Positions 1 to 53,108 of a stretch of DNA of 53,108 nucleotides are shown piece after piece. Origin of the DNA: a virus; the IMG/VR virus record IMGVR_UViG_3300050016_000310. One strand, given 5' to 3'. A program made the position numbers and the translations under genes. Every line of letters begins with the position of its first letter. The first letter of the stretch is position 1. The notes beneath the pieces were generated by a model, which had not been told where the DNA came from, did not search any database, and worked only from the letters and a program-made list of their open reading frames with translations.

Positions 1-389
1 ACAGTTCCATTAAAATTGAGACCCCACACAGGGGCATTGGTGAGATCCGTCGCACCAGTAACAAATACTTTAAAACCGTTGAAGAATATCTGACCCACGC
101 CCCCAACGGGCCAGCTGACGCTGGAATAAAACATGTCCCGCTGCAAACTCAAAATCCCGGAAGTAAGGCTGGGCGCCCCATCCGATCCATCCCCATAACT
201 AATGTAATCGAGGAAAGGGGATCCCCCCGCCGTGCCCTTGTACGGGAGAGAATTGTATGCGGTTACGCCGTCACCCACTTTGATTTGAAAAGTGTCGGTT
301 TCAATCGCAGGCTCACACAGGAACAAGACCGGGTTATTGGCCGTCCAATTGGCTTTCGTATCCCGGCGTAATTTCCAAAGGATCGACAT
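1..389 (-). CDS. Fibre/virion protein with Mtd_N/hyaluronidase-like N-terminal domain; runs off the window start; paralog of 400-2046
   Basis: ATG at 389 with GGGGTAGAG upstream. Translation MSILWKLRRDTKANWTANNPVLFLCEPAIETDTFQIKVGDGVTAYNSLPY...GDGSDG...LQRDMFYSS is open to position 1. Confidence 0.75.
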   Translation of the reverse strand, partial: MSILWKLRRDTKANWTANNPVLFLCEPAIETDTFQIKVGDGVTAYNSLPYKGTAGGSPFLDYISYGDGSDGAPSLTSGILSLQRDMFYSSVSWPVGGVGQIFFNGFKVFVTGATDLTNAPVWGLNFNGT

Positions 390-399
390 TCTCTACCCC

Positions 400-2046
400 T
401 TACAAAGTTGCCTGGGTGTTGTTGCCCGCGCCGCCCGCGCCGCCCGTCGTCCCGGAAGCGGCTCCGCCCACCGTTCCGGCCGATCCAAAGGTTTCCATGC
501 AGGTGCTGGCCGTAACATTCAGAAGCGTAATGCGACCTCCGCTGCCACCCTGGCCACCGTTACCACCCGTTCCGGTACCAGCGCCGTTGGAACCGTTCCC
601 ACCATTCCCGCCCTGCGCCTGGAACATGTTGGTCTGCGCCGTCCCGAGCAACGCTGCATAGGCCACGTAAATCCAGCCCGCTCCTGCCCCTGAGCCCCCG
701 CCACCCCCGCCGGTATTCCCGGTCGCGGTCGCGCCACCATTGCCGCCATTTCCACCATTGACTTGAACGACATTGGCAGGACCGGTCGAATTCCGTTTGA
801 TCGTGTTGGCGTAGATCCCGATATTACCTGCGGAAGATCCTCCGCCTCCACTCCCACGACCCAAGACGCTCACGCTATCTCCCGCGCCGCTACCCCCACC
901 AGGGGCTCCCGCACCACTCGAAATAAGCGTGGCTCCTTTGAGTAAATTGACCGCGTAACGGCGCATGAGCAGAACTGATGTGATGAGCGCACCCAATCGG
1001 GAAGATCCGCCCGCTTGGTTACCCCCACTTGATCCAGATCCGCCACCGGCACCAGAAGTGCCAGACCCACCCCCATTGCCAACCGCGACAGCCCCTGTTG
1101 CGGTAGCCTGCGCCCCCACACCAACGATCCCCGCAATCCCTGCCCCACCTACGTTAGAGCCCCCCAGTGTGGCCGCTGCCCCGGCCGACACCCCCGCCGC
1201 CCCCGCCGCTGTTCCGGTGGAAGCTGCCCCGTTGTTGCCGTTGAAGAAAAGGGCTCCGGCAGGAGTATTCGTCCAATCCAGAATTCCACTGACAAATATC
1301 TTGTAAGCGCCACCATTGATCGTCCCGGTATTGTTGGACGTAACCTCAGCAGAAAACGTAATGGACGCGTCGCCCGTGCCGGTCGCCTTGGTCAGTGTGC
1401 CGGAAGAAGTTGGCGGTCCGGTCCCCACATTGCAGACTAAAGTCGTGCCACCTGCTATAGTCGTCTGGACCGTGAAGGTCTGGCCATTGTTTGTGTACGT
1501 CGCTCCGGCCGTCGCATTGGCCGAGGTCACGGTGAACGTGAAGATGGCAGGCCATGCCATGCTGGAGTAGTACATGTCACGGGTCAAAAGCGTCAGTCCG
1601 CTGGCTCCCAAGTAGGCTCCGTCGGACCCATCGCCCCAGTTCTCAATCACGTTCGTCGAAACTGGTCCCGTGATCCCGCCATACGGCAGGTTCACCCAAG
1701 ACGTGAGCCCATCGCCAAACTTGAAAAGCTGCGTGTCGGACTCAAGCCCCGGTTCTCCCGGGGCCAAAGTCGAATTATTGGTGAGCCAGGTAGCGGCCGG
1801 ATCTCGCCGCCATTGGTTTTTGCTCGTCGCCAGGATCGCAACCGACGAGAACGTGATGGTTGCGTCGCCCGTGCCGGAAGCTTTGGTCAGCGTGCCGGAA
1901 GACGTCGGAGCGCCAGAGCCATTCGTCGTCAGAGTGGTAGTGCCAGTGATCGTCAAATCGACCGTGAAAGTTGCCCCATTGTTGGTGTAGGTGCTACCGA
2001 CAGTCGCATTGGCAGCGGTTACGGTGAAAATATAAGTGCTGGCCAT
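400..2046 (-). CDS. Glycine-rich tail/whisker fibre protein (Mtd_N-like domain, two ~64-aa Thr-rich repeats, Gly-rich C-terminus)
   Basis: RRDPAATW..NSTLAPGEPGLESDTQLFKFGDG..W.NLPY motif, GDGSDG block and poly-Gly GGNGG/GGGGG repeats; lies in a fibre gene cluster. Confidence 0.75.
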   Translation of the reverse strand: MASTYIFTVTAANATVGSTYTNNGATFTVDLTITGTTTLTTNGSGAPTSSGTLTKASGTGDATITFSSVAILATSKNQWRRDPAATWLTNNSTLAPGEPGLESDTQLFKFGDGLTSWVNLPYGGITGPVSTNVIENWGDGSDGAYLGASGLTLLTRDMYYSSMAWPAIFTFTVTSANATAGATYTNNGQTFTVQTTIAGGTTLVCNVGTGPPTSSGTLTKATGTGDASITFSAEVTSNNTGTINGGAYKIFVSGILDWTNTPAGALFFNGNNGAASTGTAAGAAGVSAGAAATLGGSNVGGAGIAGIVGVGAQATATGAVAVGNGGGSGTSGAGGGSGSSGGNQAGGSSRLGALITSVLLMRRYAVNLLKGATLISSGAGAPGGGSGAGDSVSVLGRGSGGGGSSAGNIGIYANTIKRNSTGPANVVQVNGGNGGNGGATATGNTGGGGGGSGAGAGWIYVAYAALLGTAQTNMFQAQGGNGGNGSNGAGTGTGGNGGQGGSGGRITLLNVTASTCMETFGSAGTVGGAASGTTGGAGGAGNNTQATL

Positions 2047-2058
2047 CCCTATCCCCTT

Positions 2059-4809
2059 TTATCCAAGTGAGTTTCCACCATCGAAAATAACCGCAGGCGG
2101 TTGGGCCGCCGACCCACCTCCGTCAAAATTAGCCAGAGCCGGAATGTAAACCGGGTTGTTCCAAAACAGATTGTTCGCCCCGTCATTGGTAGGAACTGTT
2201 CCGGCAGCACCCACATTGGGTGGAAGCTGTAAGCTGATCGCAGAAGACGGATTCCAAAAAAGCGTCCCAACATTGGCCGCATTGAACTGTAGACTAGGGC
2301 TGGCTCCGCCATTGCCAATCAAGAAGTTGCTCAGGTACGTTCCACTGGACGTGTTGAGGGCTGCGCGAGTCGCGAGCACGATCGAGCCTGTTGTCGGATC
2401 GACTTTGTTCACGTAGGCGATGATCTGCGAGACGTTCGGAGACAGCGGCGCAGTCGTTTGGAATCCGCCCGCCACCGTGGCAGACAAATACAGGATCGCC
2501 CCTGCCGTATAGAGATGGGTATCGAGTCCACCCAGAATACCACCTGTCTGGATCCGTCCATAGCTGCCGGTCGCGATGGCTTCCATCGTGACGGCGAACG
2601 AAATGGTTGCAACCGAATTGCCCAGAGCCAGCGCGATTGTCGGGACCTGTCCGGTAATCCCAGCGAAAGAACCGTTCAGGTAGACGTTCTGACCGATCGG
2701 GATGGTCGAGCCTGAGTTGTTGTAAACGACGAAGACCGAGTCGCGACAGAGGGTCGTGACCATGCCGGTCTCATCGAGCAACCGAGCCCGTGAGAAGATC
2801 TGCGACAGGTCCGCATACTCCTCCATGATCCCGGCTGCCGGAGCGGCAGGAGTAGACGTGCGAGTCATGGCGACCGTGCTTGCCACGCTCACCGAGTTGA
2901 AGCCAGCGCTACCAGTCGCATCACGAGCCGCCAGCGTGTTCGGTACGCCGGTCGGACTGCTGTTCACCGGGTGAACGTGTCCCGCATCCGCATAGCGGTT
3001 GGTAGCGCCAGTAGCGCCAGTAGCGCCAGGTTGGATCGTCGTGATGTCGGAGAGCAGTCCCAGGATGATGTTGGAGTTCAGGAAGGAGCGCTGATCACCC
3101 AACACCGTGACGGTGCCACTGAGGGTCGTGTAGAGCGCCATCGGGACGCAGCCCGGGGGTAGAACGCCAGTCGTGTTGACTGTGACCACATGCGTAGTCG
3201 GGTCCACGTAGATCGCACCAGACGGCGTGTTGTCCGTCAAAGCCAGAGATCCAACAGGGATCGCGAACTGGGTGCCGTTGATTCTGATAGCGCCGCTGTT
3301 GTAGTTGACCGTCAGGCCACTTCCCGGGTAAGTGAGCCGCAGGACATTGGCGAGCGGCATCACGTTGACTAAGGACCGCTCATCGGTCGTACTCGTCACG
3401 GCGGTGGGGCCGGAGACAAACTGTGCGATCAGCAGAGCATCTACTCCAGGCGGCGTCGTGGAAGAGGTCACGAATGGTGCGCCGAGTGCGTTGATCGAAA
3501 TGTAGATGTAGCCCAGCGTGACGTTCGCAGCGACCGTGATGTTTCCCGCAGGGAGCTGAACGGTACTTCCATTCAGGCCGTTGGAAAAGCGCCCGCCCGT
3601 ATAGTTGATGACCAACCCGGCGAAGCTCGTGATGACGAATTCGTTCGGTCCCACCGTCGTATCGACCGTGATGACGCTGCCCGCAGTAGTCGCAACTGTC
3701 CCATTACCGCCAGTTACGGATCCACCGAAGACACCCGTCTGTCCGGTCGCCCCCGTGTTTCCGTTAATCCCGGCCAAGCCTTGGGGGCCGGTAGGGCCGG
3801 TAATGCCAGTAGCGCCATCCACACCCGTCAACCCGGTCGAACCCGTCTGGCCATTCGCGCCATCCACACCCGTCAACCCGGTCGAACCCGTCTGGCCGGA
3901 AGCTCCCGTCGCGCCGGTATTCCCTGCGCCCGTGGGACCGGTTGGCCCCGTGGGACCGGGAACGCTTGAATCAGCTCCCGTCGGACCTGTCGAGCCGGTA
4001 AATCCGGTGAATCCTGTCTGTCCCATCGCGCCGCCCGCGCCCGTCGGACCCACAGCTCCCGTTGCTCCAGTCGAGCCGGTGATTCCGATGCCCGTCTCAC
4101 CGGTCTCACCTTGATCACCATTCGCGCCCGTCGGACCCACAGCCCCCGTCTGTCCAGTCGAGCCGGTCGGACCCGTCACGGTAGAGTCAGCACCCGTCGG
4201 GCCTGTTACGCCTGCGGCTCCTGTCGAGCCGGTGGATCCGGTTGCTCCCGTCGCTCCCGCGCGGCCCGTGAAGCCCGTGCTGCCGGTCTGGCCACCTGCG
4301 CCGGTCGGACCCGTCACGGTTGAATCGGCGCCTGTGACGCCAGTCATGCCGGTCGCCCCCGTGCTGCCGGTCCCGCCAACCGCGCCGGTCGGACCCGTAT
4401 AACCAGAATTTCCAATTGCGCCGGTCGGACCCGTCGAGCCCGTTTCGCCCGCGCCCGTGACGCCAGTTAGGCCAGTCGCACCCGTCGCCCCCGTGCCGCC
4501 GGTCCCGCCAACCGCGCCGGTCGGACCCGTCGAGCCTGTCTGACCCGTCGTCCCGGTGTTGCCCGTCGGCCCCATCGCGATCCCCGTGGGGGAAGGCGGG
4601 GGAGGAGGGGGCGGAACGGGCGACCCGTTGTAGATGATCTGGAAAATGTCGGGGTTGTAGGGAGCGACGATCGCCGCATTGTACTGGGCCCGGCTGATCC
4701 CAACGGACGCCGCACCGGCAATATTGATCCCCTGCTGAATACCATCAAGGACGAAGATGAACGTCTGAGGGAGATTCGTGAGATTTTGAATCAGTGCAAC
4801 ATTTGCCAT
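2059..4809 (-). CDS. Collagen-like (Gly-X-Thr) fibre protein, 916 aa
   Basis: Roughly 90 consecutive G-X-T/G-X-Y triplets (about aa 80-360) follow a poly-Pro linker; the C-terminal domains are beta-rich. Confidence 0.8.
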
Positions 4810-4883
4810 CGAATCCCTCAGAAGGCCCCAGTGGATAAAACTGTGAGCCTCTTAAAGAATAAGACGAAAATGACAGTGGAGAA

Positions 4884-5060
4884 CTGCGCGACCTCGCGCA
4901 GGTGAGGGAATAAATCGAATGCCGGTCTTTCCCGGCTGCCAGCTGAAATTACACGTCCAGCCCGTGACCGTTATCGGCATAACGATCAGCCTCTACCCTT
5001 TTCGAACGCCTTTTTAGCGCCTCAACCCACGCCTACGCGCAGGGGGATGTGGGGATTCCA
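4884..5060 (-). ncRNA. Candidate structured non-coding RNA immediately 3' of the suppressor tRNA
   Basis: Several stems in a 180-nt ORF-free gap: TGATCGTTAT-GCCG-ATAACGGTCA (4965-4988), GCTGGA/TTCAGC, GCCGG-GAAAGA-CCGGC (4921-4936), CTGCGCG-AGGT-CGCGCAG (4884-4901) and CCCAC...GTGGG. Confidence 0.5.
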
Positions 5061-5062
5061 AA

Positions 5063-5138
5063 TGGAGGGGGCACAGGGATTTGAACCCCGGATCAAGACT
5101 TTGAAAGTCCCTGCTTTAGGCCACTAAGCTATACCCCC
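5063..5138 (-). tRNA. tRNA with anticodon UCA (opal/UGA suppressor), discriminator U73, encoded CCA
   Basis: Reverse complement folds as GGGGGTA TA GCTT-AGTGGCCTA-AAGC A GGGAC-TT TCA AA-GTCTT GATC CGGGG-TTCAAAT-CCCTG TGCCCCC T CCA. This is a full 76-nt cloverleaf with a 4-nt variable loop, unlike tRNA-Sec. Confidence 0.93.
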
Positions 5139-5176
5139 GACATACTAGGATCCCTTTACCATCCCGCGCCAGATTT

Positions 5177-5497
5177 TCAACCCGGGACCATCGACATCAT
5201 CCGGAGTCTCTTGGTCAAGCGCTTCCACCCCAAGCCCACCACGGCCGTCAGCTTGTCCTCCAGATCCGGCTCGCGGAAGAGTGCCCGAGGTCCCAGGGAC
5301 AGATCGTCCCGGACCCTGGCCTGCCAGAAAGCTTCCAGATCCTCCACCTGGAGCAACACGACTATCCCATTCCCCCACGGGGTCCCCGGGTTCTCCAAAC
5401 AGTACTGAGTGGCTCCATGGACCGCCTGGACAGCCTTCTGTTCAGGGGAGAGCCCCGCGTCCAGGATCACATAGAGTTTCTCCTCAGCCGACAGCAC
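5177..5497 (-). CDS. Peptidyl-tRNA hydrolase II (PTH2)-like protein
   Basis: GTG start at 5497 with GGAGG SD. Motifs KLYVILDAGLSPEQKAVQAVHG, VVLLQV and FREPDLEDKLTAV are typical of phage PTH2-like proteins. Confidence 0.75.
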   Translation of the reverse strand: MLSAEEKLYVILDAGLSPEQKAVQAVHGATQYCLENPGTPWGNGIVVLLQVEDLEAFWQARVRDDLSLGPRALFREPDLEDKLTAVVGLGWKRLTKRLRMMSMVPG

Positions 5498-5828
5498 GAG
5501 GCACCTCCAGGACATCAGCAGCCCGCTCCGCCTCCAGGCGCGGCCGGTAGACCGCCAGAAGCTCGTCAATCTGCTCCTGAAACCGGTACGGCGTGTATCG
5601 GCGCGACGGTTCGATCTGCTCCATCGTTCTACCGCGCAGGAGACATCTGACGATGTGTAGATAACGAAACTTCGCACCCAACCCCTGCGGATCCAGCAGG
5701 GGATAAGTAAAGGGAAGCTTCCGGGATTCATTGGACTGGGCTTGCCGGTAGAGAGGACGGGATTCGCGGATCTGGGCGGCCAAAGACTTCAGTTCAGTTT
5801 TCATTTCAAGCAAAACAACAGATTTCAT
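5484..5828 (-). CDS. Hypothetical phage protein (LK.LAAQIR...R.LHI..CLLRGR.MEQIE), translationally coupled to the PTH2-like gene
   Basis: ATG at 5828 with GGAG SD 6 nt upstream; its end overlaps the PTH2 start. Confidence 0.7.
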   Translation of the reverse strand: MKSVVLLEMKTELKSLAAQIRESRPLYRQAQSNESRKLPFTYPLLDPQGLGAKFRYLHIVRCLLRGRTMEQIEPSRRYTPYRFQEQIDELLAVYRPRLEAERAADVLEVPRAVG

Positions 5829-5884
5829 AAAATTCTCCAAAGGTTTGAGGGTGAGACTCATAGACAGAAACCTTGGAGATTTTT
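5829..5884 (-). promoter_or_regulatory. SD-sequestering hairpin (putative translational attenuator)
   Basis: On the minus strand AAAATCTCCAAGGTTT pairs with AAACCTTTGGAGAATTTT, so CTCC masks the GGAG SD of the ATG at 5828. Confidence 0.7.
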
Positions 5885-5918
5885 AGGGAGGCTTGAAGAT
5901 TCAATGAGACCGAAACAT
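5883..5918 (-). CDS. Putative leader peptide MFRSH-(UGA)-IFKPP-(UAA)
   Basis: AAAGGA SD 7 nt before ATG 5918; codons ATG TTT CGG TCT CAT TGA ATC TTC AAG CCT CCC TAA. Confidence 0.6.
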
Positions 5919-5954
5919 GACCTGATCCTTTCGAGGCGCTACGGCCTCATCCAT

Positions 5955-5983
5955 ACAGTGGGAACGAGACTTTAACTTGTCAA
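5955..5983 (-). promoter_or_regulatory. sigma70-like promoter for the leader/PTH2/tRNA unit
   Basis: TTGACA-17 nt-CACTGT: perfect -35, weak -10. Confidence 0.45.
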
Positions 5984-6423
5984 CCAGGACCCTTCGCTTT
6001 CCGGGAGGCCGCGAGATTCTCTTCAAGGGCCTTCGTCAAAAATTCAATGACCTGCGGGATTTCTTTGTCGGTCAGGTTGAAGTTTTCTTTTTCATTCCCG
6101 ATCTGCACATACGGAGTGCCGTCCGTACTCTGCGTCTTCCGCTTCAGTTCCACCGTGCCCATGTCCAACCCATCGCTGGTTCTTGGGTTCAGCTGGAGGG
6201 ATGAGGGTTCCCCTTCCGAAGACAGGACCTTCGCCACCGAGGCATAGTCCAAGCCCAGGCCCCGCGCAAAGCCAACGTCCTCCGCGCAGTCCGGGCAGAG
6301 CCTCAGCTTGTCACTCAGCTGGGCCGGATTTTTATGGCAAAGCCTGCATGGGCAAGCACCAGCGGGCTTTGCCGCAGCTTCCACAATCGAAGCCAATACT
6401 GGGTATTTGGCCAAACGTCCCAT
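5980..6423 (-). CDS. Hypothetical Zn-finger protein with N-terminal YPVLASIV motif
   Basis: ATG 6423 lies 7 nt after TTATTT; contains CPCRLC...CPDC. Confidence 0.65.
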   Translation of the reverse strand: MGRLAKYPVLASIVEAAAKPAGACPCRLCHKNPAQLSDKLRLCPDCAEDVGFARGLGLDYASVAKVLSSEGEPSSLQLNPRTSDGLDMGTVELKRKTQSTDGTPYVQIGNEKENFNLTDKEIPQVIEFLTKALEENLAASRKAKGPG

Positions 6424-6437
6424 GTCCAGAAAATAAC

Positions 6438-7046
6438 CTACGCTGGGGAGTAGCCCCACTCATGGAGGCTGTCGCCGTTCGTAAAGAGATCCTTGGCTTT
6501 GACCGTCTTGGTCAGGATTTGATATTGCCCGTTGAGGGCAGAGATTCCGTGCTGCTTTGCGTAGTTCCGGCTGATCGACACCCAATCCCCCGGGTGGATC
6601 ACCCTCTTTTCTGCGGGAGCGCTGGGGGGCTGTGCTTGGAGTTTTTCCAGCTCATCGGAGATCTGGTCGTAAAACTTGTGCCGATCCATTCCTCTCAGGT
6701 CCACGTCTCGTGGAAATTTCCCGTACTTCTGAACGTATCGTTTCTGCGTCTCGATCTCCTGGATCCGATCTTCCCTCGTTAGGGCTTTCGGGACCGCCCG
6801 GTAGATCTTCACCAAGGCATTAGGTCTGCCTCGGCAACGCTGCATCAGCCCCACGGAGAGTCGATCTTCTCCCCCGCCACCCTGATCCCCATAGAGACGG
6901 GCACCTTCAAACGAGTAGATGTCCTCCGGGTAGACCCCGGTCAGATCATGCATCGGAGCGCCGCTGTCTTTGTCCGGGGCGGAATGCTCACCCCGGTACT
7001 CCCCGGGAGCGACCGCAAGGATCCGGGCAAGCGCCGGGAAAAGCGT
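6438..7046 (-). CDS. Putative ADP-ribosyltransferase-fold domain; the coding frame begins directly after the UGA of 7047-7382
   Basis: The frame is open from 7046: TLFPALARILAVAPGEYRGEHSAP...GAPMHDL...YPEDIY...VKIYRAVPK...IHPGDWVSISRNYAKQHG...LHEWGY. The first standard start is at 6953. The R...S.S...E pattern suggests an ART fold (inference). Confidence 0.6.
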   Translation of the reverse strand, partial: TLFPALARILAVAPGEYRGEHSAPDKDSGAPMHDLTGVYPEDIYSFEGARLYGDQGGGGEDRLSVGLMQRCRGRPNALVKIYRAVPKALTREDRIQEIETQKRYVQKYGKFPRDVDLRGMDRHKFYDQISDELEKLQAQPPSAPAEKRVIHPGDWVSISRNYAKQHGISALNGQYQILTKTVKAKDLFTNGDSLHEWGYSPA

Positions 7047-7382
7047 TCAAGTCCTTTGCGCACGCTTGCGCTTCTTCGCATCATCGATCCGGTCCAGGCG
7101 AGCCAGGATGGAATTGGCGAGCTTCTGCTTCTTGCGCTCGACCAGTTCATTGGCCATCGCGCGGATCTGGGCGACCTGATTGTCAGACAACCCCAGCTCC
7201 TCCTCGCGGATCTCGGGCTCCGGGATCTTGGGCAAAAGTTTGTCGAGCGCATCCATGGCGTCTTCCGATCTGAGGGCCAACACGGTCATCTCCCGCGCCA
7301 ACACCTCATCGCCCGCCTTGAAGGTCTGGCGAGCGACGTAAATCAACCGCTGAGTGGGATGGGTGGGCGTGGAGTTCGGCAT
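7047..7382 (-). CDS. Hypothetical coiled-coil protein, ends in UGA in frame with the downstream ORF
   Basis: AAGG SD, TTATTC motif at 7407-7412, helical charged sequence. Confidence 0.7.
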   Translation of the reverse strand: MPNSTPTHPTQRLIYVARQTFKAGDEVLAREMTVLALRSEDAMDALDKLLPKIPEPEIREEELGLSDNQVAQIRAMANELVERKKQKLANSILARLDRIDDAKKRKRAQRT

Positions 7383-7480
7383 AACCTTCTTGGGAACCTT
7401 TACTAAGAATAAGCAATAAAAAGAGAAGGGTAGCTCGTCTTTAATCTGTTGTAAGTACTTGACTATTATGGTAATATATT

Positions 7481-8347
7481 TTGATGAACTACCTTACTGA
7501 ATCCAAACTGGGCAACATTCTAAAAAGCGTCTTCTTTACCTCTCAAGTTGAAGGACAATTCAGGATTAATTTGGAAGGGACTTCCTTCCGTAAGATAGAT
7601 TATCGGGTGGTTCTGTCTGAGGAGGACGCCCTCAAATTCCTAAAACTGCCCTATTTTTCGGCCCAACATTTTGAAGACCAAATTGAGATAAAAGATTCCT
7701 CAGTCATCCTATTACTTGAATTTGATGGACATCAACATTATGAAAATGTGAAAGCACACAAGGATAGGGGGACGGGGTTGGGTTTCTGCGCATGGGAAGA
7801 GATCGACTCTACCACCTTTGGCCTTCGTATTCCTTATTGGCTTCAATTAGACCGAAGGCTCATGCACTTATGGTTTGGTATCTTTGAAGCTTACAATGAA
7901 GACTTTCCTCAAGGATTTATCTCTCCAAAAGTAAAGCTACCCAGCTATTTTGGGGTTTCTGGAGAGAGTAGATTTCTTAAGGAGATGGAAACTATCCCCT
8001 CAGAAATTTCAAAAGAAGTTTATGAATCCTTGTTAAAGAAAGAAATCAAATTTGGTGCCCCTCAAGTAGCTTCGCTGAAACTTTGGGGAGAGTTACTTCG
8101 TAAATTTGATCCAGAGAGAAGCAGGCTGCTGAAGAAATTTTTAGCAGTAGGGTGTGAACCTTCCAAGTTCTATAAAAGATTCCCTAAAACTCTTTACGAA
8201 GCACATGAAAGAGACCATCTCACTGCATCTATTTATCAGGGCTATTTTATCGAACCTAAATCAGAAGAAAAATTCCAAGAATCCCTGCTCCAGTACAAGC
8301 GCTACCACAAAATTAAAAACGGGAGAGGCAGCGCCTCTCCCGTTTGA
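7481..8347 (+). CDS. AT-rich PD-(D/E)XK/Vsr-like putative homing endonuclease
   Basis: KIDY...LLEFDGHQHY...LRIPYW motifs; markedly lower GC than the flanks; oriented opposite to its neighbours, just downstream of the capsid gene. Confidence 0.65.
   Translation: MMNYLTESKLGNILKSVFFTSQVEGQFRINLEGTSFRKIDYRVVLSEEDALKFLKLPYFSAQHFEDQIEIKDSSVILLLEFDGHQHYENVKAHKDRGTGLGFCAWEEIDSTTFGLRIPYWLQLDRRLMHLWFGIFEAYNEDFPQGFISPKVKLPSYFGVSGESRFLKEMETIPSEISKEVYESLLKKEIKFGAPQVASLKLWGELLRKFDPERSRLLKKFLAVGCEPSKFYKRFPKTLYEAHERDHLTASIYQGYFIEPKSEEKFQESLLQYKRYHKIKNGRGSASPV
8315..8345. terminator. Bidirectional intrinsic terminator downstream of the major capsid gene
   Basis: AAAAACGGGAGAGGC-AGC-GCCTCTCCCGTTT. Confidence 0.75.
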
Positions 8348-8380
8348 ATTTTCAGAACCGAGAATCGACACCGAGGTCGA

Positions 8381-9499
8381 TCAGACTCTTACGCCGTGAA
8401 CGACCGCGCGGCCGTTGGCGACGATGAGCCCCATAATTTTTTGCATATACCATCCTCTTTCAGGCTTTCCTATGAGGTACATGTTGATAGGGGCCGTGGT
8501 AACATCCTTCCGGACCGTCTGAGCGCCGAGCACGTTCGGCGCCGACAGGAAGTAGAACTCGCCCGAGTTCAGGACCTTGAGGGTCTCGTACCGCAGACCG
8601 TCCGTGATCAGGTTCACGCCGTACATCGAGCCGAGCGAACCCGACATGATGACTTCGCGCTTGGTCACGGGATCGAAGTACGTGGCGAATTCTGGATCCG
8701 TCAGGATGTCGTTCCACAGGTCCATAGCGATGATCGCGGTGGCGCAAGGATTGCCCCACTGTTGGATCTGCGTCCGGGCCTGGGAGAACACTGACGGGGT
8801 GAAGGTCGTGAAACCCACAGGGTCGTTGTAGCTCGTGGCGGCGACGTTGAGCAGGCCGGTGAGGACCTGATCTTCCTTCACCATCATCTGCTCCAGGCCG
8901 TCGATGTACTTGTCATCGAGCAAATCGCCGGGAGCCTGTTCGAGTTCGCGGTCTTCGATCAGGATGTGCGCCTTGACGTAGAATTCGTCAGGGAACAGGT
9001 AGGACTGATTGATCTGGGAAGTGATCCCAACCGAATCGGTCGCCGCGTAGAACGCGAGGACGTCCTTTTTGCGGATCTTGATACGGCCGATGTCGCCCTT
9101 CTTCAGATCCTTGCGCATCATGATCTTGCGCAAGAAGCCGTCGCGTCCCATCGTTTCGAGCACTTCGTCGCCAAGGACTTCCCCGACGACCCGCCAGGTT
9201 TCGCCCGACTTGTCGGACATGGCAGCTTCGACGAGTTCAGCGCGCTGATTCGCGAAGTCGTGCTGTTCCTGGATCTCGCCAGTTGTCGCGGCAAGAGCCA
9301 GAGCGCCAATGCGCTGCATGACTTCTTTCTTGGAACCGGCGTTGATCTCGCCATTCTTGTCTTCGAACGCTCCGGCGCCGACTTCGACCTTGCCGTTGCG
9401 GGGATGGACCGCGAGAGCCGTGCGGCTTTCGCTGAGTTCATTACCCGTGCGGGTAATGACCACTGATTTCTTCGAGTAGGGATTGAGGGCGGTTGCCAT
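8381..9499 (-). CDS. Major capsid protein (HK97 fold, jumbo-phage type)
   Basis: 372 aa with strong codon bias and AGGAG SD. Motifs RDGFLRKIM, FPDEFYV..HILIEDRE, MVKED, W.DI...F..YFDPVTK.E....G.LG..YGV.LITDG.R resemble large-myovirus capsids. Last gene of the scaffold-decoration-MCP cluster. Confidence 0.85.
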   Translation of the reverse strand: MATALNPYSKKSVVITRTGNELSESRTALAVHPRNGKVEVGAGAFEDKNGEINAGSKKEVMQRIGALALAATTGEIQEQHDFANQRAELVEAAMSDKSGETWRVVGEVLGDEVLETMGRDGFLRKIMMRKDLKKGDIGRIKIRKKDVLAFYAATDSVGITSQINQSYLFPDEFYVKAHILIEDRELEQAPGDLLDDKYIDGLEQMMVKEDQVLTGLLNVAATSYNDPVGFTTFTPSVFSQARTQIQQWGNPCATAIIAMDLWNDILTDPEFATYFDPVTKREVIMSGSLGSMYGVNLITDGLRYETLKVLNSGEFYFLSAPNVLGAQTVRKDVTTAPINMYLIGKPERGWYMQKIMGLIVANGRAVVHGVRV

Positions 9500-9648
9500 G
9501 TGACTCTCCTAGAAAAGTTTTCGATTCGAAATTTTCAGGGTGAGCCGTGGTTTTTTTATGATGGGTTGCTCTCCTGGAAGGCAACCTTTGGCCCTGTGAC
9601 AAGACAATAAGCTGGGGTTGCTCCTCCGTTTAATTTCCCCTAAATGCA

Positions 9649-9682
9649 GAAAGGCCGGACCCCCATTGGGATCCGGCCTTTC
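9649..9682 (-). terminator. Intrinsic terminator hairpin
   Basis: GAAAGGCCGGA...TCCGGCCTTTC. Confidence 0.65.
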
Positions 9683-9716
9683 ATCGGAACTAGGTTCTGC
9701 CGTCAGGCAGCCTGAT

Positions 9717-10082
9717 TCAAGGGATTAGAGCGCAGGCGGTATTGACGAGCGTCGTGAGCTGCCCCACGGCTGCGGTCGGCGAGCATCCCCAGGCAGCAGG
9801 GATGGCGGCACCAGCCAACGAACTCAGGAGCAATCCTGAGACTGCCTGGCAGGCCGCGCTTCCGAGCGAGGACTGTCCCGCCGCACAGAGCCCGGCTTTG
9901 GTGCCCAGGGCGTTCAGGGTAGCGGTGATGGCAGCCTGATTGGTGCATTGGAGTCCAGTCGCGATGGCAGGAGCGAGAGCCCCCACCGCAACGGTCTGGA
10001 CATCGCAGCCCACCGAAGGACAACCGGTGGCACCGACGACGAGAGTGAGACAGAGAGCGACAACAGCGAAAAGACGTTTCAT
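9717..10082 (-). CDS. Small Cys-rich predicted lipoprotein
   Basis: Signal peptide MKRLFAVVALCLTLVVGATG-C followed by six further Cys in an Ala/Leu-rich helical body; AAGGAG SD. Confidence 0.7.
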   Translation of the reverse strand: MKRLFAVVALCLTLVVGATGCPSVGCDVQTVAVGALAPAIATGLQCTNQAAITATLNALGTKAGLCAAGQSSLGSAACQAVSGLLLSSLAGAAIPAAWGCSPTAAVGQLTTLVNTACALIP

Positions 10083-10120
10083 GATAATTCTCCTTGTGGG
10101 GGACTTTTACCAATTCCCAT

Positions 10121-10155
10121 AAAAAACCCGGGCCTCCCTTTCGGAAAGCCCGGGT
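10121..10155 (-). terminator. Intrinsic terminator
   Basis: ACCCGGGC...GCCCGGGT followed by a T run on the minus strand. Confidence 0.65.
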
Positions 10156-10179
10156 CGAAAGATCTCGATTTCGAAGCGG

Positions 10180-10446
10180 TTAGGCTCCGGTGGGTCCCGT
10201 GGAACCAGTTGCGCCGGTAGAGCCGGAAGCTCCCGTAGGTCCAGTGCTGCCGGTTGCTCCGGTAGAGCCGGTGTGGCCAGTGGCGCCCGCCGTGCCGGTG
10301 GCGCCCGTCGCGCCGGATCCCGTCGCGCCCGTCGCTCCAGCAGTCGAAGCCGCAGCCGCGTCGATCGCGTCAGAAATTTCCTGCCCCGCCGCATTGCTGT
10401 TGAGCATGGTTTTCAAAAGGAACAAAGTTTCGGGGGACAATGGCAT
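10180..10446 (-). CDS. Mini collagen-like (Gly-X-Thr) protein, putative head fibre, 88 aa
   Basis: AAGGAG SD; about 17 G-X-T triplets run to the C-terminus; located within the head gene cluster. Confidence 0.75.
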
Positions 10447-10528
10447 GGGGCTCTCCTTTAAATTTTGAAAATCAGATCTTTTCTAACTTTGAAATAACCC
10501 ACATTTCCGAGGGTCTTAACTTCCAAAG

Positions 10529-10562
10529 AAAAAGGCCAGCTCCCATCGAGAGCTGGCCTTTT
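10529..10562 (-). terminator. Intrinsic terminator
   Basis: AAAAAGGCCAGCTC...GAGCTGGCCTTTT. Confidence 0.75.
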
Positions 10563-10586
10563 GATTTTTTCAAGCCGCGAACCGGA

Positions 10587-11324
10587 TTATCCGATCAACG
10601 CGGAGAAGCGGAGCATCGCGCCCTGGACCGTGAAGGTCAGGTCGGGGGCGACAAGCACCTTTCCCTGAGGGATGACGGGACCCGCTCCACCCTGCGTGAG
10701 CTGGCCATTGTCTCCCAGCGTGATGGCCGCGCCAGTCGTCCAGTCGAGAGCCGAATTGAACTGATCAGTCGAGAGTTCGATGTAGCCCTTGGCCACACCG
10801 ACGAGACCCAGCTGCGCCACGAGATCCCGATTGTTGATCGAGCGCTCGTAGAACCGAAGACGGGCCTGTTGGACCGTCAGGTTGTAGGCGTAGATGAAGT
10901 TCACGACGGCTCCCGCGTTCCCGGCAGCGAACTTCAGACGTCCGCCCGCGAGGTCCACCTTGACGGTGCCGGTGGGAGGAGTGGCCGAGAAGGCCGTTTC
11001 ATCGATCGTGAGATCCGAGGAGCCGGGGACGGCCGCCCGTTCCGAATCAGACACGAGCTGCTGATTGCGGAGGTTCACGATCAGACTGCCGGACGAAGGC
11101 ACCGTGTACTGTTCCTGCGCGGTCGTCTGCGAAGGAAGCATGTACGGAAGGATGGCCACGCCCGCGAGCTTTTCGCTCCCGTCCACGACGGCCTTGATGC
11201 CCACGACGCTGAGTCCGTTTTCCACGTACTCATGCAGCATGACGCCTTCGTTGGGGATTTCCACACCGGCTCCGGTGCTGCGTTCGACTTGTTCACCGAT
11301 CTTAATTGCTTTACGGTCGATCAT
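10587..11324 (-). CDS. Putative capsid decoration/structural protein
   Basis: 245 aa, beta-rich, AGGAG SD, lies between the scaffold-like gene and MCP. Confidence 0.6.
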   Translation of the reverse strand: MIDRKAIKIGEQVERSTGAGVEIPNEGVMLHEYVENGLSVVGIKAVVDGSEKLAGVAILPYMLPSQTTAQEQYTVPSSGSLIVNLRNQQLVSDSERAAVPGSSDLTIDETAFSATPPTGTVKVDLAGGRLKFAAGNAGAVVNFIYAYNLTVQQARLRFYERSINNRDLVAQLGLVGVAKGYIELSTDQFNSALDWTTGAAITLGDNGQLTQGGAGPVIPQGKVLVAPDLTFTVQGAMLRFSALIG

Positions 11325-11378
11325 GGTCTAGTTTCTCCTGAAAATTTCCATTCTTAGGGTCGAATGAAGTGGTTTCGA

Positions 11379-13664
11379 TTATCGTCTGGTGGACTGGAAG
11401 CCCATCTGCGAACGGATGTCCTGGATCCGATTTTCCCCGTTCGCCAAACCACCCATTGCGATGGCGCTAACCGAGCTTTTGACGAGCCGGTTAACAAGAT
11501 CCTCTTCCTTGGGCTCGATGGCCGGAGTGGCCAATTCGAGCGTTCCGGAAGCTTTGATCGTCTTTTCGAGGGACTCGCGGGCGTCCTTCGGCATGTCCAT
11601 GAGTTCCGTCGCCTTCGCGAGAATGAACTCGAAGTATTCCGGAGCGGACTCAAAGCCCGCTTCGACCGCCCACACGGCATGCTGCTCGGCAAGGCCCGCC
11701 TGCACGAGAGCGTTGAAGAGACCCCCCTTGAGGGCATGGCCGTTTTCTTCGCCCTGGTAGAAGTTCTTGTCGGCGGCGACCATGATGGTCCCCACAGCGC
11801 TCAAGAAATCCTGGCGGAGCGTGCCGACCCGGGCGTCGAACTCGGCGCGAGCCTCGATCTTCGCCTTCTCGCGGATACGGGCCGTGACTTCCTTCTCGTC
11901 GTACTTGTGCGCGAACATGCGCGTCTTCACCATCGGCAGGATCTTCTTCACGCCCATCTCGTCGATGAGCTTGCCGAGGTTGTCCGCATACGAGTCCGAC
12001 ACGAAGCTCGCGCGGATCGTCTGAGGATTTTCCTGATCGGCCAGGTTGATGCGGCCCACCGGCTGACTGTCGATCGTCACGTTCCAGTAAGGGGCATCGC
12101 CTTCTTCCCCGTACAGGCTCATTTCGATCCGCTCGCCCTTGAGGGTATCGAGCGAAGCCAGCCATTCGGTCTGCATCGCTTCGGCAGGAAGCGCGATGCC
12201 AGGGGCGGCAGCGGCCCCACCGGCAGCGAGGGCAGCCGCATCGGCAGCCGCTTGAGCTTCCTTGCGCGCTTTCTCTTCCGGAGTTTCTTCCCCGTCGGCA
12301 GGCTTGGCAGCTCCAGCGGCGCCCGCTTCGGCTCCGCCTTCTCCACCTTCCCCGCCTTCGGCTCCTTCACCAGCAGCTCCCGCTTCGCCTTCGGCCTTGC
12401 CGTCTTTGGCCTTCAGTTCCACAGGTTCTTCCAGGAGGATTTCAGGTGCCACGAATTCCAGCTCTTTCTTCGCTTCCTCAGCTGCCGCCATGTCCTCACC
12501 GGCAAGTGCCTTGAGTTCAGCGCGGACCTGAGCACGAGTTTCCTTGGGGTGCAGAGTCTTCTCGACTTCCGCGCAAACCGCAGAAAGCTTTGCGTTCTTC
12601 TTCACTTCCGCGAACTTCTTGGGATCCAGGGTCGCCATGACCCGAAGCTCGCGCTTCAGATTCATGAGGGTCTTGGCATCGAAGGAAGCCTGGGTCGTGC
12701 GCGCCGTCGCGCTGGCAGCCTTGCGAGCCCGGTAACTGGCCATCGCGGCTTCGAGCTTCTGCTTCTTAGCCTTCGTGGCGACTTCCGCCTCCACTTTGGC
12801 GCGGATCTGAGCTTCGAGCGCCGCATGCGCGGGATCGCCCAGGACCGGGGCGACAGGCGCGGCGGCCACGGGAGCGGCAGCTGGTGCGGCGGCAGCGGCC
12901 GGAGCCGCTCCTGCGGGGGCAGCGACAGCGGCAGCACCTTCAGTGCTGGCGGCCGTCGGGAGCTTCGCGATTTCGTCCATCGGCTTGATCTCAGTGGCAA
13001 TGCCCTGGGCAGCCTTCTGGTCGTTCGGCTTGGCTGCGGCAGCACCTTCCGGATTCGTCAACTGAGGGGGCTCGACCTTCATCGCTTCTTTCGCGAGATC
13101 TTTTCCCTGCGCTCCCATGTTGAGGACTTCTCCGGCTTTCGTACCTTCATTCGCGGCTTTAACGGCAGTGGCCATGTTCTTCTCCTGTAACTTGGAAACA
13201 CAAGATTTTACCTTGTCCATGGCCCCGTCCATTACGGAGGCACAGTGAGGACAATGCAGTTGTTCCGATGCGATTGCGGCTGCCACCGAGATACACAGCT
13301 CTGAGCGGCAGGCCGGACACTTGTGGGACTCGCTGGCCCCATCAATCTGGGCGATGAGAGCTTCGCGCTCCTTGGGGGATAGCTCGGCTTCAAGCTGCAT
13401 CGGGCCGCCGTCCACCATGCTGAACATCTTGGATGAACGAATTCCGACCTGTTTGCGACCCTGGCAATCCGTATAGGCCCCGTAAGTCCCCCCGAAATCG
13501 GGGGGAGGGCCGATATACGCGTACCCGCCGAAACCGTCCGCATAATTGGCCGGTCCAATTGGGTTCAAGGACGACGGTTTCTGCATGAGGGGGTTGTAGG
13601 CAGAGCTACGCCCTTCAACTTGGATCTTCGCCGTAATCCTGCTCATCAAATCTTTGCGGTTCAT
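11379..13664 (-). CDS. Putative prohead core/scaffold protein (Zn-ribbon, Ala/Glu-rich low-complexity and coiled-coil regions)
   Basis: 761 aa; CPAC...CPHC; long Ala-Pro and Glu-Gly stretches; first gene of the head cluster. Confidence 0.55.
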   Translation of the reverse strand: MNRKDLMSRITAKIQVEGRSSAYNPLMQKPSSLNPIGPANYADGFGGYAYIGPPPDFGGTYGAYTDCQGRKQVGIRSSKMFSMVDGGPMQLEAELSPKEREALIAQIDGASESHKCPACRSELCISVAAAIASEQLHCPHCASVMDGAMDKVKSCVSKLQEKNMATAVKAANEGTKAGEVLNMGAQGKDLAKEAMKVEPPQLTNPEGAAAAKPNDQKAAQGIATEIKPMDEIAKLPTAASTEGAAAVAAPAGAAPAAAAAPAAAPVAAAPVAPVLGDPAHAALEAQIRAKVEAEVATKAKKQKLEAAMASYRARKAASATARTTQASFDAKTLMNLKRELRVMATLDPKKFAEVKKNAKLSAVCAEVEKTLHPKETRAQVRAELKALAGEDMAAAEEAKKELEFVAPEILLEEPVELKAKDGKAEGEAGAAGEGAEGGEGGEGGAEAGAAGAAKPADGEETPEEKARKEAQAAADAAALAAGGAAAAPGIALPAEAMQTEWLASLDTLKGERIEMSLYGEEGDAPYWNVTIDSQPVGRINLADQENPQTIRASFVSDSYADNLGKLIDEMGVKKILPMVKTRMFAHKYDEKEVTARIREKAKIEARAEFDARVGTLRQDFLSAVGTIMVAADKNFYQGEENGHALKGGLFNALVQAGLAEQHAVWAVEAGFESAPEYFEFILAKATELMDMPKDARESLEKTIKASGTLELATPAIEPKEEDLVNRLVKSSVSAIAMGGLANGENRIQDIRSQMGFQSTRR

Positions 13665-13780
13665 CTCTACTGTGAATTAATCCCGGTCCACCTGACCTTT
13701 TAATTTCCCCCTCCCGGGGTGGGATCCAGACCGGATAGTTGACTGAGAAAGACTTGACTCGGCGTCCTTATTCTCAAGGC

Positions 13781-14080
13781 ATGGCGTTGAGCGTGCCTAC
13801 AAAGATCCGTATTAAAGCGAAAGTGGCCTACGAAGTCGTTTATGTGGATAAATTTGACGACCCAAACCAACGTGGGGAATGCCGTTGGGACGGGGATATT
13901 CGCCAGATTGCTCTCCGAAGCGATTTGAGCAAGCGCATCCTTTGGGAAACTCTATTCCATGAGATCGCTCATGCGATTGAATGGGAATACAAACTGCCCA
14001 TCCCACACAAAATTATTCACGCGTTGGAGAAGCCCCTGCTCCGGATCCTGATCCTGAACGGCTGGTTGTCGATTGACTGA
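13781..14080 (+). CDS. Small HExxH zinc-metallopeptidase-like protein
   Basis: GEC...I.L......ETLFHEIAHAIE; ATG 7 nt after TTATTC. Confidence 0.7.
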   Translation: MALSVPTKIRIKAKVAYEVVYVDKFDDPNQRGECRWDGDIRQIALRSDLSKRILWETLFHEIAHAIEWEYKLPIPHKIIHALEKPLLRILILNGWLSID

Positions 14081-14120
14081 AAAAGAAACGGCCTCGGGGG
14101 GTAAACCCGAGGCCGTTTCC
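14081..14120. terminator. Bidirectional terminator between convergent genes
   Basis: GAAACGGCCTCGGG...CCCGAGGCCGTTTC. Confidence 0.75.
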
Positions 14121-14146
14121 TGAAAGGTTGGGAATGAACCGCTAGT

Positions 14147-16159
14147 TCATTGCCAAGCCGACACCTGGACCGGAAGACTGGATCCGGCATTTGGAAGCTG
14201 TGAGGGGCTGTTTGAATTACCCAGGCCCGCCGCCGGACCCCAGCAATAAACCGTGCCGGAAGAATTCAACGCGCACGATCCCGAAAGAGACGTAATGCTT
14301 GTCAAGTTTCCCGTCCCGGCGGGATCCAACACGGGAGCAAAGGTATTCAGGCAGGTGGAACTGGCCAAGGGGGCGTCGTTCCCCAGGCGGCCCGCCGATT
14401 CAATCCCCGCGCATTTCACTGAACCATCAGAGAAGAGACCACAGAGGGCTGTTGCATCTCCCTGGCTCAATTGGGACACGTAAGGATTGGTTCCGTAAAC
14501 AATCGTGTCGTAGGCCGCAGGCGCCGCGTTAGAAGGGCCATCGCCTGCACTGCCAAACAAGGCCGCCGTCACGCCATTCGTTCCTTCCCAGCAGTAGACC
14601 GTGTTATTCGTGAGCGAGGACACGCAGGCGCCCATCCCGGCGTTCATAGCGATCGAAGTGATCATGTTGGTCCCCACTCCAGCCAGCGGGATAAACAAAG
14701 GGTACAGAGTGGGAGTCGTAGTTCCATTAGCCCAGCCGGAACAATAAACCGTTCCGCCATTCCGAACGAAGCAAGCCGAAGTATTAACCAACATCGCTAG
14801 ATCTGTGATGAAGGTCATGGGGGTGGCATTATCCGTGGTCAGCACGTAGGCTTTCCCATTCGTAATCGTGGGATTCGTTCCGGTGCCGGTATCGCGACCC
14901 CCGGCACCCCAGCAAAGAGCTTTCTGTGTGGAAAGAAGCGCACAGGTGCTGAGGCCATCCGTCACGATCTTCGTGATCCCCGTCAAGGGGGAGGCGCCGT
15001 TTAAAACCGTTACAGGGTTTGCATGAACGGCGGTATCATTGACGCCCAATGCACCGTAGGTGTTGTCCCCCCAGCAAACCGCTTGACCATTCGAAAGAGT
15101 TGCACAGGCCACGGCACCGCCCACAGAGACCTGAATCACTCCGGTCAAGCTCGCGGTCCCCGCTGGGTTGAGGATCGAGATCGGCTCTCCTACCGTCCCA
15201 CCCCAGCAATTTATGGAGGTGTCTGACAAAATCGCACAGGTCACGGTGCTATCTCCTGAAGTGGAAGAAAGCGCGGTGGCCAGAGCATATCGGAAGGTCT
15301 GAGTGGCGGTCACGGTCTGGGCCGCTGAAGTCACCGTCACGCTATAGGCACCGGCTGCTTGCGCGGAAGTCGTGCAATGCACCTGCGTGCCCGAGTCAAG
15401 CGTCGTCGTGCAAGCGATACCGTTGATTTTGATGGCCGCACCCACGATAAACCCGCCGCCCGTGATCGTCATGAGCGTGCCGCCCGCCGGGGCGCCCGAT
15501 TGGGGTGAGACCGCGTTGATAAATAAGGAGGCGTCGTAAGTGAAGGCTGCCGCAAGCGAGCCCGCCTGCGCGTCTGGATTGGTGATCTGGATCGCCTGGA
15601 TACCGGATCCGGCCGGAGTCACGCAATCGATCTCGGTTGCGCTGATGAAGGTGATCGAGCCGCAGGCCGCCGAGCCGATCAGCACGGTTGCACCAGATTG
15701 AAAGGCAGTACCAAAAATATGGATGCTGGTGCTACCCGTGACCACGCCTTGAGTCGGCGTTACCGAGCTGACCGCCGGAGGCGCGATGTAGGTGAAGGCC
15801 GCCGTGAGCTGGGCCTGCTGAGATCCCAGCGAAACCTGCACGGCTTGCGCGCCCGCGCCGCCCGCCGAAGGGACCTGGCAGGTCGCCTGGGTGGACGATT
15901 GAATCGTGAGACTCAGGCAGGCGCTACCACCCACCGTCACACTCATTCCCGCCGTGAAGGCGGTTCCAGAAATCGTGAGAGTGATGCCGCCGGAGATCGG
16001 GCCCGTGGAGGGAGAGATCGAGGAGAGGAGCAGCGAAGCGGCCACCGCCCCGGGATCGGAAGTCGGGCTCGCCACCGCCGCCCCATCCGTCGGGCTCGAA
16101 CATCCCGCCATCCAACAGACGCTCAAAACCGCCAATCCTACCTGTTTAATTTTTTTCAT
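14147..16159 (-). CDS. Lipoprotein with three IPT/TIG domains and RCC1/BLIP-II-like beta-propeller repeats
   Basis: Lipobox-like MAG-C; three ISP.SG...GG...TI.G..F repeats; repeated CA.LS.G...CWG motifs. Confidence 0.85.
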   Translation of the reverse strand: MKKIKQVGLAVLSVCWMAGCSSPTDGAAVASPTSDPGAVAASLLLSSISPSTGPISGGITLTISGTAFTAGMSVTVGGSACLSLTIQSSTQATCQVPSAGGAGAQAVQVSLGSQQAQLTAAFTYIAPPAVSSVTPTQGVVTGSTSIHIFGTAFQSGATVLIGSAACGSITFISATEIDCVTPAGSGIQAIQITNPDAQAGSLAAAFTYDASLFINAVSPQSGAPAGGTLMTITGGGFIVGAAIKINGIACTTTLDSGTQVHCTTSAQAAGAYSVTVTSAAQTVTATQTFRYALATALSSTSGDSTVTCAILSDTSINCWGGTVGEPISILNPAGTASLTGVIQVSVGGAVACATLSNGQAVCWGDNTYGALGVNDTAVHANPVTVLNGASPLTGITKIVTDGLSTCALLSTQKALCWGAGGRDTGTGTNPTITNGKAYVLTTDNATPMTFITDLAMLVNTSACFVRNGGTVYCSGWANGTTTPTLYPLFIPLAGVGTNMITSIAMNAGMGACVSSLTNNTVYCWEGTNGVTAALFGSAGDGPSNAAPAAYDTIVYGTNPYVSQLSQGDATALCGLFSDGSVKCAGIESAGRLGNDAPLASSTCLNTFAPVLDPAGTGNLTSITSLSGSCALNSSGTVYCWGPAAGLGNSNSPSQLPNAGSSLPVQVSAWQ

Positions 16160-16180
16160 AATGCCAACCTTTCTTTATCA

Positions 16181-16209
16181 GTATAATTCGTTCAAAACCC
16201 TTGCACAAT
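16181..16209 (-). promoter_or_regulatory. sigma70-type (early) promoter
   Basis: TTGTGC-17-TATACT followed by GATAA. Confidence 0.6.
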
Positions 16210-16247
16210 GTGTCTGGTCAGACCCGCCGGACACCCGGAAATCTCAG

Positions 16248-16556
16248 CTATTTCAGCACGTATTCGTCGCCCCTCAGCGTGATATGGAAGCCCATCTGAC
16301 TGACGCAGCCCAGGAATCCCCCGGCTTCGTTGATCCAGCGCGCGGCGAGACGGCCATCCTTTTCCATCATGATATGGAGGACCGCTTCAGCGTACAGCAC
16401 GACAGAGGCTTCCCAGGACAGGGGCTTTTTCTTGGGCATAGCCGCAATTTGCCCGAGAAATCCCACGCCCCGGGAATTGAAGGAATCCCCCGTGTAACGA
16501 GTGGGGGTGTCGTCGTGGGCGGGGCCGATAAAGCTTTTCCAATAGATTTGTCTCAT
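16248..16556 (-). CDS. Hypothetical protein
   Basis: 102-aa ORF directly downstream of a sigma70-like promoter. Confidence 0.55.
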   Translation of the reverse strand: MRQIYWKSFIGPAHDDTPTRYTGDSFNSRGVGFLGQIAAMPKKKPLSWEASVVLYAEAVLHIMMEKDGRLAARWINEAGGFLGCVSQMGFHITLRGDEYVLK

Positions 16557-16566
16557 GTCACTTATC

Positions 16567-16596
16567 AGTATAATTATACTTGAGTTAGAAAGTCAA
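16567..16596 (-). promoter_or_regulatory. sigma70-type (early) promoter
   Basis: TTGACT-18-TATACT followed by GATAA; shares AATTATACTGATAA with the promoter at 16181. Confidence 0.6.
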
Positions 16597-16630
16597 GTAT
16601 CAGTAAGGGCCCTCTGAGTTATTTCAGGGT

Positions 16631-18379
16631 ATGGCGGCCAACAGCCCGGAAATCCGTAAAAAATTCTTGGAATTGACCTACGCCCTGAAAGACGATCAGG
16701 AGTGGAAAGATGCCTTTCAATCCGCCATGGACCGCAGCAAACTGGATAAAATGTCCCTCCCGCGCGAGATTGAGGACGACTTTAAGTCCGGAAAAAATCT
16801 CCCACAGAATGGGGAGGAGGCGCTGCATTTTCTCAAGCGGATCCCGCTGATGGACAAATGGAAGCGCGACCCGATTTATCAGAAGCTCTTTGGCCTGCTC
16901 TCAGCCGAGCAGATGAAAGAAGTGCCCTCCCCCTCTTCGATTTGGGGTCCGCAAAAACACCTGGCCGCGAACGTAGCGGTCGCTTCCCCCTTACGCGTCA
17001 GCCCTCAGATGAAGCACTGGATCTGGAACGAAGGTGCTGCCGCGACCTACACGCTCCGGCCCGAGGACTTCCTGGCCCTGACGGTCGAGTCCTTGGACGA
17101 GCTGAGGGGCATCCAGAAGAAGGCGAAAGAAAAAGGCGGCATCGACTTTTTCAACTCGGATGAAGTTCACAACGACATGAAGGTGCATCCGTTCCTGGAG
17201 GTCTACCCGAGCGGGCGGATCCGCAAACATGAGGGACGCCACCGGGCCGCATCCCTCTTGATGAACAAGGAAGACGCTTACGAAATCGCCCTCATCTTGG
17301 TGGATGAGAATGGCCGGATCCGGGAAGGTGCCCCGATGGAAGACGTTCCCCAAGAATTGATCGGCCAGTACGACTCAGGCGTCTCGCGCTGGGTGAACCG
17401 AGAGAAGTTGAAACCCGTAGAGAACCCGGGGCCCCAGGAAGCCACTACGAGCGCGGAAGAGAGCGATGAAGTTTTTCTCGCCGGACTCGTGCCCACGTCA
17501 ATCCCTCAGAAGAAACAATCTCTGACGGCCGGGCTTTTAGACTTCCCCCGGGTAAAGCTTCCGGCGGAGGTCTGGCTGTACGAAGACGACCAACCACTCC
17601 CCCGGCTTCAGCCCAAGCTCCGCGCGGAGATCCTGAAGGAAGCTCGCTACCGGCTCTCGGAATTCGGCGCGAAGCTCGTCGGCTGCATGCTCTACGGCGG
17701 CAGCGCCACCTACCAATACCACAAGGGCGGAGACATTGATTGCTCCCTCTATATCGACTGGGAGAAGTTTCAAGGGGACGAGGAGCTTCTCCAAGACGCC
17801 TTCAAGTCCGTCGAGATCCCCTGGGGCGACTACGTGCTCCACCTATTCGTCAAGCCCTCGACTCAGCAGGAACAGGTTGAGGTGGCCGATTCCACCTATG
17901 ACGTTCTGCACGACCGCTGGAAACTCCAACCGCTGATCCTGCCCCAGGACTTCGATCCGGAGATCTACTTCAAGCCGCTGATCGAGATTGCGGAGAAGAA
18001 GGCGGAAGAGATCGATATTTTGATGGGCAAGGTCACGCGCGAGTGGGCGATCTTGAAGAAGGCGTTGGAAGCGCGGGTCGAGGGGCCCCGGGATCCGGAG
18101 ACGGTAGACGAGGCGATCGAGACGCAGAAGCTCCTGGTGAAGCAGGAGATCGACAAGCTTGTGGCGGAGTTTGCTGAGGTGTGGGTAGGCCGTCGGCGGA
18201 TGCACGATGCGATGCGGAAGCAATTTGTTTTGAATCGGGAAGTGGGGCGCTTCGAGCGCTTTCAACCGGCCGAGGTGACTTGGAAGTACTTGGATCAGGC
18301 GGGATACTGCGAATTCCTGAAGCTGCTTTCGAAGGCTCATGAGGCGGGGACGATCGACGAGCTGATTGACGCTTTGTAA
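16631..18379 (+). CDS. Multidomain protein: ParB/Srx-like domain plus Pol-beta-superfamily nucleotidyltransferase
   Basis: PFLEV...RIRKHEGRHRAASL (ParB-like [DE]G.HR) and MLYGGSATYQY..GGDIDCSL (hG[GS]x9-13DhDh). Confidence 0.75.
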   Translation: MAANSPEIRKKFLELTYALKDDQEWKDAFQSAMDRSKLDKMSLPREIEDDFKSGKNLPQNGEEALHFLKRIPLMDKWKRDPIYQKLFGLLSAEQMKEVPSPSSIWGPQKHLAANVAVASPLRVSPQMKHWIWNEGAAATYTLRPEDFLALTVESLDELRGIQKKAKEKGGIDFFNSDEVHNDMKVHPFLEVYPSGRIRKHEGRHRAASLLMNKEDAYEIALILVDENGRIREGAPMEDVPQELIGQYDSGVSRWVNREKLKPVENPGPQEATTSAEESDEVFLAGLVPTSIPQKKQSLTAGLLDFPRVKLPAEVWLYEDDQPLPRLQPKLRAEILKEARYRLSEFGAKLVGCMLYGGSATYQYHKGGDIDCSLYIDWEKFQGDEELLQDAFKSVEIPWGDYVLHLFVKPSTQQEQVEVADSTYDVLHDRWKLQPLILPQDFDPEIYFKPLIEIAEKKAEEIDILMGKVTREWAILKKALEARVEGPRDPETVDEAIETQKLLVKQEIDKLVAEFAEVWVGRRRMHDAMRKQFVLNREVGRFERFQPAEVTWKYLDQAGYCEFLKLLSKAHEAGTIDELIDAL

Positions 18380-18420
18380 AACCCCGGAGGCAGAGCGCCC
18401 CCGGGGAACTGAGGACAGGG

Positions 18421-18759
18421 TTACCCGGCGGCGGCCTGGTTGCCTTCCAGCAGCTGCGTCACGAAATCGATCCGGAGGAGCCCGGCGATCTGGAACGACG
18501 GAAGCTTCTTCACGTTCTCGTTCAGGTAGGACCCGATAGAAACGCCCGGAGCGATCAGGCCCTTCCAGAGGGTCGGCTGGACGTTCGGATAGAAGTAGAG
18601 TTCGGTTCCGAGATTCCGTTCGGAAGCTTCGGCACCTTCACGGGTGTCCTTCGCCACTTCCTGGGGCTGCTTGCGGGCATAAAGCACACCCAGCACCTGG
18701 GTTTGAGCATCATAGGCAATTGCGGTCACGTTCGTGGACTTTACGAGGAAGAAATTCAT
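18421..18759 (-). CDS. KTSC-domain protein
   Basis: VKSTNVTAIAYD...L.V.Y...YFYPNV......LI...SIGSYLNENVK. Confidence 0.75.
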   Translation of the reverse strand: MNFFLVKSTNVTAIAYDAQTQVLGVLYARKQPQEVAKDTREGAEASERNLGTELYFYPNVQPTLWKGLIAPGVSIGSYLNENVKKLPSFQIAGLLRIDFVTQLLEGNQAAAG

Positions 18760-18781
18760 CTGAGACTCCTTTGTTTTTGAT

Positions 18782-19204
18782 TTAAGAACGACCTACTACG
18801 AAAATCTTCTGCGAGGCGAGCTTCTGCTCAAACTGAACAAGCCCGCTGATGGTCCCCTCGGGGCCCTCTGCCTTTACCACGACTTCCGCTCGCAGCTTCA
18901 TCGGCATAACGACCTCGACCCCGTAAATCGGATCGCTGTCGAATTGGCTTCCCCAGGTCAGCCAGTATTTCTGGTCCTGAGGAAATTCCTTTCGGAAGAC
19001 GAGTCTGCCGGGGACGTTCTGGGAAATCTGAGCCAAGCTCAGATGTTTATAACGAAGCTCTTTGGGCGTGACGATCGGGACCGCTAAAACCTCCTCCTTC
19101 ACCTGAGGCGCAGCTTTCTTTCTGGCCACCGCCTTTGTCGCGACGGCTTTCTTTTTGGTGGCGGGCTTGCGGGTAGATTTTTTGGAGGCTTTACGTTTGG
19201 TCAT
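18782..19204 (-). CDS. Hypothetical protein with Lys/Ala-rich (histone-like) N-terminus
   Basis: MTKRKASKKSTRKPATKKKAVATKAVARKK; part of an operon-like run of genes. Confidence 0.65.
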   Translation of the reverse strand: MTKRKASKKSTRKPATKKKAVATKAVARKKAAPQVKEEVLAVPIVTPKELRYKHLSLAQISQNVPGRLVFRKEFPQDQKYWLTWGSQFDSDPIYGVEVVMPMKLRAEVVVKAEGPEGTISGLVQFEQKLASQKIFVVGRS

Positions 19205-19211
19205 GGTTCTC

Positions 19212-19658
19212 TCAGTGCAGATGTTGAGGAAGGTTTGAGCCCGGCATGAATTGCCGGAAGTGCAGAATTTTGGGATCCACGGCGGCGGCCCCTTCGGCCA
19301 GATCCTTGGGGTCCGTGCCGGTCAGTTCAGCCAGCTGCTCCAACGAGACCCCGCTGGACTTGGAGACCTCATGGAGCAGGGACTGATGCGCCCAAATCCG
19401 GAGCTGGCTCATCTCGGCCGTGCTGAATGCAAAGCTCTCTTGCGCGAACATCAGCGACTTCACGCCGATCAGCTGAGTCCGCATGTAGGTTTCGAGGAAG
19501 CCTTCGAACTGTGCTTGCATGGAATCGCCGGAAGGCTGCACGAAGATCCCGCTCGCGTAGTCCTGGAAACGAACTTGGGCGGAATGGATGGCCCTGAGGA
19601 GCATCTCCGGAAGAAATGAAACGAGTCGCGTTACTTTATTGTGTCCCGCTGCGGACAT
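19212..19658 (-). CDS. Hypothetical protein, possible C-terminal HTH
   Basis: GGGGG SD; GVSLEQLAELTG motif. Confidence 0.6.
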   Translation of the reverse strand: MSAAGHNKVTRLVSFLPEMLLRAIHSAQVRFQDYASGIFVQPSGDSMQAQFEGFLETYMRTQLIGVKSLMFAQESFAFSTAEMSQLRIWAHQSLLHEVSKSSGVSLEQLAELTGTDPKDLAEGAAAVDPKILHFRQFMPGSNLPQHLH

Positions 19659-19791
19659 AGATGATCCCCCTTTTTAGCACACCCGTATCCTGCAAAGGAC
19701 ACGGCACACCCTAGGGGATATACCTACGTTGGAACATTCGCCAACCTGTTTTTTGAGATTTCTATGAGCGCAAAGCGTTAGGTTCGTTGCG

Positions 19792-20103
19792 TTAATCCGA
19801 CAAATCGGCGGCCTTGATCTTGGTATGAGCAAGCTTTAATTGCTCGCGGGCTTTCGTCACTCGCTGAATCACGCGCTGAAGGTTCCCGACTTTGACCTGC
19901 AAGGTATCGCAAAATACGAAGAGCTGCACGGCCGTGAGCTGCTGGTACCCGGACTCGACGCGCGAGAGCGCGCTCTGATCCAATCCCAGAAGCGGCGCTA
20001 ACGTCGTCTGGTTCAAATCTTGAGTCTTCCGAATGCGCTGCAAATAGCGTCCGATCGCCTTGGCATAATCAGAATCCGGGTCGATTTTCTTTTTCACAAT
20101 CAT
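19792..20103 (-). CDS. XRE-family HTH transcriptional regulator
   Basis: IGRYLQRIRK.QDLNQ..LA..LGLDQSALSRVESG. Confidence 0.85.
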   Translation of the reverse strand: MIVKKKIDPDSDYAKAIGRYLQRIRKTQDLNQTTLAPLLGLDQSALSRVESGYQQLTAVQLFVFCDTLQVKVGNLQRVIQRVTKAREQLKLAHTKIKAADLSD

Positions 20104-20471
20104 GCTGACTTCTCCGCCACAAGGTGCCCTCTGTGGTACTTGATCTTCTCCTGAATTTCCAGGAGCAGAAGTTTGATGGCAGGCGACTTGTAGACGTGCC
20201 GATACAGCAACTCCAAGGTCGTGCAGGCTTGCAAAAAGTAAGATTTGGAAACCTCCATGTTCTGGAGTTCCCGAAAATAGAGCGAGATCCGCTCAGGAGA
20301 AAATTCCGGGATCCGGTCAGCCTGACCTTGTCGCTGGCAAAAGGTCATGAAGTTGGCGGCCTGCCAACGATAATTCTTGATGGAGTTCTTCTTCAGCTCC
20401 AACTCCAGGAGCTTCTTCTCAAAGGCTTGAATCTGCTTCTGTTGTTTTGCCGGTAACGGGCGCCGTCCCAT
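20100..20471 (-). CDS. Stand-alone integrase N-terminal SAM-like (core-binding) domain protein
   Basis: KNSIKNY......F..F......I..Y..EL....VSKSY..QA...L..LY pattern; no catalytic R-H-R-Y domain follows. Confidence 0.6.
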   Translation of the reverse strand: MGRRPLPAKQQKQIQAFEKKLLELELKKNSIKNYRWQAANFMTFCQRQGQADRIPEFSPERISLYFRELQNMEVSKSYFLQACTTLELLYRHVYKSPAIKLLLLEIQEKIKYHRGHLVAEKSA

Positions 20472-20566
20472 AAAATCCTTTCCAATCCCACACTGGAAAG
20501 TTTATACGCCACGTCAAGTTAATTGGAAAGCCTTAAATAGCTTGGATTTAGATAAAAACGGAGTCT

Positions 20567-20809
20567 TCAGGAGGGGGAAGCGACAGTGGGCTTCGCTCGG
20601 GAAGTCGCAATGATATCAAACTTGTGGCCCCCTTTCCGCTGGGAGGCGTTGGAGAAGCGACCGTTTCTGAAGTACCGGATCTTCATCCCGTCGCGGAGCT
20701 TTCCCCCGAAGGGCTTGCGCCCCAGGTTGCTTTCTTCATCGATCGTGACGGGACCTGCGCCTAGCGTCCGGTATGTCTGTCCAAGTTGGAGTCTTCCGTT
20801 GATGGGCAT
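20567..20809 (-). CDS. Hypothetical basic protein
   Basis: AAGGA SD before ATG 20809 (MPINGRLQLGQTYRT...). Confidence 0.55.
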   Translation of the reverse strand: MPINGRLQLGQTYRTLGAGPVTIDEESNLGRKPFGGKLRDGMKIRYFRNGRFSNASQRKGGHKFDIIATSRAKPTVASPS

Positions 20810-20873
20810 AGCTGCTGATCCTTCTTTCGGCAGGTTTACTAAAGTGATGTTAATTTCAGTAAAGGATCTCGTG

Positions 20874-21260
20874 ATGGCCGACTCTATCGCGAGGATCCAA
20901 TTTGCTCGAATCAATTCGACGTTCAGTGTCCAAAATCTGGACCATCTGAAAGCGCTCGAAATTTCCTCCTACAATAAGTGGATCGATCCTGTCGGAACCT
21001 CCTGGCTCCGCGCCGAATTCAAAGCCCCCGTCTTAACCTATTCCGAGCAGCTTTTGCATCGGGATGGATTCATCGGGACGAAGATTTTGATTCATTTGGG
21101 CGAGCGGGAAAATGAATTGTATGGCATCTACGGCCCCCCTAAAAAATGGGGAGAGCTGCGGTGCCACCTGGCTTACCCTTGCCGCTTCGCATTGCATTAT
21201 CAACTGATTATCTTGGACTGGGAGATTTTGGAATGGCACGAGACGAAAACGAAGATCTAA
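20874..21260 (+). CDS. Hypothetical protein (first gene of the tail-morphogenesis run)
   Basis: AAGGA SD; TTAATT motif at 20850; 3' part of listed ORF 20586-21260. Confidence 0.6.
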   Translation: MADSIARIQFARINSTFSVQNLDHLKALEISSYNKWIDPVGTSWLRAEFKAPVLTYSEQLLHRDGFIGTKILIHLGERENELYGIYGPPKKWGELRCHLAYPCRFALHYQLIILDWEILEWHETKTKI

Positions 21261-22480
21261 AGAACGTCATGGGCGGGCGCATGAATAAAGCCAAGCCGGT
21301 CGGCAAGACTGCCTTCAATCCCCAGAAGCCCGCCGCGCCCACGCGGCCTCCGGGTGCTCGGGAGGGCGTCAAATCTCCCATGCCGATCGTTCCACCCCAC
21401 GAACTCGGAAAATACCCACAGGCGGACGACAAGACCCCTTTCGCGGGCGACCGTTCGCGTAGCTTTGACCCCGAACTCAATGAATTTGCCCTGAAGGAAA
21501 TCGCCGAAGAGCGCGGTGTCTCCGTCGAGCAGCTTCTCCAAACCCCCGGTCGGAAACTCGAACAGAAGGTAACCTCCATGGAACCCACCGCCCCTCCTCC
21601 CCAAGCCCGCAACGCCGCTGACTTGAAACGCATGCTCGACGTCCAGAAGAAGTCGGCGGCCCCTCAGCGCGCTCCCTCTTCCTTCACCCACCCGGAGCCC
21701 GAGAAATTCCCGGAGCCTCCCCGCGCGCCATCGGCCGAGAGCCAACGGCTCGAACTGGAGCTGGCGGCCTTGGACCTTCAAAAGAAGGAGCTGGAACTCC
21801 GTCGGCAACTTGTGGAGGCCGCACAGATCGAACAGCCTCCACTTCCGCCCGCCCCCTCGAATAAGACCCGAGTCGTCCATCCCGTTCTCCAGAGGATGCG
21901 GGAGAAGCTCTCGCTCGACAATCTAGTCCCCGCGACGATCGAGATCGAAGGGCTCCTGTTTGAAATGCTTCCTCCGCCTCCCGGGACCTACCCCTGGATT
22001 TTGGAAAAGTTTGCCGAACTGAACCAAATAGATAAGCGCGTGGGGCAGATCACGCTTCAGAAATGCACTGCCGCGCTGGGGCTCGTCCGGGTGGACGGAG
22101 CACCGATCGCCGAAGTCTTAGGGCTCGTGCCCGAAGGCGCCGTGACGAATCCCCTTAGACCTGACGTGGGAATCCGGATCATGACAGCTCAGGCCCTCTA
22201 CGAAATGCTCGAAGGAGAGCCTTCCCTGGATCAGCTCTTTCCTTTCAACCCCGTGATAGCTGGTAAACTTGCTCAAGTATTCGACCAGGCATTCAAAAAT
22301 CTGGATCTGAAATCCTCCCTGGATCCTTTGCTGCGGCATTTCATCTGCCCGATTCCGGATTGCGCAGAAGCAGGAGACTACTCGGTGGCTAAAGGAACTC
22401 CGGTCTTCTGCCAGGTCCATGGGGTTCCGATGGAAGACAGGGGCCTGTCGGCTGAGGTAAAATCCCTCCCTTTGCCCTAA
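21233..22480 (+). CDS. Putative tail assembly chaperone (short, G-like form) with C-terminal Zn-finger
   Basis: GGAG SD, ATG 21233; CPIPDC...FCQVHG; ends at a slippery CCCTTTG just before TAA; upstream of the tape-measure-like gene. Confidence 0.6.
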   Translation: MARDENEDLKNVMGGRMNKAKPVGKTAFNPQKPAAPTRPPGAREGVKSPMPIVPPHELGKYPQADDKTPFAGDRSRSFDPELNEFALKEIAEERGVSVEQLLQTPGRKLEQKVTSMEPTAPPPQARNAADLKRMLDVQKKSAAPQRAPSSFTHPEPEKFPEPPRAPSAESQRLELELAALDLQKKELELRRQLVEAAQIEQPPLPPAPSNKTRVVHPVLQRMREKLSLDNLVPATIEIEGLLFEMLPPPPGTYPWILEKFAELNQIDKRVGQITLQKCTAALGLVRVDGAPIAEVLGLVPEGAVTNPLRPDVGIRIMTAQALYEMLEGEPSLDQLFPFNPVIAGKLAQVFDQAFKNLDLKSSLDPLLRHFICPIPDCAEAGDYSVAKGTPVFCQVHGVPMEDRGLSAEVKSLPLP

Positions 22481-22953
22481 AGGCGTCCCGGAAGGATCCA
22501 GATCTCTCCGTCATCGGATACCTCTGGGCCGCCTCCAGCAGAAGCTTTGAAGAATTGGCCGCGCTGACTCCTGAGCAGCGTGCCTTCGGATATTTCTGGA
22601 CGAAGGAAGTGGAAAACGAACGAGTTGCCCAGCTGGGTAGGCTCCTCGGAACGAACTTCACAGCAGGGGAAATCCGGTCTTGGGCAGCGAGCAAAAATAA
22701 GTCGGGAGAATTCGAAAACCACTCCGATATCCTGATCCCGCTCTCCTTTTCCTTCCGACCGGAATTTCGAGATAACCTCATCAAGATGGTTGGCGCCGAC
22801 GGCCTCTTGATGCCTAGCGATTACAAAACCCGGAAGGGTGAAGTCGTCGTAGATCTGAGCAAGGTTTCGCCTCGGGAGTTCTTGGATTTCTTTGGGAAGA
22901 AGCAGCTCCCTACGCCCCGCACTCGCCCTCAGGCCCCCCAGGACGAAGGTTAG
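22468..22953 (+). CDS. -1 frameshift extension of the tail chaperone (GT-like form)
   Basis: The -1 frame is open from the heptamer C CCT TTG (22468-22474): PFALKASRKDPDLSVIGYLWAASSRSFEELAALTPEQR...; no SD-associated start is present. Confidence 0.65.
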   Translation, partial: PFALKASRKDPDLSVIGYLWAASSRSFEELAALTPEQRAFGYFWTKEVENERVAQLGRLLGTNFTAGEIRSWAASKNKSGEFENHSDILIPLSFSFRPEFRDNLIKMVGADGLLMPSDYKTRKGEVVVDLSKVSPREFLDFFGKKQLPTPRTRPQAPQDEG

Positions 22954-22961
22954 TTTCAAGT

Positions 22962-24176
22962 ATGGCCAAGGGCTCAACTTTTTTCCATTACCTCATGGGA
23001 GCGGCCGACTCGGAAAGTCAAGAAGCTTTCGAACGGATCTTTGCAGCCGACGGAGACAACCGAGATCAGTTGATGGACAAGTTGATCCAACGGGTGACTC
23101 AGCATGAAGAGAAGAAAAAGCGTCAGGAGAATAACCCCACCTTCTGGGATAAGGCCGCAAGGAAGCTCGGCGGCCCCCTGGAAAAGAGTCCCTTGGATCT
23201 GGAGCCCGAGGAACTGAACCGCCTCACCCAAGTGCAACGTGACCCCGAGAATCAAATCGAGTTCGAGCTACCCTTGCTGGACTCTTCATTTGAGGGCCAA
23301 CGGTTGACGGACAAAATGCTTTCCAATAAATGCGACCTTTTCCGAAAGGCTCATGAGGACGACTTCGATTCTGACAAAAATCTCCGGGTGGACACGGAAA
23401 AGGGAGTCTTGTTTTACAAAGGGAAGAAAGATCTGGCCAAGAAATTCTTGGAAAACATCAAAACCAAAAAAGATGTCATTCAGGAGCTGATGGCAGGCCG
23501 GGGCGGCACGCTGCGCCCCGTACAGTTCACCTGCTCCCTGGAGAAGCAGCATCTCACTCAAACCCGAAGCCCCGAAGAGCTGAAAAAAATTGTCGAGGCA
23601 TTTGTAGAACAACAGTCCGATTACATCTCGGGCAATGAAGTCACGTATGATGTGAAGAAGATGTTGCTCTCCTACTCGGGTCCCAAGAACCTCGCGATCC
23701 AACTTCTAAAAAAATTGGGGCTGAAGGAGAACTTGATCCCCGAGATTTTGCTGGGCCACCGCAACAGCAAGGGCACGAAGCAACCCCCCGCCGGACCTAA
23801 CGGGGCCCCTCCTCCGGGCTTCCAGCCCGAAGCCCAAACTCCTGCCCCCGAACCCCCTGCCCCCCCTCCGCCCCCCGGCCAGATACGAATGTCTATCCCG
23901 TTGAATGAACTCAGTGTTGACGCAGACGAGGCTAACCGGGCTCTCACTGGGTGGTTCAAAGACACCAAAAACACTACTGACGTGAAGGAGATGGGAAAAA
24001 TTGCTCACCTGGATGCCGCCAATGAAAATCTTTACTTCACAGGGGGCCGGGACACACTGTCTTCTCTCCTGGGGGCCGAAGGCTTTAATATCTCCCGGGA
24101 TCGGATCTTGGCAATTATAAACAACCCCACCAAATTCCCCATGCCAGCCCCCCCCGTTACCCCAGGGGCCGGATAA
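22962..24176 (+). CDS. Hypothetical protein with about three internal repeats and a Pro-rich linker
   Basis: Repeated D.....L.Y/F.G.K..A...L..L blocks; lies directly before the tape-measure-like gene. Confidence 0.65.
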   Translation: MAKGSTFFHYLMGAADSESQEAFERIFAADGDNRDQLMDKLIQRVTQHEEKKKRQENNPTFWDKAARKLGGPLEKSPLDLEPEELNRLTQVQRDPENQIEFELPLLDSSFEGQRLTDKMLSNKCDLFRKAHEDDFDSDKNLRVDTEKGVLFYKGKKDLAKKFLENIKTKKDVIQELMAGRGGTLRPVQFTCSLEKQHLTQTRSPEELKKIVEAFVEQQSDYISGNEVTYDVKKMLLSYSGPKNLAIQLLKKLGLKENLIPEILLGHRNSKGTKQPPAGPNGAPPPGFQPEAQTPAPEPPAPPPPPGQIRMSIPLNELSVDADEANRALTGWFKDTKNTTDVKEMGKIAHLDAANENLYFTGGRDTLSSLLGAEGFNISRDRILAIINNPTKFPMPAPPVTPGAG

Positions 24177-24179
24177 ATC

Positions 24180-26882
24180 ATGGCGGACATCCCGAGCGAC
24201 AACACTACCGCACAGAAAGCCCTCCTGTCGAACATGCAGGAAGCCAAGAAAATGGCCGATACCTTCTCTCGTGCCGCCAGTCAGGCGACGGGAGAAGCCT
24301 CTCGCCAGATCGGGACAATCTCAGAAGTTTATACAGCCATCGCTAAGGGCTCAAAAGACGCGCTAGAGAGTCAGAAAAAGCTGGAAGAGATCGAGAAACG
24401 CCGGAAGAAGGCATTCGATGAGCTGAAAGATGCGGAAAAAACGAAGGACAAAACAGCAGTCAAGAAGCATGCGGACCGCCTGAAAGAAATCCAAACCGAG
24501 TACCAGGGCGAACTCACTCTCCTCAAGCTGAACGAACGGCAAATCGATTCCCAGAAAAAATTCATCAAAGAGATCTCCAATACCCAAGGGGTGTTGGGGA
24601 AATTCTTTGACTCAGGGATTGCAAGGGCCGGAGCCTACCTTCTCTCCACTGAACGGATTATTAAGGGGATACAAGGCGTGGGTCGAGCTTACCAGGATGT
24701 GGTGGATATTTCTCTTACTACGGGATCCTTCAAAGGGTTGAGCGGGGATTCTTGGAAAGATGCAGGGGAATTGACCAAAGCCATGATTGGCTATGGCGCG
24801 AGCCTGTCGTTAGCCACCTATTCATTGGGAAACATCGGAGTTTCCAGCGACGAGACCGCAGCCGCCTTCAAGCGGTTGTCCATCATCACGGGGGGGGCCA
24901 GTGGTGCGACTGAAGACCTGACGGTTGCTACTGGATACCTGGCCCGGAATCTCCAAGTCAGTTTAGGCGATGCCACCGAGTACGTGATCGAGTCCCAAGA
25001 GAAATTTGGACGCACAGGCGCCCAATCCGCCCGAGTCCTTCAGAGTATTGCGCAGGCGTCAGCCAACACAAATAAGACTTGGGATGCCAGCATCATCCGA
25101 GGCCGGGACGTGGCCAAAGTTCTGTTCGACATCACCCGGGAGTCCATGTCGGGGGCGCAAGAACAAGACGTCCTGGCAGGAATGATTACGAAGAATATGG
25201 CGGCCCTTCAAGCTCAAGGATTTAGCTACCAGCAGTCTTTGAAAGCCTCCACGACCTACATTAAGAAATTGACCACCGACGCGCCTGAGTGGTCCCGCAT
25301 CCTTGCAGGGAAAGAACTTTACAAAACCATTTCCGATGCCAGCAAAAATGGGAACATCGGAGACAACCTCAAAGCTCAATTGGAACGGGCCAAGCCCGGT
25401 TTGACCGCCCAAGTTCAGGCAATTATGGGTGACAAGAGCACGAACCCCTACTCTAAACAGAGGGATGTACAGGCCCTCCTCCAGGATACCGGAGTGGGGC
25501 TCAATGCAATGTCTGACCAGCTCGCGGAAGTCATCAAGAAGAGTGGCGGGAATGCGGAAGTGGCCATCATGCATCTCTACGGTATCACTGACCCCCTAGA
25601 AGCTAGGGCTATGGTCAAGCAGAACAATCTGGAACAAAAAGCTAAGGCGGTGGCTGAAGAATTTAAAGGCATGACGGATGCGGCTTTAGCTAAAATGTCT
25701 GACCCAGAATTGATGAAGAAATTCGGAATGCACAAAGATCAGCTACAGTTTTTTAAAGATGAGAGCAACCACCAAGACGCCATGCTTGCAATCCAGGAAG
25801 CGATTACGGAAGAAGAGGGGAAACAATTTAAGACCGGCGTCAAGGCTCGGGAAGAGGATCGTCTAGCTCGTGTAAAGAAGCTTGAAGAAAAAATAGCAGA
25901 CGTTACCATCGATGCTGGCTCAAAAAAGAAGTATCAAGAGCAGTTGGCCAACGCTCAAAACGAACCAGCCCAAGTTGAGAAAATAAAGGAAGAAGAACAG
26001 AGCAAGAGTGAGGCGGCAACCTTTCTAACGAGCGCGGGAGGGCTCAAGGGCTCCTTCCAATTCGCCAATACCGCCTTGGGCGCCATCGCGCTCGGTGTGG
26101 GGTCTTTGGTGGCCCTCCAATTAGCGGGGGGAGGGCAGGGAGCCAAAGGCATAGCGGGATCGGTCCTGGATGTAATTAAAAATAAAGCGGCGAAGGGGCT
26201 GTTGGGAGATCTGCTCGGAGGGGCTGAGGGTGCGGTGGCCAGTACAGCGGGCACGGGCGCTGTAGTTACTGAGGGGGCAATGGCTACCGCGACGGGCGCG
26301 ACGGCTGCTGTGGGAGAAGCCGCCGCAGCCGGTGTAGCTACGGTGGGAGAAGCCGCCGCAGCCGGTACTGCCACCACCGCCGTTGCCGGTGCTACTGCGA
26401 TAGCAGCCGCGTCCGCAGCCATCGCAGTAGTCGCCGGGGCAGCTCTTGGATACCTGGCAGTGAAGGGGGCAGATAAAGTGACCGGAGGCGGGTATTCAAG
26501 GGTCGTCGGAGCCCCTGGAGCTTGGCTTGCGAGTAAGATAGGCCCTTCAGACGCTGAAGCCATGGCTCAAGGCGAGGCAAACTTCAAAGCCCATCGCCAG
26601 GCTCAACTACTCCTCCAAGGGGGAAATCCCGCCGACATCTACAACAGCAACCCCGGAGTCAAGGGCACCCCCTCCTCCAGTGCGGGCGCCTATCCGGCCT
26701 CGGCCGCTGGAGTAGCCCTCCCGGGAGACACCTCCGCTTCCACGGAGGGTATGGGCAAACTCAACCTAACGACCAAACAACACTCCCAAGGGGCCACGTT
26801 GTACGCCAGTGTGGAGCTTGGCCCCCAACATTCCCATATCGCCAGGTTGGGTGCCCGCTATGGCGCCGGATCCCCTGCCTAA
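24180..26882 (+). CDS. Tape-measure-like tail protein, 900 aa
   Basis: Long Ala/Lys-rich helical coiled coil with hydrophobic Ala/Gly segments near the C-terminus; downstream of a frameshifted chaperone. Confidence 0.65.
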   Translation: MADIPSDNTTAQKALLSNMQEAKKMADTFSRAASQATGEASRQIGTISEVYTAIAKGSKDALESQKKLEEIEKRRKKAFDELKDAEKTKDKTAVKKHADRLKEIQTEYQGELTLLKLNERQIDSQKKFIKEISNTQGVLGKFFDSGIARAGAYLLSTERIIKGIQGVGRAYQDVVDISLTTGSFKGLSGDSWKDAGELTKAMIGYGASLSLATYSLGNIGVSSDETAAAFKRLSIITGGASGATEDLTVATGYLARNLQVSLGDATEYVIESQEKFGRTGAQSARVLQSIAQASANTNKTWDASIIRGRDVAKVLFDITRESMSGAQEQDVLAGMITKNMAALQAQGFSYQQSLKASTTYIKKLTTDAPEWSRILAGKELYKTISDASKNGNIGDNLKAQLERAKPGLTAQVQAIMGDKSTNPYSKQRDVQALLQDTGVGLNAMSDQLAEVIKKSGGNAEVAIMHLYGITDPLEARAMVKQNNLEQKAKAVAEEFKGMTDAALAKMSDPELMKKFGMHKDQLQFFKDESNHQDAMLAIQEAITEEEGKQFKTGVKAREEDRLARVKKLEEKIADVTIDAGSKKKYQEQLANAQNEPAQVEKIKEEEQSKSEAATFLTSAGGLKGSFQFANTALGAIALGVGSLVALQLAGGGQGAKGIAGSVLDVIKNKAAKGLLGDLLGGAEGAVASTAGTGAVVTEGAMATATGATAAVGEAAAAGVATVGEAAAAGTATTAVAGATAIAAASAAIAVVAGAALGYLAVKGADKVTGGGYSRVVGAPGAWLASKIGPSDAEAMAQGEANFKAHRQAQLLLQGGNPADIYNSNPGVKGTPSSSAGAYPASAAGVALPGDTSASTEGMGKLNLTTKQHSQGATLYASVELGPQHSHIARLGARYGAGSPA

Positions 26883-26950
26883 AAAGACAGGTTATTATCT
26901 TGTTAGAAAAAGTTTTTGCCAAAAAACTTGCCTCCGAAGGAGACACGGAA

Positions 26951-27727
26951 ATGAATTTCGATCGCGTTCTTACCAAAGTCACAGCGGGTCTTTCAACCGG
27001 TATTCGCGGCGACATCTCGATCGCAGACTTCCAGAGGCTCGATGAAATCTCCGCGCATCTCTTGCTGGAGTACGAACCTCGCCAGGGCAAGCCGACCGGC
27101 ACCCAGGTGGAGCAATACTTCCGCAAGACTTTCGAGGGAGCGCTGAAGCCCGTGATGGCTTCCTGCTCGATCAAGGCCCAGACGATCTCGATCGTCGCGA
27201 AGCTGGACATCCCGGTCCGTGCCTTCGAAGACAGCGCCGACAAGACCAAGATGACCCCCATCCTGGCGGGCAAGATGTACCTCGACAACGAGCTTCGCGA
27301 CAACTGGGAAGTCATGGATCTCCATGGCAAGAAAGTTCTCGCCAAGAATTCGGGCGACAACATCGAGAAGATCATCGCGCATCGCCGCAACCGCATGTTC
27401 GTGACCGAGACCCCCAAGGTCAGCCTCGCTTCGCTCTCGTCCGTCACCGACTTCCTCGGCAAAGGTGACACCGTGCGAGCGTATCGCAACGGTGAGATGG
27501 AGATGCTGGAAATTACGTCCGCGATCAAGGGCGGGTTCCGGGTCAAGACGCTGACGAAGGAAGCCAAGGAATCGGTCATCGCCAAGGAATCGGTCCTTGA
27601 CCTCCAGGCGCAGGCCGCCGATAAGGCCCCGAATGAAGCGGCGAAGCTCGCCAAGTACTACGCGGAAGCGTTCGGGAACAAGCAATACGCTGCTGAGATG
27701 GTCAAGAACAAACCGGCGGCCAAGTAA
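26951..27727 (+). CDS. Putative virion structural protein
   Basis: AAGGAG SD, strong high-expression codon bias like the MCP gene, TTATTA motif at 26892. Confidence 0.6.
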   Translation: MNFDRVLTKVTAGLSTGIRGDISIADFQRLDEISAHLLLEYEPRQGKPTGTQVEQYFRKTFEGALKPVMASCSIKAQTISIVAKLDIPVRAFEDSADKTKMTPILAGKMYLDNELRDNWEVMDLHGKKVLAKNSGDNIEKIIAHRRNRMFVTETPKVSLASLSSVTDFLGKGDTVRAYRNGEMEMLEITSAIKGGFRVKTLTKEAKESVIAKESVLDLQAQAADKAPNEAAKLAKYYAEAFGNKQYAAEMVKNKPAAK

Positions 27728-27738
27728 GTCTCTCTTTT

Positions 27739-28362
27739 GTGAAAAACCCCCCTTCGGAGACCGCCCGCAAGAATGCACGAGCACGCACTAAAGCGTGGCG
27801 ACTTGCGAACCCGGAGCGATACCTTGCGGCACAGCAAGCCTATAGACGTGCGAACCCGGAAAAGGTGCGTGCAAGCACCGTAGCCTGGCATCAAGCCCAT
27901 CCTGAAAGGGTGAGGACGAACCAACGCGCCTGGAAGAAAAGAAATCCCCGCTACGCTACCGAGAAATACCAAACGGACATCAAGACCCGTCTAGCAAGTA
28001 CCCTGCGCACCCGGATCCGGGATGTCCTCCGAGGGCGAGCCAAGACAGGTTCGGCCGTTAGGGATCTCGGATGCTCCATGCAGGAACTCCAGGCGCACCT
28101 GGAGAAGCAATTCTACCCCCGTCAGACAGGTGAGGCGATGACCTGGGAGAACTGGGGTGTTTCAGGTTGGCACGTGGACCACATCCGGCCACTCATTACG
28201 TTTGACCTGACCGATTCACTCCAATTTAAAGAGGCTGTTCATTTCAGCAACTTGAGACCTCTTTGGTCCGAGCACAACCTCACCAAAAATCGTAAGACAG
28301 ATTCGGAATGGGCCGGTTACAATCAGATGCAAGCACAGAGAGGAATCTCCTGTGAAAGTTGA
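27739..28362 (+). CDS. HNH homing endonuclease
   Basis: N-terminal (W/Y)R.ANPE repeats; LGCS..EL..HLEKQF...MTWENWG..GWHVDHIRP...HFSNLRPLW..HN..K. Confidence 0.85.
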   Translation: MKNPPSETARKNARARTKAWRLANPERYLAAQQAYRRANPEKVRASTVAWHQAHPERVRTNQRAWKKRNPRYATEKYQTDIKTRLASTLRTRIRDVLRGRAKTGSAVRDLGCSMQELQAHLEKQFYPRQTGEAMTWENWGVSGWHVDHIRPLITFDLTDSLQFKEAVHFSNLRPLWSEHNLTKNRKTDSEWAGYNQMQAQRGISCES

Positions 28363-28567
28363 AGCGCGTCTTGTCCAACAGGTCAACCCCAAGACCCATC
28401 AGAAAGAGTACGCTCTCGTGTCCAAAAAGAGTGGACGCGTGCTCAAGTGGTTCGGCGCCGCGAAGCCCTCTGATGAGGTGGTGAAGAAAGAGGAACGCCG
28501 GGTTCATTTCTGGGAAAGTCGTTCCGCACTCTACCCCGCGCTCTCCAGTTTCATGCTCCGCGACTAG
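28352..28567 (+). CDS. Small hypothetical protein
   Basis: YALVSKKSGRVL.WFG......KEERRVHFW; C-terminal YPALSSF motif. Confidence 0.65.
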   Translation: MKVEARLVQQVNPKTHQKEYALVSKKSGRVLKWFGAAKPSDEVVKKEERRVHFWESRSALYPALSSFMLRD

Positions 28568-28605
28568 CCTGCAATCTCCCGCAAAGCCTGCATTATTTCA
28601 AGAGA

Positions 28606-29397
28606 GTGAACGCCACCTCTTACCCTTCCCTCTCTCGCATCCTCGCGCATAATGCCCCAGTGCGGATCGAAGAGCAAGACTTCACGCCCGAGCTGGCTGC
28701 AAAGCTGAAGGATCTCCGCATCGCGGCGCAGAGCCCCGATGGAGCCATCTCCTGCTTTTCCAAATGGCTGGCGGAGCCCGAATCTGATTACGCTCCTGGG
28801 GCTGTGGAAGTGGCCTACCAGGGCGACGTTCCAATCGGTTGGTCTGGGCTAGGAAAAACCCGGGGCCGCTACTCCACTCCTATCATCGGAGTCTTTGTTC
28901 TCGATTCCCTTCGCGGTCAGGGCCTGGGTGAACGACTAATCCAATCCGCCCTCCGTTCTTATAAAAAAAGTTTTGATCCCGAGCTGGACGACCCGTCGAT
29001 TATCTACGACTCCGCCAGTTGGCCGAAGCTCCGCGCCATGATTGAGGCCGAAGGCTTCCAGCCGAGGGGTTCCGACGATGATTATAATTATCCGCTGGTC
29101 GCCGCCGTCCTGGCAGATGCACCCTTGCCGGAACTCACCGATCCTGAATTCTGGAAACGAAACTTCGAGCGCACGCAGGACCGGCCCGGCAAGCGCCTGG
29201 GCGTTGAGCTGCGGCACTATCTGGAGTTCCATCACAAGGAGCACCCGAAGGGTAGCTACGTGACGGACCAGGATCTTTCCAACATGCTCAAGATGAGCGA
29301 TCGGGAGTTCTCCCGGATGGGGCTCGCCGTCCAATACCTTATCGCAAGAAAAGCCCTCCAGAAGGGCAAAACTCCCAACCGCTACCGGGTGATCTAA
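28606..29397 (+). CDS. GNAT acetyltransferase domain plus C-terminal domain
   Basis: IGVFVLDSLRGQGLGERLIQSAL (acetyl-CoA-binding motif A). Confidence 0.8.
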   Translation: MNATSYPSLSRILAHNAPVRIEEQDFTPELAAKLKDLRIAAQSPDGAISCFSKWLAEPESDYAPGAVEVAYQGDVPIGWSGLGKTRGRYSTPIIGVFVLDSLRGQGLGERLIQSALRSYKKSFDPELDDPSIIYDSASWPKLRAMIEAEGFQPRGSDDDYNYPLVAAVLADAPLPELTDPEFWKRNFERTQDRPGKRLGVELRHYLEFHHKEHPKGSYVTDQDLSNMLKMSDREFSRMGLAVQYLIARKALQKGKTPNRYRVI

Positions 29398-29699
29398 TGC
29401 GCTATGGAAAGCTCACGCACCTCGCAACTGAAGAATCCGTTGAGGGCTACTATATCAACGCGCCCACAACCGGGCAGCCCTTCACGCTCCACGGGAATCC
29501 TGAAGTCCTGGACCGAATCACCGGGACAGTCCAGGCCGTCGTCCGGATTCCCGACCGGATCGAAGCAGCGCCGATTCAGCTGGCCCGCGTGAAGCTCCCG
29601 CCGAGTGCGAAGGCGGGGGACCTCGTGCTGCTCACCCCGCAGGGGCATTACCTGCTCCAGACTTACCGGCCTCCCGTGGATCCTCGGGGCGTGGCTTAG
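29397..29699 (+). CDS. Hypothetical protein
   Basis: TAATG coupling with the GNAT gene. Confidence 0.6.
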   Translation: MRYGKLTHLATEESVEGYYINAPTTGQPFTLHGNPEVLDRITGTVQAVVRIPDRIEAAPIQLARVKLPPSAKAGDLVLLTPQGHYLLQTYRPPVDPRGVA

Positions 29700-31473
29700 G
29701 GATTATAAACCCAGCGGATCTTGCCGCAGTCGTAAATCCGGAACCAGCCCTGTTCCAGACGCAGGATATGCTCTGCCCTTTTTGACAGCTTTTCCATTTT
29801 CGTTTTTCTCATGGATTGCTTCGACTTCCTTTGGAAAAGGTGACCCGGTTGACAGTAGAAATATTCCGGTCTGAGCTTCTGAGCAAATTTAAATCCTAAT
29901 TTTTGATAGATTTTTCCTGTGGAGTATCTGTTATCAGACCAGCTCCAGATGGGTTTCTTGGGGAGGCGCTTTAGACTGTTCTTCCACAACTTCTCAGAGC
30001 CTCCCACGATGTCATATTTCCCAAAGCAAAGTCTGCTCAAAATCTGAATCCCGTCATGCCCTGGCCGATGATGCGGCCCGAAACAGATCACCCCAACTAG
30101 TTCTGACCTTTGAAAGAGTCCAAAGGAGTAGGTGGTCTGAAGCGGGGTTGCCCCCTGAAGATGGTAGGTTCTCGTAAAATCCCGAGCTGCCCCTAGATCT
30201 ATAGGTTTAAAAACAGTGTCCCGGGCAAATATTTTCTGTCGCTTCAAGACGCGGGCTAAAACGATCTCTTTTTTCAATTCCCATTCATCTTCAAAAATGG
30301 TGAAAAGTTTTAATTCTGGCGCATGTTTCGCCAACACCTGCATCTTGTAGCTATGGTGGCGGATTAATTTATTGTACTCTTTGCCGTCTAGGCAGCTTTT
30401 AAAGGTCAGGTCCGGATCCAGGATGGCCTCAGAATGGTAGCGCAATCCGCAGTATTCCAATGCGAACCCTCCCGCACGGGTAACGATATCGAATTCCACC
30501 CCTTCTATTTTTTCTTTTTGCGCATCCGGATAAAGTTCCTGAATCTCCCTTAAAATTTCCAGTTCGGCGACACTGGCTTGAGGATGACAGTCTGTGCATC
30601 GGTATTGGCGCACCTTAAAGACTGAGGGCTGCACCCTTTTAAAATGCCCCTTCTCACATTTCAACACGACCAGAACTTTACCCCCCTGCTTTTCAAGCCC
30701 TTCCACAGAATAGCCCTTAGCCGCATAGAGGGGGTCTGCCTGGACTTCTTCCAACGTCCATTGCGGGGTCCCAAAACAAGTGGGGCACCGCACCTGGGAG
30801 TCCTTCCAGTGATTCCAATGCACTTGGAATGTATGCCCTTGGGGACAGAGGGCCTTCATTTTAGTTAAGACTCCAGTGAATTTCTTTTCCAGCAATTCGT
30901 AGCCTTCTTTTTTAAAATCAGCGCGAACTTCTTCAATTGTCCGATTTCTTTTCTGTGGTGTGGGGCCCCGTGCGGACCTGTAACCCTTCCGCCAAGAAAT
31001 AGCATCGATCAAGTGGAGCTGCCCTTCTGGGTCCCGGAGCTTAAGCTTCCGGGTACTGCCCTTGTACTGGGTCGTTTCTAACTTCCACCCTTCCGTCTCG
31101 ATCTCGGATTTAATTTCTTTGAAAAATTCCTCAGAATCTTTGCCAGCGCAGGCGCCACACTCGACCCCCTTGGCAAATCTCCAATTGGCCACCTCGTAGC
31201 CGTGGCCCCTTGGACACAAAACCCGAAGCCGAATCTCCTGCTCCGCCCTGAAGGCCCCTTCCACCCTGTATCCCTTGGCGAGCTGGGCTTGGATCCGAGG
31301 ATCCATCAAAAGGGACTCCAAGTTCACGGGCGCAAACTTTAAACATTCTTGGCACTTTTGCGGCGGATTAGAACTGAACTTTCCTCGGGGCATTTTGCGG
31401 ACACCCTCTGTGCCAACGAAGCCTGCAACACCCTGCCCCGTGTAAATTAGTGTAGGGCGAGTATGAGTAAGGC

Positions 31474-31986
31474 ATGTTCGAAAATAAAAAATATGATTCT
31501 ACAGTCCGAGTTGAAAACGGCAGCGTCAGTGAGTCCCAGGCCAATGCTCAGAGCAGTGCTCTGGGTGGAACCGAGCCCCCGAATCCCGAGGTTAAGCCTA
31601 AGATTAAGCGCAAGCATCTGACGGCTGAATACAAGCTGAGGGTTTTATCCGAGGCGGACCGTCTGAGAGGCGATCCTGGGCGAATCGCGGCGCTTCTTCG
31701 TCGCGAAGGCCTGTACGCCTCACACCTGAGCAACTGGAGGCGCCAGCGGTCCGTGGGCGCGTATGCGGCCCTCTCCGCGACGCGTGGTCGGAAGCCCGAG
31801 CATGACGCGAAAGATCTCAAGATCGAGCAGCAGGGCAAAGAGCTGGATAAGCTCAGGACGTGGAAGAAGCACGCGGAGTTGATCATGGACGCTCAAAAAA
31901 AAATTGCTCTCATCCTGGGGAATCCGATCCAGGTGGAGACTCTTCCGAGGCTTCCGAACCTGGATCTGGACGAGGAGAACTCATGA
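31474..31986 (+). CDS. IS3-family OrfA (HTH)
   Basis: KRKHLTAEYKLRVLSEAD...ALLRREGLYASHLSNWR; A9 slippery run at 31895-31903. Confidence 0.9.
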   Translation: MFENKKYDSTVRVENGSVSESQANAQSSALGGTEPPNPEVKPKIKRKHLTAEYKLRVLSEADRLRGDPGRIAALLRREGLYASHLSNWRRQRSVGAYAALSATRGRKPEHDAKDLKIEQQGKELDKLRTWKKHAELIMDAQKKIALILGNPIQVETLPRLPNLDLDEENS

Positions 31987-33032
31987 CTCAGATTGAAACT
32001 TTGCATTCTGAGTTCTTGATATCGCTCTCATGGCTCAGCTCCGCCTTGGGTGTGGACCGCTCCACGATCTATCGCCACCGCTGGAAACGAAACCCCGAGG
32101 AATCCCCGGCGGACTCCGCGATAGTGGGACCTAAGCGCAAACCGTTCCGAAGCCTAAGCGAGGAGGAAGAGAAGCGAGTGCTGGAGGCCTGCCACAGTGC
32201 GCGTTTTGAGGACAAAGCGCCGCCGGAGATCTACGCGACACTCCTCGACGAAGGTATTTATCTGGGTTCCGTGCGCACGATGTACCGGATCTTGGAAAAG
32301 CACCAGGAGGTCCGGGAAAGGCGGGCCATCGTTCGTCACGCGCACTACGCCAAACCCGAACTTCTGGCTACTGCGCCGAATCAGGTATGGTCCTGGGATA
32401 TTACCAAGCTCCTGGGGCCCGTGAAGTGGACCTATTATTACCTGTACGTCCTGCTCGATATCTTCAGCCGATACGTCGTGGGCTGGATGCTGGCGGAGCG
32501 CGAAAGCGGGCTCTTCGCCAAGCACCTGATCGCCGAGGCTTGCGAAAAACAGCAGGTCAAGCCGGAGGGCTTGATTATCCACTCGGACCGCGGATCGCCG
32601 ATGATCTCAAAGCCTGTGGCGCAGCTCATGGGAGACTTGGGGATCACCAGAAGCCTGAACCGCCCTCACGTGAGCAACGACAACCCATACTCCGAGGCGC
32701 AGTTCAAAACGATGAAGTATTGCCCCGCATTTCCCGAACGTTTTGGCTCGCCACAGGACGGACGCGCATTTTGCCGCACGTTCTTCCCGTGGTACAACAC
32801 GGAGCACCGCCATGGCGGGATCGGGTACTATACGCCAGAATCAGTGCATTACGGCAAAGCGCAGGCATTCTTCGAGACCCGCGCTCAAGCTCTCAACGCA
32901 GCCTACGCCATGCATCCTGAACGCTTCGTGAGGAAACCTCCGCGCCCAGCTCAGGTCCCGACAGAGGCCTGGATCAACCCACCCAAGCCAGAAAGCGAGG
33001 ACATGCCTGACGACTATATTCTTGTTGTTTAA
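31983..33032 (+). CDS. IS3-family OrfB DDE transposase (rve domain)
   Basis: PNQVWSWDIT, LDIFSRYVVGW, HSDRGS, SNDNPYSEAQFKTMK, WYN.EHRH. Confidence 0.95.
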   Translation: MTQIETLHSEFLISLSWLSSALGVDRSTIYRHRWKRNPEESPADSAIVGPKRKPFRSLSEEEEKRVLEACHSARFEDKAPPEIYATLLDEGIYLGSVRTMYRILEKHQEVRERRAIVRHAHYAKPELLATAPNQVWSWDITKLLGPVKWTYYYLYVLLDIFSRYVVGWMLAERESGLFAKHLIAEACEKQQVKPEGLIIHSDRGSPMISKPVAQLMGDLGITRSLNRPHVSNDNPYSEAQFKTMKYCPAFPERFGSPQDGRAFCRTFFPWYNTEHRHGGIGYYTPESVHYGKAQAFFETRAQALNAAYAMHPERFVRKPPRPAQVPTEAWINPPKPESEDMPDDYILVV

Positions 33033-33276
33033 ATAATTGCGTTAGGTTGTTGCAGCTCGTTGACAAATTCCGACATGGCCTTCGGAGCAGGTCACCTCCA
33101 GTAAAACTTTCTGCGCAGCAGTTCTTTCCGAAGTCTCTTTGACTCGGAAACCGGCGGCTTGTGCGAGTACCTTAGCTTGTTCGAATTCCATACTAAAATA
33201 GTACATTAATAACCTTCCTAAAACCAGCTTATTTCTCAAGGAGAAGCTTCTGTCTTCTTTGGAGGAATTCCTTCCC

Positions 33277-33798
33277 ATGCCTAACCCCAGCCCATTTGCC
33301 ACCAATGCCTTCGGAGTCCAAAGCGCCTCCCTGGATTATACCGATCCAGGTGCTCTCACTACAATGACTTACCACGGAGCGGCCATCGTAGTTGCTGGGA
33401 ATATTGTCGGGCGCATTAATTCCTGGCAGCCTGAAGGCGCCTACAACCGAGACGGGGAGCACGTTTACGAACTCTCCCGCGTGACGATTGGCAAGCCTGT
33501 CGATTACGTCCCCGGCAAGGCTACTGGCTTCACGGTCAGCTTCGCCCGCACGGAAGTGTGGAACGAGGAATTCGAAATCGCCCTCGGCTACACGAACGTA
33601 TTCGCCGACCTCACCGACCAGACGCGTCCGTTCGTCGTGCAGGAATTCCTCTACCAGGGCCTCAACCCCTACCGCGTCTACCAGTACTCGGGTTGCTGGC
33701 TCAAAACCAAGAATCCGGATGCCTGGACTGCCGATGGAAACTACATCCACAAGATCACCGGCCAGCTCGCTTACGTTTCACGCATCCGCGTGCTATAA
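33277..33798 (+). CDS. Putative tail tube protein
   Basis: About 173 aa with I.V.G..VGRI.SW...YNR....VYEL......DYVPG...F.V...R.E.W and Y.GCW motifs, resembling myovirus tube proteins; GGAGG SD. Confidence 0.7.
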   Translation: MPNPSPFATNAFGVQSASLDYTDPGALTTMTYHGAAIVVAGNIVGRINSWQPEGAYNRDGEHVYELSRVTIGKPVDYVPGKATGFTVSFARTEVWNEEFEIALGYTNVFADLTDQTRPFVVQEFLYQGLNPYRVYQYSGCWLKTKNPDAWTADGNYIHKITGQLAYVSRIRVL

Positions 33799-33826
33799 CC
33801 GAAAGGCAACGGCCGAGGTTCAATGT

Positions 33827-33854
33827 GCCGGGTATCCCTAACGGGGTACCCGGC
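33827..33854. terminator. Hairpin between convergent genes
   Basis: GCCGGGTATCCC-TAAC-GGGGTACCCGGC. Confidence 0.6.
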
Positions 33855-33863
33855 GCGCCAATT

Positions 33864-34340
33864 TCAGGGCTCCTCTATTCCCAAAAACTTATAGAATAGG
33901 GCCCGTTCCTCAATCTTAAAAAAATTGTACGTCGGGATCTTCCACTGCTCAGCCAGCACCAAGGCCGTCCGGGTCCCACCTACCTGCGCACCCCCTGGCG
34001 TCCACGTCACAACGAACTGAGAAGGCAGATCCAGACCCTTACCCAGGATCTGGAAGCAATTGCGGCCGTGGAGCTTGCGCACGTAGGAGTTGCATTTATC
34101 CCAGGCTGGATGGATCCGGCTCGCCATCTCCTCCGCCTCGGGCGTACAATCCCCCGGCCTCCAGATCTCCTTCCGATAGGGATCCAGGACGCCTCGCTCG
34201 AATGCCTTGTCAGAGCCGGGGGCCCCTCCAGATCGAAGAAGATAGTCTCGTTTCTCCAGGATCTTGGCGATCTTCGTGAATCGCGCCTGGATATCGAGGG
34301 GCGCCTCCCGCGATCCAATCCCAGAGTAGATCTTAATCAC
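33864..34340 (-). CDS. SLOG/DprA-like Rossmann-fold protein
   Basis: YSGIGSREAP, LRSGGAPGSDKAFE, LHGRNCFQILG, GGTRTA. Confidence 0.8.
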   Translation of the reverse strand: MIKIYSGIGSREAPLDIQARFTKIAKILEKRDYLLRSGGAPGSDKAFERGVLDPYRKEIWRPGDCTPEAEEMASRIHPAWDKCNSYVRKLHGRNCFQILGKGLDLPSQFVVTWTPGGAQVGGTRTALVLAEQWKIPTYNFFKIEERALFYKFLGIEEP

Positions 34341-36100
34341 AGGACTGGCAGATCCGGATTGAGCACCACCCCCGTGGGGGTCTTGACCAGCAGGCCCAGG
34401 CTCTTCAGTTCAGTCAGGGCCGCGCTGAAGCCACTGCTCTTGAGGCTGTAACCAGTCTGCTCGCACAGCTCATCCTGGCTATGCTCCCGGCGATCTTTCA
34501 GCAGGATCTCATAGATGGCGCGCGGGCAGGGTGAGAGCTTCGACTTCCAGGCTTCCAGACTCCCAGCCGGGGATTCGAAATCACCACCGAGCAGCTCGCG
34601 CACCGCTTCCAGCGCTTCCCTCGGCACGCAAAATCGGTCCCCCTCCTGCTGGACGAGCCCAGACTTCTTGAGGGTGGTGAGCGCCGCACTGAAGCCGCTG
34701 CTCTTTTTGGAGTAGCAGGTAGCCGCCGCGATTTGAGAGCGGTTCATGAAACCACCGGGCCGCGAGGCCAGGAACTTCAACATCGCCTTCTCCGTGGGTA
34801 GAGCCCAGCCGGTGCTAGGGGTGATCTGGATCGGGCTCACCGGCAGGGGTTTCGGCGCCTTCATGAGCCGGGGCCTGTTGTCGTAAGGGGGAATCATCGT
34901 CGGCGGCAGCGGCTCCAACTCCACCACCGGGACCACCAGCTGCTTCTGGAGTTTTTGCAAAGTGTCCTGAAGCGAACCAGTCAACTGTTTAACCACCTCC
35001 ACCTGAGATCCCAGTCGTTCCGTCATGACTCGGCTGACGTTCTCCAACCGGATCCGGTGCTCCTGGTGGAGAACCTTCTGCGCATGCGCCGCGCCTGCCT
35101 GGCGTGCCTTCTCCAGCTCCTCAGGGGCAGCGGAAGGGCCTGGGGCGGGCTGCGCGGCCTGGGCACGCTTGAGTGCCGCCTCCAGCTCTCGAACGCGAGC
35201 CTGAAGCTCGTGGCGGTCCTTCAGCTCGGCCTGCGCTTCCTGGGGCAGATCCTCCAGCTTGGATAGGATCTCCTTCACCCGATGCGTCGGGACGGGGGCC
35301 TTCGTTTTCATCTTCTGACCCCGGGTCGGGTGCGTGCTCTTGACTGATCCGATCTGAACCAGTTTGATCTCCTCGGTCAGCGCGGCGCCAAACGCGAAGA
35401 ATTGGCCGGGCTTCAACTTCCGGAGCGCCAGCTCCTGCGCGCGGGACGTGAAGCCCAGCTCGTAAGCCGCCCGCTTCATATCCACGTCCAAGCCGGTCCG
35501 ACCGATGAACTTGTTACCGCATTCAGCCGCCACGTCCTTGCTCAGGCGCGAGATCCGCTGGGTCGCGGCGATCAGGCAGATCCCCCGCTTCCGGCCGCGC
35601 GAGGCGACGTCAATGACCGCCTCAGCCGAGATCGACTTCTCCTTCTCCGGAGCGAATAAATGTGCCTCATCCAGCAGGACTAGAACATCCCGGCGCAATT
35701 CCTTGGGAGCTTCCACCAGCGATTCTAGGAACCGCTTCACGTAAAGGCTGCGTTCAGACTTCTTCAGATCGTACAAGCTGATGACGATCGAACACCCCAG
35801 CTCCAAAATCTTGTGGGGAAGCAGCTCGGCCGTCTGGAGGGAGATGGGGATATCCCGGTCCTTCCCGGCCAACACGTAATCGCCGATCTCGCGGAGGGTT
35901 GCGAAGTCGTCTTCCACGTCCAGGACGATCTGCGGGACATGTCCGTAGGTCATCTCCAGGAGCTTGCGTACCAGATAGGATTTGCCTCCGCCGGACTGCG
36001 CCTGGATCAAGACCCGAGTTTCCATCAGAGTTGGGAGATCGATCGTGCAGAGTTGCGTGGAGTCTTCCGCCAGACCCCCCAGGATAAATTTCTTGGTCAT
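34337..36100 (-). CDS. HerA/FtsK-like (DUF87-type) P-loop ATPase with two C-terminal winged-HTH-like repeats
   Basis: Walker A AQSGGGKS, Walker B LLDEAH, GRKRG, ATQR; duplicated YS.KSSGFSAALT.LK..GL motif. Confidence 0.85.
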   Translation of the reverse strand: MTKKFILGGLAEDSTQLCTIDLPTLMETRVLIQAQSGGGKSYLVRKLLEMTYGHVPQIVLDVEDDFATLREIGDYVLAGKDRDIPISLQTAELLPHKILELGCSIVISLYDLKKSERSLYVKRFLESLVEAPKELRRDVLVLLDEAHLFAPEKEKSISAEAVIDVASRGRKRGICLIAATQRISRLSKDVAAECGNKFIGRTGLDVDMKRAAYELGFTSRAQELALRKLKPGQFFAFGAALTEEIKLVQIGSVKSTHPTRGQKMKTKAPVPTHRVKEILSKLEDLPQEAQAELKDRHELQARVRELEAALKRAQAAQPAPGPSAAPEELEKARQAGAAHAQKVLHQEHRIRLENVSRVMTERLGSQVEVVKQLTGSLQDTLQKLQKQLVVPVVELEPLPPTMIPPYDNRPRLMKAPKPLPVSPIQITPSTGWALPTEKAMLKFLASRPGGFMNRSQIAAATCYSKKSSGFSAALTTLKKSGLVQQEGDRFCVPREALEAVRELLGGDFESPAGSLEAWKSKLSPCPRAIYEILLKDRREHSQDELCEQTGYSLKSSGFSAALTELKSLGLLVKTPTGVVLNPDLPVL

Positions 36101-36810
36101 TCCTTGTCCTTTTCAATTTCGGGGACGTCCCCGCCCATTCCGAGCTTGGGGAAATTACTACGGAGGGCTTCGAGGCCCGTATGCATAACGGCAGCCGTGA
36201 CGAAGGCATCGACCTCGGACTTGGCCTGCGATACCATCTTTTGGATCCCCTCATGAACCTGTTCGAAGTAAAACGGCATATTGCGCTCGACTTCCATCAT
36301 CATGGTTTCGAGGAGCCCTGCCAGTTCGCGCCGATCTGTTTTCGTGATCGTCGCCTTTTCTTCCAGAATCTTTCGAATGTTATTCGCCTGAGTCCGGAAA
36401 CTGGTGATCTTAGTGATCACCGAGTCCTTCAGGTAAGTGTGGGCTCTCTCGGCCTCGACCTGCTTCTCCACCGTCTGGGGGATCTGCTTTCCATTGAAAA
36501 GCCCCATCGTCCCGCACGTGCCGGTACCGACGTTCATCGTCGTAATCATCTCAGCGAATTGCGCAGGGCTGAAGTCGATCTCAATGAGAGGCACTTGGGT
36601 CGCGTAAACCTTGTCGCTCCCATAACGGTTCTGCCTCTTGGCCGGGTTGACTTTCAGGCGGATGAAACTCGGCGAGGTGACCGAGCTGCCGAAGAAACGG
36701 CGATCCCCTCCAGTCACGCGAGAGAACCCTACCACCACGTAGGAAGGGTGAGTTTCATACTGATTTTCGCCTTCCCCTTCAAAGGTCGGCTCTGAATATT
36801 CCCTGGGCAT
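36097..36810 (-). CDS. Hypothetical phage protein
   Basis: AAGGA SD; ATGA coupling to the ATPase gene; HPSY...FSRV.G...FFGS...LIEI.FS..QFAE.IT..N.G.G motif. Confidence 0.75.
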   Translation of the reverse strand: MPREYSEPTFEGEGENQYETHPSYVVVGFSRVTGGDRRFFGSSVTSPSFIRLKVNPAKRQNRYGSDKVYATQVPLIEIDFSPAQFAEMITTMNVGTGTCGTMGLFNGKQIPQTVEKQVEAERAHTYLKDSVITKITSFRTQANNIRKILEEKATITKTDRRELAGLLETMMMEVERNMPFYFEQVHEGIQKMVSQAKSEVDAFVTAAVMHTGLEALRSNFPKLGMGGDVPEIEKDKE

Positions 36811-36888
36811 TCCTTGGAGGTATCAAAGGGCCGAGGGCCTGACAATTAATTTTCTGCATGACGCCAAACTGATGCTGTTTGCTTAATT

Positions 36889-37542
36889 TTATTGTGGATT
36901 CAGGGGGGTCAAAAGGGCTTTTTCCAAGTCCCATCCTAAACGATTTAGCCTAGCTTCTAGCACTTTAGGACTGAGCCCCTGATACTCAGCCCATTGGGCT
37001 AAAGTTTTGGATTGTCCTCGGAATTCCAGAATTCGATTCCGGCTGAAGTTATTCATCTGTTGTTTGTGTGTCGCCCAGCTCACATTTCTAGGCTCATAAT
37101 TACCATCACTGTTTCCTCGTTCGAGGGAATGCTTAGGAGAGGGGGCGGGGCCTAGGTCTTCGAAAAAGTTTTCAAAAGAGGTGAGCCACCGCTCGCAGAC
37201 TTTGATTCCCTTGCCCCCGTAATACTTCCAATCCTTCCGGTTCTGATTAGTGCAACGTGCCAGCATATTTTGCCAACAGCTATACTCGTGCGTGGGTTTC
37301 TTGCCAGCGGCTCCCAGGGATTGTCCATGGGTCAGATGGGCTTCCCGAGCTTTCTCTTGCTGCCAACAGCCGCAAGATGTGGAGTTGCCGCCCACGAGAT
37401 TCCCGGCCTCCACCGTGACAGTCTGCCCACAGTCACAGAGGCACTCCCAAAAAGTTTTGCCATAAGTCCCAAAGTCTTTTCGAAACCCACGAAGAGGCTT
37501 GAGACGGAAAAATTTCTGCTGAGTCAGATCTTTGATGGCCAT
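36889..37542 (-). CDS. HNH-type homing endonuclease
   Basis: WECLCDCG...STSCGC, W.NM..RC.N.....YGG.GIKVCERW..FENF..D.G..P....SLER....GNYEP.N..WAT..QQ.NN. Confidence 0.85.
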   Translation of the reverse strand: MAIKDLTQQKFFRLKPLRGFRKDFGTYGKTFWECLCDCGQTVTVEAGNLVGGNSTSCGCWQQEKAREAHLTHGQSLGAAGKKPTHEYSCWQNMLARCTNQNRKDWKYYGGKGIKVCERWLTSFENFFEDLGPAPSPKHSLERGNSDGNYEPRNVSWATHKQQMNNFSRNRILEFRGQSKTLAQWAEYQGLSPKVLEARLNRLGWDLEKALLTPLNPQ

Positions 37543-37591
37543 AGAAGGCTCAAATAACTGACTTAATTTAACAAGTCAATGGATAAGCAAA

Positions 37592-38080
37592 CTACTTTTT
37601 TACCAATGCGCCTTTCCTTAAACCTGAAATTAAATGTTTACAAATATGCGGAATATGTAATGGATTCGTGATCTTAGGTCCCATTCCGTTAGAGTACTTA
37701 ATACTTGACGAATCATCCTCCGAGTCACTTACCTCACAATGAAACTTGAAATATTCGCACGAGCAGCTGACCCAGACCTTCGTCATGACAGTAAAGGGGG
37801 GAGGATCCTCCGGACCCGCGTAGGGTTTGCCCTTTTGGCGAAGCGCAGCCGGGACGTACATCGAGGTGCCACGGCCGCCCCAGTACAAACGGAATTCGAA
37901 CTTTTTGGTTTTCTTTCCCTTTTCGTTCGTGTGGGCGGATCCTGCGACCGCCCGGTAATAGCCAAACACGTCTTTGCCGACGCGGGTCGGCTTGAAGGCG
38001 ATTGACACATTCGACGAATTGGAGACCAAAACCGGCCGGTGGGACTTGCTCTGGGCCAAGAGTTCTTTGACAGTTAACAC
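37592..38080 (-). CDS. SWIM-like Zn-finger protein
   Basis: VWVSCSCEYFKF...TNP.....ICKHL; GTG start 7 nt after TTATTT. Confidence 0.7.
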   Translation of the reverse strand: MLTVKELLAQSKSHRPVLVSNSSNVSIAFKPTRVGKDVFGYYRAVAGSAHTNEKGKKTKKFEFRLYWGGRGTSMYVPAALRQKGKPYAGPEDPPPFTVMTKVWVSCSCEYFKFHCEVSDSEDDSSSIKYSNGMGPKITNPLHIPHICKHLISGLRKGALVKK

Positions 38081-38115
38081 GCTTTAAAAATAACCTGGAT
38101 TGGTAAAAAGTCACC

Positions 38116-38466
38116 ATGGCCGGGGGCAAAAAACGAGTTGAGCTAAAGTTTTTCGACGCAGAGGCTGTGAAGGCTGCCCTGTTCCGATACCATTCAGATC
38201 ATGTCTTCCGGGAGGAAATCGACAGGCGGGCGGATAAACTCTCGAATCGAGTCCGGGCGGAGGCTTTCCCGCTTTCTGTGGAACTGCTGCTCCATGGCGC
38301 GGCCGTCATGATCGAGGGCGTAGTGGGCAAGGAATCCCACGTCACCCTCCTGGAGCCCTCCCACACGTCCGTCCATTACATCAATGACATCATTCCGGCA
38401 AAATCCCCCCGCAGAAAATTGCGCCTGGTCAGACTTCCTGATTCACTTGACCCTCCCTTGAAATGA
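38116..38466 (+). CDS. Hypothetical protein
   Basis: 116-aa ORF divergent from the SWIM gene. Confidence 0.55.
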   Translation: MAGGKKRVELKFFDAEAVKAALFRYHSDHVFREEIDRRADKLSNRVRAEAFPLSVELLLHGAAVMIEGVVGKESHVTLLEPSHTSVHYINDIIPAKSPRRKLRLVRLPDSLDPPLK

Positions 38467-38577
38467 GAAGGGAATGTCTTAAACTTATATGTGTTTTGTC
38501 AAGCCACAGCAATGTTGACAGGCATGTACTTTTTCGATAATTCGGCCAGGTTAATTTTTACCAAAGGCGTTTTATCA

Positions 38578-38769
38578 ATGAATCATTCTATAATTGACTT
38601 TGAAAAAAAACTGACCGAAGCAATTGCCAGGCGGAATGAAGAGCAAGCGAAGGGAAAACAGGCTCCTAAACTAGGCCATCAACCTGAACCCAAGCTGATT
38701 CCATTGAGCGGGATCATCGAGACTCTCTTCAGCAAGCTCTTGCGGAACCTAGGAAAGTCCGTAGACTGA
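38578..38769 (+). CDS. Small hypothetical protein
   Basis: AAGG SD; TTGACA-containing AT-rich region upstream. Confidence 0.45.
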   Translation: MNHSIIDFEKKLTEAIARRNEEQAKGKQAPKLGHQPEPKLIPLSGIIETLFSKLLRNLGKSVD

Positions 38770-38847
38770 ACGGATGCGTCTACCCCTTGGTTACTGCACC
38801 CCCTGTTTCGAGCGAGAGTGAAACTCCTGTCCCGTGGGTTTGTGTGC

Positions 38848-38924
38848 GTTACCATCGTCTAGCTGGACTAGGACATTCCCCTTTCACGGGAGGAAGCCGG
38901 GTTCGATTCCCGGTGGCGCCACCA
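38848..38924 (+). tRNA. tRNA-Glu (UUC) with a defective acceptor stem
   Basis: GTTACCA TC GTCT-AGCTGGACTA-GGAC A TTCCC-CT TTC AC-GGGAG GAAG CCGGG-TTCGATT-CCCGG TGGCGCC A CCA. Confidence 0.85.
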
Positions 38925-38968
38925 ACCCAAAGCTAATCCCTGGACCTGTTTGGTAAAAATCCAGGGAG

Positions 38969-40267
38969 ATGCAAAAACCTGCTCCCACCAAGACTTCCGA
39001 GTACCGAACCGACCGGGCCATCCGGGAGAAGATCTTCAAAATCCCTCTCCTGCCCCAGGACAAAGCAGTCCTCAAAATCGCGGAGCTGGACACTCTCCTC
39101 TACCCCCACGCGCTCGCGCTCACTAAGCGCTTCCCTCTCCTCCGCAATTATTTCGAAGAGGTCATGTTCCGGATCGCTTCCGGCAACACACAGGGCAAAA
39201 ACTACTACAACAAAGAAGACCACGAGGACGACAAGAAGAAAAAAAAGCTGCTCCAGAACTCGGAAAAACGGGTCCTAATCGAGAGCTTTTCTCTTCTACG
39301 TCTGAAGGACCTGCCGGAGCGCTTCTGCCACGTCATCAAGCACGCAAGCTTCCTTCGAGGCGTCTTCGAAGAGGCGGTGGAGCTTTTCCTCGAAACCACC
39401 TTGTCCTACCCCGACGATCTGAAGGCCATGCAGCTGGCTGCCAGGGAGCACTCGCCCGATTTCGTCGAGCTGGAAACCAAAATCCGCCGAGTCGAAAATG
39501 AACTGGGTTGCCATGACCCAGCCGAGATCCTCGAATGGGTTGCGAAGGCAGATCATGTCTGGACCCAATACGTCTTGCTCCGCGAGGAGCTGATCTCCCC
39601 CTACTTCCGGCTCGTCTACTCACTCGCGCAGAAGTACGCCTCGTCCCCCGCCCAAATCCTTGATAACTTCCAAAACGGTGTCTTCGGGCTCGTGCGCGCG
39701 GTCAAATGCTACACGCCCACCCGCTTCGCCGCCTTCTCAGTAGTCGCAACGCAGTGGATCAAGCAATCGATACTTCTTCAATTAAAAAGCGAAGTTAACT
39801 TGATTAAGCTGCCCGTTGCGTCGTGGCATCTTTACCAAAAACTCGAAAAAATTCGGAACGAGATCGAGAAGACGACGCAAAAATCCGCGACTCACGAAGA
39901 GATTGCGGCGGCGGCCAAATTACCTGTCGAAAAGATTCAGAAGATTTATGAAAACGCCAAGCTTGTCCAGGTCCTGAGCCTGAACAATCCCACCCACAAT
40001 GAGGATCAGCAGGCGGCTGACAGCAAATGGAACATGGAGTCGATCCCAGCGTCCCAGGACCAGCACGACCTCTATGAACTGAAGAGCGAGTTTCTGTTGA
40101 TCGAAAAAGTCCTGGATCTGATGGACGAGGAGGAACGGGTGATCTTCGGTCTCGTCTCCGGCTGCTTCGATCTCATTCCCGAGCCCGCACTGGATCCCAC
40201 CGAGATCTTGAGGGAAACAATCAGACAAAAAGCGGCGCGGCGTCATTTAACCCTTATTTTTAAGTAG
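38969..40267 (+). CDS. Phage RpoD-like (sigma70-family) sigma factor with degenerate region 4
   Basis: Region 2: REELI..YFRLVYSLAQKY...LDNFQNGVFGLVRAVKCY....FS..A.QWIKQSI. Region 3: IKLPV...T.EEIA....LP.EKI...SLNNP. Confidence 0.85.
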   Translation: MQKPAPTKTSEYRTDRAIREKIFKIPLLPQDKAVLKIAELDTLLYPHALALTKRFPLLRNYFEEVMFRIASGNTQGKNYYNKEDHEDDKKKKKLLQNSEKRVLIESFSLLRLKDLPERFCHVIKHASFLRGVFEEAVELFLETTLSYPDDLKAMQLAAREHSPDFVELETKIRRVENELGCHDPAEILEWVAKADHVWTQYVLLREELISPYFRLVYSLAQKYASSPAQILDNFQNGVFGLVRAVKCYTPTRFAAFSVVATQWIKQSILLQLKSEVNLIKLPVASWHLYQKLEKIRNEIEKTTQKSATHEEIAAAAKLPVEKIQKIYENAKLVQVLSLNNPTHNEDQQAADSKWNMESIPASQDQHDLYELKSEFLLIEKVLDLMDEEERVIFGLVSGCFDLIPEPALDPTEILRETIRQKAARRHLTLIFK

Positions 40268-40272
40268 AGCGA

Positions 40273-41043
40273 TTGAGTATGAAACACCTTGCCGCCCCCA
40301 ACGGGGCCAGTATCCTCGCGGAAGCCCAAGCGGCACTTAGGGCCGCCCAGGTTCAGACGGCCGAGGCGCGCGACGAAGCCCGGGAGCCCGCCGGTAATCC
40401 GCCGGTAACCCTCCGGGACCTCCCGGCCGTCCAGGGGATCCAAGGCATCCCGGATGAATTCGATCTGCCGCCGCAGGCCCACCGCCCGGCGTTCACGGCG
40501 ACAGCCTTCCTGGAGGCACCCAACCCCTACCCCCAGCACATGCCCCAGAAGTTTGGGGATGTTCCCTCCCAGCTGCGCGAAACGCAGCAGATCAATACCT
40601 TTGAAATCAAGAAACTGAACTTGGCCGCCACGATCGAGGCGCTGGAGCGGGCGGTCATGTCCCAGGAGGCGATGCCTTCCCCCGACGCGGCGTTTGCCGT
40701 CGCGGCGCTCTCTGAGCAGGTCATGAAGTTGACCCGCGAGCTGGAGAAGTCGCAAGATCCGGCCAAGATCTACCGGCGGGTCGTGGATGAGATCTTAGCT
40801 AAATTAGTTGAGCACATGATCTACACGATCTGCTCGGAGATGAAGCGGCTCAAGCAGGATAGCCACCAGCTGCTTTCGGCGGATCGCGAGGGCCCGATGA
40901 GCAAGGCGATTGACGAGACGACCCTTCGGGTCGGACCGATCTTAAGTGACGTCCTAGAAATCGCCAAGAAGCGCATGCTCAAGATCTTTGATCTGAAAGA
41001 GGTCAAGGATCATTCCCCCGATCATATGGAAACACCCCCATGA
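40273..41043 (+). CDS. Hypothetical helical protein upstream of terL (possible small terminase)
   Basis: Position and helical C-terminal half only. Confidence 0.5.
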   Translation: MSMKHLAAPNGASILAEAQAALRAAQVQTAEARDEAREPAGNPPVTLRDLPAVQGIQGIPDEFDLPPQAHRPAFTATAFLEAPNPYPQHMPQKFGDVPSQLRETQQINTFEIKKLNLAATIEALERAVMSQEAMPSPDAAFAVAALSEQVMKLTRELEKSQDPAKIYRRVVDEILAKLVEHMIYTICSEMKRLKQDSHQLLSADREGPMSKAIDETTLRVGPILSDVLEIAKKRMLKIFDLKEVKDHSPDHMETPP

Positions 41044-41264
41044 TGCTTCTCTCGTATCCCCAATACGTCGAGAAGTTCGCGGACTCCAATTTTGCCCGGG
41101 TGTTCCTGGTTCACTACCTCCAGTCCGGCTACCAGCTCGAAACCCTCCATAACCCGGAGGACATCAAGGGGCTCGCAGACCTGACCGTCATCACACTCTC
41201 GCTGGCCGTCTTCCCCAGTTTCTTCCTCCGGGAGAGCATCGCTCCCAACGCCTGGATCCACTGA
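41040..41264 (+). CDS. Small hypothetical protein
   Basis: ATGA-coupled; fills the gap before terL. Confidence 0.55.
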   Translation: MMLLSYPQYVEKFADSNFARVFLVHYLQSGYQLETLHNPEDIKGLADLTVITLSLAVFPSFFLRESIAPNAWIH

Positions 41265-41265
41265 T

Positions 41266-43287
41266 ATGGCCAGGCCCAAGAAAAAATTCGATCCCCAGGA
41301 CATCCTCCGGCAGATCGTTTCGAGCGACTTTGATCTCACCCGCTTCGCCGAGGTGGACGAACGAGACATTCCACAACCTTCCAATTTTGTAGAATGGATC
41401 ACCGGCCGCGCGTTCTGCGACGCCACCCTTCTGCCCTGGCAAGTCGAAGCCGGTATGCACCTGTTCTCCGATTATTGTCCAGAGTGTTCGGATCCAGAAT
41501 ATCTCGCCGATCTATTCAATGAAACGATGGGAGAGATCCTCGACCATGTCGTATTTTTGAAGCAGGGCGTTTGCCCAAAATGTAAAAAAAATCGTCTTGA
41601 ATTATTCACTCCGGGGATTTTACATCCCTCCAAACCTTCGCTTAAAAATGAATTCATTGGCAACATGGGCCAAAGAATAGGGAAATCAAAATTCCTAGTA
41701 TCTGCCGGGTGTTACCAGACAAATCAATGGGTGAGGCTCCCGGATCCCCATGAATTTTACAATCTTCCCAAGATGGAAGTTGTACTGGGAACTTTCTCTG
41801 CTCTATCGGCAGAACAGGCGGAAGAAAATCTCTGGATGCCTTTCAAGGCGCTTTACGATCAGGCCCCCTGGTTCAAAAAATACAACGAATTTTTGAGATC
41901 AGAAGAAAAGCGTCTTTCCGTTCCCCTGTGTGACATTGGGGGGACTTATATTTTTTATCCGCACAAAAGATTGTTACTTTCGTTTACCGGCGCGGACGAT
42001 CGTAAAAAAAGAGGACGCACTCGGTTGTTTGGACAAATTGATGAAATCGCTTACCTCAATACGGAGGAGGGCACGTCCAAGAAAAAGGTTATGGACGCGG
42101 ACAAGAACTACGCGGCGTTGAACAACTCCCTTTCCACGATCCGCCAGAAAGCGCTGAATAAAATTGCAACAGGGCATTTCGACGTTCCTCTAGCCATCAT
42201 GTACAACGCCTCCTCTCCCTACAACGTCCAGGATAAGATCATGCGACTCACTAAATCGGGCCCTGACAATCCCTTTGCTGTCGTTATGCACAAGGCTACT
42301 TGGGAAGGGAATCCAGATTTCACAGAGCATTCTCTGCGAGCCCAAAATCAAGCTCTCTCCCAGGCCGAGTTCGATCGCGACTTCGGCGCCGTGCCTCCCT
42401 TCTCCGATTCCCCCTACATCGGGGATGCCCGCGTGCTGGAGAAGCTCTGCCTTCCCCCCGATAAGCACCAGGCGCTCATCGTTGCGACCCGCGAGATCCA
42501 CAAGGATCAGATGGGCGATTCCTACCTCTATTTGAAGGCGAAGATTGCCCGGCCGGACAAAAACACGCCGCTACTCCTGGCACTCGACAACGGCTACAAT
42601 CACAATGCCTTCGGCGCCGCGATCTTTGGATTCGATGGCATCAAAAAGAAAGCGATCCTTCGAGCCCTCTTCAGTCTTTACCCGGATCCGAGCAACGGCC
42701 TCAGCATCCACTTCCCATCCATGTTTGAGCATTTCATTATTCCGTTGGTGAAATACCTGCGGATCCATCACATCATTTACGATCGCTGGCAATCACTCGA
42801 CCAGATCCAACGGCTCCGAGACATGAAGATCAATGCTCAAGCGCACAGCCTGTCTTTTGAAAAAGATCTCCTGCCGTTCAAGCAAATGTTGTTGTCGGGG
42901 AACATGATCCTACCCCCTTGTGAAATGCCGATCCAAGACGTCAAGGATGCGCCTAATCCCACTCACGTCACCCGGAATAAGCCGGTGGCGAATCTGATCT
43001 GGCAGGCCCTCACGGTCCGGCAAGTCCGCCGCAAGGTGCTCAAGCCCCTCGAAGGGGATGACGATTTGTTCCGCGCCTTCGTCTTAGGTGGCTCCCGCTT
43101 CCTGGCGGAGGACATCCAGAAACAATACGCGAGTTTTAATGGAGTGCGTCAATCCCTCCAAGGAGGGTTCGTCGGCAGCTACAATTCCATGAAAAAGGTT
43201 GGCGGGATGGCGCCGGGAGCCCCAGCTCAGGTCGCCTCCAACTTTGCGAGCTACCGTGGCTTTACCCGGGGAGCGGGTAGGAAGTGA
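41266..43287 (+). CDS. terL: Terminase large subunit
   Basis: L.PWQ adenine-binding motif, Walker A MGQRIGKS, Walker B GQIDEIAY, coupling motif ASSP, RNase H-like LALDNG, YDRWQS and DDLFRA. Confidence 0.9.
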   Translation: MARPKKKFDPQDILRQIVSSDFDLTRFAEVDERDIPQPSNFVEWITGRAFCDATLLPWQVEAGMHLFSDYCPECSDPEYLADLFNETMGEILDHVVFLKQGVCPKCKKNRLELFTPGILHPSKPSLKNEFIGNMGQRIGKSKFLVSAGCYQTNQWVRLPDPHEFYNLPKMEVVLGTFSALSAEQAEENLWMPFKALYDQAPWFKKYNEFLRSEEKRLSVPLCDIGGTYIFYPHKRLLLSFTGADDRKKRGRTRLFGQIDEIAYLNTEEGTSKKKVMDADKNYAALNNSLSTIRQKALNKIATGHFDVPLAIMYNASSPYNVQDKIMRLTKSGPDNPFAVVMHKATWEGNPDFTEHSLRAQNQALSQAEFDRDFGAVPPFSDSPYIGDARVLEKLCLPPDKHQALIVATREIHKDQMGDSYLYLKAKIARPDKNTPLLLALDNGYNHNAFGAAIFGFDGIKKKAILRALFSLYPDPSNGLSIHFPSMFEHFIIPLVKYLRIHHIIYDRWQSLDQIQRLRDMKINAQAHSLSFEKDLLPFKQMLLSGNMILPPCEMPIQDVKDAPNPTHVTRNKPVANLIWQALTVRQVRRKVLKPLEGDDDLFRAFVLGGSRFLAEDIQKQYASFNGVRQSLQGGFVGSYNSMKKVGGMAPGAPAQVASNFASYRGFTRGAGRK

Positions 43288-43302
43288 GCTTATTTTCAAA
43301 TC

Positions 43303-43656
43303 ATGAGCCAGGCGTTAACCAAAGATGAAATCTATCGGATCCTGGCAACCCGGCACTCAGGTCAAGATCCCAAAATCCTTAAAGAAATTTCCTACAATCT
43401 AGCCCTGGCGAGCACGACTGAGAGCAGTCTGGACGGCAGAGCTGCGCAGGCATTGAAGCGCCTCCAGGGGGACACCAACCCTCCCAGCAAGGTTCTCCAT
43501 CAAGCGGCGCAGGCGGCCTCCCACAATCAGCGCAATCGGTGCCCCATCTGCAAAAGCGCGATGGAAGTAGTAAAACTTCTGGAAGATCAGCCCGCATACC
43601 ATTGTGTGCAGCACAAGATCACGGAACCATTTCCCAAGGAAACCGGGGGCACGTAA
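43303..43656 (+). CDS. Small Zn-ribbon protein between terminase and portal
   Basis: CPICKSAM...YHCVQH; TAATG coupling to the portal gene. Confidence 0.7.
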   Translation: MSQALTKDEIYRILATRHSGQDPKILKEISYNLALASTTESSLDGRAAQALKRLQGDTNPPSKVLHQAAQAASHNQRNRCPICKSAMEVVKLLEDQPAYHCVQHKITEPFPKETGGT

Positions 43657-46600
43657 TGTTCAAGTTCGGGAAGTACGCGGCATCTCATGGCCCGTACGAT
43701 CAATTCCGAGATGTAAACCCAGAAAATCTCGTACTTGGGTCTGGCAAGACCGGTACCTACGCGTCTACTCGCGCGGCCCAAGCGCAACGCCGCTCGCATC
43801 GCCGTTCCCAGATTCTAGCCAATGGAGGCGGGGGAGGGGGAGGTGGCATGAGTGGCTCCTCCGGTGGATTCGGTGGAGGTGGAGGTGGCGGCCACAATGG
43901 CGGAGGCGTTCTCCCCGGCAGCGGCGGGGGCTATGGCGTTGACCACTTCAACCCGGTCTTCGACCAGCTCGAAGAAGGCTCAGTCCTAGAAGATTGGATT
44001 CCCCGCGACTCCGCCGGGCTCGACTTACTTTACCGCCGCATCTATCTGCGCGACCCCACCATCGGTCCCGGCATCGACATCATCCGAGGGCTGCCTTGGT
44101 CCGAGTTCACTCTCACGGCTATCAACGACAAGGCTATACTCCGGATCTACCAAGAGTGCATGGACGCGCTCAACGTCCCACTCCTCATGCCGGACCTGAC
44201 CTTCGAGTTCCTGGTCCTCGGCCGCAATATCTCCTCTCTCATTTTCGATCAGCGGCGTGGGATCTTCTCGGGCGTCGTCCCACACGACCCCGACTTCATC
44301 AAGATCACGCCGATTCCCGTTTACGGCTGCGATCCAAAATGCGACTTCACGCTCTCACCCGGCTTCAAGAAGTTCCTCCAGAGTCCCGATCCTCGTGATC
44401 AAGACGCTCGTCGTTCTCTGCCACCCGCGTTCCTTGAAGCGGCCAGTAAGCAACATGGGTTCTTGCCACTGGATCCCGTCTCGACCATCTATTTGGCGCG
44501 CAAGGCCGCACCCACCGATTCGATCGGCACGTCCCTTCTGACCCGCACGCTTTACTTCTGGGCGATCGAGAAGGCCCTTCTGAACGCCCAGCTGACCTCC
44601 ACGCGGCGCCGGGCTCGCTCCTTCGTTCATCTGAAGGCCGGGATCGACCAGCTCTGGGAACCGACCCCCGAGGAAATCGATGCGCTCTCTGGCCTGGTCA
44701 TCCAGGCTTCCGAAGATCCCGTGGGCGGCGTGATCGCCACTCGGACCGGCGTCGAGATCTCCGAGCCGGTGGGCGGCGGAGCCGACTTCTATAAGTGGTC
44801 CGATGAGTTGGAACTTTTCGCCAAATACAAAATGCAGTGCATCGGGATTTCCGATGCACTGCTCTCGGGCGATGCCTGCATGGTGGGAAGCACGCTAATT
44901 CCCACAGAAAAAGGCTTATTCAAAATCGGCGAGCTGGGAAACTCCCAGGGACCCCTTTGGCAAGACCTGAATCTCAAGGTGGGCTCCCGTTATGGGCAAG
45001 AAAAAGTGGTCAAATGGCTGAACAATGGGATCAAACCTACTTTCAAAGTAGAAACCCAGCAGGGTAACTCCGTCCAATGCACCGCCAACCATCCCCTCTT
45101 GGTGTTTAATTCCCAAACGGGAGAGACTGAATGGAAGCGGACGGATCTGCTCCAACCTGGGGATCTTCTGTGCATTTCTTCCAAACCTCTTTATTCGACG
45201 GACAAGCTCCCCCTTACGCTATCGGATTGGGAAAAGCCCGCCGGGCCACGCGGTCACTCCAAAGAGGTCCTCAAGCCGTCCCAAATGACTCCAGAATTGG
45301 CTTTCTTGCTGGGCGTCTTAGTGGCGGAGGGATCTGTTTACAAGAATCAGATTCGGATTTCCAATACGGATGAAGCCCTACTGAACCGCTGTGAGGCCGC
45401 TTTCTTGTCTGTGTTCGGGCTAGAAGCCCAACGCTACGTGAACTTTGATCCCGAAACGGAAACCCGGCCTTGGTCTAAAAAGAAAGCCTGGGATCTGGTT
45501 GTTTCCAGCAATGTATTAGTCCACTACTTACAGCAACTGGGCTTGGTGACGACCTCTCTGGATGAACGCAGCACCTCGCACCATAAAGAGGTGCCCTGGT
45601 CTGTCCTCCAGGCAGATGTGGAGTGCTGGAAAGCTTACCTGGCGGGGCATATCGAAGGCGACGGCTCCTGGGCAGAAAGATTAGTGGTCATTTCGTTTAG
45701 CGAAAAAATTATTGCTCAACTCTCCGCCATGCTAAATGCCCTGGGTTATCTGCCCAAGATCTACCCCACTCGGATAGAAATGCCACGTTGGGAAGCTGGC
45801 CAGCTTTATCAGCAAATTCGAACTTATTTGATATCCAAAAAACCTTCCCCTTTTGAAGGGGAAGACAAAGCCCGTAATCGGCAGGGTATCCCGCTGGACT
45901 ATTGGCAAAACCTTCTGGAATCCAAAAAAATTTCCAGCAGTAATCAGGGCATGCGCTTCCAAACCGAGGCGGGCATCGCAGCGGTGGCTGGGATGCAGAT
46001 CATCTCCAATGAAAAGCGGATGCTCTATGATCGGTATGCAAAAGGTTGCTACACCCAATTTCTTTCTGGCCTTCTCGCCATTGATCCTGAAGCACACCGG
46101 AAGCTGGTTCAGCTACTAGAATGCCGCTACCTCTTCACGGAAGTGGTTTCCATTACCCCTGCGGGAGAAGCACCGGTCTTCGATCTGTCGGTCCAACCGG
46201 GAAGAGAGCCTGCCTTTGTTGCGGGGGGTTTGATCGTTCACAACACGTATAACAACGCCGAGCAGGCCCGGTCAGTGTTCGTGGAAAACCTCGCCACCAT
46301 GCGCGCCAAGATCACCTACAAATTCTTCATGAAGAGCCTATTCCCCACGATCGCCCGCGTGCATGGGTTTGTGAAGCGTTCCCAAGCCGAACTCAACCAC
46401 CGGATCCGCACGACCCCTACCCCCTCTTTCCGCACAGGCGAGTCCCCAGAAGAGGCCCTGACCCAACTGTTCACCGGTTACCGCGAGCAGCTGCCCGTCT
46501 GGGCTCGTACTAGCATGATCACGTCCGAGAGGCTCACGCAGCGAAAGATCCTTCAGGTGCCGATTGGAGACCTCCAGATCCCCTCAATCGAGTGGGCCAA

Positions 46601-47393
46601 GCAGTTGAAGCCCAACCAGGACGAAAAGGCCCTGGAAGTCCTGGAGAAGCTCCAGCAGAACGATTACCCGGTCACGCTCGCACAGTGGGCGACCGCCTCC
46701 GGTCACAACCCCAAGAACATCGAGACCGAGCAGAAGGACGATATCGACCTGCGCGCTCGGATCGAAAAGCTGAAAGAGGCGATGGGTGGCGGAGCCGAGC
46801 AAGAAACCGAGGAAGAAGGTCGGGTAGAGGCTCCTGAGAGTACGGACGAGATCCCGACTGGCGAGGAAGAAGCAGTCGAGCAGTCGCTCTACAAGCAGGC
46901 TGAAGCGATCGGCCGGGCGCCTATGGTCAGCGACATGGGCAAGATCGCGATCTGGCGGAACAACAAATGCGGCCCTCTCACGCGCAACGAAGCGCGCCAG
47001 ACCTTGCAATCGCTCCTGAAGGAGCATAAGCCCGAGATCTTTGACGACACGACAGCCCTGCTTGCCATGATGCAGAACCGGCTTGGGACCGAGAAGGCGG
47101 CCGTCATGTCCTACGTTTTGAACCGGATGGGGCTGGCCAAGCTTCCAGTCTCTCCCAAGTCAGCCCAGGTGATCGTCGCGTCTGCACGAGACTCGCTGAA
47201 CCGCTACAGCTCGTTCCAGTCGTCCAAAGCCCTTCTGGATGTCCGCCGGTACGAGGCGGAGGTTCAATGCCTCATGCGGTATACGAAGACCACGCCGAAG
47301 GTCACACGCAGTTCGCTCAAGGTGAGCCCTCCGCAGCCGATAGACAAGAGTCACGCCTTCTCCGGCGTGACCGATCCCGATATGAAACTCTAA
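43656..47393 (+). CDS. Portal protein containing a LAGLIDADG intein
   Basis: Follows terL. YRRIY..DP.IG..IDI....PWSEF, GTSLL.R and GISDALLSG.A|TYNNAEQA flank the intein, matching portal-family patterns. Confidence 0.8.
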   Translation: MFKFGKYAASHGPYDQFRDVNPENLVLGSGKTGTYASTRAAQAQRRSHRRSQILANGGGGGGGGMSGSSGGFGGGGGGGHNGGGVLPGSGGGYGVDHFNPVFDQLEEGSVLEDWIPRDSAGLDLLYRRIYLRDPTIGPGIDIIRGLPWSEFTLTAINDKAILRIYQECMDALNVPLLMPDLTFEFLVLGRNISSLIFDQRRGIFSGVVPHDPDFIKITPIPVYGCDPKCDFTLSPGFKKFLQSPDPRDQDARRSLPPAFLEAASKQHGFLPLDPVSTIYLARKAAPTDSIGTSLLTRTLYFWAIEKALLNAQLTSTRRRARSFVHLKAGIDQLWEPTPEEIDALSGLVIQASEDPVGGVIATRTGVEISEPVGGGADFYKWSDELELFAKYKMQCIGISDALLSGDACMVGSTLIPTEKGLFKIGELGNSQGPLWQDLNLKVGSRYGQEKVVKWLNNGIKPTFKVETQQGNSVQCTANHPLLVFNSQTGETEWKRTDLLQPGDLLCISSKPLYSTDKLPLTLSDWEKPAGPRGHSKEVLKPSQMTPELAFLLGVLVAEGSVYKNQIRISNTDEALLNRCEAAFLSVFGLEAQRYVNFDPETETRPWSKKKAWDLVVSSNVLVHYLQQLGLVTTSLDERSTSHHKEVPWSVLQADVECWKAYLAGHIEGDGSWAERLVVISFSEKIIAQLSAMLNALGYLPKIYPTRIEMPRWEAGQLYQQIRTYLISKKPSPFEGEDKARNRQGIPLDYWQNLLESKKISSSNQGMRFQTEAGIAAVAGMQIISNEKRMLYDRYAKGCYTQFLSGLLAIDPEAHRKLVQLLECRYLFTEVVSITPAGEAPVFDLSVQPGREPAFVAGGLIVHNTYNNAEQARSVFVENLATMRAKITYKFFMKSLFPTIARVHGFVKRSQAELNHRIRTTPTPSFRTGESPEEALTQLFTGYREQLPVWARTSMITSERLTQRKILQVPIGDLQIPSIEWAKQLKPNQDEKALEVLEKLQQNDYPVTLAQWATASGHNPKNIETEQKDDIDLRARIEKLKEAMGGGAEQETEEEGRVEAPESTDEIPTGEEEAVEQSLYKQAEAIGRAPMVSDMGKIAIWRNNKCGPLTRNEARQTLQSLLKEHKPEIFDDTTALLAMMQNRLGTEKAAVMSYVLNRMGLAKLPVSPKSAQVIVASARDSLNRYSSFQSSKALLDVRRYEAEVQCLMRYTKTTPKVTRSSLKVSPPQPIDKSHAFSGVTDPDMKL
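44877..46244 (+). mobile_element. Intein (456 aa) with dodecapeptide homing endonuclease
   Basis: N-terminus CMVGSTLIPTEKG, block B CTANHPL, LAGLIDADG-like LLGVLVAEGS and YLAGHIEGDGS, C-terminus VFDLSV...FVAGGLIVHN followed by Thr. Confidence 0.93.
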
Positions 47394-47396
47394 CCT

Positions 47397-48191
47397 CTAG
47401 GTCTTCCTATCTTCGTCAATCACACCATCTTCGCTTACTCCGAGGAGTTTGAAAAGAGAAGTTGAAAGATCCAGCTGCTCCACTGACTTTCTAAACAATT
47501 CCCTCAGTTCCCGGTCCACTCCGACCGGATCGGCCGCATAAAACTTCGGCAGATTTTCCCACAGCATTTTCATCTCTCTGTCAGAAAGCGTACATTTCAC
47601 TTCCCGAGTCGCTTCAATGAACCCGTCCGAGTGATTGTACAGATAGCCCATCAGACTATAGTGTGGGTTCTTGGCCATCCGAAGATAGAATTCAAAAATC
47701 CGCCGGGGGAGGCATCGGTATATCTTCCAATCGAGTTTGAATTGACCGATCTCCATGTGGCCGCCCCGCGAGTTCCTCCCATTCCAGATGATCCTAGCAG
47801 CTTCCTTGAGCGTCTTCCCGTTCGAGAGAAGCCAGCACATCGCCATCATAAGCCCTCGGTGAGCGCCTGCATGACAATGCACGTAGACCCGATCCTTTTT
47901 CTTGTAGTGGTGATCCAGCACCATCTTGCAGAAGTAGAGCGGGGCATAGCCCCAATAGCCCATCTCAGATATAGGCGTCCAGTGCATCCGCTGGCCTTCG
48001 AGCCCGTCGAAGTAATTGGAAGGCGAATCCGAGACGTTCAGGAACACGTCGAAGCTCTGGGCAGTCTCGCGGGTCATCCCGTCACTGGGATCGGAGCCGA
48101 CGAAGATATTTCCGAAGGGCTCGGCCAACGGGTGGAAGCGGGCGTAATCGTGATCCGAATCACACCAGCGTCCCGTGTAAAGTCTCGGCAC
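47397..48191 (-). CDS. Dual-specificity/tyrosine phosphatase-family protein
   Basis: VYVHCHAGAHRG (HCx5R P-loop). Confidence 0.85.
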   Translation of the reverse strand: MPRLYTGRWCDSDHDYARFHPLAEPFGNIFVGSDPSDGMTRETAQSFDVFLNVSDSPSNYFDGLEGQRMHWTPISEMGYWGYAPLYFCKMVLDHHYKKKDRVYVHCHAGAHRGLMMAMCWLLSNGKTLKEAARIIWNGRNSRGGHMEIGQFKLDWKIYRCLPRRIFEFYLRMAKNPHYSLMGYLYNHSDGFIEATREVKCTLSDREMKMLWENLPKFYAADPVGVDRELRELFRKSVEQLDLSTSLFKLLGVSEDGVIDEDRKT

Positions 48192-48194
48192 CGG

Positions 48195-48479
48195 TTAGCT
48201 CACGCAGCGCGGATCTTTGAGGAGTCGGATCATTCCGGTGCGAATATCACAGACTCCGGTTTTGGGACTGTAAAATCCTGCCTTCTGGATCTCCAAGGCT
48301 AGGGACGTAATCTGCGGCAGGCATTGTTTGGGCTGGTACGGGTCAATCAAACCCTTCCAGAGCGTCGGATTCTGAAGAAGCCAGCTGATTTTCCGTTCAC
48401 TGCTGCCTCGGTTGTCTCGCATGCGGGGTACCCTCCGTTGGTGGTCGCGGCGTTTGGGATTCTCTAAAATCCACTTCAT
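48195..48479 (-). CDS. Hypothetical protein
   Basis: Fits a tightly packed minus-strand run. Confidence 0.5.
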   Translation of the reverse strand: MKWILENPKRRDHQRRVPRMRDNRGSSERKISWLLQNPTLWKGLIDPYQPKQCLPQITSLALEIQKAGFYSPKTGVCDIRTGMIRLLKDPRCVS

Positions 48480-48669
48480 TGATCAGATGAACGATACGTT
48501 CGCACATCCCGACTAAAAAATGGATAGTCTTGATCTCCATCTGCTCTTCATCCGGATCCTTAGCCTCCAGTTCGTCTTCCAGCTTGGCCCTGAAATTGAG
48601 CGCAACCCGCTTCCAGTCCGCTCGCTTCACCGGATCGGTGCAATCATTCCAGGTGAACTCGGACAGCAT
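48397..48669 (-). CDS. Hypothetical protein
   Basis: TAATG coupling at 48669; 3' part of listed ORF 48397-48774. Confidence 0.5.
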   Translation of the reverse strand: MLSEFTWNDCTDPVKRADWKRVALNFRAKLEDELEAKDPDEEQMEIKTIHFLVGMCERIVHLINEVDFRESQTPRPPTEGTPHARQPRQQ

Positions 48670-49058
48670 TAGGGCGCCCGGAAACCTTTTAAAATCCCTT
48701 CGGCGATCACTTCGGCCGTCAAGGAATTGTCCTGGGGTAAATCCTGGGACATCTTGATGAAGGAATTGCGGCAATGGAGCGCGTACTCATTGCAGCGTTC
48801 CCGTTCGCCCTGCTTGCCTTCATTGGCGGCTTCAAGCTTCAAGCGGCCCAATTCATAGGCTAGGCATCGAATCTTATCCGTCGGGACCTTCACCCCCAGC
48901 ATCTGTAAGATGCCGAGTGCTGTGTCCGTGAGGCACTCGGGCTCTTTCTGAACCGCTACCCCCTCCCGGAGTTGCATTAAATTGCTGGATCCTTTCAGGA
49001 CGGCTGGCGTGGCGACCGTGGTAAATTTTTCTCGACTCTTTTCACGAAGCAATTCCAT
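48669..49058 (-). CDS. Hypothetical protein
   Basis: AGGGGAG SD before ATG 49058. Confidence 0.55.
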   Translation of the reverse strand: MELLREKSREKFTTVATPAVLKGSSNLMQLREGVAVQKEPECLTDTALGILQMLGVKVPTDKIRCLAYELGRLKLEAANEGKQGERERCNEYALHCRNSFIKMSQDLPQDNSLTAEVIAEGILKGFRAP

Positions 49059-49192
49059 TTGGCTCCCCTTTGTTGGTGTAAGACTTCCGTGTACTCGCAG
49101 CGTTTGACAACCGTGATCCCGACAATCTTTGATGACCTCTCCGGCCTGAGAAGAGAGCGCGCAATTCCGTGGCCCGCAGCCAAACGGTCTCT

Positions 49193-49417
49193 TCATGCGA
49201 CAGTCTCCGGTTCGGGGGCACCGATGCGCTCCAACATGCGATCGAAGAAAACGTCGGTATCCAGCTGCATCACGGCGCTCTGGGCGCGGCGGAGTTCAAA
49301 GCAGCCTAGACAGTGCAGATTCCCGCCCCGGCGGGGATTCCCCTGCATGCAATCGTAGCACTCGATTTCTTGCGAATTCCTCTCCACGCTTCCCCCAAGG
49401 ATGATTTCGTCTTCCAA
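49193..49417 (-). CDS. Small Zn-finger protein
   Basis: CYDC...HCLGC. Confidence 0.5.
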   Translation of the reverse strand: MEDEIILGGSVERNSQEIECYDCMQGNPRRGGNLHCLGCFELRRAQSAVMQLDTDVFFDRMLERIGAPEPETVA

Positions 49418-49446
49418 TTAATTTCCATTTTACGCTCTTTGGCAAG

Positions 49447-50391
49447 TTAATTCGAAGCGAGGAAAGCCTTGATATCGCGGATGGCTTCTTCAGGACAACT
49501 TCCGGGATCGATCTTAGCATCGGCATCGTTGGGGTCAGAAAGGTAGCGCGTCAGATTCACGTCCTGGACTTCACAGCCGAAACTTTTAAACTTTTGCGCA
49601 TATTCCGGCGTCGCGTCGCGCCCCGCCTGATCTCCATCCAAAGCGAGCAGCACACGGGTACAGCCCTGAGAAAGGATCTGGAGGACCTTCACGTCCGTCA
49701 GCTGCCCTAGCCCCAAGACGGCAACGGCCGGGATCCCGACTGATCTGAATCGCAGGCAATCATAAGGCCCTTCCACCGGAACGATCCACCGAGGTGCCGT
49801 TTCGTAATTGAGACCGTACCAATATTTCTGCGCGGGGAATCCCTTGCTGTTAAGGTATTTGAACTCGTCCGGGATATCGCTATTTTCACCACGAGCCGCG
49901 ATGTGCCCCACAATTCTTTGATCCAAATCCAAGAGGGGAAACCACAGCCGATACTCCTCGTTGATGCGATCCCAATACGACTCACAGCCTACAGAGCGCA
50001 GAAAAGAGCCCGTCAGGCCACGCCAGCCCCCCTCCCAGGGACCTTCCGTCGGCGGCTTTTCGTATTGCACGAACTGCTGTTGCTTCTCATACTGCTCGAT
50101 ATCCCGGCGGAGATTAGCGAACTCGTTCTCGGGTTGGTTCTCGTATTTCTTGGTTTCCCATTGCTCCAGACCTAGGCGCTCTGCGAGCTTGTTCCAGCCC
50201 CCGTGGGCAGAGCATACCCAGCAACTAAATCCGCCTACAGACACCTTGCCCGGTTTATTAATCAGGGCGATCCCCAGGGAGGGATTGGAGTCGTTGTGGA
50301 ACGGGCAAAGGATCTTGGCCTCGTCATTATCCGAGAAATCCACGACCGAAAGCTTTGCGAGTTGATGACGAATAAAGTTGACCTTATTCAT
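49447..50391 (-). CDS. dnaG: DNA primase (CHC2 Zn-finger plus TOPRIM)
   Basis: CPFHNDSNPS...FSCWVC..HG, KYLNS, VEGPYD, LALDGDQAG. Confidence 0.9.
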   Translation of the reverse strand: MNKVNFIRHQLAKLSVVDFSDNDEAKILCPFHNDSNPSLGIALINKPGKVSVGGFSCWVCSAHGGWNKLAERLGLEQWETKKYENQPENEFANLRRDIEQYEKQQQFVQYEKPPTEGPWEGGWRGLTGSFLRSVGCESYWDRINEEYRLWFPLLDLDQRIVGHIAARGENSDIPDEFKYLNSKGFPAQKYWYGLNYETAPRWIVPVEGPYDCLRFRSVGIPAVAVLGLGQLTDVKVLQILSQGCTRVLLALDGDQAGRDATPEYAQKFKSFGCEVQDVNLTRYLSDPNDADAKIDPGSCPEEAIRDIKAFLASN

Positions 50392-50444
50392 CTGATAAAT
50401 AATCCCCCCGGATAATTCTGACTGAAAAAGGTAAATACCTCCAT

Positions 50445-51122
50445 ATGGAAGAAAAACCAACTGCCGAACCTAGCGAAATCTCCTCCACCCCCCTGGCCGT
50501 CGAGGCCGGAGCTGAGGCCAATTCCACCGTGGTAAGCCCGGCGGATATGGACAAGCTCGTTGCGGATCCCGCAGGCGCTTCCACTCTGCCGCCCAAGCCT
50601 AAATACGAAGAGAACCAGCTGCTCGGCACGCACGTGACGATTGATGGGTTGCTGGAGATCCGCTGGCGGACAAACCGGCAGGTCACGGTCATTCCCCCCA
50701 TTCCGGAACATCCAGTGCATCCGAAAAAATTCAAGCCCGAGCATGCCCGCGCATTCCGCTCGATCATGGCGCTGATCGATCAGATCAAGAAGACCAAGGA
50801 TCGGATCCTTCCCCTTATGCAAAGCGAAGCTTGGAATCTGATGGAAAAGCAGACCTTCAAGGAGCTGGAGCGGATGGACTTCATCAAGACCAAGCTCGTC
50901 CAGCTCAACTCGGCCAAAGAGAAACTCGGAGGCCGCATGGTCTGCTGGATCACGCCGAACGGGAAAGCGTTCGAGCGCGACATCCGCCAAGCGGAGATGG
51001 AGCGGCTCCAGCGGCTGATCGATATGGAGAAAAGCGCCCAGGCTTCCAAGGAAGTGGCGAAGAGCGAGTTCGAGCCCTCTCTAGTCGCAACCCCTGAGCC
51101 GATGGCGGAAGCCTCACCCTAA
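50445..51122 (+). CDS. Hypothetical protein, possible winged helix
   Basis: FKELERMDFIK...WITPNGK; divergent from the primase gene. Confidence 0.6.
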   Translation: MEEKPTAEPSEISSTPLAVEAGAEANSTVVSPADMDKLVADPAGASTLPPKPKYEENQLLGTHVTIDGLLEIRWRTNRQVTVIPPIPEHPVHPKKFKPEHARAFRSIMALIDQIKKTKDRILPLMQSEAWNLMEKQTFKELERMDFIKTKLVQLNSAKEKLGGRMVCWITPNGKAFERDIRQAEMERLQRLIDMEKSAQASKEVAKSEFEPSLVATPEPMAEASP

Positions 51123-51130
51123 CCCGGCTC

Positions 51131-51340
51131 ATGCAGATGCTGGGCAAGCCGTTAATCATCGCTACCCAAGAAAACTCCGATTGGGCTCAACGACATGAAG
51201 CCTACGTCGAGAGGCTCTGCGAATTGGCCCAAAAAGATCTCGTCGAGAACGACCTGCCGGTGGCCTTCTTCATTTTGGATGGAGGCTACGTCCAAGCACT
51301 CGCACCTCTGGAGAACAGGCCACCCCATCAGTGCCAATAG
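51131..51340 (+). CDS. Small hypothetical protein
   Basis: Follows 50445-51122 after 8 nt. Confidence 0.45.
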   Translation: MQMLGKPLIIATQENSDWAQRHEAYVERLCELAQKDLVENDLPVAFFILDGGYVQALAPLENRPPHQCQ

Positions 51341-51341
51341 C

Positions 51342-51593
51342 TCACCAGAGCTGATTAGGGCAGGATTCCCGTTCTTTGCCCACCTTCGCCACTACCATGC
51401 AGCCACAGCGGTTGCAAAGGGCTCTGGCGGCATTGAAATTAGGGCAGGCTTGGCAAAGCAGGATCCGACGCGCAATCAAATGAGGCTCGGGGGAACGCTT
51501 ACCTGCCTGCTGGGCCAGAAGCTGCGCGGAGGCCACGTTGAGCGGAGGTAGTTGCGGTGGAAGAATCATTCCTTTATTGCCACAACAACCCAC
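51342..51593 (-). CDS. Small Cys-rich protein (R...C..C......C..CGC....K......CP...W)
   Basis: AGGGGAG SD; pattern recalls small Cys-rich phage proteins (DUF6171-like); downstream of a fibre gene. Confidence 0.65.
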   Translation of the reverse strand: MGCCGNKGMILPPQLPPLNVASAQLLAQQAGKRSPEPHLIARRILLCQACPNFNAARALCNRCGCMVVAKVGKERESCPNQLW

Positions 51594-51645
51594 AATACAC
51601 TCCCTCTACGAACAGCAAGACTTATCGCCTCACCTGAGTTCCCTT

Positions 51646-53108
51646 TTACGTTGAAGTGAATAGGGGGGTGTAAGAGATAAACGCATCATATCCCGTGGCT
51701 GTTGTGGTTGCCACTAAAGTTATACTTCCGCCACTTGATGTAGCAGTAAACGAGACCCCCAATACCCCTACCGTGCTGTCACTACTTACTACACTAGCGT
51801 TGTTTGCTCCATCGCCAGATATCATCAACTGACCAGTTTGAGTTCCTCCCACAGCTATAGAGGCGGTCAGATTCACCCTGTTTGTAGAATAAGTGCTCGC
51901 GGCTGGGTAAAGAGTTGCACCTCCTTCTGGCCTCAAGGAAGTGTAGATCAGAGTACCGTTCTGGTAATAGGTAACGGTTGTCCCATCACTACTGACTGTG
52001 AAAACATCACCCGAAATCCAAGTGCCAGAGAAGGGCTGACTCGAACTTACTCCTGTACTTTCTGTGACTTGAAAAGTTCCGGCCGTGGCATTGAAAATTC
52101 CATAGCCTATGCCGTTATCACTAGCAGAAATATTGACACCAGCAATAATAGTGGCGTTTGAAAGACCCATCATGCCCCGATTGGCTCCACCGCCAGAATC
52201 TAAGGTAAAAGATATGCTGCCTATGCCTCCAGCCAAATACTGATTCGACCACGCAAAGCCAGTAAATCCTGGAGCACCAGTACCGGTAACTTGGTCACCT
52301 ACTGCGGTAGCATTGGTTAAATTGGCCCACACAAGATCGTAGATTCCACCACGAAGTAATTGATAGGCTAGAATAGTTGATTTATCAGTAATGCCTGTCA
52401 GGACATTTGTACTTGAATTGTCCGCAATCGTTATAGGGCCATTCTGCGCTTCCGGGCTAAAAGTTCCCGTGGCTCCTGTCGCGCCAGTGGAACCTGTGAT
52501 TCCGAAAGGCCCTTGAATCCCTTCCGCTCCCGTAGCCCCTGCGTTCCCAGTCGGCCCCACCCCACCCGTTGGACCGGTCGAGCCCGTCAATCCAAAAGGC
52601 CCTTGGATTCCCTCTGGACCCGTACTGCCTGATCCGGTCGGACCGGTCGCGCCGGTCGGTCCAGGGATGGAAGAATCCGCTCCAGTGGGGCCGGTATCGC
52701 CATCTGCACCCGTCGGGCCTGTGCCGCCTGCGGCTCCTGTCGGACCGGTCGAGCCAGTATTGCCTGAACCGGTGGAACCGGTCGAGCCTGTCGCTCCGGT
52801 CACGCCTCCTGCCCCCGTCGGACCGGTCGCGCCCGTCGCTCCATTCGTGCCGTTCGAACCCGCCGTCCCGGTCTGGCCTGTACCGCCCGTTCCCCCGACA
52901 GCACCCGTGGGGCCGGTCGAGCCCGTTGCCCCAGCTGCACCGGTCGGTCCAGTCGTACCCGTATTACCCGTCGCTGAACCGGTCGGACCGGTAGCGCCCG
53001 TCGGGCCGGTCGAACCCCCTACACCTGTTTGTCCCGTCCCCCCGGTCGCACCGGTAGGCCCAATCAAAAAGGTGCCGCTGCCCCAGGCTCCGCCAGTTTT
53101 AGGCCCGT
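51646..53108 (-). CDS. Collagen-like (Gly-X-Thr) fibre protein; 5' end lies outside the window
   Basis: The frame stays open to the window end ([19 protein letters not shown]...). About 65 G-X-T triplets precede a lower-GC beta-sandwich C-terminal domain. Confidence 0.85.

Follow-up and report, generated by a model that had tools for sequence, protein, structure and literature searches.

A putative suppression-sensing leader upstream of a PTH2-fold gene and an opal suppressor tRNA in a peat-soil phage

Organization of the operon and its products

The operon described here lies on the minus strand of a 53,108-nt viral DNA from a peat-soil phage (IMGVR_UViG_3300050016_000310; this whole stretch is referred to below as the window), and a DNA similarity search against known phages returned no match at the locus. 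The sequencing runs listed as containing it are all of peat-metagenome DNA, with no RNA run among them. Read along the minus strand, a leader Shine-Dalgarno sequence (SD) is followed by a 12-codon leader, a hairpin, two genes designated X and Y, and a tRNA(UCA) gene. An earlier note on this DNA had proposed that these parts form a switch that senses UGA readthrough, and all of the core elements it claimed were found in the sequence where it had placed them on the minus strand. A candidate promoter at 5955 to 5983 (minus strand) consists of TTGACA (5983-5978), a 17-nt spacer, and CACTGT (5960-5955), and its -35 element overlaps the stop codon of the upstream gene. This promoter had also been proposed, and the assignment held in part: the boxes and spacer are present and TTGAC is kept at the same place in three close relatives (L039, L041, and L044), but the -10 element is weak, with CACTGT matching the consensus at 2 of 6 positions, and a consensus promoter scan made no call at 5955 to 5983. 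At the distal end, a terminator scan and folding identified two terminator-like hairpins after the tRNA (4884 to 4936, minus strand), the first formed by GCCGG and CCGGC (4936-4921) and followed by a U-rich tail and the second formed by CUGCGCG and CGCGCAG (4901-4884); they likely mark the end of the operon and are not kept in the relatives. The "structured RNA" previously suggested for this region (5062-4884) had no Rfam match, a fold z score of only -1.7, and no conservation, and we see just the terminator-like hairpins there.

Gene X (5484 to 5828, minus strand) encodes an all-helical protein of 114 amino acids, ends in TGA, and belongs to a family of more than 140 unnamed proteins with an invariant motif that includes H-x(3)-C-L-L-R-G-R-T-M-E-Q-I-E. 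An ATG at 5861 was considered as its start and rejected, because the homologs all begin at a Met-Lys equivalent to the ATG at 5828, with a GGAG SD. Searches of X against Pfam, PHROG, NCBIfam, and PADLOC gave no match, and a search of the ESM Atlas gave no usable match. Its AF2 model has a pLDDT of 93; with this model, Foldseek recovered nothing from the PDB below E = 2, VIA-align returned generic helical hairpins only (Z at most 6.0), and an atlas shape search reached unrelated families with a TM score of at most 0.52. A complex prediction for X with Y gave no verdict either way (score, 0.00).

Gene Y (5177 to 5497, minus strand) encodes 106 amino acids when read from a GTG at 5497; an ATG at 5515 could serve instead. 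The start of Y and the stop codon of X overlap, and Y likewise ends in TGA. The Y protein of the window alone had no match to PF01981 at E below 0.1; among 21 aligned members of the Y family, 16 matched PF01981 (best, 9.3e-13), and the family profile matched Pth2 2zv3 at 8.6e-7. The AF2 model of Y has a pLDDT of 91.8, and its top nine Foldseek hits in the PDB were all Pth2/Bit1 chains (3erj, 1wn2, 2zv3, 1q7s, and 1xty; TM up to 0.74). The family profile and the predicted fold thus bear out the label "PTH2-like" that this gene had first been given, and they confirm Y as a divergent protein with a predicted PTH2 fold. Catalysis by PTH2 is assigned here to a Lys in the GKGK loop and an Asp in the D-A-G-x-T motif; in the Y alignments, S-x-S-Q stands at the G-K-G-K region and an invariant E-P-D stands at D-A-G-x-T, and the hydrolase activity of Y may be altered.

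The tRNA gene (5063 to 5138, minus strand), which ARAGORN detected, encodes an opal suppressor tRNA(UCA) with a G1-C72 pair, discriminator U73, and an encoded CCA. It follows X and Y as had been described and is of normal shape, with 76 nt, a 7-bp acceptor stem, a score of 59.3 bits to Rfam tRNA, and an end-to-end match to the standard model. Selenocysteine tRNAs have a long extra arm, an acceptor stem of 8 to 9 bp, and a length of ~90 to 100 nt; since the molecule has neither that length nor such a stem and has no long extra arm, we rejected the selenocysteine label that ARAGORN assigned to it.

TGA terminates 7 of the 23 long ORFs in the window, X and Y included, so strong suppression would be costly to this phage. 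These endings, together with the finding of a single candidate in-frame TGA gene in 53 kb, led us to reject a globally recoded (code 4-like) genome. That gene, a candidate second target of the tRNA (6438 to 7382, minus strand), comprises a 111-codon ORF, an in-frame TGA at 7049-7047 followed by A, and a part resembling a ParB C terminus; its homology to phage proteins begins 15 to 27 codons upstream of the first ATG, GTG, or TTG after the TGA, and reading through the TGA, which would yield a product of 314 amino acids, lifts the PHROG score of this gene from 99 to 122 bits. TGA recoding of 7481-9466 and 41185-43656 was rejected, as the read-through parts look noncoding or like separate genes.

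The leader and its hairpin in the window and in related loci

The leader SD (AAAGGA, 5926 to 5931, minus strand) lies 7 nt before the ATG, and relatives carry AGGAG or GGAGG at the same spacing ahead of a GTG or ATG leader start. The leader ORF (5883 to 5918, minus strand), recognized from its sequence and from its architecture in relatives, reads M-F-R-S-H-[UGA]-I-F-K-P-P-[UAA]. The internal UGA and the Pro-Pro-UAA ending are present as originally described: translation from the ATG at 5918 would meet an in-frame TGA at codon 6 (5903-5901; next base, A), followed by Pro-Pro encoded as CCT CCC (5891-5886) and by the terminal UAA (5885-5883). This pattern is unique within the 53-kb window. The leader SD, AUG, and first codons sit in a 10-bp 5' hairpin in this window, which could limit translation of the leader.

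A second hairpin (5828 to 5885, minus strand), for which we have evidence from folding and from locus-specific pairing across 23 loci, links the end of the leader to the start of X. Its 5' arm, UAAAAAUCUCCAAGGUUU, begins at the U of the terminal UAA (5885), and its 3' arm, AAACCUUUGGAGAAUUUUA, contains the X SD GGAG (5838-5835) and the A of the X AUG (5828). The anti-SD CUCC (5878-5875), which starts 7 nt from the first base of the UAA and 4 nt beyond its end, pairs with this GGAG. The 72-nt segment folds at -16.2 kcal/mol and the duplex of the leader end with the SD has a z score of -5.1 relative to shuffles, and sequence and folds together confirm the SD-sequestering hairpin proposed for this locus. 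From the leader stop to the X start there are 54 nt here and 49 to 62 nt in most loci.

X, Y, and a suppressor tRNA form a conserved phage module: on phage contigs of 100 to 470 kb, X homologs are followed by Y and then, 25 to 110 nt later, by a suppressor tRNA. A start codon, 1 to 8 codons, a TAG or TGA, and an in-frame Pro-Pro occur 35 to 115 nt before X in 20 of 24 distinct loci, and two more loci outside the 24 likewise fit this pattern. Dinucleotide shuffles gave a mean of 0.35 such leaders and a maximum of 4 in 300 shuffles, and elsewhere in the loci the pattern was present in 34 of 3,059 sequence windows (1.1%). The Pro-Pro-stop is conserved in zero frame relative to the internal stop. 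In loci whose anti-SD lies beyond the stop, Pro is encoded by different synonymous codons (CCU CCC, CCG CCU, CCA CCC, CCC CCA, and others), which argues that Pro-Pro is selected as peptide and not as RNA. The exceptions are L002, which lacks Pro; L003 and L004, which have a single Pro; L006, where Pro-Pro is followed by TGG; and L013, L017, L037, and L047, where Pro-Pro lies several codons ahead of the stop.

The pairing is specific to each locus. Across 23 loci, a leader end pairs with its own SD region at -15.2 kcal/mol, compared with -8.9 kcal/mol in mismatched loci; in 14 loci no SD is a better partner than the locus's own, which ranks among the top three in 21, and 0 of 5,000 permutations were as good. 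In 19 of 22 loci, the minimum free energy fold pairs the X SD with the interval from -12 to +20 about the terminal stop of the leader. Both the conserved SD-ATG-x(n)-stop-x(n)-Pro-Pro-stop leader and the covarying anti-SD hairpin that the earlier note had anticipated in homologs are therefore seen in these comparisons. A chance arrangement in the window, without regulatory function, would draw on the facts that short ORFs and hairpins are common and that the fold of the 161-nt region reaches a z score of only -2.3; the conservation, frame, spacing, and covariation statistics count against it, and we consider this disfavored reading extremely improbable.

Wherever both were seen, the internal stop agrees with the anticodon of the linked tRNA (16 of 16 loci), as expected if the suppressor belongs with the leader; 15 pairs are UAG/CUA, and one, that of the window, is UGA/UCA. 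The closest relatives, in which X is 62 to 70% identical, combine a tRNA(CUA) with the leader M-F-Y-UAG-V-x-H-P-P-UAA. A scan of genome contigs for opal-type loci recovered no relative, and further relatives that we looked up were of the amber type wherever their DNA was at hand, none being opal. The window is the sole opal-type locus found, so the switch of stop and anticodon rests on a single evolutionary event, and at 15:1 frequencies the chance of a coincidental UGA/UCA match is ~1 in 16. A tRNA(UCA) call in L017 was rejected for its poor acceptor stem, and this locus was therefore not entered as a stop/anticodon mismatch.

The leader might instead sense release-factor activity, with the state of the phage or host lowering RF2 (or RF1 in the relatives). 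Because readthrough and release compete at a stop, the output would be the same after any fall in RF2, and prfB provides a precedent in that its early in-frame UGA senses RF2. Against this, the stop matches the anticodon of a tRNA in the same operon in all 16 cases, and the base after the internal stop is a purine in 30 of 30, a context that favors suppressor tRNAs. Further, a prfB-type +1 frameshift site and an internal SD are absent at the leader, which reads CAT TGA ATC. We regard sensing of release factors in place of the tRNA as very unlikely.

A related question is whether these phages decode the stop as sense and the leader is simply a common coupled upstream ORF, its internal stop incidental and nothing being sensed. 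The amber-type relatives do use in-frame TAG in Y (at least 10 loci), implying that TAG is decoded there. However, every leader of 8 to 25 codons has one or two internal stops (several have two) and X has none in ~30 loci; the internal stop is never later than codon 9 and never closer than 12 nt ahead of the anti-SD; and the window, with TGA as the normal stop in 7 of 23 long ORFs, offers one candidate in-frame TGA gene. An incidental stop is highly improbable in our estimation, and the stop-free X beside a Y with in-frame TAG suggests a module built around suppression.

A proposed switch that reports UGA suppression

The comparison of related loci, through the leader, the pairing, and the stop/anticodon match, supports the readthrough-sensing interpretation first put forward for this locus, and we propose that the leader acts as a switch at the level of translation and signals whether UGA is being suppressed, with a probability of about 70%. 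Pro-stop contexts slow termination (as in TnaC), and stalled ribosomes open SD-sequestering hairpins (as in ermC and cat). In the proposed mechanism, the operon transcript would start with the short leader, and a ribosome obeying the UGA at codon 6 would be released 25 nt short of the anti-SD; the hairpin would then stay closed, hiding the SD and start codon of X. When the operon's own tRNA(UCA) out-competes RF2 at the UGA, the ribosome would continue for five more codons to Pro-Pro-UAA, where slow termination would leave it covering CUCC. The hairpin would melt, a second ribosome could start on X, and Y would be made by translational coupling to X. On this logic, the output of X and Y would be roughly proportional to suppression efficiency.

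The distances across loci agree with the argument, made originally for the window, that a ribosome at the UGA stops too short and one at Pro-Pro-UAA reaches the hairpin. A ribosome protects ~12 to 13 nt 3' of the first base of the A-site codon; the anti-SD lies 12 to 67 nt past the last internal stop (median, 25; 25 here) and -15 to +12 nt from the terminal stop (+7 here), which fits this protection. Readthrough by tRNA(UCA), melting of the hairpin by the ribosome, and stalling at the Pro-Pro-stop are all presumed steps. Slowed termination at a C-terminal Pro-Pro is attributed to Hayes, Bose & Sauer (2002, pmid 12105207) as that work is cited in PMC12856214; EF-P and RF2 may, contrary to the switch model, clear Pro-Pro-UAA quickly.

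Transcription attenuation could act instead of, or atop, SD masking if the hairpin is an intrinsic terminator unless a read-through ribosome occupies its 5' arm. Suppression would then license transcription into X, Y, and the tRNA gene, making this a positive feedback on the suppressor. Several features invite this view: the stem ends in GGAGG followed by 5 to 7 U in about six relatives (L015, L018, L025, L026, L030, and L034), an A-run and a U-run flank the stem in the window, and the tRNA gene comes last in the operon, beyond the reach of any control but a transcriptional one. In the window, however, the stem is AU rich, the loop spans 27 nt, and there are just 4 U; a terminator scan made no call there, and most loci of the window's type have no U-tract. 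A U-rich spacer between SD and AUG is also simply good for initiation, and relatives have a conserved motif between Y and the tRNA that could be a separate promoter for the tRNA. We find attenuation unlikely and infer that control is translational rather than transcriptional, as in the suppression-reporting switch.

The output of X and Y presumably serves peptidyl-tRNA recycling, and, as the phage still uses UGA as an ordinary stop, our guess is that X and Y tune or buffer suppression, for example by acting on the suppressor or on dropped-off (peptidyl-)tRNA. A broader possibility, which we hold tentatively and consider doubtful, is that leader, X, Y, and suppressor tRNA constitute a self-contained controller of stop-codon meaning in an otherwise standard-code phage. 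The leader would measure UGA readthrough, and X and Y would act back on the suppressor tRNA or on competition with release factors, holding readthrough at a set point or latching it on, so that a few UGA-interrupted genes such as 6438-7382 are expressed on schedule; Y would, with the same doubt, be a Pth2-fold enzyme with a remodeled active site.

Significance and relation to known systems

Many standard-code phages carry suppressor tRNAs without a known target, and this module offers a conserved cis target and a plausible control logic. In our literature search, neither a suppression-sensing leader nor a module that joins Pth2 to a suppressor tRNA turned up; the proposed switch would be the first natural leader-peptide switch with nonsense suppression itself as its input, and it would be an entry point to how phages time or dose stop-codon reassignment. 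The module also connects suppression with a protein of Pth2 fold and with a helical family that is both new and widespread. Since relatives repeat the layout with UAG paired to a tRNA that reads it, the module has the look of a natural suppression sensor. The opal form here and the amber form in close relatives, where stop codon and anticodon change together, provide a natural specificity control, and the swap between UAG/CUA and UGA/UCA suggests that the device could be re-targeted by changing two sites. It could also serve as a compact, portable readthrough sensor (~90 nt) for genetic-code expansion work.

The ermCL/ermC, cat, and cmlA leaders share with this locus a short leader ORF with its own SD just upstream of the regulated gene, and an SD-hiding hairpin whose 5' arm lies at the leader end and is opened by a paused ribosome (an opening that is proposed here). 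In those systems the input is a drug-bound ribosome, whereas here it would be an in-frame stop read through by a suppressor tRNA; the window leader has no drug-related sequence feature, its conserved in-frame stop suggests another input, and it has a single hairpin without an alternative-pairing scheme. prfB and TnaC resemble the locus in using the efficiency of stop recognition as a signal, at a UGA early in the ORF and at a Pro-stop at its end, respectively. prfB, however, reports RF2 through a +1 frameshift with an internal SD and a CUU UGA C slippery site, whereas the zero frame would continue here, and TnaC reports tryptophan and acts through Rho, whereas here the competitor would be a phage tRNA.

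Stop-terminated ORFs of two to six codons, such as the lambda bar minigenes, are a classic cause of peptidyl-tRNA drop-off, a condition that Pth relieves. A minigene-like leader ahead of a Pth2-fold gene recalls them, a link that serves only as a lead. The bar minigenes do not act as control elements, being by-products that are toxic to hosts defective in pth. The code-change modules of recoded phages, which combine a suppressor tRNA with an aaRS and a release factor (Borges et al., bioRxiv 10.1101/2021.08.26.457843), are similar in that a phage suppressor tRNA sits in a small standard-code operon, and in the idea that suppression times later gene expression. That study describes no leader, hairpin, hydrolase, or X-like protein, the words "leader" and "hydrolase" being absent from it, and its phages are globally recoded, unlike that of the window.

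Finally, the RAPP/RGPP arrest peptides (ApdA, ApdP, and ApcA; compare SecM RAGP) likewise have an x-x-Pro-Pro that ends a small upstream ORF controlling a downstream gene. Arg is essential for this arrest (PMC10951233, PMC10987492, PMC12992588), and AAPP is arrest defective (PMC12992588), whereas the window leader has F-K-P-P directly before UAA, without Arg, and so does not carry the arrest motif. The RAPP/RGPP peptides are secretion-monitoring proteins encoded ahead of protein-localization genes (sec and yidC) and lack stop-codon gating; the window leader has 11 residues and lies upstream of X, a PTH2-fold gene, and a tRNA. A true RAPP or RGPP is present in three of the relatives (L005, L014, and L047).

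Operon layout in the window

The minus strand of the window carries a 12-codon leader ORF (5918 to 5883; ATG TTT CGG TCT CAT TGA ATC TTC AAG CCT CCC TAA) behind the Shine-Dalgarno (SD) sequence AAAGGA (5931 to 5926), just as the earlier note had described it, with an internal UGA and a terminal Pro-Pro-UAA. RNA folding yields a single hairpin that begins with the U of this UAA, reaches the A of the following AUG (5885 to 5828) and bears out the claimed pairing of CUCC (5878 to 5875; the anti-SD) with GGAG (5838 to 5835), the SD for ATG 5828. This ATG opens gene X (5484 to 5828), which encodes a predicted helical protein; ATG 5861 was ruled out as the start because every homologue starts with the corresponding M-K behind a GGAG SD. 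The start of gene Y (5177 to 5497), which encodes a PTH2-fold protein, overlaps the stop of X, and a 76-nt tRNA with anticodon UCA lies at 5063 to 5138. ARAGORN labels this tRNA "SeC," which reflects the anticodon only, since the tRNA fits the standard model over its full length (59 bits) and has no long arm; a selenocysteine tRNA was therefore ruled out.

The outer parts of the operon fared less well. The promoter claimed upstream stands in part: the candidate −35 element TTGACA (5983 to 5978) overlaps the stop of the upstream gene, and TTGAC is kept at the same spot in three close relatives, but the −10 element 17 nt after it, CACTGT, is poor, and a promoter scan was silent. The structured RNA proposed to follow the tRNA was not supported (no Rfam match, fold z of −1.7, no conservation), and that stretch contains two terminator-like hairpins. 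A motif 10 to 25 nt upstream of the tRNA (GGGATGGTAAAGG; window ~5140 to 5165, minus strand) is kept as GGATCGGTAAAAGC in three related loci (L039, L041, and L043) and could be an independent promoter or a tRNA processing signal. A 10-bp stem (AUGAGGCCGU with UCGGUCUCAU; 5901 to 5953, minus strand) encloses the leader SD and AUG, takes in leader codons 3 to 5, and was not seen in relatives. DNA of the window was found in peat metagenomes, and the phage terminase has ~30% identity to terminases of jumbo phages, PaBG among them.

Conservation of the leader and the hairpin

Loci carrying X homologues were gathered from collections of viral and metagenome sequences, as well as through exact protein look-up; they sit on phage contigs of roughly 100 to 470 kb. 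In nearly all sufficiently long loci, X is directly followed by a Y homologue and then, 25 to 110 nt on, by a suppressor tRNA. We read the 200-nt stretch before X locus by locus and found a shared design nearly everywhere: an SD, a start, one to eight codons, a stop, 4 to 20 in-frame codons, and Pro-Pro, usually with a different stop directly after. Examples are M-R-F-M-G-H-[UAG]-V-F-K-P-P-[UAA] (L019), M-R-[UAG]-I-K-E-Q-P-P-[UAA] (L022), and M-K-I-E-F-S-[UAG]-I-Q-R-A-P-P-[UGA] (L005); five leaders (L015, L026, L030, L034, and L037) have two internal UAGs each. The strict pattern, whose conservation had been predicted, occurs in 20 of 24 distinct loci, compared to a mean of 0.35 when these upstream regions are dinucleotide shuffled (maximum of 4 in 300), and in 1.1% of sequence windows elsewhere in the loci. 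Two additional loci obtained later also match the design, and the leader is the sole such element in the 53-kb window with Pro-Pro followed by a stop. Two loci look like variant gating designs: in L017 (536 to 650) the frame after the second TAG continues into the X start codon, such that double readthrough would yield a leader-X fusion, and in L033 (~2410 to 2480) ATG ATA TGA... is in frame with X and lacks Pro-Pro.

In 19 of 22 loci the MFE structure pairs the X SD with bases −12 to +20 around the leader terminal stop, and in 17 of 22 the duplex between leader end and SD outscores 95% of shuffles. The anti-SD either lies within the Pro-Pro codons, as CCUCC, or, as in the window, follows just 3′ of the stop, as UCUCC. 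In an all-against-all pairing of leader ends with SD regions, partners from the same locus gave −15.2 kcal/mol versus −8.9 for foreign partners, a result equalled by none of 5,000 permutations; the own SD ranked first in 14 of 23 loci and within the top three in 21. The complementarity is thus locus specific and not merely a generic anti-SD, in line with the covarying hairpin that had been anticipated. Where the anti-SD follows the stop, both Pro codons are retained with synonymous changes, which points to selection on the Pro-Pro peptide.

Probable suppression sensing at the internal stop

The internal stop is the codon read by the linked tRNA wherever both are visible (UAG with tRNA[CUA] in 15 distinct loci, UGA with tRNA[UCA] in the window). 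The nearest relatives of the window X (L039, L041 to L043, and L044; 62 to 70% identity) make the most telling case: their leaders are of the form M-F-Y-[UAG]-V-x-H-P-P-[UAA] and their tRNA has a CUA anticodon, while the window has M-F-R-S-H-[UGA]-I-F-K-P-P-[UAA] and UCA. As a single switch event, this is by itself only a ~1-in-16 coincidence, and it is exactly what the model demands. In its entire acceptor stem (GGGGGUA/UGCCCCC) and its U73 discriminator, the window tRNA agrees with the amber tRNA of the distant L019 (1079 to 1155) but not with tRNAs of its closest relatives, a hint that it was exchanged rather than point mutated. In L017, a TAG leader is preceded by a doubtful tRNA(UCA) whose acceptor stem is poor.

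Counted from the first base of each stop, the anti-SD starts 12 to 67 nt past the last internal stop (median, 25; window, 25) and −15 to +12 nt from the terminal one (window, +7). If a ribosome covers roughly 12 to 13 nt past the first base of the A-site codon, one that terminates at the internal stop would spare the hairpin, and one that terminates at the final stop would occupy the anti-SD. The base after the internal stop is a purine in 30 of 30 cases, and a purine at this position favors suppressor tRNAs. Across all leaders the following codon is nearly always AUY or GUN (Ile or Val), a stronger rule than purine alone.

We consider it probable (roughly 70%) that the leader reports UGA suppression: tRNA(UCA) and RF2 would compete at one codon, only ribosomes that read through would reach Pro-Pro-UAA, and, as we infer for all steps from that arrival onward, they would pause there and melt the hairpin, allowing initiation on X and coupled translation of Y. 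A Pro-Pro at the C terminus makes termination slow (Hayes et al. 2002, cited in PMC12856214). In the leading alternative, the hairpin ends transcription, either in addition to masking the SD or in place of it. In about six relatives (L015, L018, L025, L026, L030, and L034), the SD-masking stem ends in GGAGG and then U5-7 within the last 20 nt before X, a terminator-like shape that suggests additional control by transcription attenuation in part of the family; the window itself, however, has just a short U-run, and a terminator scan makes no call. If such a variant operates, the tRNA gene would be under positive feedback.

Suppression sensing by the leader would belong to the class of leader-peptide translational attenuation, and the window shows both structural hallmarks of ermC/cat attenuators. 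A prfB-type frameshift sensor was rejected, as was a RAPP/RGPP arrest peptide: F-K-P-P lacks the Arg essential there (PMC12992588), although RAPP or RGPP is present in three relatives. Suppressor-tRNA "code change modules" are the subject of a survey of recoded phages that describes neither a leader nor a hydrolase (Borges et al., bioRxiv 10.1101/2021.08.26.457843), and full-text literature searches found no description of a suppression-sensing leader or of a Pth2/suppressor-tRNA module. What the window contributes is the full leader in its opal form.

Module proteins and possible targets of suppression

The X family comprises >140 unnamed proteins without a Pfam domain; the model is all-helical, predicted with high confidence, and gave no informative match in structure or family comparisons. 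Y, previously called PTH2-like, is best described from profiles and predicted structure as a divergent PTH2. The window protein alone does not match the Pfam model, while 16 of 21 aligned homologues match PF01981 (best, 9e-13), the family profile matches Pth2 2zv3 in the PDB at 9e-7, and the top structural matches of the model (pLDDT 92) are all Pth2/Bit1 (TM up to 0.74). The chemistry may differ from that of Pth2, since alignments place S-x-S-Q at the G-K-G-K loop and an invariant E-P-D at the D-A-G-x-T motif. A second, more canonical PTH2-like gene lies just 3′ of the suppressor tRNA in L004 (3943 to 4332); it belongs to the same PHROG as Y (1866) and matches the Y family with an hhalign probability of 94%.

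The phage is not globally recoded, because 7 of 23 long ORFs in the window, X and Y included, end in TGA. One neighboring gene (6438 to 7382, minus strand) seems to require UGA readthrough for its full protein: a single TGA (7049 to 7047; next base A) separates a 111-codon ORF from a ParB-C-terminal-like ORF in one frame, and similarity to phage ParB-C-like proteins, including a conserved Y-R-G-x-H-x-A-P motif, begins 15 to 27 codons ahead of the earliest possible start (ATG/GTG/TTG) downstream of the TGA. Its PHROG score is higher when read through. It remains only a candidate because its first part is a stand-alone gene in L039. X never has an in-frame TAG in amber-type relatives, and the window Y has no in-frame TGA. 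Y itself contains an in-frame TAG in many amber-type loci (L004, L016 to L021, L024/25, L027 to L030, and L037/38; two in L021), near codon 33 to 36 in most, a predicted second gate on the same gene.

Follow-up and report, generated by a model that had tools for sequence, protein, structure and literature searches.

Suppressor tRNAs are already known from published jumbo phages that keep the standard genetic code, in both opal and amber form. The Agrobacterium jumbo phage Atu_ph07 encodes an opal-suppressor tRNA(UCA) and has 267 UGA stops (Attai et al. 2018, PMC6102473), and the Xanthomonas jumbo phage XacN1 carries two tRNA(CUA) (PMC5852040). These earlier reports gave neither a target nor a rationale for the tRNAs, and they propose no enzyme partner (PMC6102473, PMC5852040). 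In recoded phages, the suppressor tRNAs belong to code 4, where TGA is read as Trp, or to code 15, where TAG is read as Gln (bioRxiv 10.1101/2021.08.26.457843; Yutin et al. 2021, PMC7886860). Among the relatives of recoded phages, one that keeps the standard code was reported to carry a TGA suppressor, and it may represent a precursor state (Borges et al., bioRxiv 10.1101/2021.08.26.457843). Canonical PTH2 was noted in jumbo phages without a link to tRNA (Iyer et al. 2021, PMC7824862). In a full-text literature search, we found no paper linking peptidyl-tRNA hydrolase with phage suppressor tRNAs.

The DNA analysed here, called the window below, is a stretch of 53,108 nt (IMG/VR record IMGVR_UViG_3300050016_000310). 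It comes from a large soil phage, covers 53 kb of a contig that is at least 120 kb long, and encodes a tRNA(UCA). Like Atu_ph07 and XacN1, the window phage combines the standard code with a stop-anticodon tRNA despite the matching stop codon being common, and client genes were identified in none of the three. With the recoded phages it shares a phage-encoded tRNA that would read a stop codon in a host presumed to use the standard code. The window tRNA has U73 whereas bacterial tRNA-Trp has G73, and no recoding was detected in the window. The neighbourhood differs from that in Atu_ph07. The tRNA(UCA) lies 38 nt from a gene for a divergent Pth2-like protein, whereas the canonical PTH2 genes of Atu_ph07 are unlinked. 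We propose that such a pair represents a module, in which a divergent Pth2-like gene stands on the same strand beside a stop-anticodon tRNA, usually CUA, UUA in Lak phages and UCA here. The novelty lies in the opal form of the module, which here belongs to an ungated split-gene subfamily (genes without an early in-frame stop codon) and stands in a GC-rich genome with heavy use of TGA.

tRNA(UCA) and the genetic code of the window

ARAGORN found two tRNAs in the window, one of which lies on the minus strand with the anticodon tca. The coordinates of this tRNA and of the main features around it are collected in the table.

Table. Main features of the window, in order of position.
Feature	Coordinates	Strand	Remarks
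Collagen-like tail fibres	400-4809
Spacer, tRNA 3' end to tail-fibre gene	4810-5062	-	253 nt, several hairpins
tRNA(UCA)	5063-5138	-	76 nt, class I cloverleaf, U73, CCA encoded, A36-A37-A38; ARAGORN, Rfam
Pth2-like gene	5177-5515	-	112 aa (ATG 5515); ends 38 nt upstream of tRNA(UCA), same strand
125-aa helical protein	5484-5861	-	Overlaps Pth2-like start by 32 nt; ends in TGA
Candidate UGA-readthrough client	6438-7046	-	202-codon frame continuing directly from TGA; one haplotype only
111-aa ORF	7047-7382	-	Ends in TGA 7049-7047; stand-alone gene in relative G001
Capsid gene	8381-9499
Sigma factor	38969-40267
TerL	41266-43287
Portal with intein	43539-47393	+
Primase	49447-50460

The tRNA(UCA) matched Rfam RF00005 over its full length (model positions 1-71) with 59.3 bits at a gathering score of 29, and no non-canonical pairs were flagged. 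The acceptor stem of 7 bp (G1-C72, G2-C71, G3-C70, G4-C69, G5-C68, U6-G67, A7-U66) is followed by U8 and A9, and by a D arm with the 4-bp stem GCUU/AAGC and G18-G19. The anticodon stem of 5 bp (GGGAC/GUCUU) closes the loop UUUCAAA, which reads as U33, U34 C35 A36, A37 A38. The variable loop is GAUC (4 nt), and the T arm has a 5-bp stem (CGGGG/CCCUG) and the loop UUCAAAU. The molecule thereby shows the features of a canonical elongator tRNA: the 7/4/5/5 stems, U8, A14, G18-G19, U33, UUCRANY and G53-C61. The A36-A37-A38 context is typical of tRNAs for codons that start with U. The hallmarks of tRNA-Sec are a 13-bp acceptor/T domain (8/5 in bacteria; or 9/4), a long variable arm and G73. A tRNA-Sec identity was ruled out for 5063-5138, which has a 7/5 domain, a 4-nt variable loop and U73; the 'SeC' label given by ARAGORN reflects the tca anticodon only. 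The sequence-only reading of this DNA had described an intact cloverleaf with the anticodon TCA, U73 and a variable loop too short for tRNA-Sec, and ARAGORN, Rfam and our own reading of the sequence agree with it on all these points.

That reading had also raised the possibility of a sequencing error in the anticodon. The tRNA is identical in four assemblies, namely the window, L008 (JGI 3300050350), L116 (Logan SRR35912764) and L117 (Logan SRR35911387), so a one-off error is excluded. When the 2.9 kb around the tRNA in the three further assemblies, which stem from the same phage population, was compared with the window, three differing positions were found, none of them inside the tRNA.

The spacer between the tRNA and the tail-fibre gene contains one terminator-like hairpin at 4936-4921. 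A minimal HDV-like ribozyme, the tRNA-linked theta ribozyme, is known directly 3' of a phage suppressor tRNA (PMC10879173). When 4700-5300 was compared with Rfam at E<=10, there was no match besides the tRNA itself. The fold of the spacer was no more stable than that of shuffled sequences (MFE z-score -1.6). Exact and anticodon-wildcard patterns of tRNA(UCA) gave no matches in IMG/VR, and neither did two exact patterns in GTDB genomes; a BLAST search of five bacterial genomes returned T-arm fragments only. The best matches among cultured phages were Vibrio phage tRNA-Gln(UUG) with 78-80% identity, which is uninformative on the identity of the tRNA.

To assess which amino acid the tRNA could accept, we scored it against published bacterial identity sets (Table 1 of PMC9976931). 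The Cys set consists of U73, G2-C71, C3-G70, G34, C35 and A36. Four of these six elements are present (U73, G2-C71, C35, A36), and G3-C70 and U34 replace C3-G70 and G34. The Trp set consists of G73 as the major element, A1-U72, the pairs G2-C71 to G5-C68, A9 and C34 C35 A36. Here, seven of ten elements are present (G2-C71, G3-C70, G4-C69, G5-C68, A9, C35, A36), and U73, G1-C72 and U34 stand in place of G73, A1-U72 and C34. From the Gly set (U73, G1-C72, C2-G71, G3-C70, C35, C36), the tRNA has U73, G1-C72, G3-C70 and C35, which is again four of six, with G2-C71 and A36 replacing C2-G71 and C36. The Gly identity set also applies to the tRNA-Gly(UCA) of code 25. Cys had been preferred over Gly and Trp in the sequence-only reading. 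The U73 and G2-C71 on which this rested are indeed there, but the scores do not establish the preference. To judge from these elements, Cys appears to be a reasonable candidate, as one of Cys, Trp and Gly, each of which is partly matched.

We assessed whether TGA is still a stop codon in the window. The window has 56% GC. Its ORF coverage is 93.8% under code 11. Reading TGA as a sense codon raises it to 95.7%, and this gain does not exceed the gain obtained with TAA as sense. In a curated set of 52 genes, the stops are TAA in 22, TGA in 21 (about 40%) and TAG in 9, and the TGA-ended genes include the major capsid gene and terL. The median distance to the next in-frame stop is 30 codons after TGA and 23 after TAA in the curated genes. 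Efficient UGA readthrough looks costly, because the capsid gene and 20 others end in TGA without back-up stops.

As a test for recoding, every frame of the window was translated with TGA as X and compared with G001, the nearest large relative, a 223-kb IMG/VR phage whose major capsid protein and TerL are 86% and 70% identical to those of the window. Among the best-scoring frames, no alignment carried homology across a window TGA, and none of the genes validated against G001 has an in-frame TGA. G001 itself uses the standard code over 223 kb. It has tRNAs for Tyr, Asn, Thr, Gln and Leu, and neither a tRNA(UCA) nor a Pth2-like gene was found in it. Another relative, L104 from the metagenome scan, has no tRNA. 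The standard code is used in the 53-kb window, and there is no wholesale code 4 or code 25 reassignment there. It had been claimed from the sequence that UGA works as a stop and that wholesale recoding is absent. Both claims hold in the window: the TGA-ended genes include those for the capsid protein and TerL, the 4-nt RTGA start/stop overlaps listed at 20100, 34337, 36097 and 41040 are all present, and the proposed comparison of coding density shows barely any shift. Suppression of UGA, if it occurs, would be partial or timed.

Three pairs of ORFs looked like genes split by TGA and were rejected. The terL gene and 43303-43656 lie 1.7 kb apart in G001, and homology begins at the ATG of the second gene. 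The frame that links 40273-41043 with terL does not code, and the space between them is taken by a 74-aa gene in another frame. For 27739-28362 and 28606-29397, the homology belongs to a 71-aa gene, also in another frame. A further same-frame TGA pair is formed by 38116-38466 and 38491-38769, and neither of these ORFs has a Pfam family or a match in G001.

The Pth2-like gene and its linkage with stop-anticodon tRNAs

The gene next to the tRNA has an alternative SD-led start (GGAGG, 6 nt, GTG at 5497), which would give 106 aa. Its frame (5731-5177) is open and has no in-frame TGA. The window protein alone gave no direct sequence match reaching significance in Pfam, PHROG or PDB. An exhaustive phmmer search found 210 representative homologues. 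Pfam PF01981 (PTH2) was matched by 22 of the 50 aligned family members with a best E of 6e-10, and the family profile matched Pth2 chains in the PDB (24bt, 2zv3, 1rzw) with E from 3e-5 to 1e-2. A single-sequence model of the 112-aa protein was of no use (pLDDT 50). The alignment-based AF2 model reached a pLDDT of 92.7, and its top Foldseek matches were all Pth2 (2zv3, 1wn2, 1q7s, 1xty; TM 0.64-0.71, probability 1.00). Profile and model together show the Pth2 (peptidyl-tRNA hydrolase) fold for the product of 5177-5515. Canonical Pth2 (PF01981; archaeal, eukaryotic) and the window protein thus share the fold and the Q-x-x-H motif, which is kept in the Pth2-like family. The window protein differs from canonical Pth2 in falling below Pfam significance, and its family lacks the two-residue Gly-Lys insertion of the canonical enzyme. 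At this position the family consensus is Gln, and the window protein has K. Since the insertion is missing, the hydrolase activity of the family is only putative.

The Pth2-like gene is preceded by a gene for a 125-aa helical protein, so that the order on the minus strand is 125-aa protein, Pth2-like protein, tRNA(UCA). Immediately downstream of the unit follow the late tail-fibre genes. The 125-aa protein belongs to no Pfam or PHROG family, and the ESM Atlas returned nothing reliable. A tblastn search placed homologues of the 125-aa protein immediately ahead of the Pth2-like domain in 16 loci. In eight of them (L122, L123, L127, L130, L131, L133, L136, L140) the two parts are fused into single ORFs of 185-189 aa. 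The split form, with an overlapping start and stop, is present in the window, L119, L128, L141 and L144. The junction stop is TGA in the window, L119 and L141, and TAA in L128, L142 and L144, where the tRNA is CUA. Because TAA junctions occur beside CUA tRNAs, the junction stop is not a lock that the tRNA opens. A mini-ORF at 5918-5883 (-), MFRSH-TGA-IFKPP-TAA, consists of ATG, four codons, TGA, five codons and TAA. It lies downstream of a TTGACA-type hexamer, in frame with the 125-aa gene and closed off from it by the TAA.

To characterise the neighbourhood of the family, we used a set of 80 loci, 79 from the IMG/VR scan with the family alignment and one Logan contig (L118). A tRNA(CUA) was present in 68 of the 80, always on the same strand as the Pth2-like gene and at -537 to +1562 nt from it. 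CUA accounted for 70 of the tRNAs found across these loci. Among the 74 loci with at least one tRNA, it was the one closest to the gene in 61, and in 35 loci there was no other tRNA. In L118, which is among the closest homologues with readable context (47% identity), the tRNA(CUA) lies 14 nt downstream and has U73 and G1-G3 paired to C70-C72, as in the window tRNA. The discriminator N73 in 52 distinct module tRNAs is A in 33, U in 13, G in 4 and C in 2, and the first three acceptor pairs vary too, so no single acceptor identity is conserved across the module.

Lak megaphages are TAG-recoded. In the cultured and curated phage collection, they alone contained Pth2-like homologues, and in the two Lak genomes examined, Lak-C1 (MK250029.1, about 250.7-255.9 kb, L199) and Lak-B7 (MK250026.1, L200), the homologue has a tRNA(UUA) at a distance of about 600-750 nt. 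In Atu_ph07, no tRNA was found within 1.5 kb of any of its three canonical PTH2 genes, and the linkage is therefore a property of the divergent Pth2-like subfamily.

What we call a gate, M-x(1-7)-TAG before the conserved domain, is present in the Pth2-like gene of 42 of the 80 loci. Zero to four codons, with no start codon among them, separate the TAG from the domain. Such a gene can be translated only if the neighbouring tRNA reads UAG, and this comparative evidence argues for functional suppression by the module tRNAs. Many of the loci read well under code 11, with TAG as a stop in neighbouring genes (e.g. L182, L148, L161), and a few look TAG-recoded (L194-L198).

The window shares with the CUA loci the same Pth2-like family and the same tight link to a stop-anticodon tRNA, on the same strand and well within the spacing limit of about 1.6 kb. 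It differs from them in the UCA anticodon, in the 125-aa helical domain that precedes the enzyme (fused to it in relatives) and in the gate: no early in-frame stop matching the anticodon occurs in its Pth2-like gene. The other members of its subfamily, fused and split alike, have no gate either. The fused-type relatives (L122-L140) are ungated and have kept their CUA tRNA. Since fused and split genes without an in-frame stop retain the tRNA neighbour, the linkage is more basic than the gate. ARAGORN also reported four-base anticodons within the 2.5-kb flanks of Pth2-like genes in L121, L136, L140 and L157 (gtta, taaa, ctaa, ggaa).

A candidate client and the possible roles of tRNA(UCA)

Upstream of the unit, a 202-codon frame, the only candidate client found in the window, continues directly from the TGA of a 111-aa ORF. 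This ORF is 65% identical to 119304-119627 of G001, which ends at TAA/TAG with nothing in frame behind. The first 31 codons after the TGA (7049-7047) contain no ATG, GTG or TTG, and the annotated ATG is at 6953. In an alignment of 22 sequences (A3), the residues Y166, H170, A172, P173 and P180 are invariant, and all of them precede the ATG at 6953; the 31 codons encode the motif E-Y-R-G-E-H-x-A-P. Because invariant residues precede any start codon, an intact client protein would require UGA readthrough in the window allele. It turned out that the window and L117 have TTTT at 7041-7042, and the siblings L008 and L116 have TT. In these siblings, the client is an ordinary ORF of 214 aa that starts with ATGATG and overlaps the upstream gene. 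The in-frame UGA is thus a by-product of a +2 frameshift allele. The tRNA(UCA) is identical in both haplotypes. Readthrough could rescue the frameshift allele as a 314-aa fusion, and this rescue is not what tRNA(UCA) exists for. No conserved in-frame TGA client was found within the 53-kb window.

The client family consists of phage proteins of about 200 aa with the invariant Y-R-G-E-H-x-A-P and a C-terminal H-E-W-G-Y motif (alignment A3). PHROGs labels it 'ParB C-terminal domain', and some members have ParB-like or GNAT domains. A tag-like peptide, FPALARILA, precedes the client-family protein in the window.

We give a probability of about one half to the reading that tRNA(UCA) is a functional phage opal suppressor within the conserved module of a Pth2-like gene and a stop-anticodon tRNA, with low or timed UGA decoding and with the hydrolase acting on it. 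In its favour are the intact tRNA shared by four assemblies, the Pth2 fold of the neighbour, the linkage and the gates in other phages, and the standard code of the window. Against it stand the ungated Pth2-like gene, the lack of a conserved TGA client in the 53 kb covered, a sole candidate client that occurs in one haplotype although both have the tRNA, the absence of the tRNA and the Pth2-like gene from G001, the many TGA stops without back-up, for which strong suppression should be harmful, and the altered Gly-Lys position of the family. A host synthetase would charge the tRNA, which would then read UGA in competition with RF2. The decoding would most likely be low-level or temporally limited, with the phage otherwise terminating at UGA; we infer weak or limited suppression because unprotected TGA stops abound. 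The Pth2-like enzyme most likely would hydrolyse the ester on tRNA(UCA) or on the products of suppression, in a limiting or clean-up role. In the gated versions, synthesis of the enzyme would depend on suppression, and this would create a negative feedback. Suppression may serve to make minor extended protein variants, to counter host defence or to tolerate nonsense or frameshift alleles.

The opal tRNA of the window fills the slot that amber and ochre tRNAs occupy beside one Pth2-like family in many unrelated phages. As a consequence, the pair of enzyme and tRNA would be the functional unit, the choice of stop codon would be interchangeable and the inserted amino acid may be secondary. An enzyme with its own tRNA offers a concrete biochemical handle on a puzzle that dates from the first jumbo-phage genomes, and it bears on how phages may drift into alternative genetic codes without prior loss of the stop codon concerned. 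A bolder version, which we regard as unlikely, is a general self-contained enzyme-tRNA device for any stop codon. Its enzyme would hydrolyse the ester bond on its own partner tRNA, a gated enzyme would clamp suppression at a low and safe level, and the UGA version would tolerate, and may rescue, the frameshift allele at 7041-7042 by readthrough of the UGA at 7049-7047 into the 314-aa fusion. Were this true, the phage would show stop-codon recoding at its very beginning, in a genome rich in both GC and TGA.

Several other explanations were considered. It is unlikely that the tRNA is a relic, which switched its anticodon (CUA to UCA or similar) and persists with little or no function. A relic would be in keeping with a Pth2-like gene that is ungated and no longer needs suppression, with the lack of a conserved TGA client in the window, with G001 doing without the module and with the abundance of unprotected TGA stops. 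However, all structural positions are intact, the Rfam score is high, CCA is encoded and the A36-A37-A38 context is retained; besides, the ungated fused-type relatives still keep a CUA tRNA, so linkage outlasts gating. A somewhat smaller chance falls to a role outside decoding: the tRNA would mainly serve the Pth2-like enzyme as its substrate, its cofactor or a decoy, and stop reading would be incidental. Counter-defence against host systems that target tRNA or translation is one example. The link between enzyme and tRNA spans three stop anticodons, and the varying N73 suggests that the inserted amino acid matters little. Nevertheless, the anticodon is nearly always a stop anticodon, and the matching early TAG in 42 loci indicates that decoding is under selection. 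We consider it improbable that the tRNA helps with sense codons, as a Trp (or Cys) tRNA whose U34 wobbles onto UGG and for which UGA reading is a side effect. The pairs at acceptor positions G2-G5, A9, C35 and A36 fit the bacterial Trp set, and U34-G pairing is possible; U73 and G1-C72 replace the major Trp determinants G73 and A1-U72, and no sense codon is read by CUA or UUA, the anticodons found in the module relatives.

The code may differ elsewhere in the genome. The window is about 44% of the contig of at least 120 kb, and genes outside it, or a late gene set, might use TGA as sense in the manner of code 4 or 25. Recoded phages often recode late or lysis genes only (bioRxiv 10.1101/2021.08.26.457843). 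Still, the window includes the late structural genes for capsid, portal, terminase and tail fibres, which are not recoded, and G001 keeps the standard code throughout. The route proposed for recoded phages starts from low GC and depleted TGA, and the relatives of recoded phages are TGA-depleted and low in GC; the window, with 56% GC and about 40% TGA stops, is the opposite. We therefore find hidden recoding quite improbable. The lowest probability, a very small one, goes to a UGA(+1) event, in which UGAG is read as four bases, or the ribosome shifts by +1, and the 125-aa ORF is joined to the Pth2-like domain. The UGA that closes this ORF sits one base out of frame before the conserved EKLY start of the domain, the hypothetical fusion aligns without gaps with the single-ORF relatives, L119 has the same geometry with UGA-A, and the four-base anticodons given above lie near Pth2-like genes. 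But the anticodon loop of tRNA(UCA) has the usual length of 7 nt, a separate SD-led start is present for the Pth2-like ORF, and TAA stands at the junction in L128, L142 and L144 beside CUA tRNAs, which means that the stop does not track the tRNA.

Other features of the window

The second tRNA, Glu(UUC) at 38848-38924 (+), lies just upstream of the sigma-factor gene; it scored 35.4 bits and has two non-canonical pairs in the acceptor stem. At 22456-22950 (+), a stretch of 173 aa is 60% identical to G001. The homology begins immediately behind an in-frame TGA, yet the first start codon comes only at 22555. With respect to the 444-aa gene at 21146-22480 (+), this region is shifted into the -1 frame, which suggests a conserved programmed -1 frameshift within 22456-22480.

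The intein in the portal gene contains a LAGLIDADG endonuclease domain, as judged by Pfam on the identical gene in L114, and it splits the PHROG portal matches. The terL gene of G001 has an insert of about 1.2 kb (150345-151529) between segments that are contiguous in the window at 41677-41772. It may be an intron, an intein or a homing-endonuclease insertion.

An IS-type transposase at 31860-33032 (+) is 52-68% identical to hundreds of copies in soil and sediment MAGs of Acidobacteriota, Nitrospirota, Planctomycetota and others, and it looks like a mobile element inside the phage. Its matches spread over many phyla and point to no single host. The gene at 47397-48191 (-), which adjoins the portal gene, encodes a protein with a dual-specificity phosphatase (DSPc) domain.

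Follow-up and report, generated by a model that had tools for sequence, protein, structure and literature searches.

Programmed UGA readthrough is known in phages from the A1 protein of Qbeta, and stop codons are also recoded with the help of phage suppressor tRNAs. In +1 frameshifting of the prfB type, a slippery P-site codon is combined with a slow A-site codon (a stop or a rare codon) and with an SD sequence 3 nt upstream. In phages, genes for ADP-ribosyltransferases (ARTs) often neighbor head genes, and the enzymes are often packaged in the head (Iyer et al. 2022, PMC9503650). Polyvalent proteins are injected by the phage, and the company of Mu_F, ART-PolyVal, RNase_T and GNAT domains is their signature (Iyer et al. 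2017, PMC5512222). We have compared with these systems a locus from a 53,108-nucleotide stretch of viral DNA (IMG/VR record IMGVR_UViG_3300050016_000310, hereafter the window), in which an in-frame UGA lies between a small ORF and a putative ART-like domain. The reading that we favor, and consider fairly probable, is that of an independently initiated, tagged and probably head-packaged ART-fold effector gene carrying an indel at its 5' end.

All features of the locus lie on the minus strand. ORF1 (7050..7382, with its ATG at 7382) encodes a helical protein of 111 aa whose tail is rich in K and R, and belongs to a family of stand-alone genes. Its natural stop, TGA (7047..7049), is in frame in the window contig with the downstream domain, the frame remaining open for 202 codons (6438..7046) up to a TAG at 6440-6438. 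The first ATG, GTG or TTG past the ORF1 TGA is codon 32, the ATG at 6951..6953, from which the gene caller derived the 171-aa protein P0002; the sole further table-11 start between these two points is an ATC (7022-7020). The original prediction, made from the sequence, had described this anatomy exactly in every detail: an ORF at 7382-7047 ending in TGA, a frame open to 6438 and 31 codons containing no ATG, GTG or TTG.

These 31 codons had also been regarded as coding, and the alignments agreed with this. The YRGEH motif, with its family-invariant Y and H (Y17, 6998-6996; H21, 6986-6984), falls ahead of ATG 6953 in an alignment of 45 sequences, and the same stretch folds with the distal domain in the AlphaFold model (pLDDT 93 for residues 21-30, model mean 90.1). 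A length-limited search with the distal frame retrieved 80 homologous proteins, the closest being P0003 (61% identity, E 3e-75), and with homologues down to such E-values the open frame is not a chance one. Since the invariant YRGEH segment lies upstream of ATG 6953, P0002 is N-terminally truncated. Hence, we give almost no credence to the 171-aa product as a real functional protein. The gene caller chose its ATG, the earliest canonical start of the frame, but the product would be deprived of the tag described below and of 31 conserved residues, among them Y17 and H21, both invariant and both involved in the fold. Furthermore, no SD sequence was found before 6953, and every homologue (80 loci) starts upstream of YRGEH.

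A suppressor tRNA had been predicted about 2 kb from the ORF1 stop. A tRNA gene with the anticodon UCA was indeed detected there on the same strand (5063..5138; 76 nt) by ARAGORN and by the Rfam tRNA model (59.3 bits), with an encoded CCA, a U at the discriminator position and a canonical UU-UCA-AA anticodon loop. It had no match in E. coli genomes, and the nearest phage tRNA was a tRNA-Gln(UUG) with 79.5% identity. The locus thus resembles UGA readthrough systems in its in-frame UGA at a domain boundary, in the coding sequence beyond it and in the cognate suppressor tRNA of the genome. On this basis, tRNA(UCA) would sometimes read the ORF1 UGA, giving a ~314-aa protein made of ORF1, the tag and the ART-like domain, and only when the tRNA is expressed. 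This was the headline of the original prediction, which saw in the locus the best target of the suppressor and a conditionally produced enzyme. It is compatible with the in-frame TGA followed by 202 coding codons, with no start for 31 of them, with the genuine tRNA(UCA) nearby on the same strand and with a distal domain that is intact and keeps all family invariants. Yet we consider such a fusion unlikely, both from the use of UGA in the window and from the relatives of the two halves.

TGA ends 19 gene-like ORFs (ORF1 and 18 others) in the 53-kb window, which is part of a contig of ~120 kb, so that UGA serves as a stop in other genes here, at variance with UGA readthrough systems. Past 16 of those TGAs the frame closes after 1-148 codons, whose coding score is neutral or negative, and only the TGA at 7047 has a long coding-like extension lacking a start. 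Two same-frame ORF pairs, at 38466 and 43287, were considered as readthrough cases and rejected, as the second ORFs start 8 and 5 codons past the TGA and are ordinary neighbors. Global recoding of TGA was rejected as well: reading TGA as sense inflates ORFs on all strands (55-60% GC), yet the extensions past the 18 real stops are short or non-coding. No other window gene needing UGA decoding was found among the 18 other TGA-ended ORFs, and no stimulatory RNA structure beyond that of shuffled sequence was detected around or after the ORF1 TGA (z 0.30).

HMMER, run exhaustively against 1.84 billion representative proteins, returned 15 relatives of ORF1. Eleven of the 13 that were aligned are 94-140 aa long and end at the end position of ORF1, most of them, like ORF1, with an ILARL(D/E)RI..KK(K/R)-rich tail. 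No protein joining ORF1 and the distal domain was present among the 1.84 billion representatives. In a 223-kb IMG/VR contig (L082), the ORF1 homologue (65% identity) ends with TAA and is followed by a hairpin, with no distal domain. At L083 the next gene is convergent, and at L085 a different gene lies 200 nt further on. At L084 the gene that follows the ORF1-family gene starts by an ATGA overlap and reads MKYPHLTRILA. The stop position of ORF1 is therefore best read, from these comparisons, as ancestral and ORF1 as a gene of its own. This sets the locus apart from UGA readthrough systems, as the ORF1 family ends here alone, and it argues against the suppressor-dependent fusion.

Two proteins bear on that fusion in the opposite direction. 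In P0095 (271 aa) and P0085 (222 aa, also found at L084 1212-1880), an ORF1-like N-terminal domain is fused to two different C-terminal domains, neither of which has a Pfam match. Together with the internal tag of P0003 (see below), these fusions suggest that the joining of ORF1 to another domain is architecturally acceptable. The C-terminal domain of P0095 contains YHFTT...SFTRNP. The core of ORF1 (approximately residues 39-71, EDA.DALDKLLP..PEP) is repeated 28 times in P0082 (2246 aa) and 13 times in P0093 (1134 aa), so that ORF1 itself seems to be one unit of a repeat module. At L082 (5001-6946), ~1 kb separates the ORF1 homologue from downstream homologues of the gene at 29397-29699 and of the window GNAT gene (28606-29397), the latter matched in its C-terminal half. 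The corresponding window genes are 21 kb apart, and with such different spacings the tagged effector genes seem to have been shuffled around ORF1.

The most direct evidence on how the effector gene starts came from a sibling allele. At 90% identity, P0002 clusters with a second protein, P0097, which has 214 aa and comes from a different JGI contig (10,866 bp). With a script, we have reproduced P0097 letter for letter from the window DNA by starting at the ATG 7082..7084 and removing 2 nt inside CGCTTTTCCCGGCG, that is, in the T4C3 tract at 7036..7042 (T4 at 7042-7039, C3 at 7038-7036). No single-base insertion in the window DNA reproduced the protein. Judged from the P0097 protein, the sibling differs from the window over 645 nt solely in the length of this tract. 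The P0097 gene has an ordinary ATG start, is out of frame with ORF1 and overlaps its 3' end by 38 nt. Since P0097 is matched from ATG 7084 minus 2 nt, a strain-level relative is separately initiated and out of frame with ORF1, needing no readthrough. Contrary to what is seen in UGA readthrough systems, the in-frame arrangement is thus lost even in a near-identical sibling, which weighs against the suppressor-dependent fusion. The frame alternative to that of ORF1 is open for ~70 codons, so that any frameshift into it would meet an ATG, a point against the separate start. By chance, a frameshift lands in the ORF1 frame one time in two, a point against the fusion.

A related arrangement had been offered in the original prediction as an alternative, namely a start at TTG 7050 together with a +1 slip or a 1-nt error in the run of four T's. 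The independent start and the tract-length difference that it supposed agree with our results; its size and position do not, as the sibling differs by 2 nt and starts at ATG 7084. Even so, this alternative is closer to the data than the headline reading. The TTG (7048..7050) is in another frame, overlaps the ORF1 stop (TTGA) and is preceded by AAAGGA, with a spacing that recurs at two other window genes (CAAGGA-ATG). It would be a candidate start if the tract were T3C3. Such a hypothetical tract would put TTG 7050 in frame with the domain and give the product MNAFPALARILA, which would resemble the start of the GNAT gene at 28606, where GTG AAC GCC gives MNATSYPSLSRILA.

The TTG and its surroundings could also be taken as part of a recoding device that does without the tRNA, either by a programmed +1 shift at GCU UUU C after a start at TTG 7050 or by a non-canonical start (ATC 7022-7020 or ACG 7046-7044). 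The AAAGGA at its recurrent spacing would suit the first version, and a +1 shift on UUU_C would give MNAF-PALARILA, resembling the MNATS-YPSLSRILA of the 28606 gene. However, the site departs from the prfB type: the A-site codon in GCU UUU CCC is CCC, neither a hungry codon nor a stop, the AAAGGA lies 10 nt upstream of UUU and is not a prfB-like spaced SD, and no structure was found. In addition, the ATC start would halve the tag, the 80 homologous loci all do without such a device, and the sibling allele reveals a plain variation in tract length. We therefore regard tRNA-free recoding as very improbable.

The window allele, as read from its sequence, would be genuine, as a strain polymorphism or null allele, or else would stem from an assembly error. 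A scan for leaders lacking a start gave no other convincing sign of frameshifts or indels in the window, so that the extra 2 nt may be real. An orfA/orfB pair of the IS3 type (31471-33032) was considered as a sign of an indel-prone assembly and rejected, this being the normal overlapping arrangement of an rve transposase. The pair, on the plus strand, is an IS3/IS481-like insertion-sequence transposase inside the phage: orfA is 171 aa long, orfB contains an HTH_32 domain and an rve integrase core, and the two share an ATGA overlap. Elsewhere in the window, 41185-43287 (+) encodes a terminase large subunit (phrog_17415, E 7e-107; only profile positions 406-921 of 940 matched), and no match was found for the overlapping ORFs 40264-41043 and 40992-41264 that come just before it.

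We have then analyzed the short motif that follows the ORF1 stop. The [YF]PxL-type motif had been noted in other genes of the window, and the searches agreed: [YF]PxL[AST]x[ILVF][LVMI] had 4 matches in the window and none in the reversed translations used as a control. The copy at the locus, FPALARIL (7017..7040), begins two residues past the TGA. Two other copies lie at N-termini, 3-6 residues from the start codon: in the GNAT acetyltransferase gene (28606..29397, +), whose N-terminal tag is MNATSYPSLSRILA, and in the gene directly downstream of the ART-like gene (5980-6423, -). The latter starts with MGRLAKYPVLASIVEA, has TTATTT 7 nt before its ATG and belongs to no Pfam family. FPALARIL is therefore probably best described, from the sequence comparison, as an N-terminal tag also carried by other proteins of the same phage. 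Its position two residues past the TGA would fit a protein that starts about there. L083 has two tag copies near an N-terminus, and the MKYPHLTRILA of the L084 gene mentioned above is a further N-terminal copy. P0003 starts with MNRRFARYPGLAQVL and carries the motif again internally, just before the distal domain; this copy is in line with the suppressor-dependent fusion and suggests that a junction position is not impossible for the tag.

Relatives of the distal domain were found in at least 447 IMG/VR stretches, and in the alignments the conserved domain starts with (D/E)YRGEHxAP. In each of the 80 viral loci fetched from these 447 stretches, the ORF that holds YRGEH has a canonical start ahead of it; aligning the homologues had been proposed as a way to tell a fusion with a sense codon at the position of the stop from a separate start, and all 80 have a start of their own. 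Stand-alone homologues start 10-25 residues upstream of YRGEH, while others lie inside multidomain ORFs of up to 2848 aa. The homologous modules found inside ORFs of 852-2848 aa share their polypeptides with Phage_Mu_F, ART-PolyVal and RNase_T domains; in P0012 the partner is GNAT. Matches in BFVD include proteins named "Large polyvalent protein associated domain." Five stand-alone homologues (L002, L070, L076, L079 and L080) begin with MK(T/S)FKQ(F/Y)(I/F)(T/L)E right before the YRGEH-type motif, which in L002 has the form YHGEH. This leader resembles the T4 capsid-targeting sequence of the internal proteins. By analogy, such a leader would fit head packaging of the family in other lineages of phages, where the address peptide would be a different one.

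The distal half had been described as R-S-E ART-like, and sequence searches alone gave little on this point. Pfam had no match for ORF1, the distal half or the fusion at E<=1 apart from noise, and a PDB sequence-profile search with the distal domain had no match. A structure search on the distal half had been suggested as well. Foldseek against the PDB gave nothing at E<=0.001 with either the full-length or the short-homologue model, and the only lead in the Atlas was a 0.76-score match to a cluster in which 16% of the members have PARP. The VIA structure searches with the full 202-aa model were uninformative, being dominated by an inserted helical hairpin (residues 88-147). Family members lacking this insert are 140-150 aa long, and the 140-aa P0054 was folded instead (model m95104579a035, pLDDT 90.2). 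Compared with 48,161 PDB representative chains, the short-homologue model gave 47 matches at Z>=2, nearly all from the ART superfamily. They comprised KptA/Tpt1, the ART-like domain of CNFy, TreX/TreTu (Rhs toxins), Vis, Arr, diphtheria (DT) and pertussis (PT) toxins and LT/CT, as well as C3, VIP2, ParT, RES toxins, ExoS, HopU1 and PARPs. In a second structure comparison, 23 of 23 rows were from the ART superfamily. The top Z is only 4.7-4.9. The best match was KptA (9ld4_A; Z 4.9, rmsd 3.0, 73 residues aligned), with similar results for 6ede and 9ld6.

The conservation pattern agreed with these matches. R83 (IYRAVP; 6800-6798), in strand 1 (residues 78-86), is invariant in 45-49 sequences, and E196 (HEWGY; 6461-6459), in the last strand, is also invariant, the residue two positions before it being I or L and not Q or E. 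In GDWV[ST]I, at position 157 (S157, 6578-6576), the first position is S or T throughout and the third varies (S, N, D, I). The comparisons with LT/CT aligned model residues 76-139 with chain residues 4-117, and model residues 73-139 with chain residues 1-117. By range arithmetic, and not by a residue-level alignment, R83 would correspond approximately to R7 of LT/CT and E196 to E112. Taken together, the models support an ART fold for the distal domain, a fold-level assignment at low Z that, with such values, is not a proof of activity; ADP-ribosyl transfer would be its putative function. The ART-like character of the distal half and its invariant R and E thus agree with the earlier description, the domain matching no curated ART sequence family.

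The closest functional parallel may be found in T4 Alt and other head-packaged phage ARTs, which share with the distal domain the ART-superfamily fold and R, S/T and E-like conserved residues. The gene lies near head genes, the presumed capsid gene (8381-9499) being ~1.3 kb away, and its homologous modules occur in MuF-containing polyvalent proteins. The protein has a short N-terminal address-like peptide, here common to other proteins of the phage, and its packaging is suggested by analogy only. Unlike the T4 Alt type, it has one E in place of [QE]xE, and a conserved YRGEHxAP segment is added at its N-terminus. Moreover, the distal domain has no detectable sequence similarity to Alt/VIP2 or any Pfam ART family, and its structural Z values are ~3-5.

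Three other assignments were considered. ART-PolyVal (PF18760), an H-Y-D ART, is found in large phage proteins of the same kind and, at L017 and L031, even shares a polypeptide with the domain. It is, however, a distinct module: the PF18760 match lies elsewhere in the L017 and L031 polypeptides, Pfam gave no PF18760 match in the distal domain, and conservation here falls on R, S/T and E instead of H-Y-D. The RNA 2'-phosphotransferases KptA/Tpt1 provide the best structural matches, through the NAD-binding lobe, but with a low Z, 13-16% identity and only the C-terminal lobe aligned. Finally, the distal half is a member of PHROG 2579, "ParB C-terminal domain" (E 1.5e-34). This label covers one architecture (a ParB-like N-terminal domain, as in P0003 and P0015), whereas the domain is also found alone or with GNAT, MuF, RNase_T and ART-PolyVal. 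The label looks like a misnomer derived from that one architecture, as the domain is mostly found without ParB and is predicted to fold like an ART.

In the separately initiated effector gene that we favor, the locus would consist of two genes. ORF1 (7382-7050), a small helical protein, ends where its family has ended ancestrally, at TGA 7049-7047. The gene after it would encode ~200 aa, comprising a short leader, the shared N-terminal tag FPALARILA and the ART-fold domain with its R-[S/T]-E-like conserved residues, and would have an independent start, its 5' end reaching into the end of ORF1. The start is ATG 7084 in the sibling contig, whose allele may be the functional one; it would be TTG 7050, overlapping the TGA, if the true tract were T3C3. 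With a T4C3 tract 2 nt longer than that of the sibling just after this start, the window contig has the gene body in the frame of ORF1, devoid of a start. The apparent in-frame UGA would thus result from an indel and not be an evolved readthrough site. The analogy with T4 Alt and with MuF polyvalent proteins suggests that the ART-fold protein is probably packaged in the head and carried from there into the host.

A further possibility, which we hold to be quite unlikely, unites the sibling allele with the suppressor tRNA: the 2-nt polymorphism of the T4C3 tract would switch the effector between a separately initiated protein (sibling) and one made only as a tRNA(UCA)-dependent fusion to ORF1 (window). 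If this were true, the suppressor tRNA would gate the production of a potentially host-modifying enzyme. If the locus is not a target, tRNA(UCA) lacks a demonstrated coding target in the 53-kb window, and either a target elsewhere in the genome or a regulatory role would have to be looked for. The case illustrates how an indel beside a 4-nt start/stop overlap can mimic programmed readthrough. More broadly, an ART-fold enzyme with an invariant R and E can now be proposed, in testable form, for a widespread phage module that lacks a Pfam family and stands either alone, following an N-terminal address-like peptide, or within MuF polyvalent proteins.
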